Shown here: positions 1 through 64,000 of the stretch, piece after piece
How positions within the stretch are numbered: the first letter of the stretch is position 1
Layout of the letters: every line of letters starts with the position of its first letter
NCBI RefSeq assembly: GCF_042688385.1
Contig: NZ_JBHUPY010000007.1
Coordinates: forward strand, 322,110-386,109
Direction: 5' to 3'
Length of the DNA: 64,000 bases
From: Herpetosiphon sp. NSE202
Lineage (GTDB): Bacteria; Chloroflexota; Chloroflexia; Chloroflexales; Herpetosiphonaceae
The notes under the pieces: model-generated
Seen by the model: only the letters and a program-made list of their open reading frames with translations
The model's database searches: none
What the model was told of the DNA's origin: nothing
Program-made: the position numbers and the translations under genes

Positions 1-707
1 GCAATTTGGCCAACCGTGGCTTCGTATTTCTTGGCAATCTGATCAAGTGTGCCGCCAGGCACGGTTAGTTTGCCAGCAGCCAACGGGAACCACGGAATAA
101 AGGCAATTTGTTGGGCTTCGCAAGCATCGACCATACTTTCCCATTCGTGGTCGCCAATGCTATAGCGATTTTGCACTGAAACGATTGGTACAACTTTTTG
201 AGCTTGGGCCAGTTGTTCATTGTTAACTTCGCTCAAGCCAATATGTCGAATCTTGCCTTCGTTGCGCAAATCGCTCAACGCGCCCAACGATTCTTCCAAA
301 GGCACTTCGGCATCGATGCGGTGCAATTGATAAAGGTCGATGCGCTCAAGTTTTAATTGGCGCAAGCTTTTTTCGAGCGAGATGCGCAAGTGTTCAGGCC
401 GCCCATTCGAGTACCAAATGTTTGGGCCGCCACGCAGCAAGCCGCCCTTGGTCGCAATCACCATATCTGATGAATATGGATGCAAGGCTTCGCCGATCAA
501 GCGTTCGCTCACATCGGGGCCATATGAATCAGCGGTATCGATAAAATTCACCCCAAGTTCGGCAGCGCGGCGCAAGACAGCCTTCGCTTGTTCGCGGTCG
601 TTTGGCTCGCCCCAAATTCCATCGCCAGTGATGCGCATCGCACCATAGCCCAACCGCCGAATTTCGAGATCGCCACCAAGCTTAAATGTTAGAGAACCGA
701 GGCTCAT
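1..707 (-). CDS. aldo/keto reductase family oxidoreductase; N-terminal part only, the C-terminus lies beyond the window start
   Basis: Minus-strand frame opens at ATG (complement 705-707) with GGAGG 6 nt upstream. It reads MSLGSLTFKLGGDLEIRRLGYGAMRITGDG...NFIDTADSYG...IATKGG...DLYQLHR, which contains the AKR IDTAxxYG signature. The frame stays open to position 1, so it is absent from the ORF track for lack of a stop. Confidence 0.8.
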   Translation of the reverse strand, partial: MSLGSLTFKLGGDLEIRRLGYGAMRITGDGIWGEPNDREQAKAVLRRAAELGVNFIDTADSYGPDVSERLIGEALHPYSSDMVIATKGGLLRGGPNIWYSNGRPEHLRISLEKSLRQLKLERIDLYQLHRIDAEVPLEESLGALSDLRNEGKIRHIGLSEVNNEQLAQAQKVVPIVSVQNRYSIGDHEWESMVDACEAQQIAFIPWFPLAAGKLTVPGGTLDQIAKKYEATVGQI

Positions 708-803
708 CGAGCTTCCTCCACAACACAATCAATACCGTTCAGTACGGAACTTCATCTATTGTACCCCCAAAAACCCTAAAATTCAGGCTTATCGCTGGGG
801 AAT

Positions 804-1439
804 TTAATCGATCAAGCGGGTGGCAATATCGGGAACTTGAAAAAAGACCTCGCGGGGCGCATACGGTGCAAAATCTTGGATGCGGCTCATGCCCCAACCA
901 ACCGCGCCAAAAGCCAATTGGGCTTGCTTAGCGGCTTCTGCATCGCGAATTTCGTCGCCAACACACAGAATTTTTTCGCGCTCGAGGTTTGCTTTGCGCA
1001 CAATTCGTTCAAAGCGCGCTCGTTTGCGCAAAATCGGCACACTACATTCATAAAACTCAATTACATTGGCTAAGGCATCGCCCAGCACATGGCGCACATT
1101 CTCCTCGCTATTGCTACTGACCACGCCCAAACGCACATCGGCGGCACTCAACTGAGCCAAAATTATTTCCATACCCTCAAACAGCTGAATCTGCCGAATA
1201 TTCTGAGCCGCTAGTTGGCGAACATGCCGAGCAATGAGTGGCACTTTCCACCAAGCAACCTGCATATAGTTCATCACCTCGCGCGGGCTGCGGCCCCGCA
1301 ATTCGCTAAATTCCTTCGGCGTAAGTTGACGAAATTTATATTTTTCGGCCACCCCGTTGATCGCCTTGACCAACCAAGGAATCGAATCGGCCAACGTGCC
1401 ATCAAAATCAAACAGAATCAATTCGTATTTTTTCATCAC
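804..1439 (-). CDS. HAD-superfamily hydrolase (phosphatase-like)
   Basis: 211-aa ORF. N-terminal LILFDFDGTLADS is HAD motif I (DxDGT); GDEIRD matches motif IV. Normal GC. Confidence 0.8.
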   Translation of the reverse strand: MMKKYELILFDFDGTLADSIPWLVKAINGVAEKYKFRQLTPKEFSELRGRSPREVMNYMQVAWWKVPLIARHVRQLAAQNIRQIQLFEGMEIILAQLSAADVRLGVVSSNSEENVRHVLGDALANVIEFYECSVPILRKRARFERIVRKANLEREKILCVGDEIRDAEAAKQAQLAFGAVGWGMSRIQDFAPYAPREVFFQVPDIATRLID

Positions 1440-1587
1440 ATCACACCACTAAAATTGCTCATTGCTAAGCATACCTTGTGCTGGGCTAGTTGCCAATTCG
1501 GATAAGGTTCAATCTGGATGGAAGCCTTAGAAGCATCATCCGAAAAGCTGAAATTATACTTCAGTACTTGGTATAATAGCCAGTATC

Positions 1588-2061
1588 ATGATTCAGAAGA
1601 GGCGTATATTTATGTCAAATAAACTATCAGTAAATACGGTAAATCGTCAACTAAAGGCAGCATTAAGTCGTTTATTAAGAAAAGATCTTTGTTTACTAAA
1701 GCAAGGACTTCATGAACGGACAATCGTTCACAAATTTGCTACCTATCTACAAATTAAATTTCCTGATTGGGATGTGGATGTTGAATATAACAGAAATATT
1801 AATGATATTAAAGAGATTGTTATAGATTTAGAAGAAAAGAGAATTATTCCTGATATTATCATCCATCATCGGCAAACACATGAAAATTTACTTGCAATTG
1901 AAGTTAAAGCGTTACAAAGGCCTAACCGCAAATCTATAGCTAAAGATAAGATAAAGCTTCAACGCTATAAAGATCAATTAGGCTATGATTATGCCTGTTT
2001 TATCTTATTCATCGTAAAAGATTCAACTAATCCTGAGCCTTATACCATTGAATGGATCTAA
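1588..2061 (+). CDS. orphan low-GC hypothetical protein with a PD-(D/E)xK nuclease-like motif
   Basis: 157-aa ORF in a strikingly AT-rich (about 30% GC) island. TATAAT at 1572-1577; an alternative start at 1612 has a GAAGAGG SD-like sequence. The protein contains IIPDIIIHH...LLAIEVKALQR, i.e. hPD...(E)xK with YraN/Hjc-like spacing. Confidence 0.6.
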   Translation: MIQKRRIFMSNKLSVNTVNRQLKAALSRLLRKDLCLLKQGLHERTIVHKFATYLQIKFPDWDVDVEYNRNINDIKEIVIDLEEKRIIPDIIIHHRQTHENLLAIEVKALQRPNRKSIAKDKIKLQRYKDQLGYDYACFILFIVKDSTNPEPYTIEWI

Positions 2062-2109
2062 GCATCCAAGATTTTGGGCACAGTTTGGGCCAAAGTTGCC
2101 AATGAAACC
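2055..2109. repeat. degenerate direct-repeat copy of the 3' end of the adjacent sensor kinase gene
   Basis: gatctaagcatccaagattttgggcacagtttgggccaaagttgccaatgaaacc is about 85% identical to 2279-2333, which encodes the kinase C-terminus (SLATLAQTVRNILDA on the minus strand). This copy carries an indel and no longer preserves the frame. Confidence 0.6.
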
Positions 2110-2278
2110 AGAATGTTTAACGGAGAGGCGCAGAGTGTTTTTTGCACGCGAAGCACCCAAAGTTTGGGAATTGGAACCCTAACAACAATCCAACAAACAA
2201 ACGTTAGGGGGTGTAGGGGGCTGAAAACCCCCGGCGTTTCCCTCCGGCGGAGGGACGGAAGGGTGGCGAACGATGCAA

Positions 2279-2333
2279 GATCTAAGCATCCAAGATATTG
2301 CGAACTGTTTGCGCTAAAGTTGCCAATGAAAAC
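2279..2333. repeat. direct-repeat partner; the authentic 3' terminus of the kinase gene
   Basis: gatctaagcatccaagatattgcgaactgtttgcgctaaagttgccaatgaaaacgg; see 2055-2109. Confidence 0.6.
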
Positions 2334-4438
2334 GGCTTGCTAAGCAACAACGGTTGCTGCGCAAATTGCTGTTGTTGGGCCAAACTATGTTCAGAATAGC
2401 CTGAAATAAACAAAATTTTGAGGCTTGGGTCACGCTCGCTCACCAGCTGGCCTAGCTCAAAACCACCCATTTGCGGCATAACCAGATCACTGATCAACAG
2501 CTTAATTGTGCCTGTAGCGTGAGCCTGCAAGACTTCCAAGGCAGCTGAGCCGTGAGCTGCTTCTAGCACCCGATAGCCCAAGCCTTGCAGCATGCGCACC
2601 AAAACCGCCCGCACCTGTGGCTCGTCCTCGCTGACCAAGATGGTTTCGTTGCCTCGAGGCAGGTTTTGGCTAGCATTTGGCGACTCAATGGCGGGCATTT
2701 GCTCCGAACGCGGCAAATAGATTTTGATTGTTGTGCCACGATCAACTTCACTATACAAACTAATATGGCCACCATGTTGTTTGATAATTCCATAACTGGT
2801 TGCCAAGCCCAAGCCAGTGCCTTCGTGATCGCTTTTGGTGGTAAAAAATGGCTCAAATGCGCGGCTTTGCACTGCTTGCGTCATTCCAACCCCGCTATCA
2901 CTTACTGCAAACACCACATACTGGCCAATCGGCACATCAACATGGCTACGCGCATAGGCTGCATCAACCACCAGATTATGGGTTTCAACCAACAAATGCC
3001 CACCATTGGGCATCGCATCGCGCGCATTGACCACAAGATTTAAAAGCACTTGCTCAATTTGGCCTGCATCAGCCACAACGACATCAATAGCAGGGTCAAG
3101 CACAGTTTTCCAGTGAATTGATTCAGGCAAGACGCGCTTAATTAATTTTTCCATGGCAATAATTAAATCGTTAAGATTAATGATTTTTGGTTGGAGCTGT
3201 TGCTTGCGGGCAAAGGTTAATAATTGACTTGTGAGTAATGCAGCGCGATTCGTTGCATGTTGAATTTCAGTTAATTCTTCGAGCACTGGCAAACCATGCT
3301 GAAAACTATCAATCGCCAGCGTGGTATAGCCACTAATTGCTGTTAGCAAATTATTAAAATCATGAGCTACACCACCAGCCAAGCGCCCAATACTTTCCAT
3401 CTTTTGAGCCTGAATTAATTGCATTTGCAATTGATTGCGATCAGTTCGATCTTCTGTATGCACCATAATTAAATCTGGCTCAATAAAAACATAGCTTACA
3501 TATAAATCTCTGAATTGCTCGCTAAATTTAAATTGATAGCGTAACTCTTGATGAATTGTACTTTTTGTCTGACAACAACGCTGAAAATGATCGATGATTT
3601 CCGGATCATGTTGATAGACAATTTTGGCTGATTGGTTGACAAATTTGGTAATTGTGCCTTGCGTGATGGCAATAGCTGCATCGTTGTAGCTTTCGAGAAT
3701 AAAATCATTATCAACCCAACGCCATGTATAGGTTGGAATCGGAATCCCAGCATATTGGGCGCGAAATTGGTTTTCGCTAGCGCTCAATTGGGCAACTGCC
3801 AAACGCTGTAAACTTGCCAAGCGATAGACTACGCCAGCAATCATAATCAAAAAGATCGACCAACCCACTAAGACCAACGAATAGCGTTCCGATTGGCGTT
3901 TAATCGCTATTTCCAAATCAAGATACAGCCGATTTTCCAACTGCTCTGCTTCTAACTCAAGTTGCGAGAAGGCGATACGCCGATCGATCGTGGTTTGAGC
4001 GTGATTTTGGGGGCGATTGAGATGCTGCAATAACAAGCCGCGAAAATTGGCTAAATCTTGGTGATATTGGCTGAGCGCTTGGGCCATGGGTGGGGCTGGC
4101 GGCAGCAATTGCTCAAATACGGCAACCGGATTTTGGCCTTGCTGCCAATCATCAACCGCCAAAATTGCCCAATCAAGGTAGGCGATTGCATCTTGGGCCA
4201 ACAAGGTTTGGTTGCCATTTAGCACTTGCTCGGCAATCAAATAGCCGCGTTGCATATTCAAGCGGGCTTGAGTCAGGCCATTGAATGCAGTAATTTGGGT
4301 TTGAATCATTGCGCGCATTTGGGCATAATTGGCCTGCAACAAGCCAATTGAAACCAAGGCCACGCTCAATAAGGCGATTAATGGGCGTAATTCTTTGCGC
4401 CGCAGCCAAGCCAAAGCCTTCATGAGCCATGCTCGCAC
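2282..4438 (-). CDS. hybrid sensor histidine kinase with a periplasmic sensor region, PAS-like segment, HisKA, HATPase_c and C-terminal receiver domain
   Basis: 718 aa. N-terminus has a TM helix, a roughly 180-aa extracytoplasmic region and a second TM helix. H-box VAHDFNNLLTAISGY; G-box GTGLGLATSYGI; C-terminal REC domain (ILVSEDE...LISDLVMPQMGG...). Overlaps the upstream SBP gene by 19 nt. Confidence 0.85.
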   Translation of the reverse strand: MRAWLMKALAWLRRKELRPLIALLSVALVSIGLLQANYAQMRAMIQTQITAFNGLTQARLNMQRGYLIAEQVLNGNQTLLAQDAIAYLDWAILAVDDWQQGQNPVAVFEQLLPPAPPMAQALSQYHQDLANFRGLLLQHLNRPQNHAQTTIDRRIAFSQLELEAEQLENRLYLDLEIAIKRQSERYSLVLVGWSIFLIMIAGVVYRLASLQRLAVAQLSASENQFRAQYAGIPIPTYTWRWVDNDFILESYNDAAIAITQGTITKFVNQSAKIVYQHDPEIIDHFQRCCQTKSTIHQELRYQFKFSEQFRDLYVSYVFIEPDLIMVHTEDRTDRNQLQMQLIQAQKMESIGRLAGGVAHDFNNLLTAISGYTTLAIDSFQHGLPVLEELTEIQHATNRAALLTSQLLTFARKQQLQPKIINLNDLIIAMEKLIKRVLPESIHWKTVLDPAIDVVVADAGQIEQVLLNLVVNARDAMPNGGHLLVETHNLVVDAAYARSHVDVPIGQYVVFAVSDSGVGMTQAVQSRAFEPFFTTKSDHEGTGLGLATSYGIIKQHGGHISLYSEVDRGTTIKIYLPRSEQMPAIESPNASQNLPRGNETILVSEDEPQVRAVLVRMLQGLGYRVLEAAHGSAALEVLQAHATGTIKLLISDLVMPQMGGFELGQLVSERDPSLKILFISGYSEHSLAQQQQFAQQPLLLSKPFSLATLAQTVRNILDA

Positions 4439-5295
4439 GCCTGGAGAATACTGGCAGTTGAACGATTGGGCAATTGTTCGCGCGCAAAACCAAACGGCGC
4501 AATCAAGCCATAATGTTCGTCGCTGCCAATAAATCCAAGCAACTGCTGATCGATTGCGCTGCGTAAATGGGTATCAGCAGGGCGCATCGCAAACGCCCCA
4601 TAGCCAATACTCAGATTACCATCGATGATTGGCGGCACAAATGGCTGAGCACGTTCAACCTGATTTGGCGCTTGCTGAACTAAGAGATCGACGCTAATGT
4701 CGGTTAAGGCTAAGCCATCGGCCCGCCCGGCGAGCACTGCCGCCAAGCCAGTTTGCACATCGGGCACAAATAATAATTGCTGAGCATCAATCCCAAGGAT
4801 TTGGGCGATTGTTGCTTCCTCAGCGCCGCGCATCACCGCCAACCACCGATCAGGTCGCCGAAAATCGCTAAAACTCTGAATACGCAGGGGATTGCCAAAC
4901 TGAACCAAGATCGCGGGACTCAGGGCAAAAGTTGGTTGACTAAAAGCCAACAGCTGGGCACGTTCGCAGGTAATAAACATGCCGCTAGCAATCAGATCAA
5001 ACTTGCCAGCCTGCAAGCCAGGAATTAAATCGGCCCACTCGGTCTGAACCCATTCAAGCTGAGGGATGCCTAAGCGCTGCATAACCCATGTCATTACCAC
5101 CGCCGCCTCGCCGTGCATCTCGCCGCTGGCACTACGATAAGCAAACGGAGCTTCGGGAGCATAGCCAATCCGGATCATGCCAGTGCGTTGGGCACGTTCT
5201 AAGGTTGTTTCCACCGGAGTTGTCAGCCACCAGATTAAAGCAGTGGTAACAATAATCAGCGTTAAACCAGCAAAGCTCCACCATGCTCGACGCAT
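4420..5295 (-). CDS. periplasmic substrate-binding protein (SBP_bac_3 / amino-acid ABC-type family), probably the ligand-binding partner of the downstream kinase
   Basis: 291 aa with an N-terminal signal/TM segment (WSFAGLTLIIVTTALIWWL). It has a type-II SBP-like two-lobe sequence pattern. Its 3' end overlaps the kinase start, indicating translational coupling. Confidence 0.75.
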   Translation of the reverse strand: MRRAWWSFAGLTLIIVTTALIWWLTTPVETTLERAQRTGMIRIGYAPEAPFAYRSASGEMHGEAAVVMTWVMQRLGIPQLEWVQTEWADLIPGLQAGKFDLIASGMFITCERAQLLAFSQPTFALSPAILVQFGNPLRIQSFSDFRRPDRWLAVMRGAEEATIAQILGIDAQQLLFVPDVQTGLAAVLAGRADGLALTDISVDLLVQQAPNQVERAQPFVPPIIDGNLSIGYGAFAMRPADTHLRSAIDQQLLGFIGSDEHYGLIAPFGFAREQLPNRSTASILQACEHGS

Positions 5296-5465
5296 GCCAA
5301 AACCTCCAGCGCAAGAGGTTGCAGCAAGCTCACCAATTGCGAACTGCGATCAGCGAGTCAAGCGCAAAGTGCCTGATACTATTGGGCTATAGTATAACGC
5401 AGCTAGTTGAGGATAGCACTAGTACTACGCCGTTATCCGTACTAAAGAACTAGTGCACAGAGCTG

Positions 5466-5506
5466 AGGCCAGCAAAAAGCCCGGACTCGTGTGAGTCCAG
5501 GCTTTG
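5466..5506 (-). terminator. putative intrinsic terminator downstream of the zinc-ribbon gene
   Basis: Inverted repeat cccggactc-gtgt-gagtccagg. On the minus strand the hairpin is followed by CTTTTTGCTG. Confidence 0.4.
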
Positions 5507-5539
5507 CTTATAAGAGTGAGGATTGATTCCCCAGGGTTC

Positions 5540-5950
5540 TTACCAGCGGTTCGAGCGTGATGATGATTGTTGGCTTTGGAAGCAATCGCGGCAGTAAACT
5601 GGCTTGTCGCCACGTGGTACGAATGGCACTTGTGCAGGGCCGCCACATGATGAACAGGTGGTGGTGTGCATTTCGCGTTGACCGCGATCTGAGCTGAAGC
5701 CACCACGATCTGAGCTGTAACCACCACGGTCTGAGCCATAGCTGCTGCGGCTGTAGCCACCACCGCCGCCACGGCTTGAGCTTTCGTAGCCACCGCCACC
5801 GCGATTTTGTTTGCGGGCTTGGCGGCAGTTTGAACAGCGAGTTGGCTCGTTGTCAAAGCCCTTTTGAGCGTAAAATTCTTGTTCGCCAGCGGTAAATACG
5901 AACTCGTTGCCACAATCGCGGCAGTTCAACGTCTTGTCGGTAAAGCTCAT
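5540..5950 (-). CDS. double zinc-ribbon (CxxC...CxxC) protein with a central Gly/Arg/Ser-rich RGG-like low-complexity linker
   Basis: 136 aa. N-terminal CRDCGNEFVFTAGEQEFYAQKGF...CSNCRQ and C-terminal CSSCGG...CRDCFQ, separated by (GGGGY/SSDRGG)n repeats. GGAGAAACAAGCTA precedes the ATG. The overlapping 5425-5913 ORF in the other frame is Ala-rich and judged spurious. Confidence 0.7.
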   Translation of the reverse strand: MSFTDKTLNCRDCGNEFVFTAGEQEFYAQKGFDNEPTRCSNCRQARKQNRGGGGYESSSRGGGGGYSRSSYGSDRGGYSSDRGGFSSDRGQREMHTTTCSSCGGPAQVPFVPRGDKPVYCRDCFQSQQSSSRSNRW

Positions 5951-6233
5951 TAGCTTGTTTCTCCAACTATGGTAAGGGATTCCAATTGTTTCAGGTTGGA
6001 GTCACGAAGCTCAGGGAAGAGATTGCATATCCACTCAGTCCGAGGTAATGTGAGGAACCAAACCATGTCAACGCAATCATTGTACCAAAACTATCTACAA
6101 TTTACAAGAGGCAAAATGTGCTTTTTTGCCACGAGTTTAATCATGCGGGGTAGCTAGGGGTGAAAAAGTGGTTAAACTATGGTGGCAAAGGGTAGGTAGC
6201 TAGTTAGCCCACCCTACCCTTTACCCAACATGC

Positions 6234-7370
6234 TTAGCTGCCGAAGATTTTGCTCCAGAAGCCACGCTCTTTTTGCTCGAAATGATCCATGCCCATGGTC
6301 TCGCCAAGTTTCTGGAACAGTTCGCGCTGGTCTTCGTTGAGTTTGGTTGGCACGCGCACTTTAACCACGACCATTTGATCACCACGGCGGCCTAAGTTGC
6401 GTCCCGATGAATCGATGTAGGGCACGCCTTTGCCGCGCAAGGTAAAGACTGTCCCATCTTGAGTGCCCGCTGGCACATTCAACGGCTCGTCGCCATCAAC
6501 GGTTGGCACGTTTAATTGTGCACCCAAGGCTGCTTGCACAATGTTAATTGGCAGTTGCAACAGAATATTGTTCTCTTCACGCACAAAGAAATCGTGTGGC
6601 TGCACCCGTAAATTAACATAGAGATCGCCAGCAGAGCCACCACTTGGCCCGCTATCGCCAGCACCACCAATTCGAATCCGCATGCCATCATCAACCCCAG
6701 CTGGTACGGTCAATTTGCGCTTGACGGTTTCACGAACGCGGCCTTCGCCGCGACAGGTTTTACATGGAATCGGAATAATCACGCCGCGCCCAGAACATTG
6801 ATCACAGGTGGTGACGGTGACCATATTCAGGAACGTGCGCACCCGCATCTCACCTGAGCCTTGGCATTTAGGACAGCGGGTTGGCTCGGTGCCAGGTTCA
6901 GCGCCGGTGCCGCCACAAGGCCCACACGATTCAAGCCGCCGGTAATCAAGCTCTTTTTCGGTGCCAAAAATTGCTTCTTCAAAGCTAATCACCAAATCGG
7001 CGCGTAAATCGGCTCCTTGGCGCGCGCCACCACGGTTGCCGCCGCGTGCACCTTGGCCAAAGAAGGCATCGAAGATGGTGCTAAATGGATCACCGCCAGC
7101 GCCACCAAAGCCCGAAAATGGGTCGAAGCCTTGGCCGCTACTGCCAGCGTGACCAAATTGATCGTACATGCGGCGCTTTTGATCGCTCGAAAGCACCTCG
7201 TAGGCTTCGGTTGCCTCTTTGAATTTGTTTTCGGCTTCTGCATTGCCGGGGTTGCGGTCGGGGTGATATTGCATGGCCAACTTGCGGTAGGCCTTTTTGA
7301 TCTCGTCAGGTGAGGCACTTTTGCCCACACCTAGTACTTCGTAGTAGTCGCGTTTTGCCTCAGTTGCCAT
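6234..7370 (-). CDS. dnaJ: molecular chaperone DnaJ
   Basis: J-domain (YYEVLGV...HPDRNP), G/F-rich region, four CxxCxGxG zinc-finger repeats and a C-terminal domain; 378 aa. Confidence 0.95.
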
Positions 7371-7615
7371 ACATATCCCTTATGTAGAAGGATGAAGGAT
7401 GAGGGATGAATTATGAACATCCCCAGCATCCACACCTTAGTTAATCTTGTAGAAGGATGAGGGATGAATTATGAACATCCCCAAACCTTTATACCTTAGG
7501 TTTGTAATGTAAGTTCTGCGCTTGATGTCTAAATTACATATTCAATAATAAAGAATGAAATAACCTTTCTAAATTCATAATTCGTCTATTTCATCCTTCA
7601 TAATTCATAATTCCG
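7371..7615 (-). promoter_or_regulatory. structured AT-rich dnaK-dnaJ intercistronic region with tandem and inverted repeats
   Basis: 245 nt at about 35% GC. Two tandem 35-42 nt repeats (gtagaagga[tgaagga]tgagggatgaattatgaacatcccca at 7384-7425 and 7449-7483), each holding a gggatg-N9-catccc hairpin. Complementary gaattatgaa / ttcataattc motifs lie near the dnaK stop (7588-7614). Confidence 0.4.
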
Positions 7616-9472
7616 TTAGAGTTCTACTTCGTCGGCGTTGCCTTGTTCTTGGCTGGAGGTTTCTGGCTCGATGCCAAAATCGGGTGCTGGCTTGAGCCGT
7701 TGCATTGCCACGCTCAATTCAGCAGTGCGATTGTTGATCGCTTCCATATCGTCGCCATCAAGCACCGCGCGCAGGGCCGCAATCCGATCTTCGACGGTGT
7801 TTCGAGCTGAGTAATCCACATTCTCATCTGCTTCGCGCAACATGCGATCGGCGGCGTAGATTACGCCATCGGCTTTGTTGCGAGTTGCAATTTGATCGCG
7901 ACGAAGGGCATCACTATCGGCGTGATCTTCAGCATCGCGAATCATCGAGGCAATTTCATCATCGTTTAGGCCCGATGATGGCGTGATGGTGATTTTTTGC
8001 TCTTTATTCGTCGCTTTATCGGTCGCGCTGACATTAACAATCCCATTGGCATCAATATCAAAAATAACTTCAATTTGCGGCACGCCACGCGGCGCGGCAG
8101 GAATGCCATCGAGGGTAAAGCGCGCCAACGATTTATTGTGACGGGCTTCAGCGCGTTCACCTTGCAACACATGAATTTCGACGCTATTTTGATTATCGCT
8201 CGCAGTTGAGAAAATTTGCGAGCGCTTGGTCGGAATCGTGGTGTTGCGATCAATCAGCGGAGTCATTACGCCGCCATAGGTTTCGATGCCCAAGGTTAAT
8301 GGCGTTACGTCAAGCAACAGCACATCGGTTACATCGCCCGAAAGCACGCCCGCCTGAATTGCCGCGCCAATCGCCACCACTTCATCGGGATTCACGCCTT
8401 TGTGTGGGTCTTTGCCAAAGAATTTTTTGACGGCTGCTTGCACAGCTGGCATGCGGGTTTGACCACCAACCAAAATCACTTCATCAACTTCGCTGGCCTT
8501 CAAACCAGCATCTTGCAAAGCGAGCTTGATTGGTTTGAGCGTGCGTTCGACCAAATCGGCGGTCAATTGCTCAAGTTTGGCGCGGGTTAAAGTCGTGTTC
8601 AAGTGTTTGGGGCCGCTAGCATCGGCGCTGATAAATGGAAGCGAAATATCGGTTTGCAGCACGCTCGAAAGTTCTTGCTTGGCCTTTTCGGCAGCTTCTT
8701 TCAAGCGTTGCAAGGCCATGCGGTCGCTGCGCAAATCGATATTATTTTCGCGTTGAAACTCACTTGCCAGCCAGTCGATAATCTTTTGATCGAAATCATC
8801 GCCGCCGAGGTGGGTATCGCCGTTGGTTGCGCGAACCTCGAATACCCCATCGCCAAGCTCCAAAATTGAAACGTCGAAGGTGCCGCCACCAAGGTCATAG
8901 ACGACAATTAATTCGTTGGTGTTGCGATCCAAGCCATAGGCCAAGGCGCTGGCGGTTGGCTCGTTGATGATGCGCAATACTTCGAGGCCAGCAATTTTGC
9001 CAGCATCTTTGGTCGCTTGACGCTGCGAATCATCAAAATAGGCCGGAACCGTAATCACAGCTTGGGTGACAGGCTCGCCCAAATAGGCTTCGGCATCGGC
9101 TTTGAGTTTTTGCAAAATCATGGCCGAAACTTCTTGGGGCGAATAATCGCGACCGCCCATCAAAACTCGCGCATCGCCATTGGGCGCGCTGGTCATGCGA
9201 TAGGGAATCAAATCTTTATCACGTTGAACGCTAGGATGATCTAATTTACGGCCAATAAAGCGCTTGACTGAGTAAATTGTATTTTCGGGATTGGTGACCG
9301 ATTGGCGCTTGGCCACTAAGCCAACCGTGCGTTCACCGTTTTTGCTCAAGGCGACAATTGAAGGCGTGGTGCGTGCGCCTTCAGCGTTGGGAATCACCAC
9401 CGCCTCGCCACCTTCCATGACCGCAACCACTGAATTGGTTGTTCCAAGGTCAATACCGATCACTTTACCCAT
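7616..9472 (-). CDS. dnaK: molecular chaperone DnaK (Hsp70)
   Basis: [18 protein letters not shown]...[10 protein letters not shown]...C-terminal EEVD-like end. The ORF-track start at 9505 is an upstream extension; the conserved N-terminus begins at ATG 9470-9472, preceded by GGAGCAATAGCAAT. Confidence 0.95.
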
Positions 9473-9497
9473 ATTGCTATTGCTCCACAGACAGCGA

Positions 9498-9556
9498 CAA
9501 AGCATCGTTAAGCGACAGCCACGAACGGCAGCGATGCCACTTATAACGATGCTTTG
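9498..9556 (-). promoter_or_regulatory. stable hairpin in the grpE-dnaK intergenic region, immediately 5' of the dnaK RBS
   Basis: caaagcatcgttaa (9498-9511) pairs with ttataacgatgctttg (9541-9556), giving a 13-bp stem around a roughly 30-nt loop. Confidence 0.4.
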
Positions 9557-9567
9557 CCTAGGTGCTC

Positions 9568-10083
9568 CTACTTGCCGACTTTGACGACCGTTGGACGCAA
9601 GACCCGTTCGCCGAGCTTGTAGCCGCGGCGCAATTCGGCCACGACTTTGTTTGATTGGGCTTCGTCGCCTTCTTCAAACATAATTGCTTCGTGAACATTG
9701 GGGTCGAATTCTTCATCAACGGCGGGAATTGGTTGCAGGCCAGCGCCCTCAAGCACCGTTTCAAATTTACGTTGTACTTGTTTAACGCCGCCAATCCACT
9801 GATTGTTTTCAATTTCAGCGGGAATTTGGCCCATCGCCAAGAGCAGGTCGTCGAGCACTGGAAGCAATTTCAACATCAAACCAGCGCTAGCATTGCGAAT
9901 CAACTCCTCGCGTTCGCTTTCGGTGCGGCGTTTGTAATTTTTGAAATCGGCAATTGCGCGCATCCAGTTGGTTTTATGTTCTTCAACTTCGCGTTCGAGC
10001 GTGGCGATCCGTTCGTTCAGGCTTTCTGCATCGCCTTCAGGATTGGTATCGTCAGTTGATTGTGCTTGCACTTCTTCCGTCAT
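9568..10083 (-). CDS. grpE: nucleotide exchange factor GrpE
   Basis: 171 aa with an N-terminal acidic coiled coil and a conserved GrpE C-terminal region (...[15 protein letters not shown]...VLRPTVVKV...). Confidence 0.9.
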
Positions 10084-10141
10084 GAGAACTCCATACCTCC
10101 GTAAAGATCAAATTTGTATTATCACAGTCTAGTGTGAGGCA

Positions 10142-11206
10142 CTATTCTGTTGGTTCTATTTTGCGTTCGCCGTATAAATCGCCCATCAGATCGCTCATAA
10201 CCCCAGCGATATAACGCACGCTAGAGATTGAGCGTGGATAGGCCATGCGGCGCGGCCCTAAAACTCCGACGACTCCGGCAACATCGCCATTAACTCCGTA
10301 GCGCGAAAGAATCACGCTATAATCGCGCAACTCATCGCGGCTATGCTCGCCGCCGATAATCACTTGCACGCCATCGGAGGCCAAAGCTTGGGGAATGAGC
10401 GATTCGAGCATCGTGCCGCCTTCGAGAATCGAAAGCACCTCGCGTACCCGCGTCACCTGGCCAAACTCTGGTTGATGCAGCATTTCAAGCAAGCCATCGT
10501 GATGAATTAATTCGTTGACATGCTCCTCGAATTGTTGCATTGCCCGCGCCACGCTCTCGATCACCAGCATTTCAAAACTGCTGAGCGGTGGCTGGGCCAC
10601 AGGCTGCGTCAACGCAAGCGCCGCAATCGCCTTGGCCGAAGCTTCATGACAAAGCTCGTTAATCCGGCCAGCGATTCTGCTAAGTTGCTCTTGGGTGGTG
10701 TTGGGGTCGGCGGGCAGCGTTTGTTGCTTAACCGAGCCTTCGTGCAACACCAACACCATCAACACCAAGGCATCGTTGATCGCAATCAATTCAATATGTT
10801 TAAAGCGACTTTCATAGGCGCGCGGTGGGGTAACCACGGCTGCGGTTTGGGCAGTTCGGGCCAAAACCGCTGCTGCCAAATGAATCCATTGGTTCAATTC
10901 CGAGCGGATTTGATAGAACTGATGTTGGATCATGCGCTGTTCTTGGGTGGAAAGCGCCGCCCGATCCATCAAATTTTCGACAAAGAAGCGATAGCCAGCA
11001 TCGGTGGGCAAGCGCCCTGCAGACGTATGCAAATGGGTCAAAAGGCCAGCATCTTCTAAGGCCGCCATTTCGTTGCGGACAGTTGCTGAGCTAACCCCTA
11101 AACTCCGCGCAAGATCTTGCGAGGCGACTGGTGTTGCCGTATCGATATATTGTTGGATCACTGCCTTAAGCACCCGTCGTCGCCGCTCATTGAGTTCTAG
11201 ATTCAT
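10142..11206 (-). CDS. hrcA: heat-inducible transcription repressor HrcA
   Basis: 354 aa. N-terminal winged helix ([70 protein letters not shown]) typical of HrcA. It is the first gene of the hrcA-grpE-dnaK-dnaJ operon. Confidence 0.9.
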
Positions 11207-11219
11207 CGCTCACCTCGCT

Positions 11220-11246
11220 TTAGCACTCTTGGCCGCCGAGTGCTAA
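11220..11246 (-). promoter_or_regulatory. CIRCE operator (HrcA binding site) upstream of hrcA
   Basis: Perfect match to the consensus: TTAGCACTC-ttggccgcc-GAGTGCTAA (N9 spacer), 14 nt upstream of the hrcA start. A -10-like TATAAC (complement of 11255-11260) lies just upstream on the transcribed strand. Confidence 0.85.
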
Positions 11247-11625
11247 CTCGGTAAGTTATAAGATTGGCGTGCTCGCCGCACGCCGCTGAATATTGTAACA
11301 CGCCGCGAAAGAGCTAGCAACGGGGCCACGCCAGCTCTTACATCGCTCTAACATTCAGCCAATTTAAACCAGTTGCGACTTAATCTCAAAAATTGGCTGA
11401 ATTTCCGTTAGAACTATATCGCAAGAACTATGCACATTTTGCCGAGAATCGGCTATAATCGCCAAACGCTATTGCAATATGATCATCAAGTGCTATGAGG
11501 AGGTTTCGAATTTGGGTCGGGGAGAAACTCTGCTGATTGAGGAGCAGGTAGCATCGGGGGGTCTGGCAACTCACCTTATAGCGTGATGCTGAATGTCAAT
11601 AGTTTTTAGTGTGTAAGGAAGGTCT

Positions 11626-14600
11626 ATGCGTTCGATGCGTATGCTGCGTTTGCTAGCAGCATTAATTGTGGTGAGCATGCTTCCATTGAGCCGAAGCAAC
11701 GCCCAAACTCCAACCACCAATGCCCCAATCAATCGCTTGCTCAACCAAGGAGCCAATCTTGCTCGCCACAGCCAAACAGGCTATGTGCGCTGGATTGGCG
11801 CGGCGGCAGGCACAACCCTCGATCAGCCAAGCGGCCTGAATCGAGCAGATACGGTTAATGTTGCCAACGCCTATGTGGCTGAATATGGCAGCTTGTTTGG
11901 CTTAGCTCAAGCCAGCGATGCAGCAGTTGCCAAAATGACCACCACCCAAGATGGTCGCCAAGTTGTGCGTTATCAACAACGCTACCAAGGCGTGCCAGTA
12001 GTAGCTGGTGAATTGCAAGTGCAATTGAACCAAGCAGGCGAATTGCTCAGCATGAATGGCGAAGTGTTGCCAAATCTCAATCTGAGCACCAGCGCCACAT
12101 TGAGCCAAGCCAACGCTAGCAGCATTGCCCAAAACTATGTTGCCGCCAAATACGATGCTAACACTGCCAACTTGAATGTGAGCAAAAACGAGCTTTCAAT
12201 TTACAACCCAGCCTTATTGGGTGGCACTGGTGTTCAAAAAAACAGCTTGGTTTGGTTGGTCACGGTTGAATCGGACACCAGCGAACCAATTCGCGAGTAT
12301 GTGTTTGTCAACGCCCATTCGGGCGAGATTAGCTTAGCCTTCAACCAAATTGGCTATGCCAAAAATCGCTTCGTCTGCGACGACGACAATGTAATTGATA
12401 ACGACAACACTCCCAATAATAACTGTGATGAAGCCAGCGAATATGTGCGTACCGAAGGCTCAGCTGCCAGTGGTGATGCAGATATTGATGCCGCCTACGA
12501 TTATTCGGGCGATACCTACGACTTCTACAACTTGTTCTTTGGCCGCAACAGCATCGACAACAACGGCATGAACTTGATTTCATTGGTCAAGCACTGCCCA
12601 CCTGGCGCTGGCTGTCCTTATGGCAATGCCTTCTGGAATGGCCGCCAAATGACCTATGGTGAAGGTTTTGCTGCTGCCGACGACGTGGTTGCCCACGAAT
12701 TGTCGCACGGCGTAACCGAATATACCTCAAACCTGTTCTACTACTTCCAATCAGGCGCAATCAACGAAGCCATGTCGGATATCTTCGGCGAATTCATGGA
12801 TCAAACCAATGGCAGCGCCGACGATGACGAAACCACTCGTTGGATTATGGGCGAAGATTTGGGCGGATTGCGTGATATGCAAGACCCACCGCAAGGCGGC
12901 CAGCCTGATAGCATGCTCAGCCCATTGTATGTGCTTGACGCAAGCTTGGCTGATAATGGTGGCGTGCACACCAACAGCGGGATTGCCAACAAGGCTTCCT
13001 ATCTGTTGACCGATGGCGACAGCTTCAACGGCCAAACGATCAACTCAATTGGCATCACCAAAACCGCACATTTATTCTATGAAACCCAAATTAGCTCGTT
13101 GACTTCGGGCAGCGACTATGCTGATTTAGCATCAGCTTTGCGCCAAGCTTGTAGCAGCCTGACTGGCGATCATGGGATTACGACAGCTGATTGTGCTGAA
13201 GTTAACAAAACCATTTTGGCCACCGAAATGGATTTGCAGCCAACCAACGCACCAGCCCCTGACATCAAAGCATGTAGCCCTGGCCAAACTCAGGTTAATG
13301 TTTTTGCCGATGATTTTGAAGCCTTGCCAAACACCAAATGGACTTCAAGCGCCTTGAGCGGCAGCAATGAAAGCTGGACGACCAATCCTGCTCAAATCGT
13401 TGGCGCATATGCAACCAGCGGCAATGGTTCGGCCACCAACGTCAATGGTGTGTATGGTGTGAATCAAGATGTTGAAGAATCGGCCTTCAGCCAAAATGCA
13501 GCTGTGACGGTTCCAGCCAATGGCTTTGCCCACTTCCGCCATGCCTACGATTTCTACTCGCCACTTGATGCTGGCGTGGTTGAATATAGCACCAACAACG
13601 GCAACAGCTGGCAATCGGCAGCAAACTTGTTTAGCTACAACGGGCCAAACAACATCGCTGCAGGCGGCGAATTTGCAGGCGAGCAAGCCTATGTTGGCAA
13701 CAGCAACGGCTACACCGCTAGCCGCTTGAATCTCTCAAGCTTGGCTGGCCAATCAGTTCGCTTCCGCTTCAAAGTGGCGCTTGGCGACAACCCAACCCCA
13801 AGCCGCTCGGTTACCTGGTCGATTGACGATTTCGCAATCTACAGCTGTAGCGGCGCAGTAACGCCAGCCGCACCAAGCCTGTTCGTCACCAGCGATGTCT
13901 TGGCCCAACAAGGCAAGATTAGCAGTGCTGTGATTGGGACGGCCTCTGATGATATTGATTTGGCTGGTTCGTTGGCCGTGAGCGTTGCTGGCGCGCCAGC
14001 AGGCTTGAACGTCAACGTCGCCAACCAAGCAGGCATCTTGAAAGCGACGGTCAATTGTGCTTGTGCCACCGAAGTTGGCAGCTACCCAATTACCGTAACC
14101 GTCCGCGACAGCGGCAACCGCACCGCTAGCCAAGTGTTCAATGTTGAAGTTGAAACCGCTGGCCAAAGCGTGATTGATGGTGGCTTTGAGCGCGGCGAGG
14201 GCTGGGAAGCCTTCTCAAGCTCGTTTGGCGACGTTTCACCGCCATTGTGTTTCTTGCCTGGCTGCGCTGGCGAGCCACGCACCGGCAATAGCTGGTTGCG
14301 CTTTGGCGCACGCGCTGGCAGCACCGAAACCGCGTTTGCAGAGCAAACCTTCACCTCAACCGCGAGCGACGCAACGCTTGAATTCTATCTTTCGATCTAT
14401 GAGCATAACGGTCGTGGCACGCAAGATTACGTCAAGCTCAGCATTGATGGCGAAGAAGTGTTCCGCGTCACCGATGCCAACACCGAATACGACAATGGCT
14501 ATGCCAAAGTGACGATTCCATTGACCGACCTTGAAGCAGGCGCGCATGTCTTGCGCTTCGATTCGGTCAATAATTCGACTGCGGAGATCATTCGCTTCAG

Positions 14601-14679
14601 CATTGACGACATCAGTTTGATTACTGAAACCAATCAATGCCGTGGCGTTGGCGTGTATCTGCCAGCCGTCACCAAATAA
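11626..14679 (+). CDS. secreted zinc metalloprotease, M4 (thermolysin) family, with a roughly 500-aa C-terminal extension
   Basis: 1017 aa. Signal peptide (MRSMRMLRLLAALIVVSMLPLSRSNAQ), propeptide-like region, HELSHGVTE (HExxH) and downstream NEAMSD (Glu third zinc ligand), then a long Ser/Thr/Gly/Asn-rich C-terminal region. TATAAT at about 11453 and a roughly 170-nt leader. Confidence 0.85.
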   Translation: MRSMRMLRLLAALIVVSMLPLSRSNAQTPTTNAPINRLLNQGANLARHSQTGYVRWIGAAAGTTLDQPSGLNRADTVNVANAYVAEYGSLFGLAQASDAAVAKMTTTQDGRQVVRYQQRYQGVPVVAGELQVQLNQAGELLSMNGEVLPNLNLSTSATLSQANASSIAQNYVAAKYDANTANLNVSKNELSIYNPALLGGTGVQKNSLVWLVTVESDTSEPIREYVFVNAHSGEISLAFNQIGYAKNRFVCDDDNVIDNDNTPNNNCDEASEYVRTEGSAASGDADIDAAYDYSGDTYDFYNLFFGRNSIDNNGMNLISLVKHCPPGAGCPYGNAFWNGRQMTYGEGFAAADDVVAHELSHGVTEYTSNLFYYFQSGAINEAMSDIFGEFMDQTNGSADDDETTRWIMGEDLGGLRDMQDPPQGGQPDSMLSPLYVLDASLADNGGVHTNSGIANKASYLLTDGDSFNGQTINSIGITKTAHLFYETQISSLTSGSDYADLASALRQACSSLTGDHGITTADCAEVNKTILATEMDLQPTNAPAPDIKACSPGQTQVNVFADDFEALPNTKWTSSALSGSNESWTTNPAQIVGAYATSGNGSATNVNGVYGVNQDVEESAFSQNAAVTVPANGFAHFRHAYDFYSPLDAGVVEYSTNNGNSWQSAANLFSYNGPNNIAAGGEFAGEQAYVGNSNGYTASRLNLSSLAGQSVRFRFKVALGDNPTPSRSVTWSIDDFAIYSCSGAVTPAAPSLFVTSDVLAQQGKISSAVIGTASDDIDLAGSLAVSVAGAPAGLNVNVANQAGILKATVNCACATEVGSYPITVTVRDSGNRTASQVFNVEVETAGQSVIDGGFERGEGWEAFSSSFGDVSPPLCFLPGCAGEPRTGNSWLRFGARAGSTETAFAEQTFTSTASDATLEFYLSIYEHNGRGTQDYVKLSIDGEEVFRVTDANTEYDNGYAKVTIPLTDLEAGAHVLRFDSVNNSTAEIIRFSIDDISLITETNQCRGVGVYLPAVTK

Positions 14680-14686
14680 CGGGAGG

Positions 14687-14728
14687 CCCTCACCCCCAGC
14701 CCCTCTCCCACTCAACGCGGGCGAGGGG
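14687..14728. repeat. half-copy (single arm) of the G-rich palindromic MITE/REP-like element family
   Basis: ccctcacccccagcccctctcccactcaacgcgggcgagggg is the reverse complement of the right arm found in the five full copies. Confidence 0.6.
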
Positions 14729-14770
14729 AGCACTGGTCTCGTGGTTAACCTGGTATATCATACGAATAAC

Positions 14771-14812
14771 CACAAAAGCGCCAGCTTGGCTTAGGCTAAG
14801 CTGGCGCTTTTG
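14771..14812. terminator. bidirectional intrinsic terminator between the convergent protease gene and paralog A0
   Basis: agcgccagctt-ggcttaggct-aagctggcgct (11-bp stem) is flanked by caaaa on the 5' side and ttttggttttta on the 3' side. Confidence 0.5.
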
Positions 14813-14816
14813 GTTT

Positions 14817-17117
14817 TTAGCGCCCAAATGCCGTCAAGGCGCGCTGGCTCAATAGTTCATCTGGCAGCGGAAACTGGGCAGTAAGCTGGCCATGGCTGCG
14901 CTCTTGAATCAAATTACCTGCCACCCCCACCAAAACCAGCGTTTCCGCATCGGCACTAACAACCGCATGATTATGCAATGGCAACTCATCGCTCCATTCC
15001 AAGGCCCCTGTTGCGGCGGCATAAACCCGATATTGCTTGCCGAGCACAGGCTGTTGCAAACTGCGTTGCCACCACAAGCGCGTGCCATCAGCCGACCAGC
15101 CGACAATTGGGGTGGTGGTTACCATCGGCCCACTTGGTTGTTGATCAAGCACGTGCCATGTTTGGCTAGCATGATCGTAACGCTGCAATTGAGCCATGCC
15201 CTGCGCCGAATCGACCGTCACGGCGGCCAAGGCTGAGCCATCGGGAGCGAAGGCAAGGGCATGGTCTGAGCTAAGCGGCAAACTGAGCGTGCTTGAGGTT
15301 TGGTTGGTTAAATCCCACCAAACCAGCTGTTGCTCAGTGGCAGTTTGACTTTGGCGATAGACCAAGGTTTGTTGGTTGGCACTAACCCACGTTTGCGGCT
15401 GATACGGCAATTCGGCCAACAGCTCAATTTTCGCTTGTTGGTTGAGTTTCATTGTGACAAAAAAAGACTTGCGGTTAACCATATTTGTTGGTTCATCGTG
15501 CAACAAGCCATAGATTGTTTGTGCCTGCCATGCAAGCGGCTCAAACTCTGGCGGATTAGCAAAAGAGACCATAGCTTGAATTAATGAATGCGGATTGGTC
15601 GTAAGATCCACATGAAATATCTGTGGGGCAAAGCGATAGGCTCCATTTGTAACAAGCAGTGCCTCTTGTCCATTAGGTGCAATTAAGCCATAGCTCGCAT
15701 ATGCTAAATCAGATTCTATCTTTGCATAATTAATTTCATGATGAGTTTGGGTTTGGGGATCATAGAGCCATAGTGTATCAGACGACTTGTCGCGGTAAAG
15801 CGCCAAAGCAGGGAGATTAGGCCGATTAATTAGTAAGCGTATATTAAGCTTTTCAATCTGTTGATCGCTCAGCACGGTTGAATAGATCGCGTATGTCGAG
15901 TTCCATTCTTCGGCTAAAAGTGCCATTTGATAGGCTGGTTGACTGGGTAACACCAGTTGGGTTGGTGATGGCTTCGCTATTGGCAAAGTCTCTGCTAAAC
16001 TAGGTTGTTCAGGCCAAAGCCACAACCGCTCAATACCTTCACCATAGCTTTGGTTCAGATCGAGCCATGTATGCTGCTGCGTAGCAGGATGCCAAAGATC
16101 AACAAAGTTGGTCATTTTGGTTTGCATTTCATAGGTATACCAATAGCCAGCTTGATAGCTAGGAACGAGGTTAATCCCTAGCCCAGAATGATAGTCTTCG
16201 AGTAATTGACCTGTTTTGAGGCTATACATTTGCCAATGATTATGTGGCGGATACTCATACCCAAACGCAATTTGATCGAGGTTAGGTGCAACTATCATAC
16301 TAAAGGGATCAAGTGCTAACGCTGGCGAAAGCTCAATCGTACGGATTGGCGAACCATCAAACGCATTCAACTCAATTACGGTTTGGCGATTGGCAAGCAC
16401 AAAAAGTCGTTGTTGGCTCGATGTGACTAAACCTTCAACGCTGGCCAAAGTTAAGTTGTGGTTGCGTGGTGCATACAGCCAAAGTTGATAACTATTGTGC
16501 GGTTGAAACCAAAAATCGCCAGTTGCGCTAAGCCAGCCTGATCTAATTGTTGAAACTTTCGTGAGGATTGTTTGCTCTAAAACGATCCCGTCACTTAATC
16601 GCACATGCAGCCAACCCATGGGCAGATCAAGTATTTTGCCACGCCGTCCATACACAATATAGACTCCTTGAGCATCCTGATCAAGAGTAACGAATGGATC
16701 AAGCGAGCCAAACAAATCGGGTGCGGCCACCTCCCACACGACCTTATTCTCTTCCAGATCAAACAAACACAATGTTTCATACTTAAAGCAAATCATCATT
16801 GAGGTGTTTGGAATCGCAGAAACTAGCCATGGTTCATACAAACGTTGGGCCGTTAACGTACCAGCCGTGGTTAGCCATGCATAATGCTTATCAAGCTCAG
16901 TTCCAGGCCGAGTTATCTTCATCAACACCCGCTCAGTGGTCGGTATGCTCAAGGCTTGGGTGGGCGTGGCAATTGGCTGGCTTGGGCTGGCTTGGGCTGC
17001 CGACGGCAAAGTTGGCGTAGCTTGCGGAATGACCGTTGGCGTGGACTGTTGCGCTTGGCAATTGCTCAACAACCCAACCAATACCCCCAATAAAAGCATT
17101 CGATAGACTTTTTGCAT
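14817..17117 (-). CDS. paralog A0 of the tandem family: large lipoprotein with beta-propeller (PD40/YVTN-like) repeats
   Basis: 766 aa. Lipoprotein signal MQKVYRMLLLGVLVGLLSNCQAQQ is nearly identical to that of 19624-21954. Pro/Thr/Ser-rich linker; repeated APDG/SADG motifs; the most divergent member. Confidence 0.75.
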   Translation of the reverse strand: MQKVYRMLLLGVLVGLLSNCQAQQSTPTVIPQATPTLPSAAQASPSQPIATPTQALSIPTTERVLMKITRPGTELDKHYAWLTTAGTLTAQRLYEPWLVSAIPNTSMMICFKYETLCLFDLEENKVVWEVAAPDLFGSLDPFVTLDQDAQGVYIVYGRRGKILDLPMGWLHVRLSDGIVLEQTILTKVSTIRSGWLSATGDFWFQPHNSYQLWLYAPRNHNLTLASVEGLVTSSQQRLFVLANRQTVIELNAFDGSPIRTIELSPALALDPFSMIVAPNLDQIAFGYEYPPHNHWQMYSLKTGQLLEDYHSGLGINLVPSYQAGYWYTYEMQTKMTNFVDLWHPATQQHTWLDLNQSYGEGIERLWLWPEQPSLAETLPIAKPSPTQLVLPSQPAYQMALLAEEWNSTYAIYSTVLSDQQIEKLNIRLLINRPNLPALALYRDKSSDTLWLYDPQTQTHHEINYAKIESDLAYASYGLIAPNGQEALLVTNGAYRFAPQIFHVDLTTNPHSLIQAMVSFANPPEFEPLAWQAQTIYGLLHDEPTNMVNRKSFFVTMKLNQQAKIELLAELPYQPQTWVSANQQTLVYRQSQTATEQQLVWWDLTNQTSSTLSLPLSSDHALAFAPDGSALAAVTVDSAQGMAQLQRYDHASQTWHVLDQQPSGPMVTTTPIVGWSADGTRLWWQRSLQQPVLGKQYRVYAAATGALEWSDELPLHNHAVVSADAETLVLVGVAGNLIQERSHGQLTAQFPLPDELLSQRALTAFGR

Positions 17118-17138
17118 AGCCTTCTTCCTCTCTGGCTC

Positions 17139-19574
17139 CTATGGTTGCGAATAGACATATTCAATAGTTGATAATTGCGATGAATAAATTGGCTCTAAAG
17201 CAGCGAATTTGGCCAACGGCAACCAGTGTTGATTGACCCGCTCTAGAACATACAGATCCTTGAACGTATCCAAAACTACGCGCTGGCCAAACCAATCACT
17301 TTTGCTTAGATTGAACGAATCAGCCAAGAGCAGCGCATGGCCAATTTGGCTGCTACGGCTAAACGTCAGCAAGCGCGAATTAATCATTTGATTGTCGGCA
17401 AGCAAGTAGTATTGACTATCACCCGACCATGTACCTTGAAAACTCTTCGACTGCGGCTGGCGCAGCAACTCCAAACCCGTTGCACTATCAAACATCAAGA
17501 GCGTGCCATAGTCCAAGGGATAGGTGCGCTCAAACAGCATAATCGTCTGGCCATCGGGCGCAATCTCAATTTTAAGCGCCTTGCTGGCACTGGTTGGCAT
17601 GAGCAATTGGGTCAGTTGGCTGACGATTGAATAGCGCTGAATTTGATCGTGGGGATCTTGATAGACAACAATTGGCGAGCCAACCGTATACCAAAGCTGC
17701 TGCACATCAGTCGAATCGAGCAAATCGGTGCCTTGGCTTGGATCATTGAATGCCGTTTGCCATAACAGATAGCTATCAGCACCAGAGTTCGAAGTAAGGC
17801 CAACAATCGTCAACTGGCGACCATCCCAATAGATTGGGGTTAAGTAGGTTGCGGCGGGCAGTTCGGCAAAAACACTCCTTTTGCCAGTTTGCAGATCAAG
17901 GGCAAGGCACCGATTGACCCGTGAACGTGTATTGCCATCGAAATAATAGCTATAGCAAAGCGCCACGCTGCGATTATCCGGCGCACTGACTCCCGCCACA
18001 TCACTCCACATTCGATTTTCGGCTGGTTCTAAATCAATAGTGATGGTAGTTTGGCTAGTAGGGTCAAATAGCGCCAAATCTTCATCATTAAGCCCAATCA
18101 GGAGCGGTGGTGCATGCTGCCGCGCAATGCTATAGCTATTTGCATGCTGCATCAATTCACTCCAGCCTTGAGGCCAAAGTTGCTTTATGCCCACACCATC
18201 ATTGGCCAATGCCAAAGGTTGATCTTCGACTGGCGCAGCAGCAAGCGGGGCATTCTCTGGCAGCGTTAGCCGTAAGGGTTCTAAGCGAGGAGTATCGACG
18301 ATGGGCAACAGGGAGAGCTTAGGAATAAGGGTAAACCTGCTATATTCTGGCTGCGTTGTTTCAGGTTGATGGACCGGTTCGATAGTTTGAGTTTGGTTGG
18401 TTGTCAGATCAATTGTTTCCAAGCTCCCATTGCGATTGAGCATAATTAAGCGTTGATCATCAAGAAAGCGAATGCGTTGGCTAAACCCAGTTTGATTCAG
18501 ATCTAGTGCTGCAAAGGCTAATAAGCGTTGCCAAAAGCCAAGCCCATTGCCAGCGCGATCGTAGGCAAAAATCTGCTGCGGTGAATCATAATCTTCGGAG
18601 GGGTCGATAATGACAACCACATAAGTGAGTTCGGGCGAAACCAGCATCTCCTGAATGCTAGTAGCGCGGGGTAAATGTAAAAATTCAGTTTGGTTGAGCG
18701 TTTGACGCGTGCGCAAATCGATTTCGCTGACCATGCCCGAACCAAAGACCAAGGCCCGCTGGCCGTCGGCGGCCACCGCAGCAAACTCAAGCTGACTAAA
18801 CCATGGTTCGGCAAAGCCTTCACTGGCAGCATCAAAGCCAAACAATTGACCGTCGGCCAAAAGCCATGGGCCAGCAGCGGTTGGCAAGACTTTGGGTTGT
18901 TGGCGCAGTAGCGGCGCTTGATATTGGCGCAATTCCAGACCACTGCGGCTATCCAGCCCACGCAAACGCACCGTCGCAGGCTGAAATGGGTCATTCGTGG
19001 CTTGCTTTTCGATTAACCAAACCACGTCCATAAACGGATCGTTGACCACATCCAAAATGCTGGTTTCAACGTGAGCTTGTTGGCTATAAATTGGCACTTG
19101 CCACAAACGCTGATCATCGCGCAAAGAACGGGCTTCGAGCCAGGCATAATTGCGCCCCAACAGCACTTCACGCTCGCGATCAATTGTGATTATCGGCTCT
19201 TGATCGATGAGCTTGCCTCGCGTTTGAGGCTGATTAACACCATCCCAGATTGTAAGTTCAGCCCCACTCCCAACCAACACGAGCTGCTGATCACCTAGAT
19301 CAAGCGTATCGCTGGTGGGAAGTGGCTGACTCGGCTGCGGCTGACTTGGCTGCGGCTGGGTTGCAATACTCGGGGTTACGATTGCTTCCGCAACCATGGT
19401 GGCGGTTGGAGCAGGTGCTGGGGGCGCTGGCGTTTGGGCCGCCAAAATCATGGCGATTAATAAGCCAATCCCAGCCAGCACCGGCAGAATTTGCCAGCGA
19501 CGGCCTGAACCGCCAATCTTGGCGCGCTGCGAATGTTCTTCCATCAGCAATACCTCTCGTAGGGTTGCCCTCAT
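17139..19574 (-). CDS. paralog A1: signal-anchored large beta-propeller-repeat protein
   Basis: 811 aa. Short cytoplasmic N-terminus plus TM (RRWQILPVLAGIGLLIAMILAA), PAPPAPAPT linker, conserved core LEARSLRDDQRLWQVPIYSQQAHVETSILDVVNDPF...KQATNDPFQPATVRLRGLDSRSG, APDGQ and WSGDS motifs, C-terminal ...YVYSQP. Confidence 0.75.
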   Translation of the reverse strand: MRATLREVLLMEEHSQRAKIGGSGRRWQILPVLAGIGLLIAMILAAQTPAPPAPAPTATMVAEAIVTPSIATQPQPSQPQPSQPLPTSDTLDLGDQQLVLVGSGAELTIWDGVNQPQTRGKLIDQEPIITIDREREVLLGRNYAWLEARSLRDDQRLWQVPIYSQQAHVETSILDVVNDPFMDVVWLIEKQATNDPFQPATVRLRGLDSRSGLELRQYQAPLLRQQPKVLPTAAGPWLLADGQLFGFDAASEGFAEPWFSQLEFAAVAADGQRALVFGSGMVSEIDLRTRQTLNQTEFLHLPRATSIQEMLVSPELTYVVVIIDPSEDYDSPQQIFAYDRAGNGLGFWQRLLAFAALDLNQTGFSQRIRFLDDQRLIMLNRNGSLETIDLTTNQTQTIEPVHQPETTQPEYSRFTLIPKLSLLPIVDTPRLEPLRLTLPENAPLAAAPVEDQPLALANDGVGIKQLWPQGWSELMQHANSYSIARQHAPPLLIGLNDEDLALFDPTSQTTITIDLEPAENRMWSDVAGVSAPDNRSVALCYSYYFDGNTRSRVNRCLALDLQTGKRSVFAELPAATYLTPIYWDGRQLTIVGLTSNSGADSYLLWQTAFNDPSQGTDLLDSTDVQQLWYTVGSPIVVYQDPHDQIQRYSIVSQLTQLLMPTSASKALKIEIAPDGQTIMLFERTYPLDYGTLLMFDSATGLELLRQPQSKSFQGTWSGDSQYYLLADNQMINSRLLTFSRSSQIGHALLLADSFNLSKSDWFGQRVVLDTFKDLYVLERVNQHWLPLAKFAALEPIYSSQLSTIEYVYSQP

Positions 19575-19623
19575 TGGAGCATACTATCGAACCTTCTCAC
19601 AATCATAGCAAACTATGCTGAGC

Positions 19624-21954
19624 TTATGGTTGCGGATATATATACACAATATTGAGCGGGCTGATCCTATAATTCGCAATTGTACTTAAGTGCTGCCAAC
19701 CAAGTTTGTCGCGCCTGAGCAGCGCGAGCGTATTAGCAACTTGCAGCACTACATGGCGAGCCGACCAATCGCTTCTGGCCCAACTTAGTGGTTGTGCAAC
19801 CTGGATTAACTCGCGCGCTTGGCCTTGCGCGTCGATCATTGCTAAACTTGAATTAACAATCTGCTCATGGTGGATTAGATACCATTGGCTATCGCCCGAC
19901 CAATGCCCTTGATAATTTTGCGCCATAGGATCGCGCCATAGCTCCAAGCCAGTCCTAGCATCGATCATTCGGGCAACCCCATAGCTAAATGGCAATTGCT
20001 GCTCGAACACCATAACCCGCTCGCCATTGGGTGCGATTTCAAGTTTAAGCGTATGGTTGGGGTTGGTCGCCAGCAGCAATTGGCGTTGCTGCGATTCGAT
20101 TGCATAGCTATACAGCTGATAATTCAGATCTTGATAGATGATCGTTGGCGAACCCAGCTTATACCAAAGTTGCTTGATTTCAGCAGTGTTGAGCAACCTT
20201 TGGGTTTGTGAACGATCCTCGGCCAAGGTTTGCCACAATCCATAAGCTTGATCACTATCTGGGTCGATGATGCCTGCCATGGTTAATTGACGACCATCCC
20301 AGTACATTGGAATGATTAAATTTGGCGCGGTTGGCATTTCACCAAAATCAGAGGTTTGGCCGGTTTGCAGATCAAGCGCAAGGCAGCGTTTCACCCGTGA
20401 ATCAGCTTTTGGCTCTGCATAATAGCGCGTGCAAATAACGACACTTTGATTATCGGACGCACTAACCGCGCCAAAATAATCCAAACAACACCGTTCATTT
20501 GTGCCCAAATTGAGGGTAATTGTGGTTTGGTTGGTTGGGTCATACAGATCGATACCAAAGTCTTGCACTGCCAGGATCAATGGTGGAGCATTCGAACGCG
20601 CAATCGTATGCCGAAATGGATCAACGATTGACGTATACGTGCCATCAGTTTTAATCTGGCGATATTCAGACCCAAGCCACCTCAAGAGCAAGGGTTGTGG
20701 CGCGGGTACGGGGCCAATCAGTTTGGTTTCTGGCTGGCTTAACGCTGCATCTGCAACCGCTGCTAGCTCTGGTTGAAAGAATGCTGGCAATAGATCGAGT
20801 TTGGGGATCACAATAAACCCATCAAATTGCGCAAACTGCTCACCATCAAGCCGATCGCTGGTTGCTAAAAACTGGTTCGATTTACCAGTTCGCAAATCAA
20901 AGAAATCGAGGTTGCCTGTCGATTCCAGCATTAAAAGCCGATGCTCATCGAGAAACTGAAGATAAAATTGGCTACCTGGCTCAGATCCGTCGTAGCCGTC
21001 AACCAACAACTTCCGCTCCCACGAGCCAACAATCTTACCTTCACGATCATAGGCCATAATCTGTTCTAAATTACTTGAGGAGCTATGTTCCAAGCCAATT
21101 AAAACAACATAGCTAAGATCTGCCGAAACCAACATTTGCCCAAGCCGATTGCGCTTTGGCATGGCTTCGAGGGTGGTTTGTTTGAGGATTTGCTTGGTTG
21201 CAAGATCAAGTTCTGTGATAATCCCATTGCTCAACGCTAATACTCGCTTGCCATCAGCTGCGACTTGGACAAACTCAACGCCACTTAATCTGGCTTCGCC
21301 AAAGCGCGCCTGATCCTGATCGAATGGCAATAACTGACCATCGGCCAAGAGCCACAAACCATATGCGGTTGGCAAAAGGCTGGGGTAAGCATTGACCAAT
21401 GGAGTCTCAAGCTGGCGCAAGGCTAGGCCACTGCGGCTATCCAGCCCGCGCAAACGCACCGTGGCTGGCTGAAATGGATCATTGGTCGCTTGTTTTTCAA
21501 TCAACCAAACTAGCTCATTAAACGGATCGTTGATCACATCTAAAATGGTGGTTTCGAACTGAGCTTGGCGGCTGATAATTGGCAGTTGCCACAAACGCTG
21601 ATTATCGCGCAACGAACGAGCTTCAAGCTGATAGGTATACTGGATAATCACAACTTCGCGTTCAGGATCAAGAGTTAACGCATAGCTTATGTCTACTGAA
21701 TCATGCGCCGTACCACGCGCTTTGAGCGGTTTGCGGCCATCCCAAAGGAACATATACCGATCAGAATCGATAAATAAAACATGGTTACCACCGAGATCAA
21801 CCCCAGCGCCGCCAAGACTTGCCCCGTTTGGCGTGGCGGAAACAGTGGGCGTAGTTGGCGATTGCTGGGCTGCTTGGCAATTGCTCAAGAGCGCTATCAA
21901 TCCGCCGAGCAAAAGCATTCGATACACCTTCTGCATAACTTCCTCATTCATCAA
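19624..21954 (-). CDS. paralog A2: lipoprotein form
   Basis: 776 aa. ...MQKVYRMLLLGGLIALLSNCQAAQQ lipobox (the start may be the internal MQKVYRM at 21936). Same conserved core as A1 and A3; C-terminal ...VYIYPQP. Confidence 0.75.
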   Translation of the reverse strand: MMNEEVMQKVYRMLLLGGLIALLSNCQAAQQSPTTPTVSATPNGASLGGAGVDLGGNHVLFIDSDRYMFLWDGRKPLKARGTAHDSVDISYALTLDPEREVVIIQYTYQLEARSLRDNQRLWQLPIISRQAQFETTILDVINDPFNELVWLIEKQATNDPFQPATVRLRGLDSRSGLALRQLETPLVNAYPSLLPTAYGLWLLADGQLLPFDQDQARFGEARLSGVEFVQVAADGKRVLALSNGIITELDLATKQILKQTTLEAMPKRNRLGQMLVSADLSYVVLIGLEHSSSSNLEQIMAYDREGKIVGSWERKLLVDGYDGSEPGSQFYLQFLDEHRLLMLESTGNLDFFDLRTGKSNQFLATSDRLDGEQFAQFDGFIVIPKLDLLPAFFQPELAAVADAALSQPETKLIGPVPAPQPLLLRWLGSEYRQIKTDGTYTSIVDPFRHTIARSNAPPLILAVQDFGIDLYDPTNQTTITLNLGTNERCCLDYFGAVSASDNQSVVICTRYYAEPKADSRVKRCLALDLQTGQTSDFGEMPTAPNLIIPMYWDGRQLTMAGIIDPDSDQAYGLWQTLAEDRSQTQRLLNTAEIKQLWYKLGSPTIIYQDLNYQLYSYAIESQQRQLLLATNPNHTLKLEIAPNGERVMVFEQQLPFSYGVARMIDARTGLELWRDPMAQNYQGHWSGDSQWYLIHHEQIVNSSLAMIDAQGQARELIQVAQPLSWARSDWSARHVVLQVANTLALLRRDKLGWQHLSTIANYRISPLNIVYIYPQP

Positions 21955-21957
21955 CGT

Positions 21958-24291
21958 CTATGGTTGTGGATAAACATAAATAACCTTAAAGACGTACAAC
22001 CAAGTGCTGCGTACAATGCCGCTGAAACTGGCCAACGCCAACCAATGCTGATCAATGCGCTCGACAAGATACAAATCAGCATTCAGTTGCAAGGCTAAAC
22101 GCTGGCCAAACCAATCGCTCTTGCGCAGCGTGAATTCATCAGCAAGCAGCAGTGATTCGCCCAACCGCCCTTGACGGCTCACACTAACCAAGCGTGAGTT
22201 AATCGCGTGGCTTTGGCCGATAAAGTAGACGTTACTATCGCCCGACCATTGGCCTTGAAATTGCCGCAACTGGTCGCGCCACAACTCCAAGCCCGTGCTG
22301 CTATCGAACATCAACAACGTGCCATAGCGCCAAGGGTAGCTTCGCTCAAACAGCATCATCGTTTGACCATCAGGCGCGATATCGATGCCAAGGGCCTTGG
22401 TATTACTGGTCGGCATCAGCATTTGGGCTTGGTGAGCCAAAATTGAATAGCTCTGAAGTTGATCGTCCCAATCGCGATAGACGACGGTGGGCGCACCAGC
22501 CATGTACCAAAGCTGGAGCATATCAGCCGAATCGAGCAAATGTGTGGCTTGGCTTGGCTCGTTGGCTGAGGCTTGCCACACCAAATAGCGATCATTCCCA
22601 AATCCAGGAGTGTAGCCAACAATCGTTGCCTGCTGCCCATCCCAGTAAATCGGTGTTAGGTAAGTTGCGTCGGGCAGCTCAGCAAAAATTCTGGTTTGGC
22701 CAGTTTGCAGATCGAAGGCAAGACATTGATTGAAGCGCGAATCTTCGTTCATATCGAAACGATAGCTGTAGCAGAGCAAAATACTGCGATTATCGGGCGC
22801 ACTGACCCCTTCCAAATCACTCCAACCCAGAACATTAGCAAGCTCCAAATCAAGGGTGATCGTCGTTTGGTTAGTCGGGTCAAGAATCTGCAAGCTTGCG
22901 TCTGCCCGCGCAATTAACAATGGCGCTGCATTCCAACGGGCAAGGCTATAGATATTCGCTTGCTGCCAAATGCCACGCAAACCTTCAGTCGTAAGCTGCC
23001 TGGTTTGCTCCTCGTCGTTCAGCAACGCCAAGGGTTGGACTGCTAACGGCACAGGCGCAAGCGGAGCCTTAGCCGCAATCGCGCTATCGACGGGTTTGAG
23101 CGCCGGTGGATCGACTGCTGGCATGAGCGAGCGCTTAGGAATAAGCGCAAAACTCGCATAATTTGGTTGCTCAGCCATAGGGCTAGTCGCCAGATCCATG
23201 AAGAAGCTTTGGTCGGTTGCCAGCTCGATAATTTCAAAGAGGTCAGTGTTATGCAGCAGGATTAAATGTTGATTATCGAGAAAGCGAATCCGTTGCCTAC
23301 CATCTCTATGCTCAGAATAATCCCCATAATAGACTAATGGGCGTTGCCACAAACCAAGCGGGTTGCCAGCCCGATCGTAGGCAAAAATCTCGAGCGCTGA
23401 ACCCAGGGTGTCGGAGCTATCGATAACCACAACTACAGTCTTGAGGTCAGGCGAAACTACTAGCTGTTGAAGCCGATCAAGCTGTGCTAGGTGCGAAAAT
23501 TCGGTTTGGTTGAGCGTTTGACGCTTGAGCAGATCGATCTCGCTGATTATGCCCGCGCCAAAAACCAGCGCCCGCTGCCCATCGGCTGCCACCGCAGCAA
23601 ACTCTAGTTGGCTAAAGAATGGTTCGCCAAAACCATCACGAGCTGCATCAAAGCCAAACAACTGGCCATCGGCCAAGAGCCATGGGCCAGCAGCGGTTGG
23701 CAAGACCTGCGGTTGTTCGTGTACCAACGGCGCTTGATACTGGCGCAATACCACGCCACTGCGGCTATCCAGCCCGCGCAAACGTACCGTTGCAGGCTGA
23801 AATGGGTCATTGGTGGTTTGTTTTTCCAGCAACCAGACCAGCTGCGCAAAAGGATCATGAACCACATCCACAATCGTGGTTTCGAATTGGGCTGCTTGGC
23901 TGTGAATGGGCACGTGCCATAAACGCTGATTATCGCGCAGCGAACGGGCTTCGAGCCAAACAGAATTGCGACTCAACAGCACCTCACGCTCGCGATCAAG
24001 TGTGATCGTCACATTCCAAGCGGCGAGCGTGCCTCTGGGTTCGGGCTGATTAACGCCATCCCAAAATTTAAGCTCCGCCTTGCTGCCAACCAATAAGAGC
24101 TGCTGATCGCCCAGCGGCGTACTTGGGGTTATGGCTGCCTGTTGCGTTGGCTCGGGCGCTGGCGATGCTGGAGTTTGGGTGGTTAACATCAGTGTGATCA
24201 ATAAACCAACCCCAGCCAGCACTGGCAATATGTACCAGTTGTGCCATGAACGACCAATTTTGGTGTGCTGCGAATGCTCTTCCATCAACAA
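21958..24291 (-). CDS. paralog A3: signal-anchored form
   Basis: 777 aa. MLMEEHSQHTKIGRSWHNWYILPVLAGVGLLITLML anchor; core about 75% identical to A1; C-terminal ...IYVYPQP. Only a 3-nt gap to A2. Confidence 0.75.
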   Translation of the reverse strand: MLMEEHSQHTKIGRSWHNWYILPVLAGVGLLITLMLTTQTPASPAPEPTQQAAITPSTPLGDQQLLLVGSKAELKFWDGVNQPEPRGTLAAWNVTITLDREREVLLSRNSVWLEARSLRDNQRLWHVPIHSQAAQFETTIVDVVHDPFAQLVWLLEKQTTNDPFQPATVRLRGLDSRSGVVLRQYQAPLVHEQPQVLPTAAGPWLLADGQLFGFDAARDGFGEPFFSQLEFAAVAADGQRALVFGAGIISEIDLLKRQTLNQTEFSHLAQLDRLQQLVVSPDLKTVVVVIDSSDTLGSALEIFAYDRAGNPLGLWQRPLVYYGDYSEHRDGRQRIRFLDNQHLILLHNTDLFEIIELATDQSFFMDLATSPMAEQPNYASFALIPKRSLMPAVDPPALKPVDSAIAAKAPLAPVPLAVQPLALLNDEEQTRQLTTEGLRGIWQQANIYSLARWNAAPLLIARADASLQILDPTNQTTITLDLELANVLGWSDLEGVSAPDNRSILLCYSYRFDMNEDSRFNQCLAFDLQTGQTRIFAELPDATYLTPIYWDGQQATIVGYTPGFGNDRYLVWQASANEPSQATHLLDSADMLQLWYMAGAPTVVYRDWDDQLQSYSILAHQAQMLMPTSNTKALGIDIAPDGQTMMLFERSYPWRYGTLLMFDSSTGLELWRDQLRQFQGQWSGDSNVYFIGQSHAINSRLVSVSRQGRLGESLLLADEFTLRKSDWFGQRLALQLNADLYLVERIDQHWLALASFSGIVRSTWLYVFKVIYVYPQP

Positions 24292-24323
24292 TCCTCTCAG
24301 GGTATACAGTTTTACGCATTGGC

Positions 24324-24419
24324 TTAGCGGGGATACACATAGCGTACCCTGCTTCTAGGCGTGGCTTCGAGTTGGATGCGCCAAGCAAGCTCCCAATCTG
24401 CATCAGTTAGCTCAAATTG
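24324..24419 (-). pseudogene. out-of-frame remnant of the canonical C-terminus of the family, downstream of truncated paralog B1
   Basis: Minus-strand translation gives QFELTDADWELAWRIQLEATPRSRVRYVYPR*. This aligns with the C-termini of B2 (...QIDWRISEDVGLSEEIYYVYPR*) and B3 (...TEWRMAPMEINIETIRYLYPR*) but is in a different frame from the B1 ORF, which ends at 24412. Confidence 0.55.
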
Positions 24420-25932
24420 GGCAATCGGTTGGCGGCGCTAAAGGCGCAGGAGTTGCCAAAGAGTCAAGCACATAATTTGGCGTGGGCGTTGGGTCGACTA
24501 TTGCGTGAAACGCTGGGCCTAAAGGCTCAACCGCTGCCCCAACGACTTCGCCCAGCCAATAAATCTGTTGGGTATGCGCTTCAATCGGAGCTACGAAACT
24601 CTCAGTTGTGTCGGTTGAGCTATTCCAGCGATACACCAACGAGTGGTAAAAAAGCAGCTCTACGCTGGTCGGCGCTTCAAGCCATTGGTCAGCAATGCTT
24701 GCTGGGTAAAATAAGGTAGACGAATTCTGAAAACGCCGTGTTTGCAGTTCACCATCGGTTAATCGGTAGACCGAATAGTAATTCCGCTGTTGATTAATAT
24801 CGACTTCTTTTGCATTTGTATCACTCTTAACCAGCAACATGGTCTGATCAAGCGCTAAGATACTCCCGAATATCTCGCCCTTGATCGGTTGCTTTAAGCG
24901 CACTCTGCGCTCGGCCCCAGTCGCCCAATTGATCAAGCCCAGCTCGTCGCTAGTGCGAAAAATAGCCAATTCAGTTTGTTGGCCATCGCCCATAAGCGTG
25001 TTGTTGTAGCTCATTCCAAAGCTGGTCTGCAGGTTGGTCGCCGTGTCTAAGCGATAGAGTTGGCGCTGCTGCACAAACCAAATCTGGCCAGCAGCGGTCA
25101 CCACTGGCGCGCTATCCGGCTGAAACTGAAGATCGTTGCTTGGAGCTAACGCCCGACCATCAGCCAAGGCCAAATAGCTTAAGTGCCAAAGATTGGGCTG
25201 TTCGCCTTGCTCAAGCAAATACATGCCAGTTTTGGCCTGATCAAGCGCAAGCTTGCCGCCAAATTGATTGGGCAATAGCTGGTAGCGCCAGCGCTCACGC
25301 TTGCTCAGCAAATCGATTGCAATCAATTGCCGATTGCGGGGGATCAGCACAGTTTGCTGGGCTGGCAACAGCGCAACCAAGCCCTCGCTATTGGCATCAA
25401 TCGCAGCAATTGGCACTAATTGATTGGGATCGGCACGGTTCAAATAAACCTGCGAGCCAGCAGTATCGCGATTGATTAGATAGATATGGCGCTCAAACGC
25501 AGGTTCTGGAATTGCGGTTACAGTTGGCAATGGCGAAGCAGTGGCAAAAATAGCACGGGTCGCGACCGCCAGCGGAACAGCATCTGGCTTAATCGGTTCG
25601 GGCTTAATCAGCTCAGGGTCAAGCGTGGCTAGTGGGCCAAGTTGGTTGATTGGCAGCGCTGTGCGAGCTTGAGCACTTGGCGTGGCACGAGGAGTTGTGC
25701 TTGGAAATAGAACAATCGTGGCGGTCGGGCTGGGTTTAATCGTGGGCGAGGCAGCAAGCGCCACGGCTGTTGGCTGCTTGGTAGGGCTAGGTTGGGCTTG
25801 ATCAACAGCGCTTAAACCAAACAGCATACGCAGAACTAAGCCAAGCCCAATTACTGTGCAACTCAGCAGCAAAACCTGCCAACGGCGCACGTCATTACGA
25901 GCCTTGGCGGCAGAACGATCATCCATCAGCAA
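24412..25932 (-). CDS. paralog B1: internally deleted, frameshifted derivative (possible pseudogene) of the B-type members
   Basis: 506 aa. Anchor RRWQVLLLSCTVIGLGLVL. Collinear with the N-terminal roughly 480 aa of B2 and B3 up to ...YWLGEVVGAAVEPLGPAFHAIVDPTPTP, then terminates. The roughly 400-aa C-terminal domain seen in B2 and B3 is missing except for the out-of-frame tail at 24324-24419. Confidence 0.6.
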   Translation of the reverse strand: MLMDDRSAAKARNDVRRWQVLLLSCTVIGLGLVLRMLFGLSAVDQAQPSPTKQPTAVALAASPTIKPSPTATIVLFPSTTPRATPSAQARTALPINQLGPLATLDPELIKPEPIKPDAVPLAVATRAIFATASPLPTVTAIPEPAFERHIYLINRDTAGSQVYLNRADPNQLVPIAAIDANSEGLVALLPAQQTVLIPRNRQLIAIDLLSKRERWRYQLLPNQFGGKLALDQAKTGMYLLEQGEQPNLWHLSYLALADGRALAPSNDLQFQPDSAPVVTAAGQIWFVQQRQLYRLDTATNLQTSFGMSYNNTLMGDGQQTELAIFRTSDELGLINWATGAERRVRLKQPIKGEIFGSILALDQTMLLVKSDTNAKEVDINQQRNYYSVYRLTDGELQTRRFQNSSTLFYPASIADQWLEAPTSVELLFYHSLVYRWNSSTDTTESFVAPIEAHTQQIYWLGEVVGAAVEPLGPAFHAIVDPTPTPNYVLDSLATPAPLAPPTDCPI

Positions 25933-26081
25933 ACCCTCTCACTCGTGCTTGACCATGGGGAATAGTACGATCAAGCCTAGCGTAAGCGTCATGGGTTGCA
26001 CAATGATAGCAAGCTGATGCCAAGCTGAGTCGGGGGCTGAGGATCATAACCTGTGATCCAATCCCCAGCCCCTCTATTCAA

Positions 26082-28784
26082 TTAACGTGGATACACATAA
26101 TAAATCTCTTCGGAAAGGCCAACATCCTCGCTAATCCGCCAATCAATCTGCAATGCTTGGCCATCCCAGCTAAGTTGTTCAAGGCTTGGTTGCCACAAAT
26201 GCTGGGCCAGTAGCGTTTTGCCATCGTTATACAAGGCTACTGGTTTTTTGAGCGGATCACGCTTTGTACTAAATACGAGGCTTGGTTGTTGGGCGTTATA
26301 AACGCCAAGCCGTTGTTCGCGGACAATATTCCCAAAATCCAGCAACAACCAACGGCCATCAGGCGACCATAAAAATGGGCTTTCGCTACTCTCGGAATAC
26401 GCGCCTGAATCTAGTTGATACCAGCGTTGCTGCTCAAGCTGGTATAAGGCCGGAGCACTACTGCCATCAGCTGTTGGCAACATAAAAGCAAAGCTATTGC
26501 CTTCGGGCGAAAAACTCAGCGCATCGGCGGCTAATGGCAGCAAGGGCAGAGCAATATCGTGGCTCTGCTGCTTAACCAAATCGAGCACTCGCAGCAGCAT
26601 CGTTTTATTAGCAGCCGCCAGCGGGTAGATGAGCCAGCGTTGATTGGGCGCAACATACACCCGGGCCAGAATCGCATTGCTCACATCAGGAATGTTGGCC
26701 ACAATCGCGGGAATTTCAGCGATTTTTTCGGCTTGGAATGGCGGCCCGAGCTGCACCCGCCAAAGCGGTTGCGGGTTTTTGCTGGTTTGCAGAAAATAGA
26801 TGCTATCGCCTTGCCAAGCAAGTGGCTTAGCCCATTTCAATTCTGGCCAGGTGCGTGAATCGGCGAGCACATTCCATTCGCCAGTTTGGGTATTGATTTG
26901 CAGCAGTTGACTTGCCCCGATAAATTGATCGTTGCTGCGCATATCTTGGCCTACCACCACCATGCTTTGATAATTTGGCGCAAGCATGCTGTCGATAAAA
27001 CTTTCGTCGTTCAGAATCTTTTCAAATTTCCATTCGACAATTTGCTGGCTCACCGGATCAAGCAATTGCCATGTTGTTAATTTGGGGTGTTGCAGCACTA
27101 AGGGCGGCTGATTATAGCGCTCAAACAGCCTAGCGCCTTCCTCAACCAATACTTCAAGCGTTTGATCAGACGATAGCCGTTGCAAGCGTAAATCTAGGCC
27201 AAGCCGATCGCCAAAAATTGCCACTGGCTGAATGCTTGGAGGCTGAATCGTTGGCAAATTCGGCTGATCATACATTGGCACCATGGTTGGTAATGGGGTA
27301 ACCGCCGCTTGATATTCGCTATTCGCCAGATTAATCGCCGGGCCAGCGATCTCACCCAGCCATGCGATGCGATGATCGCCCCACACTGAAGCCGGAACAA
27401 CCTCGGTCAAGCTATTGGTTGCTACATTCCAACGGCTAACCAACCGCTGCTCACGCTCCCAATCGAAGCTTGAGATGAACCATTGATCGGCAGTTATGCC
27501 GGGATAGATTGAGCTAAGGCTGTCAAATTCGCTAATCCCAAGCAACTGCCCAGTTCGCAGGTTGTAGACCGAGCTGAAATACCGATCGTCAACGCGTGGA
27601 TCATCGCTACTGATCATGCTCTTAACCACCAAGGTTTGTTGGTTATGCGAGAACATGGCGCTGAGCAGATTGCCTTGAAACGGCGGATTTAATGCTACTT
27701 GCTGCTCATTGCCACTCGCCCAATCGATCAGGCTCAACGTGGTTGGTGCACGAAACACGCCTAAGAATGGTTGTGTGCCATCACCAACAATCTCATTCTT
27801 ATTAAGCGCACCAACATCGCGTTTAGCCATGGTTATGGGGTCAAATTGAAACAGTTTATCCTCTTCGATGCCCCAAATCTTGCCATCGCTGGTCATGATA
27901 TGGCTATGGCCTGGGAGAGTTAATGAGCTTGGGCCAGCAAGCAGTTGAGCATCCTGAATTGTGTGATGGCTCCACGCCCAACTTGCATCAACGCTACTCT
28001 GATCAAGCACATAGACCCCGCTGCCAGTTTGATCGATCGTCAGCATCGCTTTATGTTCATACTGGTTTTTGGGCAATAATTGCATACTCCAACGCGGCTG
28101 GCCCGTTTTGATGTCAATTGCAAATAAGCTTTGATTGCGCGGCAGCAGCAAGGTTTGTTGCTCGGGCAACAGTGCCATAAAGCTTGCTGCATACTCATCG
28201 ACGGTCGCAATTGGCACAAAGCCTGTGGCCGCAACTCGTACCAATTGATATTGCTCTGTATCAGCACGCACAATAATTGCATAGCTATGAGTTTGGCCAA
28301 CTGGCGTAGCTTGCGCAGTGAGGGTTGGCAACGGCGTAGGCGTTTGAAGCCCAAGCGTTGCTGCGGGAATCGTCGTTGTTGGTTGTTGAATAACGGGCAC
28401 AATCGTTGGCAACAACTCAGCATCATGCAGATCCTTGGTTGGAACGCTGGTGAATGCTGGCTCAATCGTCGCTAAGCGAAACTCGCCTGGGTCTGCTGGC
28501 AAAACTTGGATTGGCGGCGCTGATTGCTCTGGTTGCCAGGCAGGAAATGGTGCAGCGATCAAGGTCGGGCTAGGTTGAATACTTGGCGTAGCTGAACCAA
28601 GCAAGGCCACCGCACTCGCTTCAACATGCGCTTCATCAAGCGTACTTGGCATGAATGTGAGCACCAGCATCAAGCCAATTAAGCCCAGCGCACCAAGCAC
28701 TGGCAATACCCGCCACCAATTACGATCCTTGCTCAGTTTCACTCGTTCCCGTTGTGGTTGCATCGATATTGCTCCTCTATTCAA
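26082..28784 (-). CDS. paralog B2: signal-anchored two-domain beta-propeller-repeat protein
   Basis: 900 aa. MQPQRERVKLSKDRNWWRVLPVLGALGLIGLMLVLT anchor (an alternative start lies at 28763). The C-terminal domain carries LWSPDGRWLL (PD40 motif) and ends ...YYVYPR. Confidence 0.75.
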   Translation of the reverse strand: MNRGAISMQPQRERVKLSKDRNWWRVLPVLGALGLIGLMLVLTFMPSTLDEAHVEASAVALLGSATPSIQPSPTLIAAPFPAWQPEQSAPPIQVLPADPGEFRLATIEPAFTSVPTKDLHDAELLPTIVPVIQQPTTTIPAATLGLQTPTPLPTLTAQATPVGQTHSYAIIVRADTEQYQLVRVAATGFVPIATVDEYAASFMALLPEQQTLLLPRNQSLFAIDIKTGQPRWSMQLLPKNQYEHKAMLTIDQTGSGVYVLDQSSVDASWAWSHHTIQDAQLLAGPSSLTLPGHSHIMTSDGKIWGIEEDKLFQFDPITMAKRDVGALNKNEIVGDGTQPFLGVFRAPTTLSLIDWASGNEQQVALNPPFQGNLLSAMFSHNQQTLVVKSMISSDDPRVDDRYFSSVYNLRTGQLLGISEFDSLSSIYPGITADQWFISSFDWEREQRLVSRWNVATNSLTEVVPASVWGDHRIAWLGEIAGPAINLANSEYQAAVTPLPTMVPMYDQPNLPTIQPPSIQPVAIFGDRLGLDLRLQRLSSDQTLEVLVEEGARLFERYNQPPLVLQHPKLTTWQLLDPVSQQIVEWKFEKILNDESFIDSMLAPNYQSMVVVGQDMRSNDQFIGASQLLQINTQTGEWNVLADSRTWPELKWAKPLAWQGDSIYFLQTSKNPQPLWRVQLGPPFQAEKIAEIPAIVANIPDVSNAILARVYVAPNQRWLIYPLAAANKTMLLRVLDLVKQQSHDIALPLLPLAADALSFSPEGNSFAFMLPTADGSSAPALYQLEQQRWYQLDSGAYSESSESPFLWSPDGRWLLLDFGNIVREQRLGVYNAQQPSLVFSTKRDPLKKPVALYNDGKTLLAQHLWQPSLEQLSWDGQALQIDWRISEDVGLSEEIYYVYPR

Positions 28785-28949
28785 TCATGAGTGGCTATAG
28801 GCTATGGGCTTTGGGAACCGCGAAGCACACGAAGGTTTCCTTTTTTAGCCACGAATTGCCCGAAGCATAGATTGTAGTCACAGATTTTTTGCCTTCTGCC
28901 TTTTGCCTTTTGCCTTCATCCCCGATCCCCAACCCCCGATCCCCAACCC

Positions 28950-31613
28950 TCAACGCGGATACAGATAGCGAATCGTCTCAATATTGATTTCCATTGGAGC
29001 CATGCGCCACTCAGTTTGCCATTCTTGCTCCCGCCATGTCAACTGGGTAAAGGCCGGATTCCAAGGTTGGCCAGTTATGAGCGTTTTTCCATCGTTATCT
29101 AAGGCTAATAATCGATGCTCAGTCGGCTCAATCTGCGAACGCAAAGCTAGGCTTGGTTGCTGCGTATTATAGATGCTCAGGCGACGTTTAAGCCCAACAT
29201 AACCAAAATTCACCGCTAGCCACTTACCATCAGGCGACCATAAAAACTGGTCTTGGCTATGAGCATAAAAGCCTGCATCAAGCTGATACCAGCGTTGCTG
29301 CGCAAATTCATACAAGCCAACATAGTGATCATGCTTGGGGTTCAAGCTTGGTAGAATTAACCCAAAACGCTCACCATCGGGCGCAAAGCTCAAGCCCACC
29401 AGATCGATCAATGGCAGCGTCAATTCATGGCTTTGTTGCGCGACCAAATCGAGCACCTTCACCAACATGGTTTGCTTATTCGCCGTTGCCAGGGGATAGA
29501 GCAACCAGCGTTGGTTGGGAGAAACAATGATCCTGGCATAGATTGGGGCACTTGTAACTGCTGGATCATTGGCAACAACGCTGGGAATTTCGGCCAGTTT
29601 TGTGGCTTGAAACGGTGGGCCTAATTGCACCCGCCAAAGCACCTGCGGGTTCGGCCCAGCTTGGAGAAAATAAGCGCTATCGCCGTGCCATGCAATTGGT
29701 TTAGCCCATTGCAACTCAGGCCATGTCCTTGAATCAGCGAGAATATTCCATGCGCCGGTTTGCACATTAATCTGAACTAACTGACTGGAGCCAGTAAATT
29801 GATCACTGCGCTGTAAATCTTGGCCCACAATCACCAGCAAGCTGCGATAATCGGGTGCCAGCAAGGGGTCAAAATCCAACTCACCAGTACTAACAATTTT
29901 TTCAAATTGCCATTCCACAGTTCGTTGGGTGCTTAGGTCGAGCATTTGCCACTGGCGTGATTGGGGGCGTTGTAGCACTAAGGGCAACTGATTGTAACGC
30001 GGAAACGTGCGCACCACAAAATCGGCAAGTAACTCCGTGTGCAAGTCGCTATCGATCCGCTGAATGCCACCGTTAGCAGCAATCAAGGCCACGGGCTTGG
30101 TCGTAGCAGGCACGATCGTTGGCAAAGCTGTCTGTTCATAGATCGAAACAGGGCTAGGCAAGGGCGTAACCGCTGCTTGAAATTCACTTGCAAGCGGTTC
30201 AATTGGCACACCGCTAACCTCGCCAAGCCACAGAATGCCATTATCGCCAATGATCGTTGGCTCAACCACTTGGGTCAACGTATTGGTTGCCATATTCCAA
30301 AGGCTAAGATCGCGTTTGGAACTCACATAATCAGGCGTGATTACTAACCATTGATCGGCACTATTGGTTGGATAGAGGCTGCTAAACATATCATGCTTGA
30401 TCGTGGCAATCAATCGGCCAGTTTGCAGATCATAGGCTAAATAGTCATCATTTGCGCTGAACGAACTGGTAGGCGGAGCCGCACTATCAATAACTAAGAT
30501 CGTTTGATCGTTGGATAAAAAGCCTGCTCTGGGCATCCACTCAAATGGGCTTGCGTCTAATTCAACTGAACGCTCATCGCCAGTTGCCCAATTGATCAGG
30601 CTCAATGTTGTTGGGCTACGAAATACGCCCAATAACGGTTGGCTGCCATCGCCCAAAATTGTAGCATTGGAGAGTGAACCAAATTCTTGGTAGGCTTGGG
30701 TTGCAGGGTCATAGTGAAATAGGGTTTCCGGTGTGGAAAACCAAATATGGCCAGTGCTAGTGCGCAACAGTTGATCAACTGCTGGCAATTTAAAATTTTG
30801 GGCTGGTTGCAGCAAAATTCCATCATTCAACCCAAGGTGACTTAAACGCCAGGTCATCGTTGCTTGATTAATTTCAATCAGATAGACCCCAGTGCCAGCC
30901 TGATCAAGCGTCAAGTGACTTGTATAATCAAGCGCCGTTTTGGGCAACAAACCATAGCGCCATAGTTCGCGACCAGTCGCCAAATCAAGCGCAACCAATT
31001 GCTGATTGCGCGGAATCAAGACACGTTGTTGCGCAGGCAACAAGGCCATAAAGCGGTCGGCATAGGCATCAACGGCAGCAATCGAAACCAAATTATTGGA
31101 GTCGATTCGCACGAGGTTATGGCCCGCAGGATTATGCACAATCGCATAGCGCTGACTTTGGCTGGCTGGCGTTGAGCGCGCAGTTGGCGCTGGCAACGGC
31201 GTAACGGTTGCGGCTGGTAGATTGGTTGGTGCTGGCTCAATCACTGGCACAATCGTAGGTAAGCGAGTCGGATCACCGGGCAAATTAGGAGGAACGGTTG
31301 TCAGCGCAAGTTCTGGTTGCACCGTCACCAAACGAATCTCGCCCAGTTTATCGGGCACGAGCCGAATTGATGGTGGCTCTGTAGGGCGGGTAGGAAACGG
31401 CGCAGCAATCAAGGTCGGGCTAGGTTGAATACTTGGCGTTGGCGAGCCAAGCAAGGCCACAGCGCTTGGTTCAATTGGTGGCGCATCAGGCTCATTGGGC
31501 ATCAATGTCAGCGCCAGCATCAAACCAATTAAGCCCAGCGCCCCCACCACTGGCAACACCCGCCACCAATTGCGATCCTTGCCAAGTTTGACTCGCTCTC
31601 GTTGTGGTTGCAT
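28950..31613 (-). CDS. paralog B3: signal-anchored two-domain beta-propeller-repeat protein
   Basis: 887 aa. N-terminus MQPQRERVKLGKDRNWWRVLPVVGALGLIGLMLALT is nearly identical to B2. FLWSPDGKWLAV and SFAPDGERF motifs; C-terminal ...RYLYPR. The 5' flank is duplicated with that of B2. Confidence 0.75.
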   Translation of the reverse strand: MQPQRERVKLGKDRNWWRVLPVVGALGLIGLMLALTLMPNEPDAPPIEPSAVALLGSPTPSIQPSPTLIAAPFPTRPTEPPSIRLVPDKLGEIRLVTVQPELALTTVPPNLPGDPTRLPTIVPVIEPAPTNLPAATVTPLPAPTARSTPASQSQRYAIVHNPAGHNLVRIDSNNLVSIAAVDAYADRFMALLPAQQRVLIPRNQQLVALDLATGRELWRYGLLPKTALDYTSHLTLDQAGTGVYLIEINQATMTWRLSHLGLNDGILLQPAQNFKLPAVDQLLRTSTGHIWFSTPETLFHYDPATQAYQEFGSLSNATILGDGSQPLLGVFRSPTTLSLINWATGDERSVELDASPFEWMPRAGFLSNDQTILVIDSAAPPTSSFSANDDYLAYDLQTGRLIATIKHDMFSSLYPTNSADQWLVITPDYVSSKRDLSLWNMATNTLTQVVEPTIIGDNGILWLGEVSGVPIEPLASEFQAAVTPLPSPVSIYEQTALPTIVPATTKPVALIAANGGIQRIDSDLHTELLADFVVRTFPRYNQLPLVLQRPQSRQWQMLDLSTQRTVEWQFEKIVSTGELDFDPLLAPDYRSLLVIVGQDLQRSDQFTGSSQLVQINVQTGAWNILADSRTWPELQWAKPIAWHGDSAYFLQAGPNPQVLWRVQLGPPFQATKLAEIPSVVANDPAVTSAPIYARIIVSPNQRWLLYPLATANKQTMLVKVLDLVAQQSHELTLPLIDLVGLSFAPDGERFGLILPSLNPKHDHYVGLYEFAQQRWYQLDAGFYAHSQDQFLWSPDGKWLAVNFGYVGLKRRLSIYNTQQPSLALRSQIEPTEHRLLALDNDGKTLITGQPWNPAFTQLTWREQEWQTEWRMAPMEINIETIRYLYPR

Positions 31614-31685
31614 CGAAATTCTTCCTCTCTATTCAATCATGAGTGGCGATGGGCTATGGGCTTTTGGCGTTAACCATAGCCTGAT

Positions 31686-31788
31686 CCCCTCACCCCCTAG
31701 CCCCCTCGCCCGCCCACGGGCGAGGGGGAACCACGCGGCACTTACTCCCCTCGCCCGCGTTCAGTGGGAGAGGGGCTGGGGGTGAGGG
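31686..31788. repeat. full copy (B) of the nested-palindromic G-rich MITE/REP-like element
   Basis: Left arm cccctcaccccctagccccctcgcccgcccacgggcgaggggg, spacer, then right arm cccctcgcccgcgttcagtgggagaggggctgggggtgaggg. The arms are mutual reverse complements. Confidence 0.7.
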
Positions 31789-31878
31789 CATGCTACTTAT
31801 TCCCAATCTAATGAACCCACATATAGCCGATAGCTCATAGCCCGATCCCCGATCCCCGATCCCCAGCCTCCATTCGCC

Positions 31879-32730
31879 TTACAAGCCTGCAAACAAATCG
31901 TGCTCGTGGCCGTTGGGGGCTGGCACAACCCGACTAAATTGCTCGCGGCCAAGAAAGCGCTGACGCAACAAACGTGGCAGTTTAAAGCTCAGCGCCATTT
32001 GGCCAAGTTGGCTGCGATGAGCCTGCCAAGCAGCAACTTTTTGGTCAATCACACTTGAGCAATCAACACTGGCGGTTGGCGGATTAACCGCATCCAAGAT
32101 CTTTACAAAATCAACATCGCCATTATTGCCACCCTTACGTGGGTCGCGGCCCGAAAGTCGCCATGCCCGCACCATCAATTTAATCATCAAGGGATTAAAG
32201 GTCGAGTAATAGAGTTTGCGCGGAGTCCAAGTTGGCAAGCCAGCATCAAGTTGTTCGGGCAACCACGAGCCAGCGCCAGCGCGCTCGAAGGCCATATGGG
32301 TCGCATGGTGGATGGCAATATGATCGGGATGGCCATAGCCGCCATATTCATTAAAGGTAATCACCACCTGTGGTTGAATTGCTCGAATTGCGGCGGTTAT
32401 TTTGGCGGCAACTGCTTCGACCGGGGCTTGCACCAAAGCTTCGGGGTGCTCGTTAGCGGGCGTGTTAGCCATACCCGAATCACGATAATTTAAAAAGTGA
32501 TAGGCGGCCAAACCCATCGCATTAGCTGCATCGCCCAACTCGGTTGCCCGCAGCGTAGCAATATCGCCGTAGCCATGCAACAAACTTTGGTCAACATCGC
32601 CAGCCTCGCCACGGGTGGCACAAATATAATGCACACTAACCCCGTGATGGGCATAATAGGCAATCGTGCCAGCGTTGCCAAAACTCTCGTCATCGGGGTG
32701 AGCATAGACAAACAGCAAGCGGCGGGTCAT
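31879..32730 (-). CDS. PIG-L / LmbE family N-acetylglucosaminyl deacetylase
   Basis: VYAHPDDE (LmbE motif), HPDH and a Zn-binding His/Asp pattern. The ORF-track start at 32874 is probably an extension; the likely start is MTRRLLFVYAHPDDE at 32730. Confidence 0.75.
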   Translation of the reverse strand: MTRRLLFVYAHPDDESFGNAGTIAYYAHHGVSVHYICATRGEAGDVDQSLLHGYGDIATLRATELGDAANAMGLAAYHFLNYRDSGMANTPANEHPEALVQAPVEAVAAKITAAIRAIQPQVVITFNEYGGYGHPDHIAIHHATHMAFERAGAGSWLPEQLDAGLPTWTPRKLYYSTFNPLMIKLMVRAWRLSGRDPRKGGNNGDVDFVKILDAVNPPTASVDCSSVIDQKVAAWQAHRSQLGQMALSFKLPRLLRQRFLGREQFSRVVPAPNGHEHDLFAGL

Positions 32731-32945
32731 TGGCGCAGTATTCAGCCAATGCGATTCAATCCCATAAGCGCGCAGATCGCATGGAAAATGCATGGGAGCG
32801 TTCCTCACACAAACAATAGGTATGGTCGGACGCTTTGGGCTGTTTGTCAAGAACGTGGCAATATTGGCCTGCAACGTATACCAAGCCTATAGTATACTTA
32901 AGCTACGCTGTTCTCCAACTAATCTAGCTTCGTTCCGGCCCAACA

Positions 32946-35366
32946 TTGCTCAATTACGCTAGTTTCGTTCATCCTATGGTGAGAGTTATGCATTGGTGCT
33001 CGTTGATTCCAAGCACATTAAGCGATGCTCAAGCACGCCAACAGTTATTGCTGGTGATGCTGAGGGGTGTCTTTTTTGTTTTTACGCCCGTTCAAATTCT
33101 GTTAAGTTTGATGCAGGCAAGCATTAGCTGGCCCCGCCTAGCAGTCATTGGGGTGGTCAATCTGATCTGTGTTTGGCTCTGGAGCTTAGTCAAACGCAAC
33201 CAGCTTGATCACGCAGCCAAGCTGTTTGTTGGCTTATTTTGGCTAGTATTTAGCGGTTTGATGCTCACCACTGGCGGAATTGCGTCGCCTTCGATCATTG
33301 CCTATTTTTTTGTTATTTTTGCTGCCAGCTTTTTGCTCAGCGAACGCGCTAGCTTGCTGGTTGCCCTGCTCAGTTTAGGTGTAACTTTAGCCGCAGTAGT
33401 GCTCGAAAGCCAGCAACTGCTGCCAAAGCCATTAATTGTTTATACGCCATTTTCGCGCTGGCTCAGCTATAGTTTTTACTTTGGCTTGATGCTGGTTTTT
33501 CAAATTGTCAGTGGGCGCTTGGTTTATAACGCCTTGCAAAAAGCCCAAACTGAGTTGAACGAACGCCAACGAATCGAAGCTGAATTACGCCATTCTGAAG
33601 CCCAATATCGCCTACTTTTCGAAACTACGCCAATTGGGATTGGTATGGCCAAAATGGATGGCACAGTCATCGCGGTCAATCCAACTGGCAGCCACATGCT
33701 GGGCTATAGCAATGAAGAATTTATGCAATTCAAGCTCGAACAGTTGTATGCTTATCCCAATCAGCGTGCCGACATCATTCAAATGGCCCAACAACACGGC
33801 AAAATTCGCGATTTTGAAATGGCGTTTCGCCACCGTGATGGTGATTTAGTGTGGGCCTTGGTCAATGTTGATCTGCAATCGATCAACGATGAGTTGGTGA
33901 CCATTTCGACCTTGCGCGACATTACCGGCCAACGCACTGCTGAACAGGCTTTACGTACCAACGAGGCTCGTTTTCGCGCAATGTTTGAGCACGCAGCAAT
34001 TGGCATTGTCCTAATTGATACCAATGGTGTGGCCTTCCGCGCCAACCCGACCGCCTGTATGTTGTTCAATTTTAGCGAACGCGATTTGCAACACGAGCCG
34101 TTTATCAACTTTACCCATCCCGATGACCGTGAATTTGAAATGAGCTTAAACCAAGAGTTGCTTGCTGGGCAGTGCGATTCGTATCAAATTGAAAAACGCT
34201 TTTTACGCTCCGATGGCGGGATTGTGTGGGGTCGTTTGTGTGCCTCGTTGGTGCAAGATAGCGACGATAACCCACTCTTTACCATCGCCATGATCGAGGA
34301 TCTTAGCTCATACAAAGCAACCCGTGAGCAGCTCGACCTGCAAATGCAAACCCTCACTGCGCTCTACTATAGCTCGCAACGCTTAACCACCAAGCTCAAA
34401 GTCGAAGAACTGGCCCGCGATGTTGCGGATAGCTGTGTTAATATTTTTGGCGCGCAACGGGCTTGGCTCACGCTCAATCAAAGCGATCAATTGCTTGACC
34501 ACACCAATCACAACGACCCGCAGCTCCCAAGCATCCAAATTGAAATAGAAACAGTCGAGCCGCTTGACGACAGTGTTAGCCAGACCATGGCTTTTCCATT
34601 GGTCAGCCATAATCACACCTTTGGCATGCTCAATTTGCAAAGCAACCAAGCCGATTTCTTTCAAGCTGAACGCAACGATATGCTGCAAACCTATGCCAGC
34701 CAAGTTGCCGCCGCCTTGGATAATGCGCTGCTCTTCCAGCATTTGCAACAGATCAATCATGAAGTTACCAGCGCCTACGATATGACGATTGAAGGCTGGT
34801 CGCGGGCCTTGGATCTGCGCGATCACGAGACCGAAGGCCATACCCAGCGCGTGACGTGGATGACCGAACAGCTTGCAGCAGCAATGGGCAAATTCAGCGC
34901 AGAGGAATTAATTCATGTGCGGCGCGGCGCGTTGCTCCACGATATTGGCAAAATGGGCGTGCCCGATGCAATTTTGCACAAGCCAGGCCCGCTCGATGAT
35001 GATGAATGGGTGATTATGCGCCGCCATCCAGTCTATGCCTACCAGTTACTCGCGCCAATTCTCTATTTGCAAGGCTCGCTCGATATTCCGCATTATCATC
35101 ATGAACGCTGGGATGGCACGGGCTATCCCAAGGGCTTGCAAGCAGAAGCGATTCCCTTGGCTGCACGGGTGTTTGCCGTGGTCGATGTTTGGGATGCCTT
35201 GCGCTCTGATCGTCCGTATCGCAAGGGCTGGTCGGATCAGCGGATTATGGAATATCTCGCAACGGAATCGGGCAAGCATTTTGATCCAATGGTGGTTGAG
35301 GTATTTTTGCAATTGCTTAAAACTATGAGCGTTGCCGAGGTACGCAACCCAGTCAGCGAGCAATGA
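32946..35366 (+). CDS. membrane-associated PAS/PAC-GAF sensor fused to an HD-GYP c-di-GMP phosphodiesterase domain
   Basis: 806 aa. N-terminal multi-TM region, two PAS/PAC-like segments, a GAF-like segment, and C-terminal HDIGKMGVPD...HHERWDGTGYPKGL (the HD...GYP signature). Confidence 0.85.
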   Translation: MLNYASFVHPMVRVMHWCSLIPSTLSDAQARQQLLLVMLRGVFFVFTPVQILLSLMQASISWPRLAVIGVVNLICVWLWSLVKRNQLDHAAKLFVGLFWLVFSGLMLTTGGIASPSIIAYFFVIFAASFLLSERASLLVALLSLGVTLAAVVLESQQLLPKPLIVYTPFSRWLSYSFYFGLMLVFQIVSGRLVYNALQKAQTELNERQRIEAELRHSEAQYRLLFETTPIGIGMAKMDGTVIAVNPTGSHMLGYSNEEFMQFKLEQLYAYPNQRADIIQMAQQHGKIRDFEMAFRHRDGDLVWALVNVDLQSINDELVTISTLRDITGQRTAEQALRTNEARFRAMFEHAAIGIVLIDTNGVAFRANPTACMLFNFSERDLQHEPFINFTHPDDREFEMSLNQELLAGQCDSYQIEKRFLRSDGGIVWGRLCASLVQDSDDNPLFTIAMIEDLSSYKATREQLDLQMQTLTALYYSSQRLTTKLKVEELARDVADSCVNIFGAQRAWLTLNQSDQLLDHTNHNDPQLPSIQIEIETVEPLDDSVSQTMAFPLVSHNHTFGMLNLQSNQADFFQAERNDMLQTYASQVAAALDNALLFQHLQQINHEVTSAYDMTIEGWSRALDLRDHETEGHTQRVTWMTEQLAAAMGKFSAEELIHVRRGALLHDIGKMGVPDAILHKPGPLDDDEWVIMRRHPVYAYQLLAPILYLQGSLDIPHYHHERWDGTGYPKGLQAEAIPLAARVFAVVDVWDALRSDRPYRKGWSDQRIMEYLATESGKHFDPMVVEVFLQLLKTMSVAEVRNPVSEQ

Positions 35367-35400
35367 AAAACAGGCGAGCTAGCACACTAGCCCGCCTGTT
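35367..35400 (-). terminator. putative intrinsic terminator for the minus-strand DUF4097-like gene; also lies 3' of the convergent HD-GYP gene
   Basis: caggcgagctag-cacac-tagcccgcctg hairpin, followed on the minus strand by TTTTTCA. Confidence 0.4.
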
Positions 35401-35409
35401 GAGCAAATT

Positions 35410-36972
35410 TTAGCCTAATGCTTCGAGCAAGAGCGCTGCTTCGTCGGCGCTAATCTTGCCACTTTGCACCATCTTCAAAATCGCCAAGCGTTCTTGGGTT
35501 TTATCAACTGCTGGAGCTTCGGCTGCTGGAGTTTCAGCTGCTTGGGCAACAGGTGCGGCCTGCGCTGCAGCTGCTGCTTGCTCTGGCGTAATCCGCACGG
35601 TATCGCCGGTGTAGGCCACGTGTTGGCTTGATGATGATCCATCATCTTCACTAATCGAGACGCGATGTGGCGCATTTGGCGCTGCTGGTGGCGCTGGCGC
35701 ATTTGGCGCTGCTGGTGGCGCTGGCGGGCGTGGCGCATTTGGCCGAGCAACATTTTTCTCGATATTGCCCAAGGCTTGGCCAATCGCCTCGTAAGCGCGG
35801 CTAATGCCTTCATCAGCAGCTCGTTTGGCTTGCTCTTTCAAGCGCTCGATTCGCTCAGGGTCGAAACGATATTCGCGTTCGTTGATCCGCACGCTGACAC
35901 GTTCGGCGGCTTTGGCAGCCCGTTCAGCAGCGCGTTCGGTGGCTTGGCGGGCGCGTTCAGCAGCCTTTTCGCCCTTGCCACCATGCCAATCGCGGCTGAG
36001 TTCGCTGAATTGGGCGGCAATATCACGGCCCATCGAGGCTAGGTCATCGGTGAAATCGCGAATTGCGCGGTTGAAATCATCGCTCTTCCAATTCCAGTTG
36101 CCGCCCCAATTGCCGCTGCCCACGCTCTTCGATTGGCCTGCTGCCGCAGCGCCACGAATGCTCAAATCGCCTTGTACATTGACTTCGAGCCGAGCCGAGC
36201 CATTGCCCCAGGTCAGGCTAATGCCACCAGGCTCACGGTCGGCCATGCCGGAAACATCGCCTTGCACAAAGCCGTTGACGGTCAAATTGGCATCGTCGGT
36301 AACTTCCAAAATCAGATCGCCACTCGCATTGGCGTGATAGACGTGCTCAGGGAACCAATTGACACCTAATTTCAAATCGCCATCAACGTGAATTGGCGCA
36401 AGGCTCTTGATTAGGCCACGCAAGGTTGCATCGCCACTCACCCGAGTAACTGCCACATCACCAGTAATATCGCTAGCGCTCAAATCGCCATGAATATTGC
36501 TAATCGTCAGGTTATGCACTTGGCCGATTTTTGCATCGCCATTGACATTTTTGACTACCACAGTATCAGCGTTCTCATAGATTTTGAGATCGCCATCAAT
36601 GTTGGCGATGGTAATGTTGGCGCTTTTGGTTAATACCGCATCGCCCTGCACCGAAGCACCTTCGAAGGTTTGCACATCGCGAATATTAAGATCGCCTTCA
36701 ATTTGGCGGGTGTGAACTGCCGCAATCCCACTAATATCCAGGTCGCCTTGCACTACTTCTAGGGTCAAGGTTGTGCCATGGGGCAAGCGCAATTCCAAAT
36801 CATCGGAGCAGCGCTCGATCGAAAGATGGCCTTCTTGGGCGCGAAAACTAATCTCATCTTCAGCAACATCAAACCAGGCTTCGGCGAGATCGTGGGCAAT
36901 AACCCGTAAGTTTCCTTCACAAATGCGAACCGCCACGGTTGGATTCGTACCAATATTAATACGTTGTTGCAT
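35410..36972 (-). CDS. DUF4097-like (toast-rack / putative adhesin beta-strand repeat) protein with a Pro/Ala-rich linker and a C-terminal SHOCT/DUF1707-like peptide module
   Basis: 520 aa. Many GDLxI / GDAxL beta-strand repeats (VVQGDLDISG, ANIDGDLKIY, NVNGDAKIG...), then a coiled ERAAERAAKAAER segment, a PAPPAAPNAPAPPAAPNAP linker, and a C-terminal QERLAILKMVQSGKISADEAALLLEALG. Confidence 0.7.
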   Translation of the reverse strand: MQQRINIGTNPTVAVRICEGNLRVIAHDLAEAWFDVAEDEISFRAQEGHLSIERCSDDLELRLPHGTTLTLEVVQGDLDISGIAAVHTRQIEGDLNIRDVQTFEGASVQGDAVLTKSANITIANIDGDLKIYENADTVVVKNVNGDAKIGQVHNLTISNIHGDLSASDITGDVAVTRVSGDATLRGLIKSLAPIHVDGDLKLGVNWFPEHVYHANASGDLILEVTDDANLTVNGFVQGDVSGMADREPGGISLTWGNGSARLEVNVQGDLSIRGAAAAGQSKSVGSGNWGGNWNWKSDDFNRAIRDFTDDLASMGRDIAAQFSELSRDWHGGKGEKAAERARQATERAAERAAKAAERVSVRINEREYRFDPERIERLKEQAKRAADEGISRAYEAIGQALGNIEKNVARPNAPRPPAPPAAPNAPAPPAAPNAPHRVSISEDDGSSSSQHVAYTGDTVRITPEQAAAAAQAAPVAQAAETPAAEAPAVDKTQERLAILKMVQSGKISADEAALLLEALG

Positions 36973-36984
36973 CGCTCAGACTCC

Positions 36985-37347
36985 TTATTCAACCACAATT
37001 TCAATACGTTCGCCGTCTTCAAGATCTTCCATATCAACGATTTTGCCAGTCATACCGCCGCGAATTGCTTCCAACATTTCGTCAAAGTTAAGCGTCGTAT
37101 GTTTGTTGGAAGCAAAGCGTGCACCGAGTTTCAAGCCAATGCTAATCAAGCCAACTGGAATATTGACATTGATTTTGTGATGGTTGGACTTCAAATCGGT
37201 TACCCGAATGCGCACCCATTGAGCACGCACTGGGCGAGAAATTCGATTGTTTGGCTCCATCACGCCAAGCAAACGTGCGCCTTCTTCGGCAGTCAATTGG
37301 CCATTTTCAATCAGGCGCAAAATGCGCATGCGTTCTTCGGTTGCCAT
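36985..37347 (-). CDS. small protein carrying the same N-terminal EERMRILRLIENGQLTAEEGARLL module
   Basis: 120 aa. Separated by 12 nt from the downstream DUF4097-like gene and by 11 nt from the upstream DUF2089-like gene, so a three-gene operon is likely. Confidence 0.6.
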   Translation of the reverse strand: MATEERMRILRLIENGQLTAEEGARLLGVMEPNNRISRPVRAQWVRIRVTDLKSNHHKINVNIPVGLISIGLKLGARFASNKHTTLNFDEMLEAIRGGMTGKIVDMEDLEDGERIEIVVE

Positions 37348-37358
37348 TGAATACCTTC

Positions 37359-37718
37359 CTAGCCTTGCAGCAGTTTGAGCGCTTCTTCAGCACTCAGTTC
37401 GCCGGTTTCAAGTTGCCGCAACACCTCGCGCGAATCAGGTCGCGAAATTGAGGGCGGCGCACCCAAAGCAGCAGCGATTTCGTCCATGCGCATTCGCGCT
37501 GTCGTATACGACACATTCAACGAGCCTGCGACTTGGTTGACGTTGCCCCGATGTTGGGCCAAGAGTTCCACAAAGCTGAGTTGTTCGCGGGTCAAACGTC
37601 CCAAGCGCCCGAGCGTAAATTGGCCTTCAATCGCCGTGTTGCAAATTGCACATTCCAACCGAGTGCTGGTGAGTTCGCCCATACAAACTGGACATTGAGT
37701 CAAGATAGGATTCATCAA
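37359..37718 (-). CDS. DUF2089-like zinc-ribbon plus HTH protein, putative regulator of the triad
   Basis: 119 aa. N-terminal CPVCMGEL...CAICN zinc ribbon, a central HTH-like segment (LSFVELLAQHRGNVNQVAGSLNVSYTTARMRMDEI), and C-terminal LRQLETGELSAEEALKLLQG. An AT-rich promoter region with TTGACA lies upstream. Confidence 0.65.
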   Translation of the reverse strand: MMNPILTQCPVCMGELTSTRLECAICNTAIEGQFTLGRLGRLTREQLSFVELLAQHRGNVNQVAGSLNVSYTTARMRMDEIAAALGAPPSISRPDSREVLRQLETGELSAEEALKLLQG

Positions 37719-37840
37719 TACCTCGCGAAGTATCAGTTCATCTACGAAAAAGTGTAACCTATCCTGATAATAATTGTCAATCTATCTTATATTAATTTTA
37801 GATTAGAAAGTTTTAGCTAAAAAATGGCTGGTATTAAGAT

Positions 37841-38022
37841 CCCCTCACCCCAACCCCTCTCCCGCCCAGCAGGCGAGGGGCTTTAACCGCGTGGTTCTCT
37901 CCCAATTCCTTGGTGCATCACGGATGCTCTCCCTCGCCCGCATTCAGTGGATGACGAAACTTCAACTATTTCGCTCCCCCTCGCCCGCGTTCAGTGGGAG
38001 AGGGGGCTGGGGGGTGAGGGAA
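37841..38022. repeat. full copy (C) of the MITE/REP-like element, with an internal partial duplication of the right arm
   Basis: cccctcaccccaacccctctcccgcccagcaggcgagggg ... ccctcgcccgcattcagtgg ... cccctcgcccgcgttcagtgggagagggggctggggggtgaggg. Confidence 0.7.
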
Positions 38023-38122
38023 TAAACCAAAATGAGACCTTCGATCGACTTGTTTTGAGGCCTAGAACAGGTATAATGGCAAAACATTTGAGCGACATCG
38101 AGCTTGCTAGCGAGGAGCATCT

Positions 38123-40906
38123 GTGGAACCGATATATATCGCCTTGGACTTGGAAACAACTGGCTTAGAACCAGGGCGCGATGAGATTATTGAAGTTGGG
38201 GCCGTTAAATTTCGTGGCAACGAGGTTCTCGAAACCTACCAAACCTTGGTCAAACCCAAACAGGTGCTACCAATCAAAATTGCTCGTTTAACTGGCATCG
38301 ATGCTCACGAATTAACCACCGCGCCAAGCTTTAATAGCATTGGTGGCCAAGTAGCCAAATTTCTCAAAAGCTATCCAATTATTGGTCATTCGGTTGATGG
38401 TGATTTGCGCTTTTTGCAGCAACAAGGGCTAAAAGTCACCCAGCCGCATTACGATACCTTCGATTTGGCGACCTTGTTGATTCCGCAATTGCCCAATTAT
38501 TCGCTTTCAACGATCGCCGAACATTTGCAAATTGCCCATCCTGATGCCCACCGCGCTTTGGCCGATGCCGAAGCGAGTCGCTTGGTGTTTACTGCGTTGC
38601 TCGATAAATTGGCTGAATTATCGGCTGCCGAATTGCATAACATCGCTCAAACTACCCAAAAATTGCAATGGCCGCTGGCTAAATTATTTGGCGAAATTGC
38701 CAAACGCCGCGTGCAAACGGTCTGGCAAGCACCAATTGAATTTCAGCCCAAACCAATTGTGCGTCCGATTGCGCTTGAACCAACTGGCAACCAACAATTG
38801 CTCGATAGCCAAGCGATTGGCGCAATGTTCGGGGCCGAAGGTGGCTTTAGCCGCATGTTTCCTGGCTACGAGCCACGCCAACCACAAATCGAAATGACGG
38901 TTGCTATCGCCGAAGCGCTCAATCAAGGCGATACCTTGATGATCGAAGCGCCAACCGGCACGGGCAAAAGCTTGGCCTACCTCGTGCCCGCCGCCCAATG
39001 GGCACGCCAACGCGGCGAACGGGTTGTCATCTCGACCAACACGATTAACTTGCAAGATCAGCTGTGTTCCAAAGATATTCCGACTGTGCAAGCGCTCTTG
39101 GCAGAGCATCCCGACCAAGCACCAGCGTTGCGCGCCGTGCAGCTCAAAGGTCGCAGCAACTACCTATGTTTGAAGCGCTACGAAGCCTTTCGCGCCCAAC
39201 CAGACCACAACGAAGATCAAACCCGTGGCTTGTTGAAGTTGCAACTGTGGTTGCCATCAACCAACAACGGCGACCGCTCGGAATTAATGCTGATTCAAGG
39301 CGAACAGCAGGTTTGGAATAATGTTAATGTTGATCCCGACCAATGTTTGCGCCAACGCTGCTCGCTCTACAACGAATGTTTCTTCTTCAAGGCCCGCGCT
39401 GAGGCCGAAAACGCCCATATTGTGGTTGCCAATCATGCCTTGTTGATGGCCGATGTTAAATCGCCTGGCATTTTGCCACGCTACGATCATTTGATTATCG
39501 ACGAAGCGCATAACCTCGAAGATGTTGCCACCGACCAATTGGGCTTTCGGATTTCGCAACACAGCTTAAACAGCTTGCTCAACGATATGCACAGCACAGG
39601 CGGCGCACGTTTAGCGAGCGGCGTGCTCAACGAGTGGCCGCAACTCTTCCGTTTGAGCACGGTCGACCATAAAGAGCAACGCAAACTCGAAGATATTAGC
39701 GCCGATGTGCGCCCGAATGTTGAAAAAGCCCGCGATGCAGCCCAACAATTGTTCAGCATTTTCAACGATATTATGGCCAAAGATCGCAGCGTAACCCAAT
39801 ACGATCCTCAATTGCGCATCACTACCAAAATTCGCCGCCATGCTGAATGGAGCCAAGTTGAGCAAACATGGGAAAATTTGAGCATTAATTTGCGCAAAAT
39901 TGGCGATGGTTTTGGCAAACTCCAAGCAATTTTGGATAATCTCGAAGGCCGCGATATTAATGGCTACGACGATTTGGTGATGCGGGTCAAGGGCATTGTC
40001 AATGCCTGCGGCGAATTACAACGCCAATTTGATCTGGTGATTTATGGCAACGAAGAGACCGTGGCCTGGCTCACCGCCGATCAACGCCGCCGCGAATTGT
40101 TGGTCCAAGCAGCGCCAATTCATGTTGGGCCGTTGCTCACCGAAGATCTTTGGATGAAGAAACGGGCCAATATTTTGGTTTCAGCCACGCTTTCGGTCAG
40201 TAATAGCTTCGATTACCCCAAGCAACGCTTGGGCTTAGATGAAGCCACAGCCATGCAGCTCGATTCGCCATTCGATTACAGCAAATCGACCTTAATCTAT
40301 TTGCCAACCGATATGCCCGAACCCAATGAGCGCAATTATCAACGCGCCATGGAAGACGCATTAATTAATTTATGTAAAGCGACTGGTGGCCGCACCTTAG
40401 CCTTGTTCACCGCCAATACATCGCTACGCCAAACCTACCATGGCATTAGCGAAAGCCTTGAGCAAGCGGATATTTCGACTTTAGCGCAAGGCATGGATGG
40501 CTCGCGGCGTTCGTTGATCCAACGCTTCAAATCTGACCCACGCACGGTTTTGTTGGGTACAGCCTCGTTTTGGGAAGGCGTGGATGTGGTTGGTGATGCC
40601 TTGAGCGTGTTGGTGATTACCAAGTTGCCCTTCAGCGTGCCCAACGACCCAGTGTTTTCGGCGCGATCCGAGGGGTTCGACGATGCTTTTGCTGAATACT
40701 CAGTGCCGCAAGCGATTTTGCGCTTCAAACAAGGCTTTGGCCGCCTCATTCGCTCCAAAGATGATCGCGGGATTGTGGTGGTGCTTGATCGGCGCTTGCT
40801 CAGCAAAAACTATGGTCGCCAATTCCTCGAATCATTGCCCGATTGCACCGTGCAGCGCAAGCCGCTTTCTGAGCTCGCAACTACTGCGGCCCGCTGGTTG
40901 GTTTAA
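38123..40906 (+). CDS. dinG: DinG-family ATP-dependent helicase with an N-terminal DnaQ-like 3'-5' exonuclease domain
   Basis: GTG start with GAGGAG 5 nt upstream. N-terminal IALDLETTGL (Exo I motif); Walker A APTGTGKSLAYL; DEAH box IIDEAHN; a Cys-rich segment (FeS-like CLKRYEAF...CSLYNECFFF); C-terminal helicase motifs. 927 aa. Confidence 0.85.
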   Translation: MEPIYIALDLETTGLEPGRDEIIEVGAVKFRGNEVLETYQTLVKPKQVLPIKIARLTGIDAHELTTAPSFNSIGGQVAKFLKSYPIIGHSVDGDLRFLQQQGLKVTQPHYDTFDLATLLIPQLPNYSLSTIAEHLQIAHPDAHRALADAEASRLVFTALLDKLAELSAAELHNIAQTTQKLQWPLAKLFGEIAKRRVQTVWQAPIEFQPKPIVRPIALEPTGNQQLLDSQAIGAMFGAEGGFSRMFPGYEPRQPQIEMTVAIAEALNQGDTLMIEAPTGTGKSLAYLVPAAQWARQRGERVVISTNTINLQDQLCSKDIPTVQALLAEHPDQAPALRAVQLKGRSNYLCLKRYEAFRAQPDHNEDQTRGLLKLQLWLPSTNNGDRSELMLIQGEQQVWNNVNVDPDQCLRQRCSLYNECFFFKARAEAENAHIVVANHALLMADVKSPGILPRYDHLIIDEAHNLEDVATDQLGFRISQHSLNSLLNDMHSTGGARLASGVLNEWPQLFRLSTVDHKEQRKLEDISADVRPNVEKARDAAQQLFSIFNDIMAKDRSVTQYDPQLRITTKIRRHAEWSQVEQTWENLSINLRKIGDGFGKLQAILDNLEGRDINGYDDLVMRVKGIVNACGELQRQFDLVIYGNEETVAWLTADQRRRELLVQAAPIHVGPLLTEDLWMKKRANILVSATLSVSNSFDYPKQRLGLDEATAMQLDSPFDYSKSTLIYLPTDMPEPNERNYQRAMEDALINLCKATGGRTLALFTANTSLRQTYHGISESLEQADISTLAQGMDGSRRSLIQRFKSDPRTVLLGTASFWEGVDVVGDALSVLVITKLPFSVPNDPVFSARSEGFDDAFAEYSVPQAILRFKQGFGRLIRSKDDRGIVVVLDRRLLSKNYGRQFLESLPDCTVQRKPLSELATTAARWLV

Positions 40907-40907
40907 A

Positions 40908-41075
40908 TTCCCTCACCCCAACCCCTCTCCCGCCCAGCGGGAGAGGGGCTTTTCATATGTTCTTGCACAATTCCAAGGGTCAGCTCCCCTCGCCCGCGCC
41001 GTGGGAGATTGGTAAACAAGGGTCGGCTCCCCCTCGCCCGCGTCCAGTGGGAGAGGGGGTTGGGGGGTGAGGGAA
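40908..41075. repeat. full copy (D) of the MITE/REP-like element, exactly filling the gap between the convergent dinG and PBP genes
   Basis: ttccctcaccccaacccctctcccgcccagcgggagagggg ... cccctcgcccgcgccgtgggag ... ccccctcgcccgcgtccagtgggagagggggttggggggtgagggaa. Confidence 0.7.
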
Positions 41076-41076
41076 C

Positions 41077-43935
41077 TTATTTCACGCTCAATACACTGAC
41101 GCTGCTGGTTACACGGTTGCCAGCTTGATCGATTGCTGTGGCGACAACGCGATAGGTTCCAGCTTGGGTTGGGCTAAAATCAAGGCTATAGGGCGCTTGA
41201 TCGCGCATAAACACCTCGCCATTGACCGTCCACTCAACCTTGGCAAGCTGGCGATCATCTTGGGCGTTGGCTTGAAACTGCACTGATTGGCCGCGCAAGG
41301 CCGTAGCTGGCACCGTGATGCTAATTGTTGGTGCAGTTCGATCAAGATAGATCGTGACTCGTTGCTCGTTCATGCCATTGCTTTGCTCAACCAACAAACG
41401 CAAACTATACTCGCCTTCGGGCAAGCCATCAGCATTCCAAATTGCCAACAAGCCATTGGAAATCCCGCCAAAGCCTTCGATAATCGTCGTCCAGCTGCTA
41501 GGATTCGCGCCAGTGCCCCAAGCAACCGTATAATCGCCAGCAGCGCTGCCGCGAATGCGAATTGGCGCGGCTAAGGCTGCACCATCTGTTGGCTCGATCA
41601 AGGCAATTGGAACATTGGCGTTGCCTGCATTGGTTGGATTCACCAAAGCACAAGGCTTGGTTGGCGGAGTTCCCAAGCCGCCAGTTTCGCCCCAATTGCC
41701 CGCCTCATCGGGATAGATTGCAAACACCCGATCTTCGCCTGGCTGGTCGGGCAAGGCCACACAATCGCCACTTGGGCCAACCCGAATCGTGCGATAGACA
41801 TTTTCGGTTTCGACTGGCTCAGTGCCATTAACAAAATATTCGCTGCGAATGTTGGGGCAGGCTTTCGATGGTTTGGTGCCAGTTGGAATACAAACTTCGT
41901 GCTCGGCAACATTCGCTGGTGGCGTAAATTGCTCGATTGGCAAGCCTTCGTGGAACTTGGTCATCAGGCGATTCCAAATCACGGCAGCACCAAATGAGCC
42001 AGGCACTGCATCCATTGGGCTATTATCGCTATTACCAACCCACGCGCCAATCACCACGCTCGGCGTATAGCCAACCGTCCAGCTATCACGGTCGTCGTCG
42101 GTCGTGCCGGTTTTGACCGCCGCAGGCCGATCGTTGGGCAATTCCATGGCATTGTCAGGCCCAAACATCCACTCGCGGGCTTGGTTATCGCTCAACATAC
42201 TTGAAACAATAAACGCCAAACCATTGCCATCTGGCCCCAAGGCTGGTTGGCTTGGTGGTTCGCTCCAAGCTTCGAGCACTTCGCCCCGCGTATTGACCAC
42301 CTTCAAAATCGTTGAGGCAGGTCGATAATTGCCCTCGTTGGCAAACACGCTGTAGGCAGTGGTCAATTCCATTAGGGTTACTTCGCCGCCGCCAAGCGCC
42401 AACGATAAACCATAGCGGGGGCGATCATCGAGGGTGCTGATGCCAACCCGCTGCATCAAACGCAAAAACTCATCAATACCCACATGATCGAGGGTTTTGA
42501 CCGCTGGCACGTTGAATGAATTGGCTAAGGCAACCCGAATCGAAACTGGCCCATGGAAATTACGATCATAATTTTTGGGCGCATAGACTTCGCCGCCAGC
42601 AAAGCGATATTCGGTGGGCACATCCCAAAGCACGCTGGCCGCCGTCCAATCGCGCATCATCGCCGCCGCATAGACAAACGGTTTGAGTGCCGAACCTGGT
42701 TGACGTTCGGCCAAAGCCACATTCACTTGGCCATCAATCGCCGCATTGTTGTAATCAGCCGAGCCGACCATCGCCAAGACTTGGTTGGTTTTGCGATCAA
42801 GCATCACTACCGCGCCGTTGGTTGCGTTTTGGGCAGTAATTTCGCTGACCCGTTGCTGCACCTCTTGCTGAGCGGTTGCCTGCCATTGCGGATCAAGCGT
42901 CGTGGTCACTCGCAAGCCGCCACGATAGAGCAATTCGGGGCCATAGCGCGCTTCAAGCAATTGGCGCACATAAAACACAAAGTGCGGTGCAGTTAAATTC
43001 ACTTGCGACGGCTTGACATACAATACTTCAGCAAAGGCTTGTTCAGCTTGCTGCTTGGTAATCATATTGTTGCGCACCATTGCTGCCAAGACGATCTCTT
43101 GGCGTTGTTTGGCGGCATCGGCATTAACCAAGGGATCAAGTTGCGATGGCGATTGAGGCAAGCCAGCCAACATCGCTGCTTGGGCCAAGCTTAAATCGCT
43201 CACGCTAACCCCAAAATAGGCTTGGGCAGCGGCCTCAGCGCCATAGGCATTATTGCCATAGGGAATTTCGTTCAAATACAAGGCCAAAATTTGATCTTTG
43301 GAATAGCGTTGGCTAATTTGATAGGCCAAAATTGCCTCGCGAATTTTGCGCTTGGGCGTTTGCTGGCCGCGTTCTTCTGGCGAAAGCAACACATTGCGCA
43401 CCAATTGCTGGGTAATCGTCGAAGCACCGCCTTGGCCAGTTTCTTGGTCGGTCAAATTGGCCAGCGCTGCACGGGCAATCGAAGGCAAATTAACCCCAGG
43501 ATTGGTATAGAAATTACTATCTTCGACCGCAATTGTGGCCTGTTTAAGATACTCGGAGAAGGCGCTGAACGGCACGACCGTGCGTTGGCCAGCGTTAGGA
43601 TCGAAAATCTCATACAGCAAGGTTGTGCCATCGCGGGCATAGAGTTTGGTGGTTTCAAAGGCGCGATGCGTGCCCAAATTATCAATCGAGGGCAAATTGC
43701 GGCTAAAATACCAATAGCCACCCAAGCCAGCTGCAAGGATGCAAAATACCCCAATCAGCAGCAGTTGCACCAAAAGAATCAGTGCTTTGAGCCACCATGG
43801 GCGCGCTTGACGGCGAGCAGCCCGCGCCGAACGCCGTTCCTGCCGAGTAGTTAATTGTGGTTGATCGCTGTTTGATTGTGCCATAGTCGTTTGGGGAATG
43901 GTCGCTGGGGAATGGGGGCTGGTTAAAATCAGCAT
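41077..43935 (-). CDS. class A penicillin-binding protein (glycosyltransferase GT51 plus transpeptidase) with a C-terminal Ig-like extension
   Basis: N-terminal TM; GT51 motifs (EDSNFYTNPGVN, GASTITQQLVRN); transpeptidase SxxK-like region and KTGTT. An alternative start is MAQSNSD at 43884. Confidence 0.85.
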   Translation of the reverse strand: MLILTSPHSPATIPQTTMAQSNSDQPQLTTRQERRSARAARRQARPWWLKALILLVQLLLIGVFCILAAGLGGYWYFSRNLPSIDNLGTHRAFETTKLYARDGTTLLYEIFDPNAGQRTVVPFSAFSEYLKQATIAVEDSNFYTNPGVNLPSIARAALANLTDQETGQGGASTITQQLVRNVLLSPEERGQQTPKRKIREAILAYQISQRYSKDQILALYLNEIPYGNNAYGAEAAAQAYFGVSVSDLSLAQAAMLAGLPQSPSQLDPLVNADAAKQRQEIVLAAMVRNNMITKQQAEQAFAEVLYVKPSQVNLTAPHFVFYVRQLLEARYGPELLYRGGLRVTTTLDPQWQATAQQEVQQRVSEITAQNATNGAVVMLDRKTNQVLAMVGSADYNNAAIDGQVNVALAERQPGSALKPFVYAAAMMRDWTAASVLWDVPTEYRFAGGEVYAPKNYDRNFHGPVSIRVALANSFNVPAVKTLDHVGIDEFLRLMQRVGISTLDDRPRYGLSLALGGGEVTLMELTTAYSVFANEGNYRPASTILKVVNTRGEVLEAWSEPPSQPALGPDGNGLAFIVSSMLSDNQAREWMFGPDNAMELPNDRPAAVKTGTTDDDRDSWTVGYTPSVVIGAWVGNSDNSPMDAVPGSFGAAVIWNRLMTKFHEGLPIEQFTPPANVAEHEVCIPTGTKPSKACPNIRSEYFVNGTEPVETENVYRTIRVGPSGDCVALPDQPGEDRVFAIYPDEAGNWGETGGLGTPPTKPCALVNPTNAGNANVPIALIEPTDGAALAAPIRIRGSAAGDYTVAWGTGANPSSWTTIIEGFGGISNGLLAIWNADGLPEGEYSLRLLVEQSNGMNEQRVTIYLDRTAPTISITVPATALRGQSVQFQANAQDDRQLAKVEWTVNGEVFMRDQAPYSLDFSPTQAGTYRVVATAIDQAGNRVTSSVSVLSVK

Positions 43936-44045
43936 ATTCCCGATCCCTGACCCCTAATCCCTGACCCCCACAAATAAATTTTGCGATAAAATTATAGCAT
44001 GCAGCCTACACCATTTTCGGTGATTATGCAGAAAGGATGTTTTGC

Positions 44046-45260
44046 ATGAAGCAACGCAGCATGCGTGTTTTGATTCCAGCATTTCTTATTCCACTAGGGC
44101 TTTGTATTCTGGGCAGTATCTTGATTTGGATTTTTGCGCCAAATGAGCAAGCAACTCCTGAGCAAAGTACAAATCCTAATACAACTCTGTCAGCTGAGCC
44201 AACGCCAGTTGCCGTCAGCCCGGTTAATACCACCCCAAGCAATGATCTTAGCGATGAGCAAGCTCGTATCGATTTGTACAAGCGGGTTGGGCCTGCTGTC
44301 GTGAGCATCGATACTGAAGTTGCTGGCGAAAGCAGCCAAGAAGTAACCCAAGAGGCGCTTGGCTCAGGCTTTTTGGTCGACGATCAAGGCCATATCGCCA
44401 CCAACAACCATGTCATCGAAGGCGCTACCCGCATTTTTGTCACCTTCTCCGATGGTCGCCAAGTGCCAGCAAGCTTGCGCGGCGCTGATCAAGATAACGA
44501 TATTGCGGTGATTAAGGTTGAGGCCGAGGAAGTAAGCAGCATCGCGCCCATGGTTTTTGGCAACTCGCGCGAGGTGCAAGTTGGCCAAGATACGATTGCA
44601 ATTGGCAATCCTTTTGGCTTGCAAAATACCATGACCTTGGGGATTGTCAGCGCGGTCGAAGGGCGTTCGTTGCCTGGGCGCACCTTGGCCAATGGCGGCC
44701 AATTTCGCATCAGCCGCATCATTCAGACCGACGCGGCCATTAACCCTGGCAATAGCGGCGGCCCTTTGCTCAACAGCAACGGCGAAGTGATTGGCATCAA
44801 TACCGCGATTCGGGTCAGCGATCCGACGGCTGCACCAGCCTTTGCTGGGGTTGGCTATGCTGTACCTGCAAATACGGTCAAAATCATTGTTGAAGATTTG
44901 ATTAAAACTGGCAAGCACGATTCGGCCTATTTGGGCGTGAGCATGCTCACGATTAGCTCGCAATTGGCGGAAGAATTGAAATTGCCAGTCAATCAAGGTG
45001 CACTCGTCACCAATGTGGTTGTCGATGGCCCCGCCGATCAGGCAGGCATTCGCTTGGGCACCAACAGCATCCAAGTTGAAGGCGCTGAATTGATTATTGA
45101 TAGCGATATTGTGACCGCCTTCAATGGCGAACGCATTCGCTCAAGCGACGATCTGATTGCTCATATCAACGATTCGCGGGTTGGCGATAAAGTTAATTTG
45201 ACGATTATTCGGGGTGAGCAAGAGCAAACAGTCGAGGTAACCTTGGGGGCACGCCCTTAA
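44046..45260 (+). CDS. HtrA/DegP-family serine protease (trypsin-like domain plus PDZ)
   Basis: Catalytic triad context NNHVI (His), DIAVIKV (Asp) and GNSGGPLLN (Ser); a C-terminal PDZ-like region. AAAGGA SD precedes ATG 44046; the ORF track begins at 44037. Confidence 0.85.
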   Translation: MKQRSMRVLIPAFLIPLGLCILGSILIWIFAPNEQATPEQSTNPNTTLSAEPTPVAVSPVNTTPSNDLSDEQARIDLYKRVGPAVVSIDTEVAGESSQEVTQEALGSGFLVDDQGHIATNNHVIEGATRIFVTFSDGRQVPASLRGADQDNDIAVIKVEAEEVSSIAPMVFGNSREVQVGQDTIAIGNPFGLQNTMTLGIVSAVEGRSLPGRTLANGGQFRISRIIQTDAAINPGNSGGPLLNSNGEVIGINTAIRVSDPTAAPAFAGVGYAVPANTVKIIVEDLIKTGKHDSAYLGVSMLTISSQLAEELKLPVNQGALVTNVVVDGPADQAGIRLGTNSIQVEGAELIIDSDIVTAFNGERIRSSDDLIAHINDSRVGDKVNLTIIRGEQEQTVEVTLGARP

Positions 45261-45384
45261 AACGCAGTGGTTAGCCCAATCTTATCACCCCAAGGGGTGA
45301 TCTTTCGAGATTCTGGATCGCGAGCCGTATCTTTTTTGCAGGCTGCACGGTTTCCCTTATGCCAGACCTCTCCACACAGCAAAC

Positions 45385-45420
45385 ACGGGCGGGTGCAATC
45401 GACTGATAGCACCCGCCCGA
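45385..45420. terminator. GC-rich hairpin between convergent genes, a putative bidirectional terminator
   Basis: cgggcgggtgc-aatcgactgata-gcacccgcccg (11-bp stem) followed by atgttttta. An additional hairpin atcacccc-aa-ggggtgat lies at 45286-45303, directly after htrA. Confidence 0.45.
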
Positions 45421-45425
45421 TGTTT

Positions 45426-46238
45426 TTAGCTATTAACCCATATCAGCCCACGTTGCTGTTGCATGGCTAAAAGCGCCAGATTACGGATAAACGCTAAACC
45501 CAATGCCTCAAACGCCACATTCGGAAAATATTCTGCGCGCAAATCTTGATTCCAAAATGTTTTTAGGGCTTGCTGCATCGCTTCTAAGCTTGGTTTGATC
45601 GCTGGTAGCTCAAGTTTTGATAGGTGGTAGGCTAAACGTGCAGTTTCTGCTGGATCAAGCCAGCCATGAATCCCTTCTGCTGAGCCACCCCAACCATAGC
45701 CAATAACCCAGCCCCGTTGGCCCAAACGATTCAATAATTGATAGGCTGGATGTGCAGGCTCCATGCCTTGTTGCTCCAACCAAGCCTGATAAAAGCGCAT
45801 GGTAACGGTGCGCCCAACAAACATGCTTGGCCCTAAACACAGCAGATCAACAACTTCAGCGAAGAGCAACATCAGATCATCAGCCACGCCCTGCTGCCGA
45901 CTCGTGTGCAGCGGACATTGATTGATCTCAACACAGTTGCTTGAACGACAAGCACGCTCTTTCCATTCGACAAACCATGCTTTAGCGCTTTGATGCTGGC
46001 CATTCCAAGCCCAATCGTGATCAAGGTAGCTGCAATGCGCTTGGAAATCAGCGCCATGCAAAAATTTAGCCGCATAGTGCTCACGATAGGCAGGAAGCAT
46101 CACGTTATTGCTGCCCTGAATAATCGCGCCCAGCCATGGGGCCGCAACGCCCGTTTTGATAAAGGCTTGGATAGCGGGCACAACCAATTCACGATAAACC
46201 TGATAATCAAAAAGATGTACCTCTGCATCAGATCCCAT
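45426..46238 (-). CDS. hypothetical protein with no recognisable domain
   Basis: AAGGAG RBS 6 nt upstream of ATG 46238 (MGSDAEVHLFDYQ...); the ORF-track extension to 46358 is unlikely. 270 aa, Trp- and His-rich. Confidence 0.55.
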   Translation of the reverse strand: MGSDAEVHLFDYQVYRELVVPAIQAFIKTGVAAPWLGAIIQGSNNVMLPAYREHYAAKFLHGADFQAHCSYLDHDWAWNGQHQSAKAWFVEWKERACRSSNCVEINQCPLHTSRQQGVADDLMLLFAEVVDLLCLGPSMFVGRTVTMRFYQAWLEQQGMEPAHPAYQLLNRLGQRGWVIGYGWGGSAEGIHGWLDPAETARLAYHLSKLELPAIKPSLEAMQQALKTFWNQDLRAEYFPNVAFEALGLAFIRNLALLAMQQQRGLIWVNS

Positions 46239-46397
46239 CTGCTTCTCCTTTCTAGCCGAGCAACCAATCACAAAAATTTGCCTAGCTTTTGGCGATTCTC
46301 GCGCTATAATTAAACACTCAAACGTCGCAACCTTGATCAGCCCAACGCCCAATTCCACCCTACGCGAAAACCCCTAACTAGCATCCTGGAGTTCATT

Positions 46398-48599
46398 ATG
46401 CAGCATCTCCCCCAGTATTCGACCAGTTTAATTGGCCGCAGCCGCGTCGTTGCCGCCCTCGCTGACCTATTTCAACAGCAAGCTCAGCGCTTAGTTAGTT
46501 TGATTGGAGCCAGCGGCACTGGCAAAACGCGGCTTGGGCTTGAAGCTGCCGAAACTATTCGCGATAGTTTTGTTGATGGCTGCTACTTTATCAATCTTGC
46601 CCCAGTTGATGATGCTGTGTTTGTGCTGCCAACGATTGCCCACACTTTGGGCGTGCATGAAACCGCCAATCAATCGTTGCTTGATAGTTTGATTAATTTT
46701 TTGCAGGGCAAGCGGGTGTTGTTAATGCTCGATAATTTCGAGCAGGTTAAACAAGCTGCGACTGAGCTAAATCTCTTGATCGAAGGCACCGATCAAGCCC
46801 AATTTATGGTAACTAGCCAAGTGGCCTTGGGCTTGGCGAATGAATATGAGTTCAATGTGCCGCCGCTGGAAGTGCCCGACCAAGCGCAGCTGCCTGCAAG
46901 TGAATTATTGGCATATTCAGCAATTAGCTTGTTTGTTGATCGAATGCAAGCGATCCAGCCGCGCTTTGTGTTGAGCGATACCCAAGCCAAAGCTGTGGTC
47001 GAAATTTGTCGGCTGGTGCATGGCTTGCCCTTGGCGATTGAATTAATTGCCGCTCATAGCTCAGCGCTCTCACCAAGCGACTTATTGCTTTTGGTCCGCA
47101 ACTATTTGGCTCTAGGGCGCGGCGCAACGATTGCCAAACCAAGCAGACATCATGTGCTTTATCCAGTGCTCGATTGGTGCTTTAGCCGTTTATCTGCGCC
47201 CCAACAAACCTTATTTAGTCGCTTGGGAGCCTTTAATGGCGGTTTTTCCAGCGATGCGGTGATGGCGCTGTACCAAACCGCAGGCGAATTTCCCACAGCG
47301 GTTGATTCGGGGCTTGCCAGTTTGCAGCAAAAACATTTGCTGTTGCAAGAAACAATGCCTGGCCAACAGCCACGCTACATCATGCTCGATGCAGTGCGTA
47401 AATATGCCCATCAGCGTTTGCGCAAACGCAAAGAGGCCCAGCAAATCGAACTTTATCACGCCACCTACTACCGCGATTTGAGCGTGAGCGCCAAAGAAGA
47501 GTTGGGCGGCCCCAACAACGAATTCTGGACCAATCGGCTGCTCAGCGAGATTCATAATATTCGGGCGGCGCTGCAATGGGCCTTGAGCCACAACCAAGCG
47601 AATCTGGCCTTGCAACTCAGCAGCAATTTGGTGCGCTTTTGGATTCGCCAAGGCTACTTAAGCGAAGGCCGGCGCTGGATCAGTACCGCATTGGAACAGC
47701 AAACCAATGCCGAGCCAGCGACGGTGCGCACAGGTTTGGCTTCAGTCGGCGCGATCGCTTGGGTTCAAGGCAGTTATCGTGAGGCCAATACCTATCTCGA
47801 AACCGCCTTAGCAATTGAATCAACTAATCAGCATGAAACCGCCCGTTTGCTCAATACCTTGGGTTTGGTAGCCTACAACCAAGGACTTCACGAGCAAGCT
47901 AGTGCCTATTTTGAGCAAACCTTAGCCCTCTATCTAGAACTCTATCGAGAACGTGATGATCAAGCAATGATTGGAATTACGCTCAACAATCTGGGCTTGA
48001 TCGAAATTGATCGCGGCAATTTAGCGGCGGCGCGCCAAATTTATGCTGAAGTTTTAGCCCTTCTTCGCCCAGCCAATAACCCGTTTAATCTCATCATGCC
48101 GCTGAGCAACCTTGGCTTGATCGCGATTCTCGAAGAACGCTATGCTGAGGCCGAGCCATTGCTCGAAGAAGGCTTGGCGCTTTGCCGCGCGCATCGCGAT
48201 TACAACGGCTTAGGCTATTTTCTGACCAACTTAGCTGCCTGTTTGGCTGGCCAAGGCCGCTTTGAGCGTGCGCGCGATTGTTTGATTGAAGCCTTGGTTG
48301 TGCGTAACAATGCACAATCACAAAGTGGCATCGTGGAGGGAGCCAAAACCGCCAGCGAAATCTTGCTTAAGGCTGGCTTGGCGGAAGCGGCAGCACTGGC
48401 ATGGGGCTATGCCAGCGCCAGATTTGCCGAACTGCAAGCAAATCCAGTTTGGTACGACGAGCGCCAACAAACCATGATCGAAACTGGATTAACCACGACT
48501 CTTGGCAGTGAGCGCTTTGCAAGCCTCAAACACACTGGCGCGCAACAAACGATCGACGAGCTGATTAATCTGCTGCAAACTGCGAAGTTTATGCAGTAA
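46398..48599 (+). CDS. STAND-class P-loop NTPase (NB-ARC-like) fused to C-terminal TPR repeats, with no N-terminal effector or DNA-binding domain
   Basis: 733 aa. Walker A GASGTGKT at residues 37-44; Walker B hhhhLDN (VLLMLDNFEQ); a winged-helix-like middle region; a C-terminal roughly 350 aa of TPR-like repeats (LNTLGLVAYNQGLHEQA, LNNLGLIEIDRGNLAAA, LSNLGLIAILEERYAEA...). Confidence 0.75.
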   Translation: MQHLPQYSTSLIGRSRVVAALADLFQQQAQRLVSLIGASGTGKTRLGLEAAETIRDSFVDGCYFINLAPVDDAVFVLPTIAHTLGVHETANQSLLDSLINFLQGKRVLLMLDNFEQVKQAATELNLLIEGTDQAQFMVTSQVALGLANEYEFNVPPLEVPDQAQLPASELLAYSAISLFVDRMQAIQPRFVLSDTQAKAVVEICRLVHGLPLAIELIAAHSSALSPSDLLLLVRNYLALGRGATIAKPSRHHVLYPVLDWCFSRLSAPQQTLFSRLGAFNGGFSSDAVMALYQTAGEFPTAVDSGLASLQQKHLLLQETMPGQQPRYIMLDAVRKYAHQRLRKRKEAQQIELYHATYYRDLSVSAKEELGGPNNEFWTNRLLSEIHNIRAALQWALSHNQANLALQLSSNLVRFWIRQGYLSEGRRWISTALEQQTNAEPATVRTGLASVGAIAWVQGSYREANTYLETALAIESTNQHETARLLNTLGLVAYNQGLHEQASAYFEQTLALYLELYRERDDQAMIGITLNNLGLIEIDRGNLAAARQIYAEVLALLRPANNPFNLIMPLSNLGLIAILEERYAEAEPLLEEGLALCRAHRDYNGLGYFLTNLAACLAGQGRFERARDCLIEALVVRNNAQSQSGIVEGAKTASEILLKAGLAEAAALAWGYASARFAELQANPVWYDERQQTMIETGLTTTLGSERFASLKHTGAQQTIDELINLLQTAKFMQ

Positions 48600-48605
48600 G
48601 CAATG

Positions 48606-49190
48606 TTATGGGTGATAATTTAATGTTGTGCCATCAGCAAGCCAGCGACAACGATTCCATTTGGCTTTAATTGCTGCGACTTTTGGCTTATTAGGCACAT
48701 ATTCAGCATCCTGAATAAAATAAGCCCCAGTTGCATAGCATTCTTCGATTGCCGCCAACATCGTCGTTAATGAATCATAGATCTGTGCAGAACTATGATG
48801 GCAGAACCAGATTGAGCCATAAGCATCACGGGTTGCATCCATTTGAACCATATAGTATTCGCCCATAAAATCAAATAATGGGAATAAAAATGGTTCATAG
48901 GCTTCAGATCCAATTTCTCGATTGGTTTACATCAAGTCCTGATAAATTTGATAAGCAGCTTCGATCGAGAGAAAGTGATGATAATAGAATAATTGGGTAT
49001 CTTCATTATTCGTTCCGTTATGCCAGGCATAGAGTTCGAGAATCTCTGCTGGTAGAAGAAACGGTATCACACTGGCAATTTGTTCAGGGCTATAGGCTGG
49101 CTGTAAGGCAGTTAATAATTCAGGATCAACTTGCGCCGTATAGTTGGTAATTGATTCAAGCAACTGTTGAATACTTGCTGTTTGCGCCAT
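48606..49190 (-). pseudogene. SUKH (SMI1/KNR4)-family gene interrupted by a single in-frame TAA, either a pseudogene or a split gene
   Basis: Two ORFs (49190-48930 MAQTASIQQLL...QIYQDLM* and 48866-48606 MGEYYMVQMDATRDAYGSIWFCHH...) lie in the same frame, separated only by TAA (complement of 48927-48929) plus 60 nt that encode TNREIGSEAYEPFLFPLFDF. The junction reconstructs the SUKH core motif. Confidence 0.55.
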
Positions 49191-49191
49191 A

Positions 49192-50070
49192 CTAGATCTC
49201 AACCTCCAGCGTTTGCATAACTTTGGCCTGCCCACCAGCCAATAAACTCTGAATTGCTCCATCAGCCAGTTTGATTTGCACTTCGATCACGCTTGGCGAA
49301 GCTGGTTGCATCAGCCAACCTTGCTCGATCAAAAAGTTGGTTTGCTGCAAGCCTAGTTTATCGTACAAATAACAGGCCAGCGGGCCAGCAGCCATGCCAG
49401 TGCCTGCCTCCTCGCGAATGCCATAGCGCGGCGCGAACATACGCGTGCCCGCCGAGCGGCCAGCCTGTTTGGTCGCGGGCGTAAACACATAGTAGCCAAT
49501 CAAATCGAGTTGCTCGCTGATGTGTTGGATTTGCACAAAATTTGGTTGCAATTCGGCAAGGGTTTGCTCGCTCGCCAGCCCAATAATCAAAAAGCTATTG
49601 CCGGTATTGACCAAGGTTGGCAAACTCCCGCTCAGCAAGGCATCGCTGCCGAGATTGAGCGATTGCAAGGCTTGTTGCGCGATGGAGTCGCTTAGCTCAA
49701 ACTGCTGGTAGCGCGGTGCTACTTGCTGCATAAAAGCCTGATCATCAGCCACAATAATCTCGCGCAGCCCATCGATGGTTTCTTTGGAAAGCTGGCCCGC
49801 AGGCACGCGTTTGAGCTGGCGCAAAAGGCTAAATGTGGCGATTGTGGCGTGGCCGCAATGGGCAATTTGGCGAGTTGGGGTAAAAAATTCAAGTTTAATC
49901 GTGGCAACATCCGATGCGCTGACAAAGGCTGTTTCCGATAAACCAACCTGCTGCGCAACCGCCAATTTCTGTTCGGTCGTTAGGCCATCGGCCTGCAACA
50001 CGACCCCTGCTGGATTTCCGCCGCGAGCGCCATCAATAAACGCATTGACAATCTGAACTTCAAGCTGCAT
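49192..50070 (-). CDS. PhzF-family (phenazine biosynthesis-like) isomerase
   Basis: N-terminus QIVNAFIDGARGGNPAGVVL and the GLSETAFV motif typical of PhzF/YHI9; 293 aa. Its stop lies 2 nt from the SUKH-like start, suggesting translational coupling. Confidence 0.8.
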   Translation of the reverse strand: MQLEVQIVNAFIDGARGGNPAGVVLQADGLTTEQKLAVAQQVGLSETAFVSASDVATIKLEFFTPTRQIAHCGHATIATFSLLRQLKRVPAGQLSKETIDGLREIIVADDQAFMQQVAPRYQQFELSDSIAQQALQSLNLGSDALLSGSLPTLVNTGNSFLIIGLASEQTLAELQPNFVQIQHISEQLDLIGYYVFTPATKQAGRSAGTRMFAPRYGIREEAGTGMAAGPLACYLYDKLGLQQTNFLIEQGWLMQPASPSVIEVQIKLADGAIQSLLAGGQAKVMQTLEVEI

Positions 50071-50196
50071 GTGGTTCCTCAATCAACACAAGAATTTTAA
50101 AATGAGTATACATCAAACGCACGCAGCCACGCCGATCTAGCCTGCGGCGCTAATCGGCGTGCGGCAATCTCCATTTTGAAGCTAGGTGGGTTTTGG

Positions 50197-52281
50197 CTAA
50201 TGGCGGGTTTTGGTGGACGAAACGCTATTGATTGTGCGTTGCAAATCGCTGAGTGTAAATGGTTTTTGCAAAAAGCCAGCCAAACCGTCATTCAACAAGG
50301 GATCAAGCATCGAATCGACGCTATAGCCACTCATTAACACAATCGACACATCGTTGCGAATGGCGCGCAAGCCATGGGCCGTATCGATGCCATTAAAGTG
50401 GGGCATCGTCAGATCGAGCAACACCAACTGATATTCGTTGGCATGCTCGCGAAAGGCCTTAATTGCACTCTGGCCATCACCAAATCCGCGCACAGTTAGG
50501 CCTAAACGTTGCAGCATGCGCTCAGTGACCATCCGAACTGCTGGTTCATCGTCGATCAGCATAACCAGATTGTGCACTGATTGAACAACATCGTTCGATG
50601 CTGCGGGGGTTGGCTGTAAAATCGAATGTGGTGGTAATAACACCGTAACCTCCGTTCCCATTTGGGGTTGGCTCCACACGGCAATCGAGCCATGATGAGC
50701 GCGTACCATGCCTAAGACTGCGGCTAAGCCAAGCCCGCGTCCGGCAAATTTTGTGCTGAAATAGGGATCAAACATCAGCCCTTGGGTGTGGGCATCCATG
50801 CCAACGCCGTTATCACGAATACTCAGGGTGATATAGCTGCCTGCGGGAAGTTTGGGCAAGCCAGTAGCGGTATGCGGAGCTTGAGCATAGGTTTGGAGCT
50901 TGCTGGTAATTTGAATTGCGCCAAACCGATGATCGATCGCCTCAATACTATTTTTGAAGATACTCAAGATGATTTGGTTCATTTGATTAACATCGCCCTT
51001 GAGTAGCCCCAATTGATCATCAAGCTCATAGGTTATGTTGGTCGTCGGGTGCGCCTGCTCACTAAACGTCGGGGTTAGCTCACGCAGTTGCGCATTCAGA
51101 TCGACAGGACTACTGACAAAGAGGCTGCTTCCGGTATAGGCGACAATTTGCTGGGTTAGCTCTGTAGCACGAATTGCGAGGGCTTCGATCTCTTGCAGTT
51201 GCTGGTAGATTGGGTGGGTTGGAATGAGATCGAGCAATCCTAGGCTAACATTGCCCCGAATGCCCATCAAAATATTATTGAAATCGTGGGCAATTCCGCC
51301 GGCGAGCAGGCCAAGACTTTTGCGTTTTTCGCGTTCGTTGGCAAGTTGTTGGGCAGCTTCACGTTGTTGGATGGCCGTATGATCGCGAATTACTATCTGT
51401 ACCGCTGAGTTACCAGCAAAAGTTATGGGAATAATCGTCAACCTTAGGGGGATTTCTGAGCTTTTAGTTGGGTCGTAGCGCAGTTCATGGCTCAGCGGCT
51501 GTTTGGTTGCCAGTGCTTGCTCAAACAGTTTTTGCACGGTATTCGAGCTTGGTTCAAGCATGCGCGCGAGATCGCTACCAAGAATTTGATAGCAGTTTTC
51601 AAAGCCAAGCAAGGCGATGCCAATCGCATTGATATAGACAATTCGGCCTGCCTGTTGTACCACAATCCCATCGGGCATGGCATCGAGCATGGCCCGATAA
51701 TGTTGGTCAATCAGGCTATTTGGTCGCCAGAGCGCCGCTTGACCAAGCGCATTGCTCACTTGGCGACACACATTGATCAACAGTGCAGCATCTGCTTGAT
51801 TAAAGGTATCAACGATGCTCTCAATCATCAACACGCCCAATAATTGCTGTCCAACCATCAGGGGAACGCAAATCGACGATTGGATATGCGGATGACTGCG
51901 AATAAAATCGGGATCTTGATCAACATAGGCCACCAAATAGGCTTGTTTGGTGCGAGCGCAACGGCCAACAATCCCCTGTTGAAAGCTCAATTGCTCAGGA
52001 TTATGGCCAAAACCATGCTGGCATTGGAGTTGCAGCATATCGGTGTGCGCTGCATAAATGCAAATGAAACTATTCGCAAAGCGCTCAGCAAGCACCGTTA
52101 CAAGCTGGCGATAGAGCATATCCAACGGCAAGTTTTGACCTAAAATTGATTCAATCTGTTCCAGCAGTCCATTACGATCAACGTCGGGCTGAACAGCGTC
52201 GGCGGCATATTCATATTCATGGCGAGCAGGATTAGGATGTGGGGCTACAGTCGGCTGTTCGCTGGCGTGGTGCGAGTCCAT
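50197..52281 (-). CDS. hybrid sensor histidine kinase (GAF, PAS, HisKA, HATPase_c, C-terminal REC)
   Basis: Start chosen at ATG 52281 (GGGAGGACGT upstream; MDSHHASEQ...). H-box IAHDFNNILMGIRGN; G-box GRGLGLAAVLG; C-terminal receiver (LIDDEP...VLLDLTMPHFNG). Confidence 0.8.
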   Translation of the reverse strand: MDSHHASEQPTVAPHPNPARHEYEYAADAVQPDVDRNGLLEQIESILGQNLPLDMLYRQLVTVLAERFANSFICIYAAHTDMLQLQCQHGFGHNPEQLSFQQGIVGRCARTKQAYLVAYVDQDPDFIRSHPHIQSSICVPLMVGQQLLGVLMIESIVDTFNQADAALLINVCRQVSNALGQAALWRPNSLIDQHYRAMLDAMPDGIVVQQAGRIVYINAIGIALLGFENCYQILGSDLARMLEPSSNTVQKLFEQALATKQPLSHELRYDPTKSSEIPLRLTIIPITFAGNSAVQIVIRDHTAIQQREAAQQLANEREKRKSLGLLAGGIAHDFNNILMGIRGNVSLGLLDLIPTHPIYQQLQEIEALAIRATELTQQIVAYTGSSLFVSSPVDLNAQLRELTPTFSEQAHPTTNITYELDDQLGLLKGDVNQMNQIILSIFKNSIEAIDHRFGAIQITSKLQTYAQAPHTATGLPKLPAGSYITLSIRDNGVGMDAHTQGLMFDPYFSTKFAGRGLGLAAVLGMVRAHHGSIAVWSQPQMGTEVTVLLPPHSILQPTPAASNDVVQSVHNLVMLIDDEPAVRMVTERMLQRLGLTVRGFGDGQSAIKAFREHANEYQLVLLDLTMPHFNGIDTAHGLRAIRNDVSIVLMSGYSVDSMLDPLLNDGLAGFLQKPFTLSDLQRTINSVSSTKTRH

Positions 52282-52364
52282 ACGTCCTCCCCAAATCAGG
52301 ATGGGACACAACGACAGAGTATAGAGGCATGGTTCCCGACAGTCTATAGTTCTTTTAGTGAGTC

Positions 52365-53573
52365 TTACCCATGACTTATTTCGCCCCACGCTTGTTGTAA
52401 GCGCATCGTAATTGCCTGCCAATCGTAGTTAGCGGCCACGAAGCTGCGCGCAGCAATGGCGAGGCGTTGCGCCAATTGGCGATCGTGGAGCAGTTTGAGG
52501 GTTGCTTGGGCAAATGCAGGGGGCGTATCGGCCAGCAAACAATGCTGATTTGGCACTAAGCCAGTTACGCCATCAGCGCCCATGGTGGTGGAAACGAGGG
52601 GAGTTTCGGTGGCCAAGGCTTCGAGCAATTTGAGCCGCACGCCGCCACCCATGCGCATTGGCAGCACAAACACCGCAGCTTGGTTGAAATAGGGCTGCAC
52701 GCTTGGCACATTTGGCATAATGTCGATCACGCCAGGCTGAGCCAGTTGCAACACCGCCGCAGTTGGTGCTCGCCCAACAATTACTAATTTGGTTGCTGGC
52801 CGTTCAGCGCGAATTAATGGCAGAACTTCCTGCACAAACCAGCGCAATGCATCGACGTTTGGCCGAAAATCTAAGCTACCAGTAAAAAGCAACGTATTCG
52901 GGTCGAATTCGCGGGGCTGGCTTGGGCTAAATTGCTGGCTATCAACGCCATTCGGAACCACATGCAGCTGCTTGGTAACGCCTATTTTTTGCAACATCGT
53001 GCGATCTTCTGGCGAAACCACATAGGTTTGATCAAGCTGGTTGCAAACCAGCCGTTCGTAGCGCGCCAATTTGCGCCATTGAATCGCCGAATAGAGCGCA
53101 GCATGCCAGCGCTTGGGCTGTTGGCGGTCGGTTTGGGCCGCACGTTGTTGCAACAGATATTCAGCATTCCATTGATCGAGGGTTGCGGGCACGCCCCAGC
53201 GTTGCGCTTGCAAAGCATATTGCGCCATTTCGATGCTTTCAGCTTGGACTAAATCGAAGCGATTGGTATTGAGCAAGCTGGCCAAGGCCGAGCGAAACAT
53301 CGCCGAAGGCGCGCGCAAGGCCATATCAGGCAACGGTGAAGCGAGCGTCGTCCAAGCGCGTTTGGCAAGGCTGCGTTGCGGCGCAGGAATCAACGTTAAG
53401 TGGCAATATTGATTGAGTGGTTGGGAGGCGGCACTAGCTTTATGGCTTGGCGAGAGGCTTAAACACCATAATTCATGCTGGCTGCTCAGCTCGCGCATCA
53501 GCTGAAACATGCGTTGGGTGCCACCACTATTGGCGGGGTAAGCAGGATATGGCGTGAGAAATAAAATCCGCAT
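52365..53573 (-). CDS. glycosyltransferase, GT4 family
   Basis: MRILFLTPYPAYPANSGGTQR N-terminus and a C-terminal GT4-like region; 402 aa. Confidence 0.75.
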   Translation of the reverse strand: MRILFLTPYPAYPANSGGTQRMFQLMRELSSQHELWCLSLSPSHKASAASQPLNQYCHLTLIPAPQRSLAKRAWTTLASPLPDMALRAPSAMFRSALASLLNTNRFDLVQAESIEMAQYALQAQRWGVPATLDQWNAEYLLQQRAAQTDRQQPKRWHAALYSAIQWRKLARYERLVCNQLDQTYVVSPEDRTMLQKIGVTKQLHVVPNGVDSQQFSPSQPREFDPNTLLFTGSLDFRPNVDALRWFVQEVLPLIRAERPATKLVIVGRAPTAAVLQLAQPGVIDIMPNVPSVQPYFNQAAVFVLPMRMGGGVRLKLLEALATETPLVSTTMGADGVTGLVPNQHCLLADTPPAFAQATLKLLHDRQLAQRLAIAARSFVAANYDWQAITMRLQQAWGEISHG

Positions 53574-53576
53574 AGG

Positions 53577-53993
53577 TTACTCTGGGGTATTACACAAAAA
53601 GAACTGACGATCGCGGCCTGCATGATAGGCAAATTGCTCGCCACCCACCTCTAACACCACGCGAAAACCAGGTGTAAGCACCGCCTTGCCAATCCCGCCA
53701 TTATCGGCACAGCCAAGATTGCTCGCAGGCCAGGTAACGGCTTCATCAACCAGCACCTTAATTTGCGCGCTAGAAGCACCAAATTGAGTCTGATGCAGGC
53801 TGATCACAGTTTGCGAGTTAATAGACTCAGGCCCACTGGTCATGACTGGCTCCTGAATAGTAACAAATGGTGGGTTAATCGGTGGTAAGCGTTGATCAAC
53901 ATTGCCACAGCCAAATAAAAGCCATGGGCTTGCCAGCAGAGCGATGGTACAATTGAGTCGCTGTCGCCAACGACGAGAGCATGGATTTTTCAT
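53577..53993 (-). CDS. small lipoprotein of unknown function
   Basis: 138 aa. Signal plus lipobox ...LLASPWLLFGCGN. It ends 3 nt before the GT4 start, consistent with an operon. Confidence 0.55.
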   Translation of the reverse strand: MKNPCSRRWRQRLNCTIALLASPWLLFGCGNVDQRLPPINPPFVTIQEPVMTSGPESINSQTVISLHQTQFGASSAQIKVLVDEAVTWPASNLGCADNGGIGKAVLTPGFRVVLEVGGEQFAYHAGRDRQFFLCNTPE

Positions 53994-54012
53994 AGCCCAA
54001 AGGATACCACAA

Positions 54013-54777
54013 ATGCGAAGTCATGCGATTGCCATTGCCAAAGCAGCAGGTCAAATTCTGCGCGATGGATTACGCAATGAGCGTCAAATTCAACATAAAA
54101 GTGCCAGCATTGATTTGGTGACCAATATCGATTTAGCCAGCGAAAAATTGATTGTCAGCAGCATCCACGAACACTTTCCCGAGCATCGGATTGTGGCCGA
54201 AGAATCAGGCGACGATGGCCGTAGCGCCGAATATTGCTGGGTGATCGATCCGCTTGATGGCACAACCAATTATGCCCACGGCTTTCCCTTCTTCGCGGTT
54301 TCAATCGCCTTGTTGCATAACAATCAACCAACAATCGGCGTGGTTTACGACCCCTGGCGCGATGAATGTTTTGTCGGCGAGCGCGGGGTTGGCGCATGGC
54401 TCAACGATCAACCATTGCATGTCACCAGCACCAACACGGTTGATGCAGCCTTGCTCAGCACTGGCTTTCCCTACACAATTCGCAGCAATCCCGATAACAA
54501 TATCGCTGAATTTACCAAGATTGTGCTCAAAGCCCAAGCAATTCGGCGCGGCGGGGCAGCGGCCTTAGATATTTGCTACGTGGCGGCTGGGCGTAGCGAA
54601 GGCCATTGGGAACTTGGCCTCAAGCCGTGGGATACCGCAGCAGCAGCGGTTATTTTGACTGAAGCTGGCGGCAAACTCAGCACATGGACTGGCGCAGAAT
54701 GGAATCCATGGATTGATCGCTTGGTGGCGACCAACGGCGCGGTGCATGCCGAGTTGGTTGGGCTGCTACAAGCTTAA
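54013..54777 (+). CDS. inositol monophosphatase family protein (SuhB/IMPase-like)
   Basis: Motifs VAEESG, WVIDPLDGTTNY and WDTAAA; AAGGA RBS before ATG 54013; the ORF-track start at 53902 overlaps the divergent lipoprotein gene. Confidence 0.8.
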   Translation: MRSHAIAIAKAAGQILRDGLRNERQIQHKSASIDLVTNIDLASEKLIVSSIHEHFPEHRIVAEESGDDGRSAEYCWVIDPLDGTTNYAHGFPFFAVSIALLHNNQPTIGVVYDPWRDECFVGERGVGAWLNDQPLHVTSTNTVDAALLSTGFPYTIRSNPDNNIAEFTKIVLKAQAIRRGGAAALDICYVAAGRSEGHWELGLKPWDTAAAAVILTEAGGKLSTWTGAEWNPWIDRLVATNGAVHAELVGLLQA

Positions 54778-54798
54778 TTCAATATTTTAGCCGACAAA

Positions 54799-54829
54799 GC
54801 TCTTGCGCGGTGCAAGAGCTTTTTTATTT
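54799..54829 (+). terminator. Rho-independent terminator of the IMPase gene
   Basis: gctcttgc-gcggt-gcaagagc (8-bp stem) followed by TTTTTTATTT. Confidence 0.65.
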
Positions 54830-55043
54830 CAACCAAGCCTAATCACCGGAAAAGCCGATAAAACACAATTCATGCGGCTGCTCGTTTTCGTAGGCAGTGA
54901 TGATAAAGCCTTGCCAGCGCTCGTGATGGTCTTAAATAGCCGACTCGTGGGCGATAATTTGGGCTTTGGTCGGGCGGGTCGTGCCAAAAATTTCGCGTTG
55001 GGCTATTAGACTATTTGTAATGGTTCATTTTAACGACGGTTTG

Positions 55044-55149
55044 CCCTCTCACCCCCTAGCCCCCTCTCCCGCCCGCGGGCGAGGGGGAACCGCTGAATCA
55101 GTGCTCCCCTCGCCCGCGTTTAGTGGGAGAGGGGCTGGGGGTGAGGGAA
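55044..55149. repeat. full copy (E) of the MITE/REP-like element
   Basis: ccctctcaccccctagccccctctcccgcccgcgggcgaggggg-aaccgctgaatcagtgct-cccctcgcccgcgtttagtgggagaggggctgggggtgagggaa. Confidence 0.7.
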
Positions 55150-55244
55150 TAACGTATTCAAGCTATTAAATTATTTGTTGTTCACGTTAAACTGTGCGAT
55201 CATCGAGCGTAATGGTGATGAGATTTTCACTCTGAGGAGTTTGC

Positions 55245-55817
55245 ATGCAGATTCAAGGGCAACGCTGTATGTTGCGCGATTGGCAGCTGAATGATTTGGC
55301 GCTTTGGGGCGATTGGCTACGGCCTGAACACGAGTGGCAACGTTGGGATGGCCCCTATTATCCAGGCCCAACGCTGGCTGAAATTCCAGAGTTGGTGGCC
55401 CAGAAGCGGGCAATAATTGAGGCCGCCGAATGGCCCAACCCACGCATGAATTTGGTGATCGCCGACCCAGCAACCGACCAATTGTTGGGCACAGTCACCA
55501 GCTATTGGGAAAGCATCGAGACCAACTGGCTGTGCTTGGGCATTGCGATTTACGATCCGGCGTGGTGGCAACGTGGGATTGGCCGCGAAGCCTTCGGCTT
55601 ATGGATCGATTATCAATTTGCTCAACGCCCGGAGCTTGTGCGGCTCGATTTGCGCACATGGTCGGGCAACCAGCGCATGGTCAAATTAGCAACTACGCTT
55701 GGTTTTCGCCAAGAAGCCTGTTTTCGCAAAGCGCGGATCGTCGAAGGCCACTATTACGATGGCTTAGGCTTTGGCATCTTGCGCGAGGAATGGCACGATT
55801 TTATTAAAAGCATGTAA
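55245..55817 (+). CDS. GNAT-family N-acetyltransferase
   Basis: 190 aa with an acetyl-CoA binding-type segment, QRGIGREAFGLWIDYQF. Confidence 0.7.
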   Translation: MQIQGQRCMLRDWQLNDLALWGDWLRPEHEWQRWDGPYYPGPTLAEIPELVAQKRAIIEAAEWPNPRMNLVIADPATDQLLGTVTSYWESIETNWLCLGIAIYDPAWWQRGIGREAFGLWIDYQFAQRPELVRLDLRTWSGNQRMVKLATTLGFRQEACFRKARIVEGHYYDGLGFGILREEWHDFIKSM

Positions 55818-55901
55818 AAATAGTTCTAAAGATCTATAGCCAATTCAGCCTAGCTCTGTGATAGTACCCTGCATCATTCTTTATTCTTCAGGAGTATTTG
55901 T

Positions 55902-56906
55902 ATGCAGGGTATTTCGGCTTGGTTGCGCGCAAACCAGCGTTGGGTCATTATTAGTGCGCTTATGTTTGGCTTGGTTGGTTCTGTTGCGGGACAAGCTCCA
56001 CAAACGATTGCTGGCGGCAGCATGAACTATCTGCCAGTTGTCATGTCCAACCCGCTGCTTGATATTCACAATCGCCAATCAGTGGTCAATTTTTATACCA
56101 ATTATTATAAAGTTGGCATGGCTACAGGCTGGACGGGCAATGCCAGCACCTGCACGCCTGGCACGACCAGCCAAGCCTTCCGCGACAATGTGCTAGCCCG
56201 CGTTAATTATTTTCGGCTTTTAGCAGGCATGGGCACTGTTACTTTTGATCCAGTGTTGAATGCCAAAGCGCAGCAAGCAGCCTTGATGATGAGCCGCAAC
56301 CGCACCCTCAACCACTATCCGCCAAGCACATGGCTGTGTTATACGGCCGAGGGCAAAGAAGCAGCTGGTAAATCAAATTTAGCTGGCGGAATTACGGCCA
56401 ATGGTGTTACCGCGATTGAGCTATATATGGACGATAGTGATGAGCCAACTGTGGGGCATCGGCGTTGGTTGCTGTACACGCCAACCCGCAAAATGGGCAC
56501 TGGCGATGTCGATGGCCAAAACGGCACAATTGACGCTAACAGTTTGTGGGTCGTTGGCAATACTGGCCCGCGCCCAGCCACCCGCACCGAATATATCGCT
56601 TGGCCGCCGGCAGGCTTTGTGCCATTTAGCCATGTCGTCAAACGCTGGTCATTTAGCTTGCCTAGCGCTAATTTCGCCAATGCAACGGTTACGATGCAAA
56701 AAGCCAATCAACCGCAAGCCACCACGATTGTTTCGCGCAGCAGTGGCAGCGGTGATAATGCACTTGTGTGGGATGTTGCAGGCTATATCCACTGGCCTGC
56801 GCCTGCAACCGACGTTACCTACACGGTCAATGTAAGCAATGTGGTGCATAACGGCCAAACGCGCTCATTTAGCTACCAAGTCACCGTAATTGACCCAAAT
56901 CGTTAG
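55902..56906 (+). CDS. secreted CAP-domain (SCP/PR-1-like, YkwD-type) protein, paralog 1
   Basis: Signal peptide; ...VNYFRLLAGMGTVTFDPVLNAKAQQAALMMSRNRTLNHYPP...GHRRWLLY, a bacterial CAP pattern. Confidence 0.65.
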   Translation: MQGISAWLRANQRWVIISALMFGLVGSVAGQAPQTIAGGSMNYLPVVMSNPLLDIHNRQSVVNFYTNYYKVGMATGWTGNASTCTPGTTSQAFRDNVLARVNYFRLLAGMGTVTFDPVLNAKAQQAALMMSRNRTLNHYPPSTWLCYTAEGKEAAGKSNLAGGITANGVTAIELYMDDSDEPTVGHRRWLLYTPTRKMGTGDVDGQNGTIDANSLWVVGNTGPRPATRTEYIAWPPAGFVPFSHVVKRWSFSLPSANFANATVTMQKANQPQATTIVSRSSGSGDNALVWDVAGYIHWPAPATDVTYTVNVSNVVHNGQTRSFSYQVTVIDPNR

Positions 56907-56979
56907 GGCAGATGGGCTATAGCCAAAATGCCAAATATTTGTCAAAATTCATTAACGAATCAATCAATGGAGGCATGGT

Positions 56980-58008
56980 ATGCAAGTGGCACACGACAGG
57001 CCGCGCAAGCGCTGGCTGGGTTTGGTTATTGCAAGTTTGGTGTTTTTGGGCATCGTTGCCCCGCTTGCAGCCCAAGAACCCCAAGCAATTACTGGTGGCA
57101 GCAAAACCTATTTTCCAGTCGTCACCTCGAACCCTGAGCTTGATATTCACAATCGCCAATCGGTTGTCAATTTTTATACCAATTTCTATTTGCCCAGCAA
57201 TAATGTTACCGATGGCTGGACTGGCAATCAAGCCACATGTGATGCTGGCACAACGAGCCAAGCCTATCGCGATGCGATTCTGCTACGGGTCAATTATTTT
57301 CGTAAAATGGCTGGCCTCGCCGCCGTCACCCTCAACGCAAGCTACAACAGCCAAGCTCAACAAGCAGCATTAATGATGAGTCGCAACAATAGCCTCAACC
57401 ACAATCCGCCAACCTCGTGGGCTTGTTATACCACCACTGGCAAAAATGCCGCTGGTAAATCGAATCTCTATTTAGGCCAACTCGGGCCAGGCGCAATCAC
57501 GGGCTATATGCTCGATCCTGGTGCTGGCAATAGCTCTGCTGGGCATCGGCGCTGGATTCTGTATCCCCAAACCAAATCGATTGGCACTGGCGATGTGCCA
57601 AGCCGCAGCGGCTACGCTGGCTCGAACGCCTTATATGTGATTACCAGCGATTTTGGCACAGCACGGCCTGCCACCCGCACCGAGTATGTGCCTTGGCCGC
57701 CTGAAGGTTTTGTGCCCTATCAAGTCGTGTTTGGGCGCTGGTCGTTCGCCTTGCATAATGGCAATTTTACCAATGCGACTATTAGCATGCGCCAAGGCAG
57801 CACGACGATTCCAGTTACCAAAGAAACCGTTGCCAATGGCTACGGCGAAAATACCATCGTTTGGATTCCGCAGGGCTATAACCATAGCTCAAGTTGGGGC
57901 AATCCGGGTGCAGACACAACCTACACAATTACAATTGGCAATGTGATTGTCAATTCGCAAACACTCAGCTTCACCTATAATGTGACCGTGATTAATCCAA
58001 ATCAATAG
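56980..58008 (+). CDS. secreted CAP-domain protein, paralog 2 (tandem duplicate)
   Basis: Collinear with 55902-56906: ...VNYFRKMAGLAAVTLNASYNSQAQQAALMMSRNNSLNHNPP...GHRRWILYPQ. Confidence 0.65.
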   Translation: MQVAHDRPRKRWLGLVIASLVFLGIVAPLAAQEPQAITGGSKTYFPVVTSNPELDIHNRQSVVNFYTNFYLPSNNVTDGWTGNQATCDAGTTSQAYRDAILLRVNYFRKMAGLAAVTLNASYNSQAQQAALMMSRNNSLNHNPPTSWACYTTTGKNAAGKSNLYLGQLGPGAITGYMLDPGAGNSSAGHRRWILYPQTKSIGTGDVPSRSGYAGSNALYVITSDFGTARPATRTEYVPWPPEGFVPYQVVFGRWSFALHNGNFTNATISMRQGSTTIPVTKETVANGYGENTIVWIPQGYNHSSSWGNPGADTTYTITIGNVIVNSQTLSFTYNVTVINPNQ

Positions 58009-58076
58009 TTACCTTTTCAAATTAAAATCGCCAATTCAGACCGACAGTAGCCATTGGTTGCTGTCGGTCGTGATCT

Positions 58077-59213
58077 ATGTTGGAGGTAGGTGTGGCTGCT
58101 AAAATTGCCTTTATTCGCAAGGGTCGCTGGCCGCTGGCCAATGTGCGAACTGCCGAAACCTTACGTACTCAATTTCCCGAATATGAACTGCGTGAGATCG
58201 ATTTAATTCCTATCATTCGTCGCAAGCCTGCACTGGTTGCATTAAACGGCTGGTGGACGTTACGTCAATACGCTGGCGATTTGGCCTTGCGTCGGCGCGG
58301 CCCCAAAGATGCCTTTTTAATTACCAGTTATATTTTTAAAGCTGTCAAGCATTTGGTTGCCGATTTGCTGCGCGATGATGAGTATGTATTCAGTTTTCAG
58401 ATGCAATCATTATTTGATGCCAGCGTGCCAAATATCCCTCATTTTGTCTATACCGACCATACCTTGTTGGCAAATCGCCAATATCCGGGCTTTAATCCAG
58501 CCTCACTCTATCACCCAGACTGGATGAAATTAGAGCCAACAATTTATCAAAATGCCAAGATAGTCTTTACACGTTCGAATCATGTTTCGCGTTCGTTGAT
58601 CGAGGATTATCATTGCGAGCCGGAGAAAGTGCGCTGTGTTTATGCTGGCAGCAATGCACCAGTCATCAGCGAAGCGCCAGATCCTGCGCGCTATGCTAGC
58701 CAAAATATCGTCTATGTTGGGATAGATTGGGAGCGCAAAGGTGGCCCCGAATTGCTGCAAGCCTTCGCCCAAGTGCGGGCGGTTTATCCCAATGCAACCC
58801 TGACAATCATCGGCGCAACCCCGCAAACCAACCAACCTGGCGTTGAGGTCATTGGGCGAATTCCGGTGGAGCAATTGCCGCAGTATTACCAACGAGCTGC
58901 CGTTTTTTGCATGCCCACCAAACTTGAGCCATTTGGGATCGTGACGATTGAAGCGATGAATTATTGGCTGCCGGTAGTTTCGACCAACCTTGGAGCCATG
59001 CCCGACTTTATTGAGCACGATCGCAATGGCTATTTGGTCGAGCCAGGCACCGTTGATCAACTAGCAACCGCCTTGATCAAGTTGGTCGGCGATCCTGAAC
59101 GCTGTCGGCGTTTTGGCGCGCGCAGTGTCGAAATTGCGGCCCGCTATCGCTGGGAAGCGGTCGGTTCGGCCATGCGCGAGGCGATTATCCAGAACATAGA
59201 GCATAGAGCATAG
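58077..59213 (+). CDS. glycosyltransferase, GT4 family
   Basis: The C-terminal ...CMPTKLEPFGIVTIEAMNYWLPVVSTNLG region matches the GT4 ExFG..E motif context. Confidence 0.7.
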   Translation: MLEVGVAAKIAFIRKGRWPLANVRTAETLRTQFPEYELREIDLIPIIRRKPALVALNGWWTLRQYAGDLALRRRGPKDAFLITSYIFKAVKHLVADLLRDDEYVFSFQMQSLFDASVPNIPHFVYTDHTLLANRQYPGFNPASLYHPDWMKLEPTIYQNAKIVFTRSNHVSRSLIEDYHCEPEKVRCVYAGSNAPVISEAPDPARYASQNIVYVGIDWERKGGPELLQAFAQVRAVYPNATLTIIGATPQTNQPGVEVIGRIPVEQLPQYYQRAAVFCMPTKLEPFGIVTIEAMNYWLPVVSTNLGAMPDFIEHDRNGYLVEPGTVDQLATALIKLVGDPERCRRFGARSVEIAARYRWEAVGSAMREAIIQNIEHRA

Positions 59214-59228
59214 AACATAGAACATAAA

Positions 59229-59699
59229 CCGCGAAGGACACGAAGAGCACGAAGGGCGAGGGGTCAGGAATTTGCTTTTAACGCAGAGGCGCAGAGAGTA
59301 AGGATTGGGAGCTGGGGATCAGGGGTCGGGACGCTTGGCTATCGGCTTTTGGCTGAAGGCTATGGGATTAGGAGCCGGGGGTCAGGGGTCGCTTACAAGG
59401 GTAGGTTGTTAAGATCCCCTCACCCCAACCCCTCTCCCGTGGCGCGGGCGAGGGGCTTTAACGTGCTGGTTCTCCCACAATTCCTTGGCGAAACATGGTC
59501 GGCTCCCCCTCGCCCGCGTTCAGTGGGAGAGGGGGTTGGGGGTGAGGGAACGCTCCACTGCCGACCAATCGCTCAAAACCTACCCTTGTAAGGTCAGGGG
59601 TCGGGGATCGGGACGCTTGGCTTTGGGCGAACGGAAGCATAATCCCCATAATCTGTGGCGAAAAAAACTCATCCTTCGCGATCTTCGCGTCCTTCGCGG
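59229..59699. repeat. roughly 470-bp multi-layer palindromic repeat region containing MITE copy F (59416-59550)
   Basis: Outer inverted repeat ccgcgaaggacacgaagagcacgaagg (59229-59255) versus ccttcgcgatcttcgcgtccttcgcgg (59673-59699). Inner perfect 16-bp inverted repeat cttacaagggtaggtt (59392-59407) versus aacctacccttgtaag (59577-59592). Direct repeats gggacgcttggct and G-rich (ggggtc/ggggatc) tracts. Core element copy F carries its own two arms. Confidence 0.6.
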
Positions 59700-59769
59700 T
59701 TTCAGCCATGCGTGAATCAAAACTCCCTAGCCCCTGAATCCTGCTCCCTGAACCCTCGGAAAATCATCA

Positions 59770-59800
59770 CTTGACAAACTGAAATCTGCCTGCTATGCTT
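59770..59800 (+). promoter_or_regulatory. candidate sigma-70-type promoter of the lysine/leucine-type operon
   Basis: TTGACA-17 nt-TATGCT. Confidence 0.3.
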
Positions 59801-59835
59801 CGGCGCAGAACTTTTGATTTGTGGAGTTTGTTGCT

Positions 59836-59922
59836 ATGTTCAGTCAACAATTGATTCTGAACTTGAAAAAACGCAGCGCAAAGAAGCCAGGCAGCGAGTC
59901 TGGTTTATTGCGTCGCGTCTAA
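59836..59922 (+). CDS. candidate Lys-rich leader peptide (28 aa)
   Basis: GGAG 9 nt upstream. MFSQQLILNLKKRSAKKPGSESGLLRRV*, with four Lys in eight residues. Followed at 59952-59984 by a terminator hairpin. Confidence 0.35.
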   Translation: MFSQQLILNLKKRSAKKPGSESGLLRRV

Positions 59923-59951
59923 ACAACACTCCACGCGCTCAATAAACTCAA

Positions 59952-59984
59952 GGCTCGCCGCCATAAACGGCGAGTCTTTTTTTG
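59952..59984 (+). terminator. intrinsic terminator / putative attenuator between the leader ORF and the LeuA-like gene
   Basis: ggctcgccg-ccataaa-cggcgagtc followed by TTTTTTTG. Confidence 0.5.
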
Positions 59985-60119
59985 TACCAAACGTCGGTTT
60001 TGAAAGGATTTTCCCATGGCCACACTCAAGCAACTTAAACGGATTAGCCATCTTCACCGCCCTGCGGCAGTTCGCCCTGAATTGTTCACCGGATGTTCTT
60101 GCGGAAGGATTGTGCTTTC

Positions 60120-61253
60120 ATGACCCGTCAGTTTGCAATTGTTGATACCACCTTGCGCGAAGGCGAACAATGGGCCAACGCCCACTTCAGCAGCGCAGAT
60201 CGCCTAGCCATCGCCAATTTGCTGGTTCAGTTTGGCGTTGAATACATCGAAATGACCTCGCCCTGCGCCTCGCCGCAAAGTGCGGCAGATTTGCGCAGCA
60301 TCGCAGCCTTGCCACTCGGCAATACCAAGCTGCTGACCCATACCCGTTGTAACCTTGAAGACGTACAGCTTGCTGCTGAATGTGGCGTTGCTGGCGTAAA
60401 TATCCTCTTTGGCACCTCACCCTATCTGCGCCAATGGAGCCATGGTCGCTCAATTGAAGCGATTTTGGCCGAAGTTGGCCCGGTTGTGCGTTTCCTCCAA
60501 GAACGGCAGATCGAAGTCCGTTTCTCCTGCGAAGATTCTTTCCGCACTCCCTTGCCCGATTTGTTGCGCGTCTACCAAGCTGTCGATTTGCTTGGCGTGC
60601 AGCGAGTTGGCATCGCCGACACCGTGGGCATTGCCACGCCGCGCGATGTTGAGCGCGTGGTTGGGGCGGTGCGGAATGCAGTTCGCTGCGACATTGAATT
60701 TCACGGCCACAACGATGGCGGCTGTGCAATTGCCAATGCCTATGCAGCACTCGAAGCAGGCGCAACTCACATCGACACAACGATTCTTGGCATTGGCGAA
60801 CGCAACGGCATCGCCGCCCTCAGCGGCCTGATTGCCCGCCTCTACCTCTCCGAACCTGAAAGTGTTGCAGGCTACGCCTTGCCAATGTTGGCCCAACTTG
60901 ATCACACAGTTGCGGCAATCTTGGGCATTCAAGTGCCGTTCAATGCCTGTATCACCAGCGAAACCGCCTTTGCTCACAAAGCAGGCCTGCATACCAAGGC
61001 AGTTTTGGCCAATCCCAGCACCTACGAAGCGATCGATCCCAATGCTTTTGGGCGTGAACGCAACGTGCTTATTGGCCATCGCCTAACTGGCCGCCATGCT
61101 TTGCAAAGCCGCGCTAACGCTCTCGGTTTGGAGCTGAGCGACAGCACGATCGTCGCACTTGCAGCCCAACTCAAAGCTGCCGCCGATGATCAGCCGTTGA
61201 CGCTCGACGAGGTGGATGCGCTGCTGCGCTCAAGCACCCTCCAAGCAGCCTAA
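60120..61253 (+). CDS. homocitrate synthase / 2-isopropylmalate synthase family enzyme (catalytic domain only, no C-terminal regulatory domain)
   Basis: AIVDTTLREGEQ N-terminus, the HxH metal motif (EFHGHND) and the TIM-barrel DRE-TIM pattern. 378 aa, the size typical of HCS/NifV-like enzymes rather than LeuA. GGAAGGA RBS. Confidence 0.8.
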   Translation: MTRQFAIVDTTLREGEQWANAHFSSADRLAIANLLVQFGVEYIEMTSPCASPQSAADLRSIAALPLGNTKLLTHTRCNLEDVQLAAECGVAGVNILFGTSPYLRQWSHGRSIEAILAEVGPVVRFLQERQIEVRFSCEDSFRTPLPDLLRVYQAVDLLGVQRVGIADTVGIATPRDVERVVGAVRNAVRCDIEFHGHNDGGCAIANAYAALEAGATHIDTTILGIGERNGIAALSGLIARLYLSEPESVAGYALPMLAQLDHTVAAILGIQVPFNACITSETAFAHKAGLHTKAVLANPSTYEAIDPNAFGRERNVLIGHRLTGRHALQSRANALGLELSDSTIVALAAQLKAAADDQPLTLDEVDALLRSSTLQAA

Positions 61254-61349
61254 CGATTTTTCGAGCAGGTAATTGAAATTGCTATTTCAATGCCTTGGCT
61301 TGCTATACCTTGATGTGCCATTTTTCAGCAATTTTTGGGAGTTTTTGCA

Positions 61350-62615
61350 ATGGGTCAGACATTTGCCGAGCAAATTTTGGGGCATGCTTCCGGTCGCAAC
61401 GACGTGCAAGCAGGCGATATGGTAGTAGTCAATGTCGATTTGGTGATGATGCACGATAGCCTCTCGCCAAGCATTATCGAGACCTTGCACAACGAATTGG
61501 GCGCTGAACACGTGTGGGATCGCGACAAAGTTGCGGTGGTCATCGACCACGTTGCGCCAGCCGCCACCGTGCGCCAAGCAGAACAACAACAACATGTGCG
61601 ACGTTGGGTCGCGCAACAAGGCATTTCGCATTTGTTTGATGTTGGGCGTGGCATCTCACACCCTGTTTTGATTGAAGAAGGCCTTGTGCAGCCGGGCATG
61701 CTGGTAGTTGGCAGCGATTCGCATAGCACTGGCTATGGCGCGGCGGCGGCATTTGGCTCCGGCATGGGCACAACCGACATCGCACTGGCGCTGGCGACAG
61801 GCCAAACATGGTTTCGGGTGCCAGAAACGGTGCGGGTTAATGCAGTTGGTAATTTTCAACCAGGCGTAAGCGTCAAAGATTTTGGCTTGTGGGCGGCGCG
61901 CACGCTACGAGCTGATGGCGCAACCTATCAAAGCGTCGAGTGGCACGGGGTTGATTTTCTTTCGTGGCGCGAACGCATGACCTTGGCAACCTTGTCGATC
62001 GAGGTCGGAGCCAAGGCCGGAATTGTTGCACCAACAGGCTTGGGCGCTGAACATCCAGTACCAGCGTGGTTGCGAGTCGAGAATGATGCAAGCTATAGCC
62101 GCGTGGTTGAATGCGATTTGAGCACCCTTGAACCCCAAGTCAGCGTGCCACATTATGTCGATAACGTGGTCAATTTGGCTGAGCTTGGGCGAGTCGCGGT
62201 CGATGTGGTTTATCTTGGCACCTGCACCAACGGCCACTACGAAGATATGGCCGCCGCCGCCAGCATTCTCAAGGGGCGGCGTTTGGCTCCGAATGTGCGC
62301 ATGATTGTGGTGCCAGCTTCGAGCGAAAGCCTGCACCGCGCCGCCAGCGATGGCACGTTGGCAACCTTAATTGCTGCAGGGGCGACGATCGGCACGCCTG
62401 GTTGTGGCGCATGCATTGGGCGGCATATGGGCGTGTTGGCTCCCGATGAGGTGTGTGTTTTTACTGGCAATCGCAATTTCCGCGGACGGATGGGCAGTCC
62501 AGGGGCCAACATCTACTTGGCCTCGCCCGAAGTAGCCGCCGCCACCGCCATCACCGGCTACATCACCCACCCGCGCAATGTGCTGCAAAGCACTGAGCAA
62601 GCAGTTTTCGCCTAA
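61350..62615 (+). CDS. 3-isopropylmalate dehydratase / homoaconitase large subunit (aconitase family)
   Basis: MGQTFAEQILGHASG...VVNVDLVMMHD...GSDSHS...CTNG...PGCGACIG, the Fe-S cluster Cys ligands. GGGAG RBS before ATG 61350. Confidence 0.85.
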   Translation: MGQTFAEQILGHASGRNDVQAGDMVVVNVDLVMMHDSLSPSIIETLHNELGAEHVWDRDKVAVVIDHVAPAATVRQAEQQQHVRRWVAQQGISHLFDVGRGISHPVLIEEGLVQPGMLVVGSDSHSTGYGAAAAFGSGMGTTDIALALATGQTWFRVPETVRVNAVGNFQPGVSVKDFGLWAARTLRADGATYQSVEWHGVDFLSWRERMTLATLSIEVGAKAGIVAPTGLGAEHPVPAWLRVENDASYSRVVECDLSTLEPQVSVPHYVDNVVNLAELGRVAVDVVYLGTCTNGHYEDMAAAASILKGRRLAPNVRMIVVPASSESLHRAASDGTLATLIAAGATIGTPGCGACIGRHMGVLAPDEVCVFTGNRNFRGRMGSPGANIYLASPEVAAATAITGYITHPRNVLQSTEQAVFA

Positions 62616-62643
62616 TTTTTGCAATTGCACAGGAGTCAGCACT

Positions 62644-63141
62644 ATGCCACGGATTTGGGTTTTTGGAAATGATGTCAACACCGACCAGATGGTTCCAGGC
62701 CGCTATGCCCCCTACATGCTGGGCGCAAACGACGATGTGCGGCGCTATGCCTTTATCGAAGCGCGGCCCGATTTCGCTCCCAATGTTCAGCCAGGCGATT
62801 TGATTATTGCTGGGCCAAATTTTGGCTGTGGCTCAAGCCGCGAGTATGCGCCCTTGGCCTTGAAGCGCTGCGGAGTTGGTGCAGTAATCGCTCCACTGTT
62901 TGCCCGCATTTTCTTCCGCAACGCCTTGAATTTGGGCATTCCCTGCTTTACCGCCGATATTCGCGAGCAAGTTGCCGATGGCGATGTTGTCGATTTTGAT
63001 TTGGCTGCTGGCATGATCAGTAACAATGGCAGCCAGATTCAATTGCCACCACCAGAAAGCTGGATGCGTGAAGTTTGGGCTGAAGGCGGAATTGTGCCGT
63101 TCTATCGTCGCCATGGTCGCTTTCCGACGACAGGAGCCTAA
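62644..63141 (+). CDS. 3-isopropylmalate dehydratase / homoaconitase small subunit
   Basis: MPRIWVFGNDVNTDQMVPGRY (LeuD-type N-terminus) and the GxNFGCGSSRE motif. AGGAG RBS. Confidence 0.8.
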   Translation: MPRIWVFGNDVNTDQMVPGRYAPYMLGANDDVRRYAFIEARPDFAPNVQPGDLIIAGPNFGCGSSREYAPLALKRCGVGAVIAPLFARIFFRNALNLGIPCFTADIREQVADGDVVDFDLAAGMISNNGSQIQLPPPESWMREVWAEGGIVPFYRRHGRFPTTGA

Positions 63142-63143
63142 GC

Positions 63144-64000
63144 ATGACCAGCTTGTGTTTGATTGCCGGCGATGGGATTGGCCGCGAAGTGGTGCAGGCA
63201 GCGCGTCAAGTGCTCGAAGCGTTGGCAGTTCCTGCTGAATTTGTTGAGGCCGAAGCAGGCTGGGAAACCTTCCAGCGCACTGGCAACGCCTTGCCCGAAC
63301 AGACTTTAGCCGCTGTCCAAGCGGCCAATGCAACCTTGTTTGGCGCGGTTAGCTCGCCATCGCAACGAGTTGCTGGCTATCGCAGCCCAATCGTTGGCAT
63401 GCGCAAAGCGCTTGATTTGTATGCCTGTGTGCGGCCAGTTCAAACGCCGCCGTTGGCCAATGCGCGGGCTGGAGTTAATTTGGTGGTGGTACGCGAAAAC
63501 ACCGAAGGGTTGTATAGCGGCCAAGAAACCCGCGAGGGCGATGAACGGGCAACAGCGCAACGGATTATCACGTGTGAAGCCAGCGAGCGGATTGTGCAAT
63601 GGGCAGTGCATTATGCTCAGCGCACTGGCCGCCGCAAAATCACCATCGTGCACAAAGCCAATGTGCTACGCGAAACCTGTGGTTTGTTCCGCGAAACCGC
63701 GCTGCGGGTGTTGTCCGATGCGCCCGATTTGCAGGTTGAAGAAATGTTGGTCGATAACGCAGCCTATCAATTGGCGCGTGCTCCCGAACGTTTTGAAGTG
63801 CTGGTTACCACTAATTTGTTTGGCGATATTCTCTCGGATGTAGCCAGCGTGTGGGGTGGCGGGCTGGGCTTAGCAGCATCGGCCAATTATGGCACCCGCA
63901 CGGCGGTGTTCGAGCCAGTGCACGGCAGCGCCCCAGATATTGCCGGCCAAGGCAGCGCTAATCCATTGGCAACGTTGAGCGCTAGCGTGCTGATGCTGGA
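63144..64000 (+). CDS. isopropylmalate / homoisocitrate dehydrogenase family enzyme (5' part; continues beyond the window end)
   Basis: AGGAG RBS. MTSLCLIAGDGIGREV...LFGAVSSP...NLFGDILSD, the beta-decarboxylating dehydrogenase signature. No stop in the window. Confidence 0.8.
   Translation, partial: MTSLCLIAGDGIGREVVQAARQVLEALAVPAEFVEAEAGWETFQRTGNALPEQTLAAVQAANATLFGAVSSPSQRVAGYRSPIVGMRKALDLYACVRPVQTPPLANARAGVNLVVVRENTEGLYSGQETREGDERATAQRIITCEASERIVQWAVHYAQRTGRRKITIVHKANVLRETCGLFRETALRVLSDAPDLQVEEMLVDNAAYQLARAPERFEVLVTTNLFGDILSDVASVWGGGLGLAASANYGTRTAVFEPVHGSAPDIAGQGSANPLATLSASVLML

What the first reader, a model, noticed from the sequence alone, without database searches (positions are those of the whole stretch)
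1560..2340. Low-GC orphan gene with a PD-(D/E)xK-like motif adjacent to a degenerate duplicate of the kinase gene 3' end (insertion scar)
Region 1560-2060 is about 30% GC against about 50% elsewhere, so it looks horizontally acquired. Its single ORF (157 aa) contains RIIPDIIIHH...LLAIEVKALQR, matching the hPD...ExK catalytic core of YraN/Hjc-like small nucleases. Immediately 3' there is a 55-bp sequence (2055-2109) that is an about 85% copy of the last 55 bp of the neighbouring hybrid kinase gene (2279-2333). The two bracket 165 bp that includes a GGGGG-ctgaaaa-CCCCC hairpin. This duplicated gene end is the kind of scar left by site-specific or illegitimate integration next to the kinase 3' end, yet no integrase is present. 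The orphan may be a stranded cargo gene, for example a nuclease, toxin or defence fragment.
Basis: partly seen in the sequence, partly recalled or inferred. Interest (0 to 1): 0.6.

Follow-up and report, generated by a model that had tools for sequence, protein, structure and literature searches.

The report
Solo defence-type nuclease gene beside tandem repeat
The low-GC "orphan" is a small restriction-endonuclease-fold gene related to one part of a known three-gene E. coli anti-phage system. It sits alone in a variable slot of Herpetosiphon genomes, and the "insertion scar" beside it is a 220-225-bp tandem repeat that relatives without the gene also carry.

Summary
All the sequence observations hold.
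- The gene at 1612-2061 has the lowest GC in the 64-kb window (0.31, z = -5).
- It carries an invariant E...PD...ExK motif.
- A 53-55-nt copy (87-89% identical) of the kinase 3' end lies 224 bp from the real end.

The integration-scar reading fails. The closest relatives, H. giganteus and H. geysericola, lack the gene yet carry 2.0 and 2.8 tandem copies of the same unit (kinase end plus spacer). The nuclease gene lies outside the two copies.

Four other Herpetosiphon loci hold very divergent alleles (46-77% aa) at the same site, and the allele tree disagrees with the flanks. The slot therefore looks like a recombination-exchanged cassette site. The gene is probably an accessory, defence-type nuclease.

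Verdict: new member of a known kind, modest interest.

The parts
804..1439 (-). HAD-family hydrolase gene, the conserved left flank of the variable slot
   Evidence: ORF. The syntenic gene has Pfam HAD hits in L001, L082, L084, L106 and L108. Amino-acid identity to the L001, L082 and L084 genes is 94-98%.
1488..1497 (+). AGTTGCCAAT microhomology at the left edge of the variable slot. The same 10-mer occurs at 2094-2103 and 2318-2327.
   Evidence: One search shows these are the only three occurrences in the first 8 kb. One search shows all loci diverge immediately after GTTGCCAAT. One search shows each repeat unit starts with its reverse complement, ATTGGCAAC.
1479..2054 (+). Nuclease-gene cassette (576 bp, GC 0.33). 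This is the only segment of window 1-8000 with no counterpart in H. giganteus, where 233 bp of repeat spacer and tail stand instead.
   Evidence: blastn of the window against L106. Contiguous 95.8% identity over 8000->2055 and 95.1% over 1478->1, with nothing in between. GC.
1548..1577 (+). Promoter-like site with an extended -10 (TGgTATAAT, 1569-1577), followed by GAAGAGG about 9 nt before ATG 1612
   Evidence: Promoter scan (10/12 matches, TG present). The -10 and ribosome-binding regions are conserved in the H. gulosus and L082 alleles.
1612..2061 (+). 149-aa PD-(D/E)xK-fold protein of the PD-lambda-3 A family. The longest ORF starts at 1588 (157 aa). Catalytic candidates: E35 (1714-1716), D81 (1852-1854), E97 (1900-1902), K99 (1906-1908). 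A further invariant motif is D56-x-E58.
2055..2109 (-). Head of the second tandem-repeat unit: a non-functional copy of the kinase 3' end (SLATLAQTVPKILDA*). Its pseudo-stop (2058-2060) overlaps the nuclease gene's stop codon (2059-2061).
   Evidence: It differs at 2 of about 52 positions from the head of unit 2 in H. geysericola.
2110..2278 (-). Spacer of repeat unit 1 (169 bp), the kinase's downstream non-coding region
   Evidence: Aligns with the spacers of L106 units 1-2 and L108 units 1-3. No Rfam family reaches its threshold. The fold is not better than shuffles, z = -0.9 to -1.2.
2204..2271 (-). Dispersed two-hairpin element (CCCTCC-gcc-GGAGGG and GGGGG-ttttcag-CCCCC on the kinase strand). 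REP-like, possibly a terminator module.
   Evidence: Copies at 92-94% identity in L085 at 10253-10320, 10524-10588 and at the unrelated site 918-983. Partial inverted copies lie upstream of the nuclease gene in L001 and L082. The terminator scan did not flag it.
2279..2333 (-). Head of repeat unit 1, which is the true 3' end of the kinase gene (SLATLAQTVRNILDA*, stop at 2282-2284)
2282..4438 (-). Hybrid histidine kinase with a C-terminal receiver domain, the conserved right flank of the slot
   Evidence: ORF. The syntenic gene has Pfam HisKA/HATPase_c/Response_reg hits. Amino-acid identity to the L001, L082 and L084 genes is 81-92%.

Best explanation
There are two separate things here.

(1) The gene. 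1612-2061 encodes a stand-alone 149-aa nuclease-fold protein of the PD-(D/E)xK type, with active-site candidates E35, D81, E97 and K99. [quoted passage not shown] Here it stands alone, with its own promoter.

It occupies a variable slot between the 3' end of a hybrid kinase gene and the promoter of a HAD hydrolase gene. In the genus Herpetosiphon this slot holds one of two things. It holds either a non-coding spacer with hairpin elements ("empty") or one of several deeply divergent, always AT-rich alleles of this gene ("occupied"). In occupied loci the gene converges on the kinase and their stop codons overlap.

The alternatives appear to be exchanged by homologous recombination through the conserved flanks. 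That pattern is typical of accessory defence genes. I infer, but have not shown, that the protein is a Mg-dependent DNA nuclease acting in defence against foreign DNA.

(2) The 55-bp duplicate. It is not an integration scar. It is the head of the second unit of a 220-225-bp tandem repeat (last ~52 bp of the kinase gene plus ~169 bp downstream). The unit is bounded by the microhomology ATTGGCAAC. The repeat exists in the gene-less sister species.

In this strain the nuclease cassette replaces the spacer of unit 2. The most likely route is recombination between an occupied allele from another Herpetosiphon lineage and a two-unit empty allele. The crossovers would lie at the kinase-end-like head of unit 2 and in the HAD upstream region.
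For: Fold and family:
- The motif is invariant across 22 homologues.
- The AF2 model is confident.
- PD-Lambda-3_A HMM E = 5.4e-28 over profile positions 18-145 of 159.
- 44% identity to the A gene of an A-B-C operon on E. coli plasmid p22Q34-1. That operon spans 2,759 bp, the same length as the PD-lambda-3 coordinates in the supplement of PMC9519451.
- The family profile finds 5,577 clusters.

Variable slot:
- Occupied loci with a 4-bp stop overlap: L001, L082/L083/L100, L084, L105.
- Empty loci: L106, L108, L109, L085.

Discordant allele history:
- Window against H. llansteffanensis (L084): flanks 91-98% aa with dS 0.32-0.45, but the gene is 46% aa with pS 0.75 (saturated).
- Window against H. 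gulosus (L001): flank dS 0.72-1.03, but gene dS 0.46.
- L001 against L082: flanks 95-100% aa, gene 56%.
- Gene dN/dS is 0.29-0.46, so it is constrained.

Defence-type neighbourhoods of solo homologues elsewhere: CBASS; ThiF/MPN plus UvrD; AbiH, restriction endonuclease, PLD and a DEAD helicase.

Tandem repeat:
- TRF reports period 225 x 2.8 copies in L108 and period 220 x 2.0 copies in L106.
- The units align with window 2333-2055.
- The window aligns contiguously with L106 through the 55-bp copy.
- AGTTGCCAAT occurs at 1488, 2094 and 2318.
Against: - No biochemical or phenotypic data exist for any solo family member. Even for PD-lambda-3, the papers read here do not report the individual role of A.
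- In Herpetosiphon the neighbours are housekeeping genes, not a defence island.
- The direction of the event (gain here or loss in sister species) rests on parsimony with only nine loci.
- The gene's lower dS against H. gulosus could partly reflect AT-biased codon constraint in a 149-codon gene.
- The right-hand crossover cannot be placed, because the remnant resembles the recipient-clade repeat rather than any known donor.
- An independent, differently bounded duplication of the kinase end in L085 shows that something recurrent happens at this gene end. Simple slippage does not fully explain that.
Confidence: 0.62

Rival explanations
1. A mobile element integrated site-specifically or illegitimately at the kinase 3' end and brought a replacement gene end, as phage e14 does at icd. 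It later decayed. What remains is a duplicated end, 165 bp of element DNA, and the nuclease gene as stranded cargo.
For: The duplicate keeps the kinase reading frame, and most differences are synonymous, as in e14/icd-type duplications. The gene is AT-rich and absent from the closest relative.
Against: The nuclease gene lies outside the two copies. Gene-less H. giganteus and H. geysericola have the same duplicate plus further complete units in perfect tandem. No recombinase appears among the genes called in the conserved synteny of five genomes. In four genomes the gene abuts the real kinase end with no duplicate at all.
Confidence: 0.05
2. The occupied hybrid arrangement is ancestral to the window/giganteus/geysericola clade. 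The sister species lost the gene, by deletion between ATTGGCAAC microhomologies or by gene conversion from unit 1. The window strain did not gain it.
For: H. llansteffanensis, whose flanks are the next most similar to the window after H. giganteus and H. geysericola, is occupied. An unequal crossover between the two 55-bp heads of a window-like arrangement would directly give the pure occupied type. The 9-10-bp microhomologies could mediate deletion.
Against: It needs at least two independent losses, each followed by regrowth of a similar array. The window allele is unrelated to the llansteffanensis allele (46% aa, pS saturated). It is closer in dS to H. gulosus than the flanks are, which points to import.
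Confidence: 0.25
3. The protein is a housekeeping or repair nuclease (a structure-specific resolvase like Hjc/RecU) or a catalytically inactive DNA-binding protein. It would have no role in defence, and its variability would reflect relaxed constraint on a dispensable gene.
Against: The presence/absence polymorphism within one genus argues against a core repair role. The nearest characterised relative is a defence-system component. Several solo homologues sit beside CBASS, AbiH or restriction genes. The catalytic residues are invariant and dN/dS is below 1, which argues against decay.
Confidence: 0.2

Closest known systems
PD-lambda-3 component A (E. coli ECOR28; Vassallo et al. 2022, PMC9519451; PADLOC model PDLC03986)
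   Same: Same protein family: HMM E = 5.4e-28, and 44% identity over 124 aa to an enterobacterial plasmid copy. Same size (149 against 159 aa) and the same E...PD...ExK core. The weak Pfam and PDB relatives are also shared (BsuBI_PstI_RE from the Pfam scan, BpuSI from the solved-structure search, and HSDR_N_2 in one family member), matching the HHpred list in the paper's supplement.
   Different: PD-lambda-3 is a three-gene operon: A, plus B (TIGR02391/Ymh HEPN with an AbiJ N-terminal domain), plus C (a propeller protein annotated as a restriction endonuclease). It acts by abortive infection. Here B and C are absent from the whole 64-kb window and from every solo locus examined. The gene has its own promoter and housekeeping neighbours.
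PD-(D/E)xK restriction-endonuclease-like superfamily (Cas4 SSO0001 4ic1, 3ijm, BpuSI N-terminal domain 3s1s, Hjc 1gef/1hh1)
   Different: Sequence similarity is too low for family membership. No Pfam or NCBIfam model reaches its threshold. There are no Cas4 cysteines or Fe-S cluster. An extra invariant motif WDVDxEYNR is present.
Alternative cassettes at one chromosomal locus exchanged through conserved flanks (for example the DpnI/DpnII restriction cassettes of Streptococcus pneumoniae; from my own knowledge, not checked here)
   Same: Mutually exclusive contents sit in a fixed slot bounded by conserved genes. The cassette phylogeny is discordant with the flanks, and no mobility gene is present.
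   Different: Here one alternative is non-coding repeat DNA. The coding alternatives are alleles of a single small gene with no methyltransferase. Natural transformation in Herpetosiphon was not examined.
Duplicated gene 3' ends created by integrative elements (e14 or phage 21 at icd, giving the icdC pseudogene; from my own knowledge)
   Same: There is an in-frame, mostly synonymous, non-functional copy of the last codons of a gene a short distance downstream.
   Different: No element or integrase lies between the copies. The copies are heads of a regular tandem array of 2-2.8 units in relatives. The accessory gene lies outside them.

Membership tests
PD-(D/E)xK nuclease superfamily | Alpha-beta-beta-beta-alpha-beta core fold | tested here: met
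PD-(D/E)xK nuclease superfamily | Acidic residue on the first core helix, D at the start of strand 2, and (D/E)xK on strand 3 | tested here: met
   E35 is nearly invariant. P80, D81, E97 and K99 are invariant in 22 homologues.
PD-(D/E)xK nuclease superfamily | Metal-dependent phosphodiester cleavage | not testable with these tools
   Needs purified protein and active-site mutants.
PD-lambda-3 A protein family | Significant full-length match to the family profile | tested here: met
   PDLC03986 E = 5.4e-28, protein residues 20-141 on profile positions 18-145 of 159. Homologues P0009, P0016 and P0018 also match at E = 1e-28 to 1e-32.
PD-lambda-3 defence system | Adjacent component B (TIGR02391/Hypoth_Ymh HEPN protein) | tested here: not met
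   The neighbours are a HAD hydrolase and a hybrid kinase. tblastn with E. coli B finds nothing better than E = 4.7 in the window.
PD-lambda-3 defence system | Adjacent component C (Mrr-like nuclease plus beta-propeller) | tested here: not met
   tblastn with E. coli C gives a best E of 0.22 in the window, with no coherent hit.
PD-lambda-3 defence system | Abortive-infection protection against phage | not testable with these tools
   The phenotype is reported only for the E. coli three-gene system (PMC9519451; PMC13190303).
Integrative-element att duplication (e14/icd type) | Recombinase or element DNA between the duplicated gene ends, with the cargo inside the copies | tested here: not met
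   Only 169 bp of non-coding spacer lies between the copies. The nuclease gene lies outside them. No recombinase appears among the genes called in the syntenic regions.
Integrative-element att duplication (e14/icd type) | Relatives lacking the cargo have a single copy of the duplicated sequence | tested here: not met
   Gene-less H. giganteus has 2.0 units and H. geysericola has 2.8 units. Only the distant L109 has a single copy.
Tandem repeat (minisatellite-like) array | Head-to-tail copies of one unit with a constant period | tested here: met
   TRF on L108 (period 225, 94% matches) and L106 (period 220, 97% matches). The window holds 1.25 units that align to them. TRF itself reports nothing in the window.
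Free-standing homing endonuclease | Cleaves the empty allele near its own insertion site and is copied in by repair | not tested
   Only circumstantial evidence: presence/absence at a fixed intergenic site and discordant phylogeny.

The most novel reading that the evidence does not exclude
The solo PD-lambda-3 A-like protein is a free-standing, homing-type endonuclease. It would cut the empty kinase-end/HAD-promoter slot and be copied in by double-strand-break repair. On this reading, the recurrent and independently bounded duplications of the kinase 3' end are repair scars of that cleavage. The duplications are the 55-bp heads in the NSE202/giganteus/geysericola clade and the 91-bp copy in L085. 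The evidence does not exclude this. PD-(D/E)xK homing endonucleases of about 150 aa exist (I-Ssp6803I, from my own knowledge). The gene shows site-specific presence/absence with discordant phylogeny. However, the deep divergence of alleles at one site and the family's varied contexts elsewhere argue against it.
Probability: 0.05. Interest if true: 0.65.

Novelty: new member of a known kind. Interest (0 to 1): 0.3.

Why it matters
The result turns an apparent orphan plus "scar" into two ordinary, explainable features.

Two points may interest defence-system specialists.
- Component A of PD-lambda-3 belongs to a very large family (more than 5,000 50%-identity clusters). In the contexts sampled outside Enterobacteriaceae the gene stands alone, sometimes beside CBASS, AbiH or restriction genes. 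It may therefore be an autonomous effector, not just a subunit.
- The Herpetosiphon slot offers a clean natural experiment. It has empty loci and several deeply divergent alleles in otherwise collinear genomes, which suits the study of how single defence-type genes are swapped by homologous recombination without mobile-element machinery.

The tandem array is also a caution. A duplicated gene end does not by itself indicate integration.

Tried and rejected
- The genome-contig scan with the whole kinase protein returned 80 generic histidine kinases from other phyla and no orthologous locus. That spent the only scan of the collection.
- A search with the kinase N-terminal half found just one useful orthologue (P0023, giving L085).
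- The metagenome pattern scan for the gene/kinase stop-overlap junction gave 11 loci, of which only L100 was a Herpetosiphon locus.
- Rfam on 1400-2400 gave only a sub-threshold Clostridiales-2 hit (17.5 bits against a cut-off of 58.6).
- Folding the 220-nt intergenic region on either strand was no better than shuffles.
- No intrinsic terminator was flagged.
- TRF finds nothing in the window itself.
- Pfam and NCBIfam give no family assignment.
- Longer family members showed no informative fused domains.
- Neighbours of the Kyrpidia, L087, L088 and L090 homologues have no PADLOC hits.
- The phage collection gave a single weak hit.
- The afdb50 fold library was unavailable.
- P0183 contigs were too short to reach the slot.
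- I considered homology-facilitated illegitimate recombination as the origin of the 55-bp copy. I dropped it once the same copy was found in gene-less relatives.
Full report
**Source and layout.** The window protein is 100% identical to a hypothetical protein of Herpetosiphon sp. NSE202. The region reads as follows:
- aldo-keto reductase (partial, minus strand)
- HAD hydrolase, 804-1439 (minus)
- the AT-rich ORF, 1588/1612-2061 (plus)
- 220 bp of non-coding DNA
- hybrid histidine kinase with receiver domain, 2282-4438 (minus)
- SBP_bac_3 protein, a zinc-ribbon protein, DnaJ and DnaK

**Checking the observation.**
- GC of 1612-2061 is 0.309 against a window mean of 0.511. It is the lowest 450-bp stretch in 64 kb, z = -5.
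- The direct repeat is 2055-2107 against 2279-2331, 53 nt at 89%, spacing 224. The chance expectation is about 2e-11 for the whole window.
- Read on the kinase strand, the copy is in frame: LVSLATLAQTVPKILDA* against PFSLATLAQTVRNILDA*. It is therefore a copy of a coding end, not a chance match.
- The GGGGG-ctgaaaa-CCCCC hairpin is at 2216-2232, and a second hairpin lies at 2240-2254.
- The likely start codon is ATG 1612 (149 aa), not 1588. NCBI annotates 149 aa. The H. gulosus allele starts at the aligned ATG. A TGgTATAAT extended -10 (1569-1577) and a GAAGAGG ribosome-binding site precede it and are conserved.

**What the protein is.**
- Pfam and NCBIfam give nothing above threshold. The only Pfam hit is BsuBI_PstI_RE at E = 0.016.
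- The PADLOC library gives a clear match to PD-Lambda-3_A: E = 5.4e-28, profile positions 18-145 of 159.
- An alignment of 22 homologues has D56, E58, P80, D81, E97 and K99 invariant and E35 nearly invariant.
- AlphaFold2 on that alignment gives pLDDT 83.6 and pTM 0.81, with the order helix, three strands, helix, strand.
YraN/Hjc are only superfamily-level relatives.

**Relation to PD-lambda-3.**
- The supplement of Vassallo et al. 2022 (PMC9519451) lists PD-lambda-3 as "Nuclease, HEPN" with three proteins. A is a small protein with weak PD-(D/E)xK HHpred hits led by BpuSI_N. B is Hypoth_Ymh plus AbiJ_NTD3. C is a propeller protein.
- Saxton et al. 2026 (PMC13190303) use PD-lambda-3 as an abortive-infection control.
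- I found the same architecture on E. coli plasmid p22Q34-1 next to brxL. It has a 159-aa hypothetical protein, a TIGR02391-family protein and a "restriction endonuclease". It spans 2,759 bp, the same length as the published coordinates.
- The window protein is 44% identical to that A protein over 124 residues, E = 1e-29.
- tblastn with B and C finds nothing in the window or in any solo locus. The gene is a member of the A family, but the locus is not a PD-lambda-3 system.

**Not an orphan.** A profile search of 1.84 billion cluster representatives finds 5,577 proteins at E <= 1e-3 and 753 at E <= 1e-30. Nearly all of the best 150 are stand-alone proteins of 126-200 aa. Sampled contexts fall into three groups:
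- Canonical A-B-C on the E. coli plasmid examined; other enterobacterial plasmids carry homologues whose context was not checked.
- Solo beside CBASS, beside ThiF/MPN plus UvrD on Xanthomonas pXCV183, and beside AbiH, a restriction endonuclease, PLD or a DEAD helicase on rhizobial plasmids.
- Solo among ordinary genes in Kyrpidia, a metagenomic contig and Photobacterium.

**The slot in Herpetosiphon.**
- Occupied loci: H. gulosus (L001), a metagenomic lineage (L082/L083/L100), H. llansteffanensis (L084) and a short contig (L105). In each, an allele sits at exactly this position. It converges on the kinase, with a 4-bp overlap that includes both stop codons, and there is no duplicate.
- Empty loci: H. 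giganteus (L106), H. geysericola (L108), L109 and L085 have no such gene.
- All alleles are AT-rich (0.285-0.317), whereas the flanks are 0.44-0.56.
- Allele history disagrees with flank history.
  - The window is closest to H. llansteffanensis among occupied loci in its flanks (HAD 97.6%, kinase 91.8%, dS 0.32-0.45). Yet the two alleles share 46% of residues and their synonymous sites are saturated (pS 0.75).
  - The window allele is closest to that of H. gulosus (77% aa). Its dS of 0.46 is lower than the flank dS of 0.72-1.03.
  - L001 and L082 have 95-100% identical flanking proteins but alleles that are 56% identical.
- dN/dS of the gene is 0.29-0.46, against 0.02-0.14 for its neighbours. 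The gene is constrained but evolving fast.
- All loci diverge immediately after GTTGCCAAT (window about 1497) on the HAD side and at the kinase stop on the other side.
- This pattern fits a cassette slot whose contents are exchanged through the conserved flanks.

**The "scar".**
- The window aligns with H. giganteus, the closest genome, at 95.8% without interruption from 8000 down to 2055. That stretch runs through the kinase end, the 169-bp spacer and the 55-bp copy. The alignment resumes at 1478 (95.1%). Only 1479-2054 is window-specific, and it replaces 233 bp in L106.
- In H. giganteus the 55-bp copy is followed by a second complete spacer. H. geysericola has three units.
- TRF reports period 220 x 2.0 copies (97% matches) and period 225 x 2.8 copies (94% matches). 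The aligned units are shown.
- Each unit starts with (t)tcATTGGCAAC inside the kinase's last 18 codons. The array ends at acATTGGCAAC in the HAD upstream region. The 10-mer AGTTGCCAAT occurs at 1488, 2094 and 2318. This fits an origin of the array by unequal exchange between these short repeats (my inference).
- The window's remnant differs at only 2 of about 52 positions from the head of unit 2 in H. geysericola. It therefore descends from the array, not from whatever brought the nuclease gene.
- The window thus holds unit 1 (2333-2110), then the head of unit 2 (2109-2055), then the nuclease cassette where the spacer of unit 2 should be.
- The core of the spacer (2204-2271) is a dispersed two-hairpin element. 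It is also found at an unrelated site in L085 and, inverted, upstream of the gene in L001 and L082.

**Most likely history (inferred).**
- A two-unit empty allele recombined with an occupied allele from another Herpetosiphon lineage. One exchange was in the HAD upstream region. The other was at the kinase-end-like head of unit 2, not at the real kinase end.
- Gain in the NSE202 lineage is more parsimonious than two losses, because both nearest relatives have empty arrays and the allele's dS points to import. With nine loci I put this at about 65:25 against the loss scenario.
- L085 carries an independent duplication of the kinase end with different bounds (91 bp, between two 175-bp hairpin-element copies). 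Duplication of this gene end is therefore recurrent and not fully explained.

**Function (inferred).**
- The invariant active-site residues, the confident fold and purifying selection argue for an active nuclease.
- Three lines favour a defence-type role: the presence/absence polymorphism, the deep allelic divergence with discordant phylogeny, and the persistent AT-richness. So do membership of a family with a validated defence representative and the defence-gene neighbours of several solo homologues. The role could be, for example, a modification- or structure-dependent restriction activity or an abortive-infection effector.
- Nothing here tests activity, specificity or phenotype. Housekeeping neighbours in Herpetosiphon weaken the guilt-by-association argument. 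I put an active nuclease at about 0.65 and a defence function at about 0.4.

**Verdict.**
The fold, the accessory status and the defence relationship are right. "Orphan", "integration scar" and "stranded cargo" are not.
- This is a new, solo member of a known protein family in a recombination-exchanged slot, next to an ordinary tandem repeat.
- Interest is modest (0.3). The points that could repay follow-up are the size and mostly solo state of the PD-lambda-3 A family, and the clean empty/occupied allelic series in Herpetosiphon.

Noticed in passing
window 14686-14746, 31726-31789, 37834-38028, 40902-41066, 55038-55147, 59409-59542: A family of GC-rich palindromic intergenic elements (core CCCCTCGCCCGCG..AGTGGGAGAGGGGCTGGGGGTGAGGG) recurs in both orientations. 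It is REP-like and distinct from the two-hairpin element at 2204-2271.
   Followed up: no
window 17035-24292 and 24908-31628: Two runs of tandem paralogous segments. One has three copies spaced about 2.4 kb apart and the other has two to three copies spaced about 2.87 kb apart, at 60-82% identity. They are probably tandemly duplicated genes (families D1-D5 and D9-D20).
   Followed up: no
window 59226-59260 / 59668-59702: A 35-nt inverted repeat made of CGCGAAGGACACGAAG-type motifs, with arms 407 nt apart (I6).
   Followed up: no
L085 10053-10696 (ENA ERZ25039510 contig_27353): This empty-type locus has its own, differently bounded duplication of the kinase 3' end (91 bp, 76% identical). It lies between two copies of a 175-bp element that shares the 68-bp hairpin core with window 2204-2271. 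A third copy of the core lies at L085 918-983, between a peptidase M4 gene and hrcA. The kinase and hrcA genes are split in this long contig, probably by sequencing frameshifts.
   Followed up: partly
L090 343-3078 and L091 239-2974 (JGI metagenomes): A 150-aa family member lies next to an unannotated 229-aa gene. That gene directly abuts a CBASS-type pair (Cap15-like effector and CD-NTase). TatD and QueC-like genes lie further on.
   Followed up: partly
L109 3435-3659 (Logan ERR14008475): This is the minimal empty slot. The 225-bp spacer has no hairpin element and no kinase-end copy, and it carries short CACGAATT(g/a) repeats. Even the empty spacers are unrelated between lineages.
   Followed up: partly
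window 3400-3600: A second, milder GC dip (0.325-0.38) lies inside the kinase gene. It corresponds to the sensor region just before the HisKA domain.
   Followed up: no

Follow-up and report, generated by a model that had tools for sequence, protein, structure and literature searches.

Heptanucleotide repeat arrays in the dnaK-dnaJ spacer of Herpetosiphon and their relation to dispersed bacterial heptamer repeats

Why does a long stretch of repeats separate dnaK from dnaJ in Herpetosiphon sp. NSE202, and does it regulate the heat-shock genes on either side? In the 64,000-nt stretch of DNA that we analysed (the window), the operon runs hrcA-grpE-dnaK-dnaJ, entirely on the minus strand. The HrcA gene (10142-11206) and the GrpE gene (9568-10083) lie upstream of dnaK (Hsp70; 7616-9505; an ORF with a Pfam HSP70 match at E 2e-262), which ends in a TAA stop codon at 7616-7618. 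Downstream, dnaJ (6234-7370; an ORF with J, CXXCXGXG and C-terminal domains) starts with ATG at 7368-7370. The spacer between them (7371-7615, minus strand) had been singled out in a first-pass annotation as unusually long and low in GC, and it is both: 245 nt at a GC content of 0.33, against 0.51 for the whole window and ~0.50-0.60 for the flanking dnaK and dnaJ, and it is the most AT-rich stretch of the operon. A perfect CIRCE operator, TTAGCACTC-N9-GAGTGCTAA, is present at 11220-11246 (plus strand), 14 nt upstream of the hrcA start. It has 0 mismatches, where 0.01 such sites are expected by chance, and is the sole copy found; the dnaK-dnaJ spacer itself contains no CIRCE/HrcA operator inverted repeat. 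Heat-shock control of the whole operon most likely sits at the operator upstream of hrcA. What, then, is the spacer?

The dnaK-dnaJ spacer is a composite of heptanucleotide arrays

The spacer is built of two exact 32-nt repeats and of 7-nt tandem arrays that occupy its two ends in inverted orientation. Read along the transcript (all features on the minus strand), a purine-rich heptamer array, the R-array (7567-7613; 5.7 copies by TRF, also recovered by the period-7 scan), begins 2 nt past the dnaK stop with the units GAATTAT GAATTAT GAAGGAT GAAATAG ... GAATTAT GAATTTA; its unit number varies among species. It is followed by an AT-rich centre that we call type A (7484-7566; alignments A1 and A2). 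Inside this centre lies a fully conserved 27-nt block, GCAGAACTTACATTACAAACCTAAGGT (7493-7519), a paralogue of the dnaJ leader (CTACA..AAGG..) that overlaps a weak promoter-like TTTAGA-N16-TACATT, seen by direct inspection and below the threshold of our scan. Next comes 3' unit 1 (7452-7483), one of the exact 32-nt copies, with the hairpin GGGGATG-TTCATAATT-CATCCC and then the pyrimidine heptamers TCATCCC TCATCCT TC. The second 3' unit (7387-7425) carries the same hairpin and a longer, G-free pyrimidine array, TTCATAA TTCATCC CTCATCC TTCATCC TTC, which holds the 21-mer TTCATAATTCATCCCTCATCC and stops ~5 nt before the dnaJ Shine-Dalgarno (SD) sequence. The dnaJ leader (7370-7386) forms a weak 6-bp AU hairpin, UACAUA-AGGGA-UAUGUA, that displays the SD AAGGGA (7376-7381) in its loop. 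This leader is kept in all Herpetosiphon spacers, even where the remainder is non-homologous (locus L001).

At period 7, TRF reports GAAGGAT at 3.4 copies (7387-7410) and AATTCAT at 5.7 copies (7572-7613). The motif GAATTATGAA occurs three times in the 5' part of the transcribed spacer (7574-7583, 7597-7606 and 7604-7613) and its complement twice in the 3' part, and the spacer accounts for every one of the five exact copies in the 64 kb. Its two ends share complementary arms of 12-27 nt. The 19-mer hairpin core, for which 0 matches are expected in shuffles, is not a product of chance. Most of the anatomy described from the letters alone was accurate: the three GAATTATGAA motifs, AAGGATGAAATAG, the CCCTCATCCTTC tracts and the SD AAGGGA are all present on the minus strand, as are both GGGATG-N9-CATCCC hairpins. 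The two repeats of roughly 40 nt are real as well, although they are in fact exact 32-nt copies (7394-7425 and 7452-7483) within a ~58-nt tandem duplication whose other half has diverged. The ~58-nt unit duplicated in tandem in the 3' part of the spacer combines a leader-like segment with a small hairpin and a pyrimidine array. Taken as a whole, the spacer is composite and lineage-specific, assembled from tandem heptanucleotide arrays that belong to the GGATGAA/GGATGAG/TTATGAA family.

How might this sequence fold? The minimum free energy (MFE) of the spacer is -61.6 kcal/mol, with a z-score of -2.3 against dinucleotide shuffles (3 of 200 were as good) and -4.0 against mononucleotide shuffles. 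Long-range pairing between the 5' and 3' parts, proposed at first pass, has the complementary arms and a stem in the MFE structure in its favor, but that structure has a frequency of only 0.0005 and the outer stem of the window allele is weak in the ensemble, with a pairing probability of 0.05-0.10. The same stem reaches 0.5-0.7 in sister species with more GAAGGAT units, and in the consensus fold it joins the 5' array with the last 3' pyrimidine array. The hairpin of 3' unit 1 appears in both the MFE and the centroid structures. A long hairpin directly after the stop codon is predicted in all five folded spacers longer than 60 nt (z -2.3 to -6.8). RNAalifold gave no covariation support across four closely related spacers (covariation term +1.25) because these spacers are too similar.

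Alleles of the junction among relatives

The spacer is common to H. giganteus, H. geysericola, H. llansteffanensis and the metagenomic locus L103, with alleles that differ in the number of GAAGGAT units (1-4) and of 3' units (one or two) and have either of two alternative centres. It is 266 nt long in H. giganteus, with four GAAGGAT units, and 194 nt long in L103, with a single 3' unit. An unrelated "type B" centre replaces type A in H. geysericola and H. llansteffanensis, and BLAST collinearity of the window with these two species is interrupted only at the centre (7484-7566). The 3' units and the SD are nearly invariant in five genomes. L001, a close relative, is different: its flanks are 95% identical to those of L103, yet a non-homologous (AAAGTCA)n...(TGACCTT)n hairpin extends from stop to SD. 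More distant Herpetosiphonaceae vary further. L004 and L006 have GGATTAG and GGGGTCA heptamer hairpins at the junction, L005 has a 20-bp palindrome, and in L002 and L003 the spacer is only 11-12 nt long. The junction holds five non-homologous hairpins across seven of nine lineages. Two relatives do with an 11-12-nt spacer, so the operon as such does not require the hairpin. The first-pass annotation had said beforehand that a short unstructured spacer in close relatives, with regulation conserved, would speak against its regulatory proposal. The comparison goes against that proposal: the spacer of the congener L001 is non-homologous, and that of the family-level relatives is only 11-12 nt long.

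How fast has the spacer evolved? Between the window and L103 it is 85% identical, including a ~55-nt stretch of full identity, and the 26 positions that run into block GCAGAACTTACATTACAAACCTAAGGT are 100% identical, whereas the flanking genes reach only 68-69% identity at third codon positions. These comparisons support constraint on the spacer in its lineage and show it to evolve much more slowly than synonymous sites. Such conservation could instead reflect concerted evolution with other genomic heptamer copies and not a local function.

Other small dispersed repeats in Herpetosiphon genomes have also hit the dnaK operon; the hrcA-grpE spacer of H. giganteus, for example, has a ~100-nt insertion.

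Heptanucleotide arrays beyond the dnaK operon

The motifs of the spacer are not specific to dnaJ, as a wider survey shows. Within the window, 18 of 20 period-7 arrays are non-coding, and such arrays are found in 10 of the 28 intergenic regions of at least 60 nt. An independent scan of repeat periods returned eight arrays at period 7 in the window against 0-1 at periods 6, 8 and 9; in related loci the numbers were 103 against 2-9. Heptamer arrays occur in all three spacers of the dnaK operon in L004, and GGATGAA-type arrays are not confined to dnaK-dnaJ (L036, L074 and L076). The exact 21-mer TTCATAATTCATCCCTCATCC was found in more than 120 metagenome contigs. Its hosts include Chthoniobacterales, another Verrucomicrobiota MAG and Thermodesulfovibrionales (Nitrospirota), and it recurs at other loci of a Herpetosiphon MAG, so that the identical string is present in at least three phyla. 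In other phyla, a pyrimidine array like the one at dnaJ precedes unrelated genes.

The placement of these arrays is far from uniform. By heuristic gene calls, 104 of 106 metagenome contexts of the motif are intergenic. In 29 of 42 cases (11.5 expected) a co-directional start codon lies within 20 nt of where the motif ends, and in 22 of 46 (10.5 expected) there is a stop codon within 20 nt of it. Among inverted array pairs, 26 of 27 have the purine arm 5' and the pyrimidine arm 3'. The arrays therefore belong to a genome-wide, cross-phylum class of intergenic 7-nt repeats that form inverted pairs with the purine arm 5' and occur on either strand; in this class the purine arm adjoins stop codons and the pyrimidine arm adjoins start codons. 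The 7-nt period, the mostly intergenic location, the stop/start polarity and the variability between relatives are all features of the intergenic heptanucleotide (STRR-like) class.

STRR (short tandemly repeated repetitive) heptanucleotides, which Rehm et al. 2015 (PMC4692102) also mention, were reportedly described by Mazel et al. in 1990 in heterocystous cyanobacteria. More than 30 years later, STRR and other bacterial heptamer repeats are not known to have an assigned function. The Herpetosiphon arrays share with STRR the dispersal of tandem heptanucleotides in the non-coding DNA of filamentous bacteria. They differ in sequence and host phylum, and polarity and hairpin pairing are not known to be part of the STRR description.

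A close match is with the heptamers of Xanthomonas (GGGAATC) and Nostoc PCC 7120 (GGGGA(C/T)T), which are ~90% intergenic, with the G/purine-rich strand 0-50 bp after stop codons and its complement 0-50 bp before start codons (Rehm et al. 2015, PMC4692102). Those arrays often form inverted pairs capable of folding into stem-loops, and in sister species they occupy the space between the same genes but vary in length and sequence (PMC4692102). Period, intergenic location, stop/start polarity, inverted pairing and variability at the same position are thus shared (PMC4692102). The GGATGAA/TTATGAA heptamers described here, from a Chloroflexota host, differ in having no G-tracts, and therefore the G-quadruplex/i-motif property of the published repeats (PMC4692102) does not apply to them. 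In addition, the Herpetosiphon arrays are nested with a duplicated leader unit, and the same heptamer string crosses phyla. The TAACTGA direct repeats of marine Beggiatoaceae, Cyanobacteria and Bacteroidetes offer a second comparison: they concentrate directly upstream of start codons, a translational role has been proposed but not shown, and closest relatives often have shorter, repeat-free spacers (MacGregor 2015, PMC4679880). Both sets consist of intergenic arrays of one heptamer family that lie upstream of start codons in distant phyla. However, the heptamers are different, and TAACTGA repeats are mostly direct (with one indirect set), whereas Herpetosiphon-type arrays are typically inverted pairs.

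Possible roles and rival explanations

On balance, we favor the view that the spacer, a member of the STRR-like heptamer-repeat class, serves as a generic intercistronic hairpin module and not as a dedicated heat-sensing switch for dnaJ. On the polycistronic hrcA-grpE-dnaK-dnaJ mRNA, the arrays would form nested stem-loops that fill the interval from the dnaK stop to the dnaJ SD. Such a module could shield the dnaK segment from 3' decay and could reduce read-through or coupling into dnaJ, with the result that DnaK would exceed DnaJ. The outer stem would hold the dnaK stop and the dnaJ SD physically close, and an insertion inside the operon would therefore be tolerated. The size of the effect would depend on how many heptamer units are present, a number that differs between species, probably through slippage or replacement. 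In this way the spacer probably tunes the dnaK:dnaJ output; the suggestion that it sets the ratio of the two proteins agrees with its location, and we infer the effect itself.

Are there precedents for such a module? REP/BIME intercistronic palindromes of enterobacteria, as in malE-malF, protect upstream mRNA and allow differential expression of cistrons. REPs are defined, imperfect palindromes of 20-40 nt; they occur in hundreds of near-identical copies and are associated with RAYT transposases. The likeness lies only in the proposed model of stem-loops inside an operon, since in Herpetosiphon the arms consist of degenerate heptamers in tandem and this particular hairpin is confined to a single locus. 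In the Bacillus dnaK operon, which has the same hrcA-grpE-dnaK-dnaJ gene order, segmental decay and processing are established and unequal segment stability sets protein ratios (Homuth et al. 1999, via PMC3446304). In Bacillus the documented event is removal of the hrcA segment (PMC3446304), and the two cases have no homologous sequence in common.

Several other explanations have to be weighed against the hairpin module. The annotation had offered an RNA thermometer or dedicated riboregulator, and a dnaJ-specific switch can indeed be drawn in which the AUCCCU arrays would block the SD AGGGAU by pairing, with the 5' purine arrays as the anti-anti-SD. On direct reading, AUCCCU of both 3' units is complementary to AGGGAU of the SD, and the near invariance of these elements in five genomes fits a switch. 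Two traits are shared with the ROSE and fourU thermometers: the location ahead of a heat-shock gene and a run of pyrimidines complementary to the SD. Yet the predictions show neither a melting response nor sequestration of the SD. In partition-function folding at 20, 30, 37, 45 and 55 C, the probability that the SD of the window is unpaired rises only from 0.48 to 0.56, and accessibility is similarly flat in four other alleles; in the MFE and consensus folds the SD lies in the loop of its own small hairpin. Rfam has no match in the 64 kb at the gathering threshold and none in fourteen metagenome loci; a search of 7250-7750 at E up to 10 returned three chance-level matches only (E 0.66-4.3), to unrelated families. 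L001 lacks the anti-SD complementarity, L002 and L003 lack the spacer, and the same pyrimidine array stands ahead of unrelated genes in other phyla. Judged by these predictions, the spacer is not a temperature sensor, and we regard a dedicated cis-regulatory RNA as very improbable. An internal promoter in the AT-rich centre, which would provide HrcA-independent basal transcription of dnaJ with the repeats being incidental, strikes us as quite improbable too. The idea draws on the AT-richness of the spacer and on the TTTAGA-N16-TACATT that can be read in the conserved block and is kept between the window and L103. Internal promoters, including one upstream of dnaJ, were reportedly found in the B. 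subtilis dnaK operon by Homuth et al. in 1997, and this would be a precedent. But the candidate matches at only 8 of 12 positions, and the sigma-70 scan returned 2 promoter-like sites where shuffles give 1.3. The centre is unrelated in H. geysericola and H. llansteffanensis and missing altogether from L001, and duplication of the dnaJ leader would account for the conserved block just as well.

Of the options offered at first pass, a small inserted element came nearest to the truth, but the features of a MITE are absent. Low GC, inverted ends, presence or absence among relatives and the occurrence of other small dispersed repeats in Herpetosiphon (such as the H. giganteus insertion) fit a single insertion of a MITE- or REP-like element between dnaK and dnaJ. 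Against this, the hairpin 19-mer is confined to the spacer within the window and, among GTDB species genomes, to dnaK-dnaJ of three Herpetosiphon species. No target-site duplication flanks the spacer by comparison with the 11-12-nt spacers of L002 and L003, and no terminal inverted repeats are defined, the ends being degenerate tandem heptamers of variable number. Elsewhere only heptamer strings recur and not the whole element, and we hold a transposable element of this kind to be extremely improbable. Neutral or selfish simple-sequence DNA, which would arise by slippage or copying and be tolerated with no role in dnaK-dnaJ expression, deserves more serious thought, though we consider it unlikely. 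It accommodates the absence of arrays from L002 and L003, the wholesale replacement of the spacer in L001, the similar arrays in many unrelated intergenic regions and in every operon spacer of L004, the species-dependent unit number and the absence of covariation. It does not readily account for a spacer that is better conserved than synonymous sites and contains two fully identical stretches, or for hairpins of five non-homologous kinds at one junction in most lineages, and without selection or some directed process the strict polarity and the stop/start placement would be difficult to explain.

Could the arrays themselves be the functional unit? We consider it doubtful, although worth stating, that GGATGAA/TTCATCC-type arrays are a cross-phylum, actively propagated cis-element, as opposed to slippage debris. 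Under such a scheme, the G-free pyrimidine array at the start codon would serve as an unstructured leader that either offers ribosomes a landing site or enhances translation; it would be masked by its purine complement behind the preceding stop, and expression would be tuned by unit number. Whole hairpin cassettes would be installed and exchanged exactly between a stop and the next SD by some copying or conversion process, and a 21-35-nt string would be kept identical in Chloroflexota, Verrucomicrobiota and Nitrospirota. If this were true, the natural dnaK-dnaJ alleles of culturable Herpetosiphon species would for the first time make heptamer function, a 30-year-old question, tractable.

For the dnaK operon the outcome is mostly deflationary, in that no new thermosensor is supported. 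The locus is nonetheless a clean natural experiment on bacterial heptamer repeats, since close relatives carry at one junction the same module with 1-4 purine units, another heptamer hairpin, a palindrome or no spacer. The slow evolution, the polarity, the stop/start placement and the shared 21-mer make hypotheses on function (tuning of translation or of mRNA stability) and on origin (slippage, conversion or mobility) directly testable.

Further candidates were considered and set aside. There are 0 terminator-like sites in 7200-7800 on either strand, and the spacer hairpins are followed by mixed C/U heptamers rather than U-runs. Spacer ORFs comprise merely 10-17 codons and are built of heptamer sequence; the frame and end of a possible uORF from the pseudo-SD of unit 2 (AAGGUGUGGAUG...) are not kept in H. 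giganteus, H. geysericola or H. llansteffanensis. A role of purine arrays as three-frame stop signals is not a general rule, because GGATGAA arrays have TGA in all frames and AAAGTCA and GGGGTCA arrays, on direct reading, do not. AAGGAUG resembles CsrB repeats, but the idea of CsrA-type GGA sites was dropped because other heptamer families at the same position have no GGA. A BLAST search of plasmids and phages with a 40-nt array consensus gave marginal, uninformative matches only (E 0.04-0.6), to a Ca. Thiodictyon plasmid, a Ca. Chlorohelix plasmid and two phages. Our literature searches returned no paper connecting Herpetosiphon with heptanucleotide repeats and nothing relevant for GGATGAA/TTCATCC strings; a "mobile promoter" paper that mentions Herpetosiphon concerns a different element. 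Finally, the spacer does not fall into the G-quadruplex heptamer subclass, which requires at least four G-tracts of 3 G or more at 7-nt spacing: read directly, its GAAGGAT and GAATTAT units have no G3 tracts, and only isolated GAGGGAT and GGGGATG units do. Other arrays in the window, for example CCCGATC at 3.4 copies (31841-31864), would qualify as heptamers of the G-quadruplex type.

The dnaK-dnaJ spacer and its alleles

The genes hrcA (10142-11206), grpE (9568-10083), dnaK (7616-9505) and dnaJ (6234-7370) form an operon on the minus strand, in which a 245-nt spacer (7371-7615) separates dnaK from dnaJ. The GC content of the spacer is 33%, compared with 51% for the window and 50-60% for the flanking dnaK and dnaJ. 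All of the motifs that the first-pass annotation named here are found in the sequence. The two 40-nt repeats that it described also exist, but they are actually a unit of about 58 nt that is tandemly duplicated and in which 32 nt are still identical (two exact copies, 7394-7425 and 7452-7483). These repeats are far above chance. The 19-mer core has an expectation of zero matches in shuffles, and all five exact copies of GAATTATGAA in the 64 kb fall inside the spacer. TRF reports GAAGGAT at 3.4 copies and AATTCAT at 5.7 copies, and a 7-nt period is the organizing principle of the spacer.

On the transcript, a purine-rich heptamer array (GAAUUAU GAAUUAU GAAGGAU GAAAUAG ...) begins 2 nt past the dnaK stop codon and is followed by an AT-rich center. 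Two units lie 3' of the center, each composed of a leader-like segment (CUACA..AAGG..), a small hairpin (GGGGAUG-N9-CAUCCC) and a G-free pyrimidine heptamer array (UUCAUAA UUCAUCC CUCAUCC UUC). The true dnaJ leader comes last; a weak AU hairpin there carries the Shine-Dalgarno sequence (SD; AAGGGA) in its loop, ahead of the AUG. As had been proposed, the purine array at the 5' end is complementary to the 3' pyrimidine arrays. When the spacers of four species are folded to a consensus, it pairs with the final one of these arrays, and the outer stem therefore encloses the entire spacer. This stem is marginal in the window allele, which has two fewer units and GAAUUAU in place of GAAGGAU; its ensemble pairing probability is 0.05-0.10, versus 0.5-0.7 in the sister species. 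The minimum free energy of the window spacer is -61.6 kcal/mol (z = -2.3).

The second 3' unit also contains a pseudo-SD and AUG (AAGGUGUGGAUG; window 7394-7440, minus strand), with equivalent positions in the H. giganteus locus (L009) and in a further locus, L010. This pair opens a short uORF, which runs across the heptamers and would overlap the start of dnaJ in a different frame. By direct reading, the uORF has another frame and stop codon in H. giganteus and is lost in H. geysericola, and its conservation as a coding feature is therefore improbable.

Homologues of the window's DnaJ assign it to the family Herpetosiphonaceae of the Chloroflexota. When the flanks are compared as nucleotides, H. 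giganteus is closest to the window (95-96% identity), followed by H. llansteffanensis and H. geysericola. Of the GTDB species genomes, these three alone have the hairpin 19-mer, and only in their dnaK-dnaJ spacers; a metagenomic locus (L103) provides a fifth allele. In the aligned alleles, the leader and the 3' units, one or two in number, are almost invariant, the number of GAAGGAT units at the 5' end ranges from 1 to 4, and the central segment is of two unrelated kinds. Against H. geysericola and H. llansteffanensis, the center of the spacer is the sole break in collinear identity of 91-95%, which continues across the other intergenic regions of the neighborhood. Against H. giganteus, the alignment crosses the spacer and breaks at the hrcA-grpE spacer instead.

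The close relative L001, whose flanks are 95% identical to those of L103, has a wholly different hairpin of (AAAGTCA)n and (TGACCTT)n between stop codon and SD, a cassette-like replacement at about 5% sequence divergence. In more distant Herpetosiphonaceae loci, the junction carries inverted heptamer arrays of the GGATTAG type (L004) or the GGGGTCA type (L006), a perfect 20-bp palindrome (L005), or a spacer of only 11-12 nt (L002 and L003). A hairpin of some kind is present in seven of nine lineages. The first-pass annotation put the spacer forward as a candidate RNA regulatory element, to be refuted by short spacers in close relatives; the short or unrelated spacers seen in these relatives refute a sequence-specific riboregulator.

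Heptamer arrays beyond the junction

Heptamer arrays are not special to dnaJ. Period 7 is the dominant short-period repeat in the window, with 8 arrays versus 0-1 for periods 6, 8 and 9. Period-7 arrays there are mostly non-coding (18/20) and occur in 10 of the 28 intergenic regions of at least 60 nt. The heptamers vary by locus (GGCTATG, TGCCTTC, ATCCCCG/CCCGATC, AGAACAT and GGGGTCA), and the other intergenic arrays lie at 28785-28954, 31641-31864, 38002-38020, 41055-41073, 43933-43962, 59191-59226 and 59335-59612. Among these other arrays, GGGGGYTGGGGGGTGAGGG is near-identical at two loci. The region 31614-31878 is organized like the dnaK-dnaJ spacer: inverted heptamer arrays on the outside flank hairpins on the inside (z = -4.3).

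Each of the three spacers in the hrcA-grpE-dnaK-dnaJ operon of L004 contains heptamer arrays; those of hrcA-grpE (1304-1436) and grpE-dnaK (1959-2044) have AAATCA-, CGATAG- and CCTATCG-type units and an AGAACAT hairpin. The clean (AGAACAT)n/(ATGTTCT)n hairpin of this locus has z = -6.6 and shares its heptamer with window 59191-59226. When all loci are pooled, the purine-rich arm is the 5' one and the pyrimidine-rich arm the 3' one in 26 of 27 inverted array pairs, a polarity that reads identically on either strand.

JGI metagenome contigs contain, as a lower bound, over 120 exact matches to TTCATAATTCATCCCTCATCC, a 21-mer of the pyrimidine array; they fall into at least 106 distinct contexts, whose consensus is tTTCATCC-TTCATAATTCATCCCTCATCC-TTcatcctt. 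Among the matches listed, the contigs have GC of 0.44-0.67 and come from soils, lakes and sediments. Carriers include a member of the Thermodesulfovibrionales (Nitrospirota), a member of the Chthoniobacterales (Verrucomicrobiota) with purine array, loop, pyrimidine array and ATG upstream of rpoA, a further Verrucomicrobiota MAG, a contig for which the nearest named relative is labeled Dongiaceae (a 478-aa protein in the 90% cluster of the contig's 480-aa protein), and a Herpetosiphon MAG in which the three loci are all different from dnaK-dnaJ. Complementary purine words lie within 150 nt upstream of the 21-mer in 38 of 120 matches listed and downstream in none. Again among the matches listed, 29 of 42 have a co-directional start codon no more than 20 nt from the end of the 21-mer (11.5 expected), and 22 of 46, read on the other strand, have a stop codon no more than 20 nt away (10.5 expected); these counts are based on heuristic gene calls with a procedure that slightly favors short distances. 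The 40-nt array consensus gives weak plasmid matches (82-84% identity, E 0.04-0.5) at four places in NZ_CP020372.1 (Ca. Thiodictyon syntrophicum) and two in NZ_CP128401.1 (Ca. Chlorohelix allophototropha), a hint that purple sulfur bacteria and another Chloroflexota lineage may also have related arrays.

Rehm et al. (PMC4692102) described the heptamers GGGAATC in Xanthomonas and GGGGA(C/T)T in Nostoc, which resemble the Herpetosiphon arrays in placement rule, inverted pairing and variability between species. MacGregor (PMC4679880) described the heptamer TAACTGA, common to Beggiatoaceae, Cyanobacteria and Bacteroidetes and concentrated upstream of start codons; like the GGATGAA family, it is one heptamer upstream of starts in distant bacteria. 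The spacer shows all four testable defining features of intergenic heptanucleotide repeats, and tests for the hallmarks of RNA thermometers, intrinsic terminators, MITE/REP elements and G-quadruplex repeats were negative. It is therefore a member of an already known class. Our literature search found no paper on heptamer repeats in Herpetosiphon or on the GGATGAA family. Four observations have no counterpart in the literature found: this family, with one identical 21-mer in three or more phyla; the strict polarity of array pairs (purine 5', pyrimidine 3'); cassette-like replacement between stop and SD; and slower evolution of the spacer than of synonymous sites.

Possible function of the spacer

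Our best reading is that the spacer is a generic intercistronic hairpin module. Such a module could protect the dnaK segment, as REP-type stabilizers do, and could weaken coupling into dnaJ, with the number of heptamer units tuning its effect. The segmental decay of Bacillus dnaK operons (PMC3446304) offers a possible analogy. Insertion inside the operon would be tolerated because the outer stem holds the stop codon close to the SD.

Heat-shock control in HrcA/CIRCE regulons is transcriptional, via HrcA. A perfect inverted repeat (TTAGCACTCTTGGCCGCCGAGTGCTAA) at 11220-11246, 14 nt upstream of the hrcA start in a 419-nt divergent intergenic region, matches the expected CIRCE operator of this operon. 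Heat-shock control of the operon is therefore most likely transcriptional through HrcA.

Of four rival explanations, the one with the most weight is that the heptamer arrays are neutral. When the window is compared with L103, identity is 68-69% at third codon positions of dnaK and dnaJ and 85% over the aligned spacer, reaching 100% in its last ~55 nt and in a further 26 nt running into the central block. This difference suggests constraint on the spacer; concerted evolution with other family copies could account for it instead of local selection. Next in rank is a promoter within the conserved central block, but promoter-like sites in the spacer region are not above shuffles; no terminator-like sites were found there either. 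A dedicated anti-SD or thermometer switch, the latter raised in the first-pass annotation along with a call for folding across temperature, ranks third. Predicted SD accessibility stays at about 0.5 from 20 to 55 °C in five alleles, which argues against a thermometer, and the spacer has no family match in Rfam. A MITE is the least weighty of the four, since the defining features of such elements are absent.

Other repeats

Hairpins of a dispersed G/C-rich repeat (CCCTCACCCCCAGCCCCTCTCCCAC...GCGGGCGAGGGGAGC) are present in two or more intergenic regions of the window (14687-14736 and 31680-31790). In H. giganteus, the hrcA-grpE spacer contains an insertion of about 100 nt related to this repeat (L009 3932-4043); the corresponding spacer of the window is only 58 nt. 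A conserved inverted-repeat element of about 127 nt (CATCTAACGAGAA.AAGATGAGCGACGGC...GCCGTTCGCTCCATCG..TGGTTAGATG) occurs in Verrucomicrobiota-like contigs; its carriers are a Verrucomicrobiota MAG (L083) and the metagenome contigs L014, L018, L028, L035, L039, L043, L050, L065, L069 and L130. The element has a TTCATCC-TTCATAA-TTCATCC-CTCATCC array in its apical loop, and RNAalifold on eight copies gives 26 pairs, six with compensatory changes. It has no match in Rfam; a structured RNA and a small mobile element are both conceivable.

Tandem repeats also occur within ORFs. ORF 35410-36972 has them at 35668-35736 and 35900-35964, with TRF units of 27 nt (2.2-2.6 copies, up to 100% match, score 118) and 33 nt that presumably encode a repetitive protein segment. 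ORF 5425-5913, two genes downstream of dnaJ and encoding 162 aa without a Pfam match, contains a 21-nt tandem repeat at 5681-5736 (2.7 copies, 88% match).

Follow-up and report, generated by a model that had tools for sequence, protein, structure and literature searches.

Single beta-propellers positioned outside the cytoplasmic membrane are represented by TolB (2w8b, 4jml), BamB/YfgL (4imm) and YncE (3vgz). Tandem propellers occur in Utp21 (4nsx), EML1 (4ci8), tricorn protease (1k32) and Apaf-1 (5juy), which are eukaryotic or archaeal, cytoplasmic and carry other attached domains. Gene remnants and truncated paralogs originating from internal out-of-frame deletions are general in bacterial genome evolution.

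The locus B1 was analyzed in a stretch of 64,000 nt of Herpetosiphon sp. NSE202 (contig NZ_JBHUPY010000007.1, positions 322,110 to 386,109), referred to as the window. B1 is a truncated single-propeller member of a B-type paralog family. The fold predicted for its residues 148-464 matches TolB, BamB/YfgL and YncE (Foldseek E ~1e-8, TM 0.4-0.6) at a sequence identity of 8-13%, a likeness on the fold level only, which does not imply functional equivalence. Like these propellers, B1 would sit outside the cytoplasmic membrane; unlike them, it has an N-terminal helix and a stalk of ~100 residues as a tether. The two-propeller layout predicted for the full-length protein matches Utp21, EML1, tricorn protease and Apaf-1 (Foldseek E 1e-13 to 1e-17, identity ~10%), but unlike those proteins, the Herpetosiphon family is membrane-anchored and a catalytic domain was not detected. 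As in other gene remnants, the ancestral frame is disrupted at the B1 locus, the downstream relic gains indels and stops, and the junction is shared by descent; unlike in such remnants, the upstream part is under purifying selection like any normal gene. We consider it about 90% probable that B1 lost its second propeller by one old out-of-frame deletion of 1,066 nt and that the single-propeller product has been retained by selection. The event is an ordinary case of domain loss, and represents neither a new mechanism nor a new kind of system.

The B1 gene and the B-type family

The following features of B1 and its neighboring paralogs are used below. Related sequences were taken from Logan SRR26329190 (L001), H. 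geysericola DSM 7119 (L002), H. llansteffanensis CP188824.1 (L004) and a more distant metagenomic B1-type gene (L005).

24412..25932, minus strand: B1 ORF, 506 aa from TTG 25932 (ORF list and translation)
25819..25917, minus strand: N-terminal membrane anchor, ...RRWQVLLLSCTVIGLGLVLRMLFGL..., predicted helix, residues 6-38 (AlphaFold2 secondary structure)
25498..25818, minus strand: Pro/Thr/Ala-rich disordered stalk, residues 39-145, pLDDT < 50, without secondary structure
24541..25491, minus strand: N-terminal beta-propeller, residues 148-464, 27 predicted strands, about 7 blades
24415..24540, minus strand: inter-propeller linker remnant, ...ATPAPLAPPTDCPI followed by the stop, now the variable C-terminal end of B1
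26082..28784, minus strand: B2, full-length intact paralog of 900 aa used as reference, orthologs in L001, L002 and L004
28950..31613, minus strand: B3, full-length intact paralog of 887 aa used as reference, L004 ortholog LL_892

The frame of 506 aa described in a sequence-only reading of this DNA is present and ends with TGA at 24414-24412. The real start is probably ATG 25926, giving 504 aa; this codon is preferred because orthologs begin with MDDRS and a Shine-Dalgarno-like GAGAGGG is located upstream (25940-25934, 7 nt from the ATG).

The family layout consists of a membrane anchor, a disordered Pro-rich stalk, beta-propeller 1, a short disordered linker and beta-propeller 2 ending in Y-x-Y-P-R; all B-type paralogs other than B1 are two-propeller proteins. 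B1 shares the anchor and the Pro-rich stalk, both of which align, as well as a homologous propeller 1 with B2, B3 and the intact H. llansteffanensis protein P0003. It differs from them in the absence of propeller 2 (about 355 codons; a C-terminal propeller of ~380 residues in the family), in a lineage-specific junk end and in a tail which is homologous to their C-terminus but out of frame, so that the family's in-frame C-terminal W-R...Y-x-Y-P-R exists in B1 solely as a relic. The proposed collinearity with the N-terminal part of B2 and B3 was borne out by an alignment covering the first ~510-520 residues, with identities of 38% to B3 (residues 5-508) and 32% to B2 (residues 12-521). BLASTP of B1 against B2, B3 and Bx gave E-values of 1e-59 to 1e-78 across ~500 residues. 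The C-terminal ~380 residues of B2 and B3 have no counterpart in the B1 protein.

The AlphaFold2 models were based on alignments of few sequences (9 and 11), with a mean pLDDT of 70-71; secondary structure was the sole basis for judging the number of blades and the part played by the final strands in the closure of propeller 2. The B1 model comprises a helix (6-38), a disordered region (39-145), a beta domain (148-464) at pLDDT ~90 (mostly 85-95) and a disordered end (482-506). In the model of the full-length ortholog, an N-terminal beta domain (146-461) and a C-terminal one (501-885) are joined by a disordered linker (477-499). Foldseek matched the B1 model to 1,113 PDB chains at E ≤ 0.001, the best being 7-bladed propellers (target-normalised TM 0.5-0.64), and single beta-propellers such as 1jmx_B, mLST8 in 8era_C, WDR5 and TolB were found at E 1e-8 to 1e-10. 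The predicted structure and the fold search thus support B1 being a lone, roughly 7-bladed propeller, in agreement with its earlier description as a naturally truncated single-domain variant. The product is presumably made and exposed outside the membrane, and may serve as a binding module.

At E < 1e-3, an exhaustive profile search returned 21 cluster representatives, of which six had E-values below 1e-30; the family is therefore very narrow, and it is restricted to Herpetosiphon. Word-indexed protein searches gave 2-3 matches each, a scan of genome contigs returned solely H. geysericola, and a B1-clade profile had no match in metagenome contigs. In a Pfam scan of the B-type proteins no model reached its cut-off (PQQ_2, PF13360, BamB-like: 13.4 bits, cut-off 27.6; PD40, PF07676, in B3 only: 14.1 bits, cut-off 20.9), and NCBIfam yielded nothing. 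The PDB sequence profile search gave only 4imm_A below threshold (E 0.59), and a literature search for Herpetosiphon and propeller found nothing on the B-type family.

Extent and age of the deletion

A full-length allele, which the sequence-only reading had proposed to look for in relatives, was found in H. llansteffanensis. This ortholog (P0003, locus ACP8Y2_01655) has 888 aa, occupies the syntenic position and is 74% identical over B1 residues 1-499 (79% in the N-terminal propeller). The array around it is collinear with the window (B3 with LL_892, B2 with LL_898, A777 with LL_775, A776 with LL_752, A811 with LL_798, A766 with LL_765). The breakpoints could thereby be mapped as follows.

24424..24425, minus strand: deletion junction (BLAST bounds 24409-24427; upstream side matches L004 to 11499, downstream side from 12566)
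24324..24424, minus strand: relic of the ancestral 3' end, ~33 codons for the final strands of the lost propeller 2 plus TAA 24326-24324

Using blastn, window positions 26028-24427 aligned to L004 9899-11497 (81%) and positions 24409-14430 to L004 12582-22667 (80.5%), leaving ~1.07 kb of L004 unmatched between both blocks. The segment missing from the window is L004 11500-12565, i.e., 1,066 nt or codons ~500-855; hence, the proposed internal deletion with a change of frame stood, while its size had been overestimated at roughly 1.2 kb. When the segment was removed from L004 in silico, the remaining sequence aligned gap-free to L001 and L002, and to the window with a single 1-nt gap, corresponding to a further window-specific 1-nt deletion between 24423 and 24422 beside the junction. 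As 1,066 is not divisible by 3, the frameshift follows from the deletion alone; the tail frame is +1 in the window and +2 in L001 and L002 because of the extra 1-nt deletion. The 5' breakpoint (codon 499/500) coincides exactly with the boundary of linker and propeller 2 in the model of the full-length protein, and the deleted span extends from the end of the disordered linker nearly to the end of propeller 2. No microhomology was visible at the breakpoints in the H. llansteffanensis sequence, used here in place of the ancestral one. The C-terminal end of B1 is lineage-specific: the window protein finishes with PPTDCPI and that of L001 with PPTNSPNSR, and L002 stops earlier, at a TAG following PTPTPH.

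Two other explanations of the locus were rejected. A frameshift separate from the deletion was suggested by QPIAQF in the tail frame just upstream, which resembles QPVAIF of B2. However, QPIAQF is an out-of-frame reading of DNA from the 5' side (CCA ACC GAT...), PTKPVLL occupies this place in the full-length ortholog, and the 1,066-nt deletion by itself accounts for the shift. Gene fission was considered for the next gene in L001 and L002, which encodes a leader and a lone B-type second propeller and was tested as the half that B1 lacks. The lone propeller shows 32% identity to second propellers of the B1 type (H. llansteffanensis, L005) versus 37-40% to the B2/B3 type, and the leader is A-type; it is therefore a different, chimeric gene.

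The identical junction was present in three independent assemblies (window, L001, L002), whose lineages are separated by dS ~0.3; the deletion is therefore old and not recent, its timing being coarse because only four or five related genomes were found. The gene L005, with an N-terminal propeller 54-56% identical, likewise has propeller 2, at 65% identity to the H. llansteffanensis one. As judged by these comparisons, full length is the ancestral state of B1. Between L001 and L002, dS of B1 was 0.25 compared to 0.09-0.12 in neighboring genes.

Selection on B1, decay of the relic and alternative readings

Among the three truncated copies, dN/dS of B1 was 0.26-0.30 (bootstrap 95% range 0.18-0.40); intact paralogs gave 0.17-0.30. 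The propeller is the most conserved part (0.17-0.21) and the stalk the least constrained (0.34-0.43). No internal stop was found over ~500 codons in three lineages; when the 171 observed substitutions were placed at random, the frame stayed open in 0.16% of the simulations, with a mean of 5.6 stops. The N-terminal part has thus evolved under purifying selection since the deletion, similar to the intact paralogs, which supports B1 still being used.

The frame at 24324-24419 reads QFELTDADWELAWRIQLEATPRSRVRYVYPR followed by a stop and matches the C-terminus of the family; in the +1 frame relative to B1 the sequence is RRQPIAQFELTDADWELAWRIQLEATPRSRVRYVYPR and a stop, with CAA at 24419-24417 and TAA at 24326-24324. 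A tail profile, covering the C-terminal 45 residues of five family members without B1, was compared with all 2,357 stop-to-stop peptides from the six frames of the window. It matched only B2, B3 and one 37-residue tail peptide (E = 1.2e-5, 21.9 bits), which spans profile positions 14-45 and reaches the C-terminal end, so that the claimed similarity of the second frame to the B2 and B3 ends holds. The full-length ortholog ends in ...LTAAEWQPTWRIQLTTTARNGIRYVYPR; the window tail is identical to it at 18/32 positions (56%, versus 74% in the retained part), and in the model of the full-length protein its residues correspond to the final strands (855-885). In L001 the relic has suffered a deletion of 4 nt; in L002 it has an in-frame TAA and a lost YPR (YPR to YSS). 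The window relic is still open because substitutions and the loss of a single nucleotide at the 5' edge are all that it has acquired so far. The tail is therefore regarded as an untranslated relic without constraint on the protein level, decaying independently in each lineage. Its divergence between the window and L001/L002 (JC 0.12-0.17) is below that of synonymous sites in B1 (dS ~0.30) and within the range of adjacent non-coding DNA (p 0.10-0.31), which leaves room for constraint on the DNA level, e.g., signals of the downstream gene. A scan for promoters and terminators around the tail gave nothing above chance.

These data also bear on the question whether B1 is a dead pseudogene, its 506-codon frame being open only since too little time has elapsed. 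Half of the ancestral protein is missing, and the C-terminal end differs in each lineage, the earlier TAG in H. geysericola dropping 23 more residues. Nevertheless, this is very unlikely given a dN/dS equal to that of intact paralogs after the deletion, the rarity of open frames under random substitution, the strong conservation of the propeller core, and the retention of start codon, RBS-like element and membrane anchor. Relaxed selection, stops and frameshifts, as expected for pseudogenes, were seen only in the 100-nt tail and not in the B1 frame. Since the upstream part is not decaying and is under purifying selection, the change is regarded as domain loss, not pseudogenisation. Even less credible is a joining of B1 to the tail by programmed ribosomal frameshifting or recoding, which would give an N-terminal propeller with the canonical ...RYVYPR end. 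It would suit the window, where the tail, starting right at the B1 stop (ATT TGA G), lies in a frame that is uninterrupted between 24437 and its own stop, and the low divergence of the tail compared to synonymous sites. However, owing to the 1-nt indel the ribosome would have to shift by +1 in the window but by +2/-1 in L001 and L002, both relatives have a disrupted tail, the B1 stop codons do not occupy homologous positions, and neither a slippery heptamer nor an upstream Shine-Dalgarno-like stimulator is visible at the site. Thus, neither a conserved site nor a conserved open downstream frame, which characterize programmed frameshifts, was found in relatives, and the tail would add the last strands of a propeller which is now gone.

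The remaining alternatives concern the deletion itself. We regard it as highly improbable that B1 was originally short and that propeller 2 was acquired in H. llansteffanensis by fusion or insertion. Although just one close full-length ortholog was found, the other B-type paralogs are all two-propeller proteins, the distant L005 carries a related propeller 2, and an out-of-frame relic with the family's C-terminal motif and stop is sensible only as a leftover. A sequencing or assembly artefact, in which a collapsed paralog repeat or a base-calling error mimics deletion and frameshift, has to be considered within a paralog array, where assemblers can collapse repeats; its probability is negligible, as the same junction exists in two other independent assemblies from different projects, at 87-88% nucleotide identity. 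Moreover, B1 is only 32-38% identical to B2 and B3 in protein and therefore far too diverged for repeat collapse.

According to the favored reading, loss of propeller 2 by a single deletion, the ancestor of B1 was a full-length two-propeller member of the Herpetosiphon-specific family. On this reading, the deletion took place after the split from H. llansteffanensis, in an ancestor shared by the window organism, H. geysericola and the third strain, and took the last linker codons through ~33 codons before the stop. Translation departs from the ancestral frame at the junction and terminates within a few codons, in the window after PPTDCPI. The product would be a membrane-anchored, extracytoplasmic single-propeller protein retained by selection, and the last ~100 nt of the old gene persist as an untranslated relic decaying separately in each lineage.

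Evolution of the paralog array

For annotation, B1 should be called a gene and not a pseudogene, and the tail should be kept separate from it. The locus represents a precisely mapped and dated case in which a two-domain surface protein became a one-domain protein via a single out-of-frame deletion at a disordered linker, with a relic that decays in three different ways in three lineages. The truncation can also serve as an evolutionary marker of this uncharacterised paralog array, which is confined to Herpetosiphon.

The sequence-only reading had taken B1 as a sign of active remodelling of the array. Since the junction is old and shared, B1 alone is no evidence for ongoing remodelling; the wider notion was upheld by a cross-species comparison of the whole array, according to which genes have repeatedly been gained and lost, chimeras have formed and other internal deletions have occurred. 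Array gene content differed between every pair of genomes compared.

A recurrent and selected truncation at the linker, with the array forming a modular repertoire of surface propellers which sheds and re-pairs domains, is conceivable but rather doubtful. If true, such a repertoire could, speculatively, serve surface recognition in these predatory filamentous bacteria. Three observations point in this direction: the single-propeller B1 is kept under selection, L005 shows an apparent independent frameshift in the linker, at positions ~1345-1360 of ERZ28654353 scaffold_25393 and within ~6 nt of the homologous site, and the chimeric gene of the relatives combines an A-type leader with a lone B-type second propeller.

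Array layout and the B1 reading frame

On the minus strand of the window (about 14.8-31.6 kb), seven paralogous genes lie in a row between an M4 peptidase and a PIG-L-family deacetylase.

Paralogous genes of the array in the window
28950-31613, minus strand: B3, intact two-propeller gene, 887 aa
26082-28784, minus strand: B2, intact two-propeller gene, 900 aa
24412-25932, minus strand: B1, truncated single-propeller gene, 506 aa
14817-24291, minus strand: four A-type genes (second subfamily; A777, A776, A811 and A766), 766-811 aa

No array protein reached any cut-off in Pfam and NCBIfam scans. When 1.84 billion cluster representatives were searched with a profile, 21 matched with E < 1e-3, six of them < 1e-30; the family is very narrow, lineage-specific and uncharacterised. 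The terminal motif, the final beta-strand in the predicted model, is related in both subfamilies (A type ...Y-V/I-Y-P/S-Q-P; B type ...Y-x-Y-P-R), which otherwise share just ~21-25% identity over parts of the second domain.

B1 was aligned with B3 over residues 5-508 (38% identity) and with B2 over residues 12-521 (32%), after which B1 ends at TGA 24414-24412. Downstream, the +1 frame reads RRQPIAQFELTDADWELAWRIQLEATPRSRVRYVYPR up to TAA 24326-24324. As a chance test, the C-terminal 45 residues of five other family members were made into a profile, with which all 2,357 stop-to-stop peptides that the window yields in six frames were searched. Its sole matches were B2, B3 and the 37-residue tail peptide (E = 1.2e-5), whose alignment reaches the last profile position. 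The collinearity of B1 with B2 and B3 up to its stop, with the family C-terminus left out of frame, had been proposed from the sequence alone and was confirmed by these alignments and the profile match.

The B1 start is probably ATG 25926, since the orthologs open with MDDRS and GAGAGGG lies 7 nt upstream. Just 3' of the B2 stop, a G+C-rich inverted repeat is found (25985-26075, minus strand; GGGGCTGGGGAT...ATCCTCAGCCCC), and B1 may therefore be its own transcription unit; a simple terminator scan made no call there because a T run is absent. An ATG ORF of 111 aa (24068-24403, minus strand) is most likely spurious; it uses the third frame, has its start within the relic tail and runs out of frame into the A777 5' end.

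Breakpoints and age of the deletion

Protein searches returned two truncated orthologs of B1 and one full-length ortholog.

Orthologs of B1
P0001: 506 aa, Logan assembly SRR26329190 (locus L001), truncated
P0002: 483 aa, H. geysericola DSM 7119 (locus L002), truncated
P0003: 888 aa, H. llansteffanensis CP188824.1 (locus L004), full-length

The full-length allele sought in relatives thus exists; P0003 shares 74% identity with B1 across residues 1-499, its last residues being ...VFEQLQLTAAEWQPTWRIQLTTTARNGIRYVYPR. The window array and that of H. llansteffanensis are collinear, with orthologs of B3, B2, B1 and the four A genes in order. In blastn, two window segments had L004 counterparts: 26028-24427 (L004 9899-11497) and 24409-14430 (L004 12582-22667). 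Both breakpoint regions were read, L004 11500-12565 was deleted in silico and the product was aligned to L001, L002 and the window, giving 0 gaps against L001 and L002 and one 1-nt gap against the window. These alignments identify the event as a single 1,066-nt deletion covering codons ~500-855 of 888, with its junction at window ~24425/24424; in the H. llansteffanensis sequence, no microhomology can be seen around either breakpoint. Since 1,066 is 1 modulo 3, the deletion alone shifts the frame. The window lineage later lost one further base (ccaattcgcc to ccgatt-gcc); as a result, its relic is read in the +1 frame and those of the relatives in the +2 frame. The sequence-only reading of an internal deletion leaving a truncated single-domain variant is therefore supported, with the size (not ~1.2 kb), the frameshift mechanism and the age corrected.

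Synonymous distances gave the topology ((L001, L002), window) with H. llansteffanensis outside; dS of B2 was 0.09 between L001 and L002, 0.28-0.29 to the window and 0.44-0.47 to H. llansteffanensis. A short ancestral form and an assembly artefact are both contradicted by the comparative data. L005, a distant B1-type gene on a metagenome contig whose N-propeller is 54-56% identical to B1, also has a second propeller, which shares 65% identity with the H. llansteffanensis one; two propellers are therefore ancestral. The deletion took place a single time, in a common ancestor of the three truncated lineages (which diverged at dS ~0.3) that had already separated from H. llansteffanensis; it is neither recent nor artefactual. 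Separately, dS of B1 between L001 (3014-4534) and L002 (10001-11452) is 0.25 and exceeds that of the flanking genes (B2 0.09, A811 0.12), which suggests recombination or a different history of this segment.

Selection and predicted structure

Comparative data also contradict the readings of B1 as a dead pseudogene and of programmed frameshifting joining it to the tail. Among the three truncated copies (window, L001, L002), all younger than the deletion, dN/dS of B1 was 0.26-0.30 (bootstrap 95% range 0.18-0.40), lower in the propeller (0.17-0.21) than in the stalk (0.34-0.43). The intact paralogs B2, B3, A777 and A811 gave 0.17-0.30 and the M4 peptidase ~0.09. When the 171 window-L001 substitutions were placed randomly, the frame stayed open in 0.16% of 5,000 trials (mean 5.6 stops). 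By both measures, B1 behaves like a functional gene. The tail is under no constraint at the protein level: it carries a 4-nt deletion in L001, and an in-frame TAA and YPR changed to YSS in L002. The B1 C-termini differ in all three lineages (PPTDCPI in the window, PPTNSPNSR, and an earlier TAG in L002). Window and H. llansteffanensis are identical at 18/32 tail positions vs 74% in the retained part. Tail divergence of the window from L001/L002 (JC 0.12-0.17) is below the B1 dS of 0.30 and falls in the range of adjacent intergenic DNA (p = 0.10-0.31).

Structures were predicted with AlphaFold2 from small family alignments, and the models are to be read as shallow-alignment predictions. The B1 model has a helix (6-38), disorder (39-145), an all-beta domain of 27 strands (148-464; pLDDT mostly 85-95) and a disordered end (482-506). 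Its Foldseek matches are ordinary single propellers at 8-13% identity: quinohemoprotein amine dehydrogenase (1jmx_B), mLST8, WDR5 and TolB. The full-length ortholog, modelled with beta domains at 146-461 and 501-885 and a disordered linker (477-499), resembles the tandem-propeller proteins Utp21, EML1 and tricorn. In this model the 5' breakpoint (codon 499/500) falls at the boundary between linker and first strand of propeller 2, the last strands of which (855-885) match the relic. The deletion is thus predicted to have excised one structural domain almost exactly with the other intact, which presumably explains its survival. The B1 product would be a type-II-anchored protein in which a long flexible stalk holds a single beta-propeller outside the membrane, the tail DNA not being translated; from its fold, we infer that the propeller may be a binding module. 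B1 is a well-documented case of an ordinary process: internal out-of-frame deletion, domain loss and retention of the remaining domain.

Array remodelling across species

Active remodelling of the array had been read from B1. By itself B1 says little on this, given the age of its deletion, but changes are frequent when the arrays of the different species are compared. An extra family member of 806 aa (LL_806, L004 7443-9863) lies between the B2 and B1 orthologs in H. llansteffanensis and is not in the window, L001 or L002; where L004 has 2.6 kb, the window has 53 nt (26029-26081). The LL_806 C-terminus is LYLYPR, and identity to B-type proteins is just ~23%. The window (26082-31613; PIG-L, B3, B2, B1) and L002 (4302-9791; PIG-L, B2 ortholog, Bx, B1) do not have the same B genes in the same order. 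The further B-type paralog Bx is 59% identical to B2 in the C-propeller and 45% in the N-propeller, and a close B3 ortholog is absent at the H. geysericola array.

In place of window A777 and A776, the relatives have a chimeric 520-aa gene (L002 11640-13202, L001 4652-6214; homologous position from window ~24291 downstream), to which window homology ends ~100 nt into the gene (24188). Its A-type leader/anchor (MEKHSQRAKIGRSW...) is followed by a Pro-rich stalk and then a B-type second propeller on its own, with LLFVYPR at the end. This propeller belongs to a separate lineage, sharing 32% identity with the B1 type and 37-40% with the B2/B3 type.

The linker between the two propellers of L005 (ERZ28654353 scaffold_25393, 1340-1430) has a small frameshift of its own: a stop closes the N frame after ...HTKPITEGMAKA, and the second-propeller frame is open upstream (...LLKEWPKLNPTSWLYQVRGDQQSINVAKIVV...), with 5 nt fewer than H. 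llansteffanensis between AAG CCA and GAA TGG. The lesion lies at most ~6 nt from the position equivalent to the 5' breakpoint of B1 and may reflect either a truncation that arose independently or an error in the metagenome assembly.

A766 (window 14817-17117) is an intact gene in the window, as is its 765-aa counterpart in H. llansteffanensis. The H. geysericola ortholog (L002 15698-17185) is split by another internal deletion into a 370-aa N-terminal and a 123-aa C-terminal ORF, and in L001 (8817-9185) a 122-aa remnant is found.
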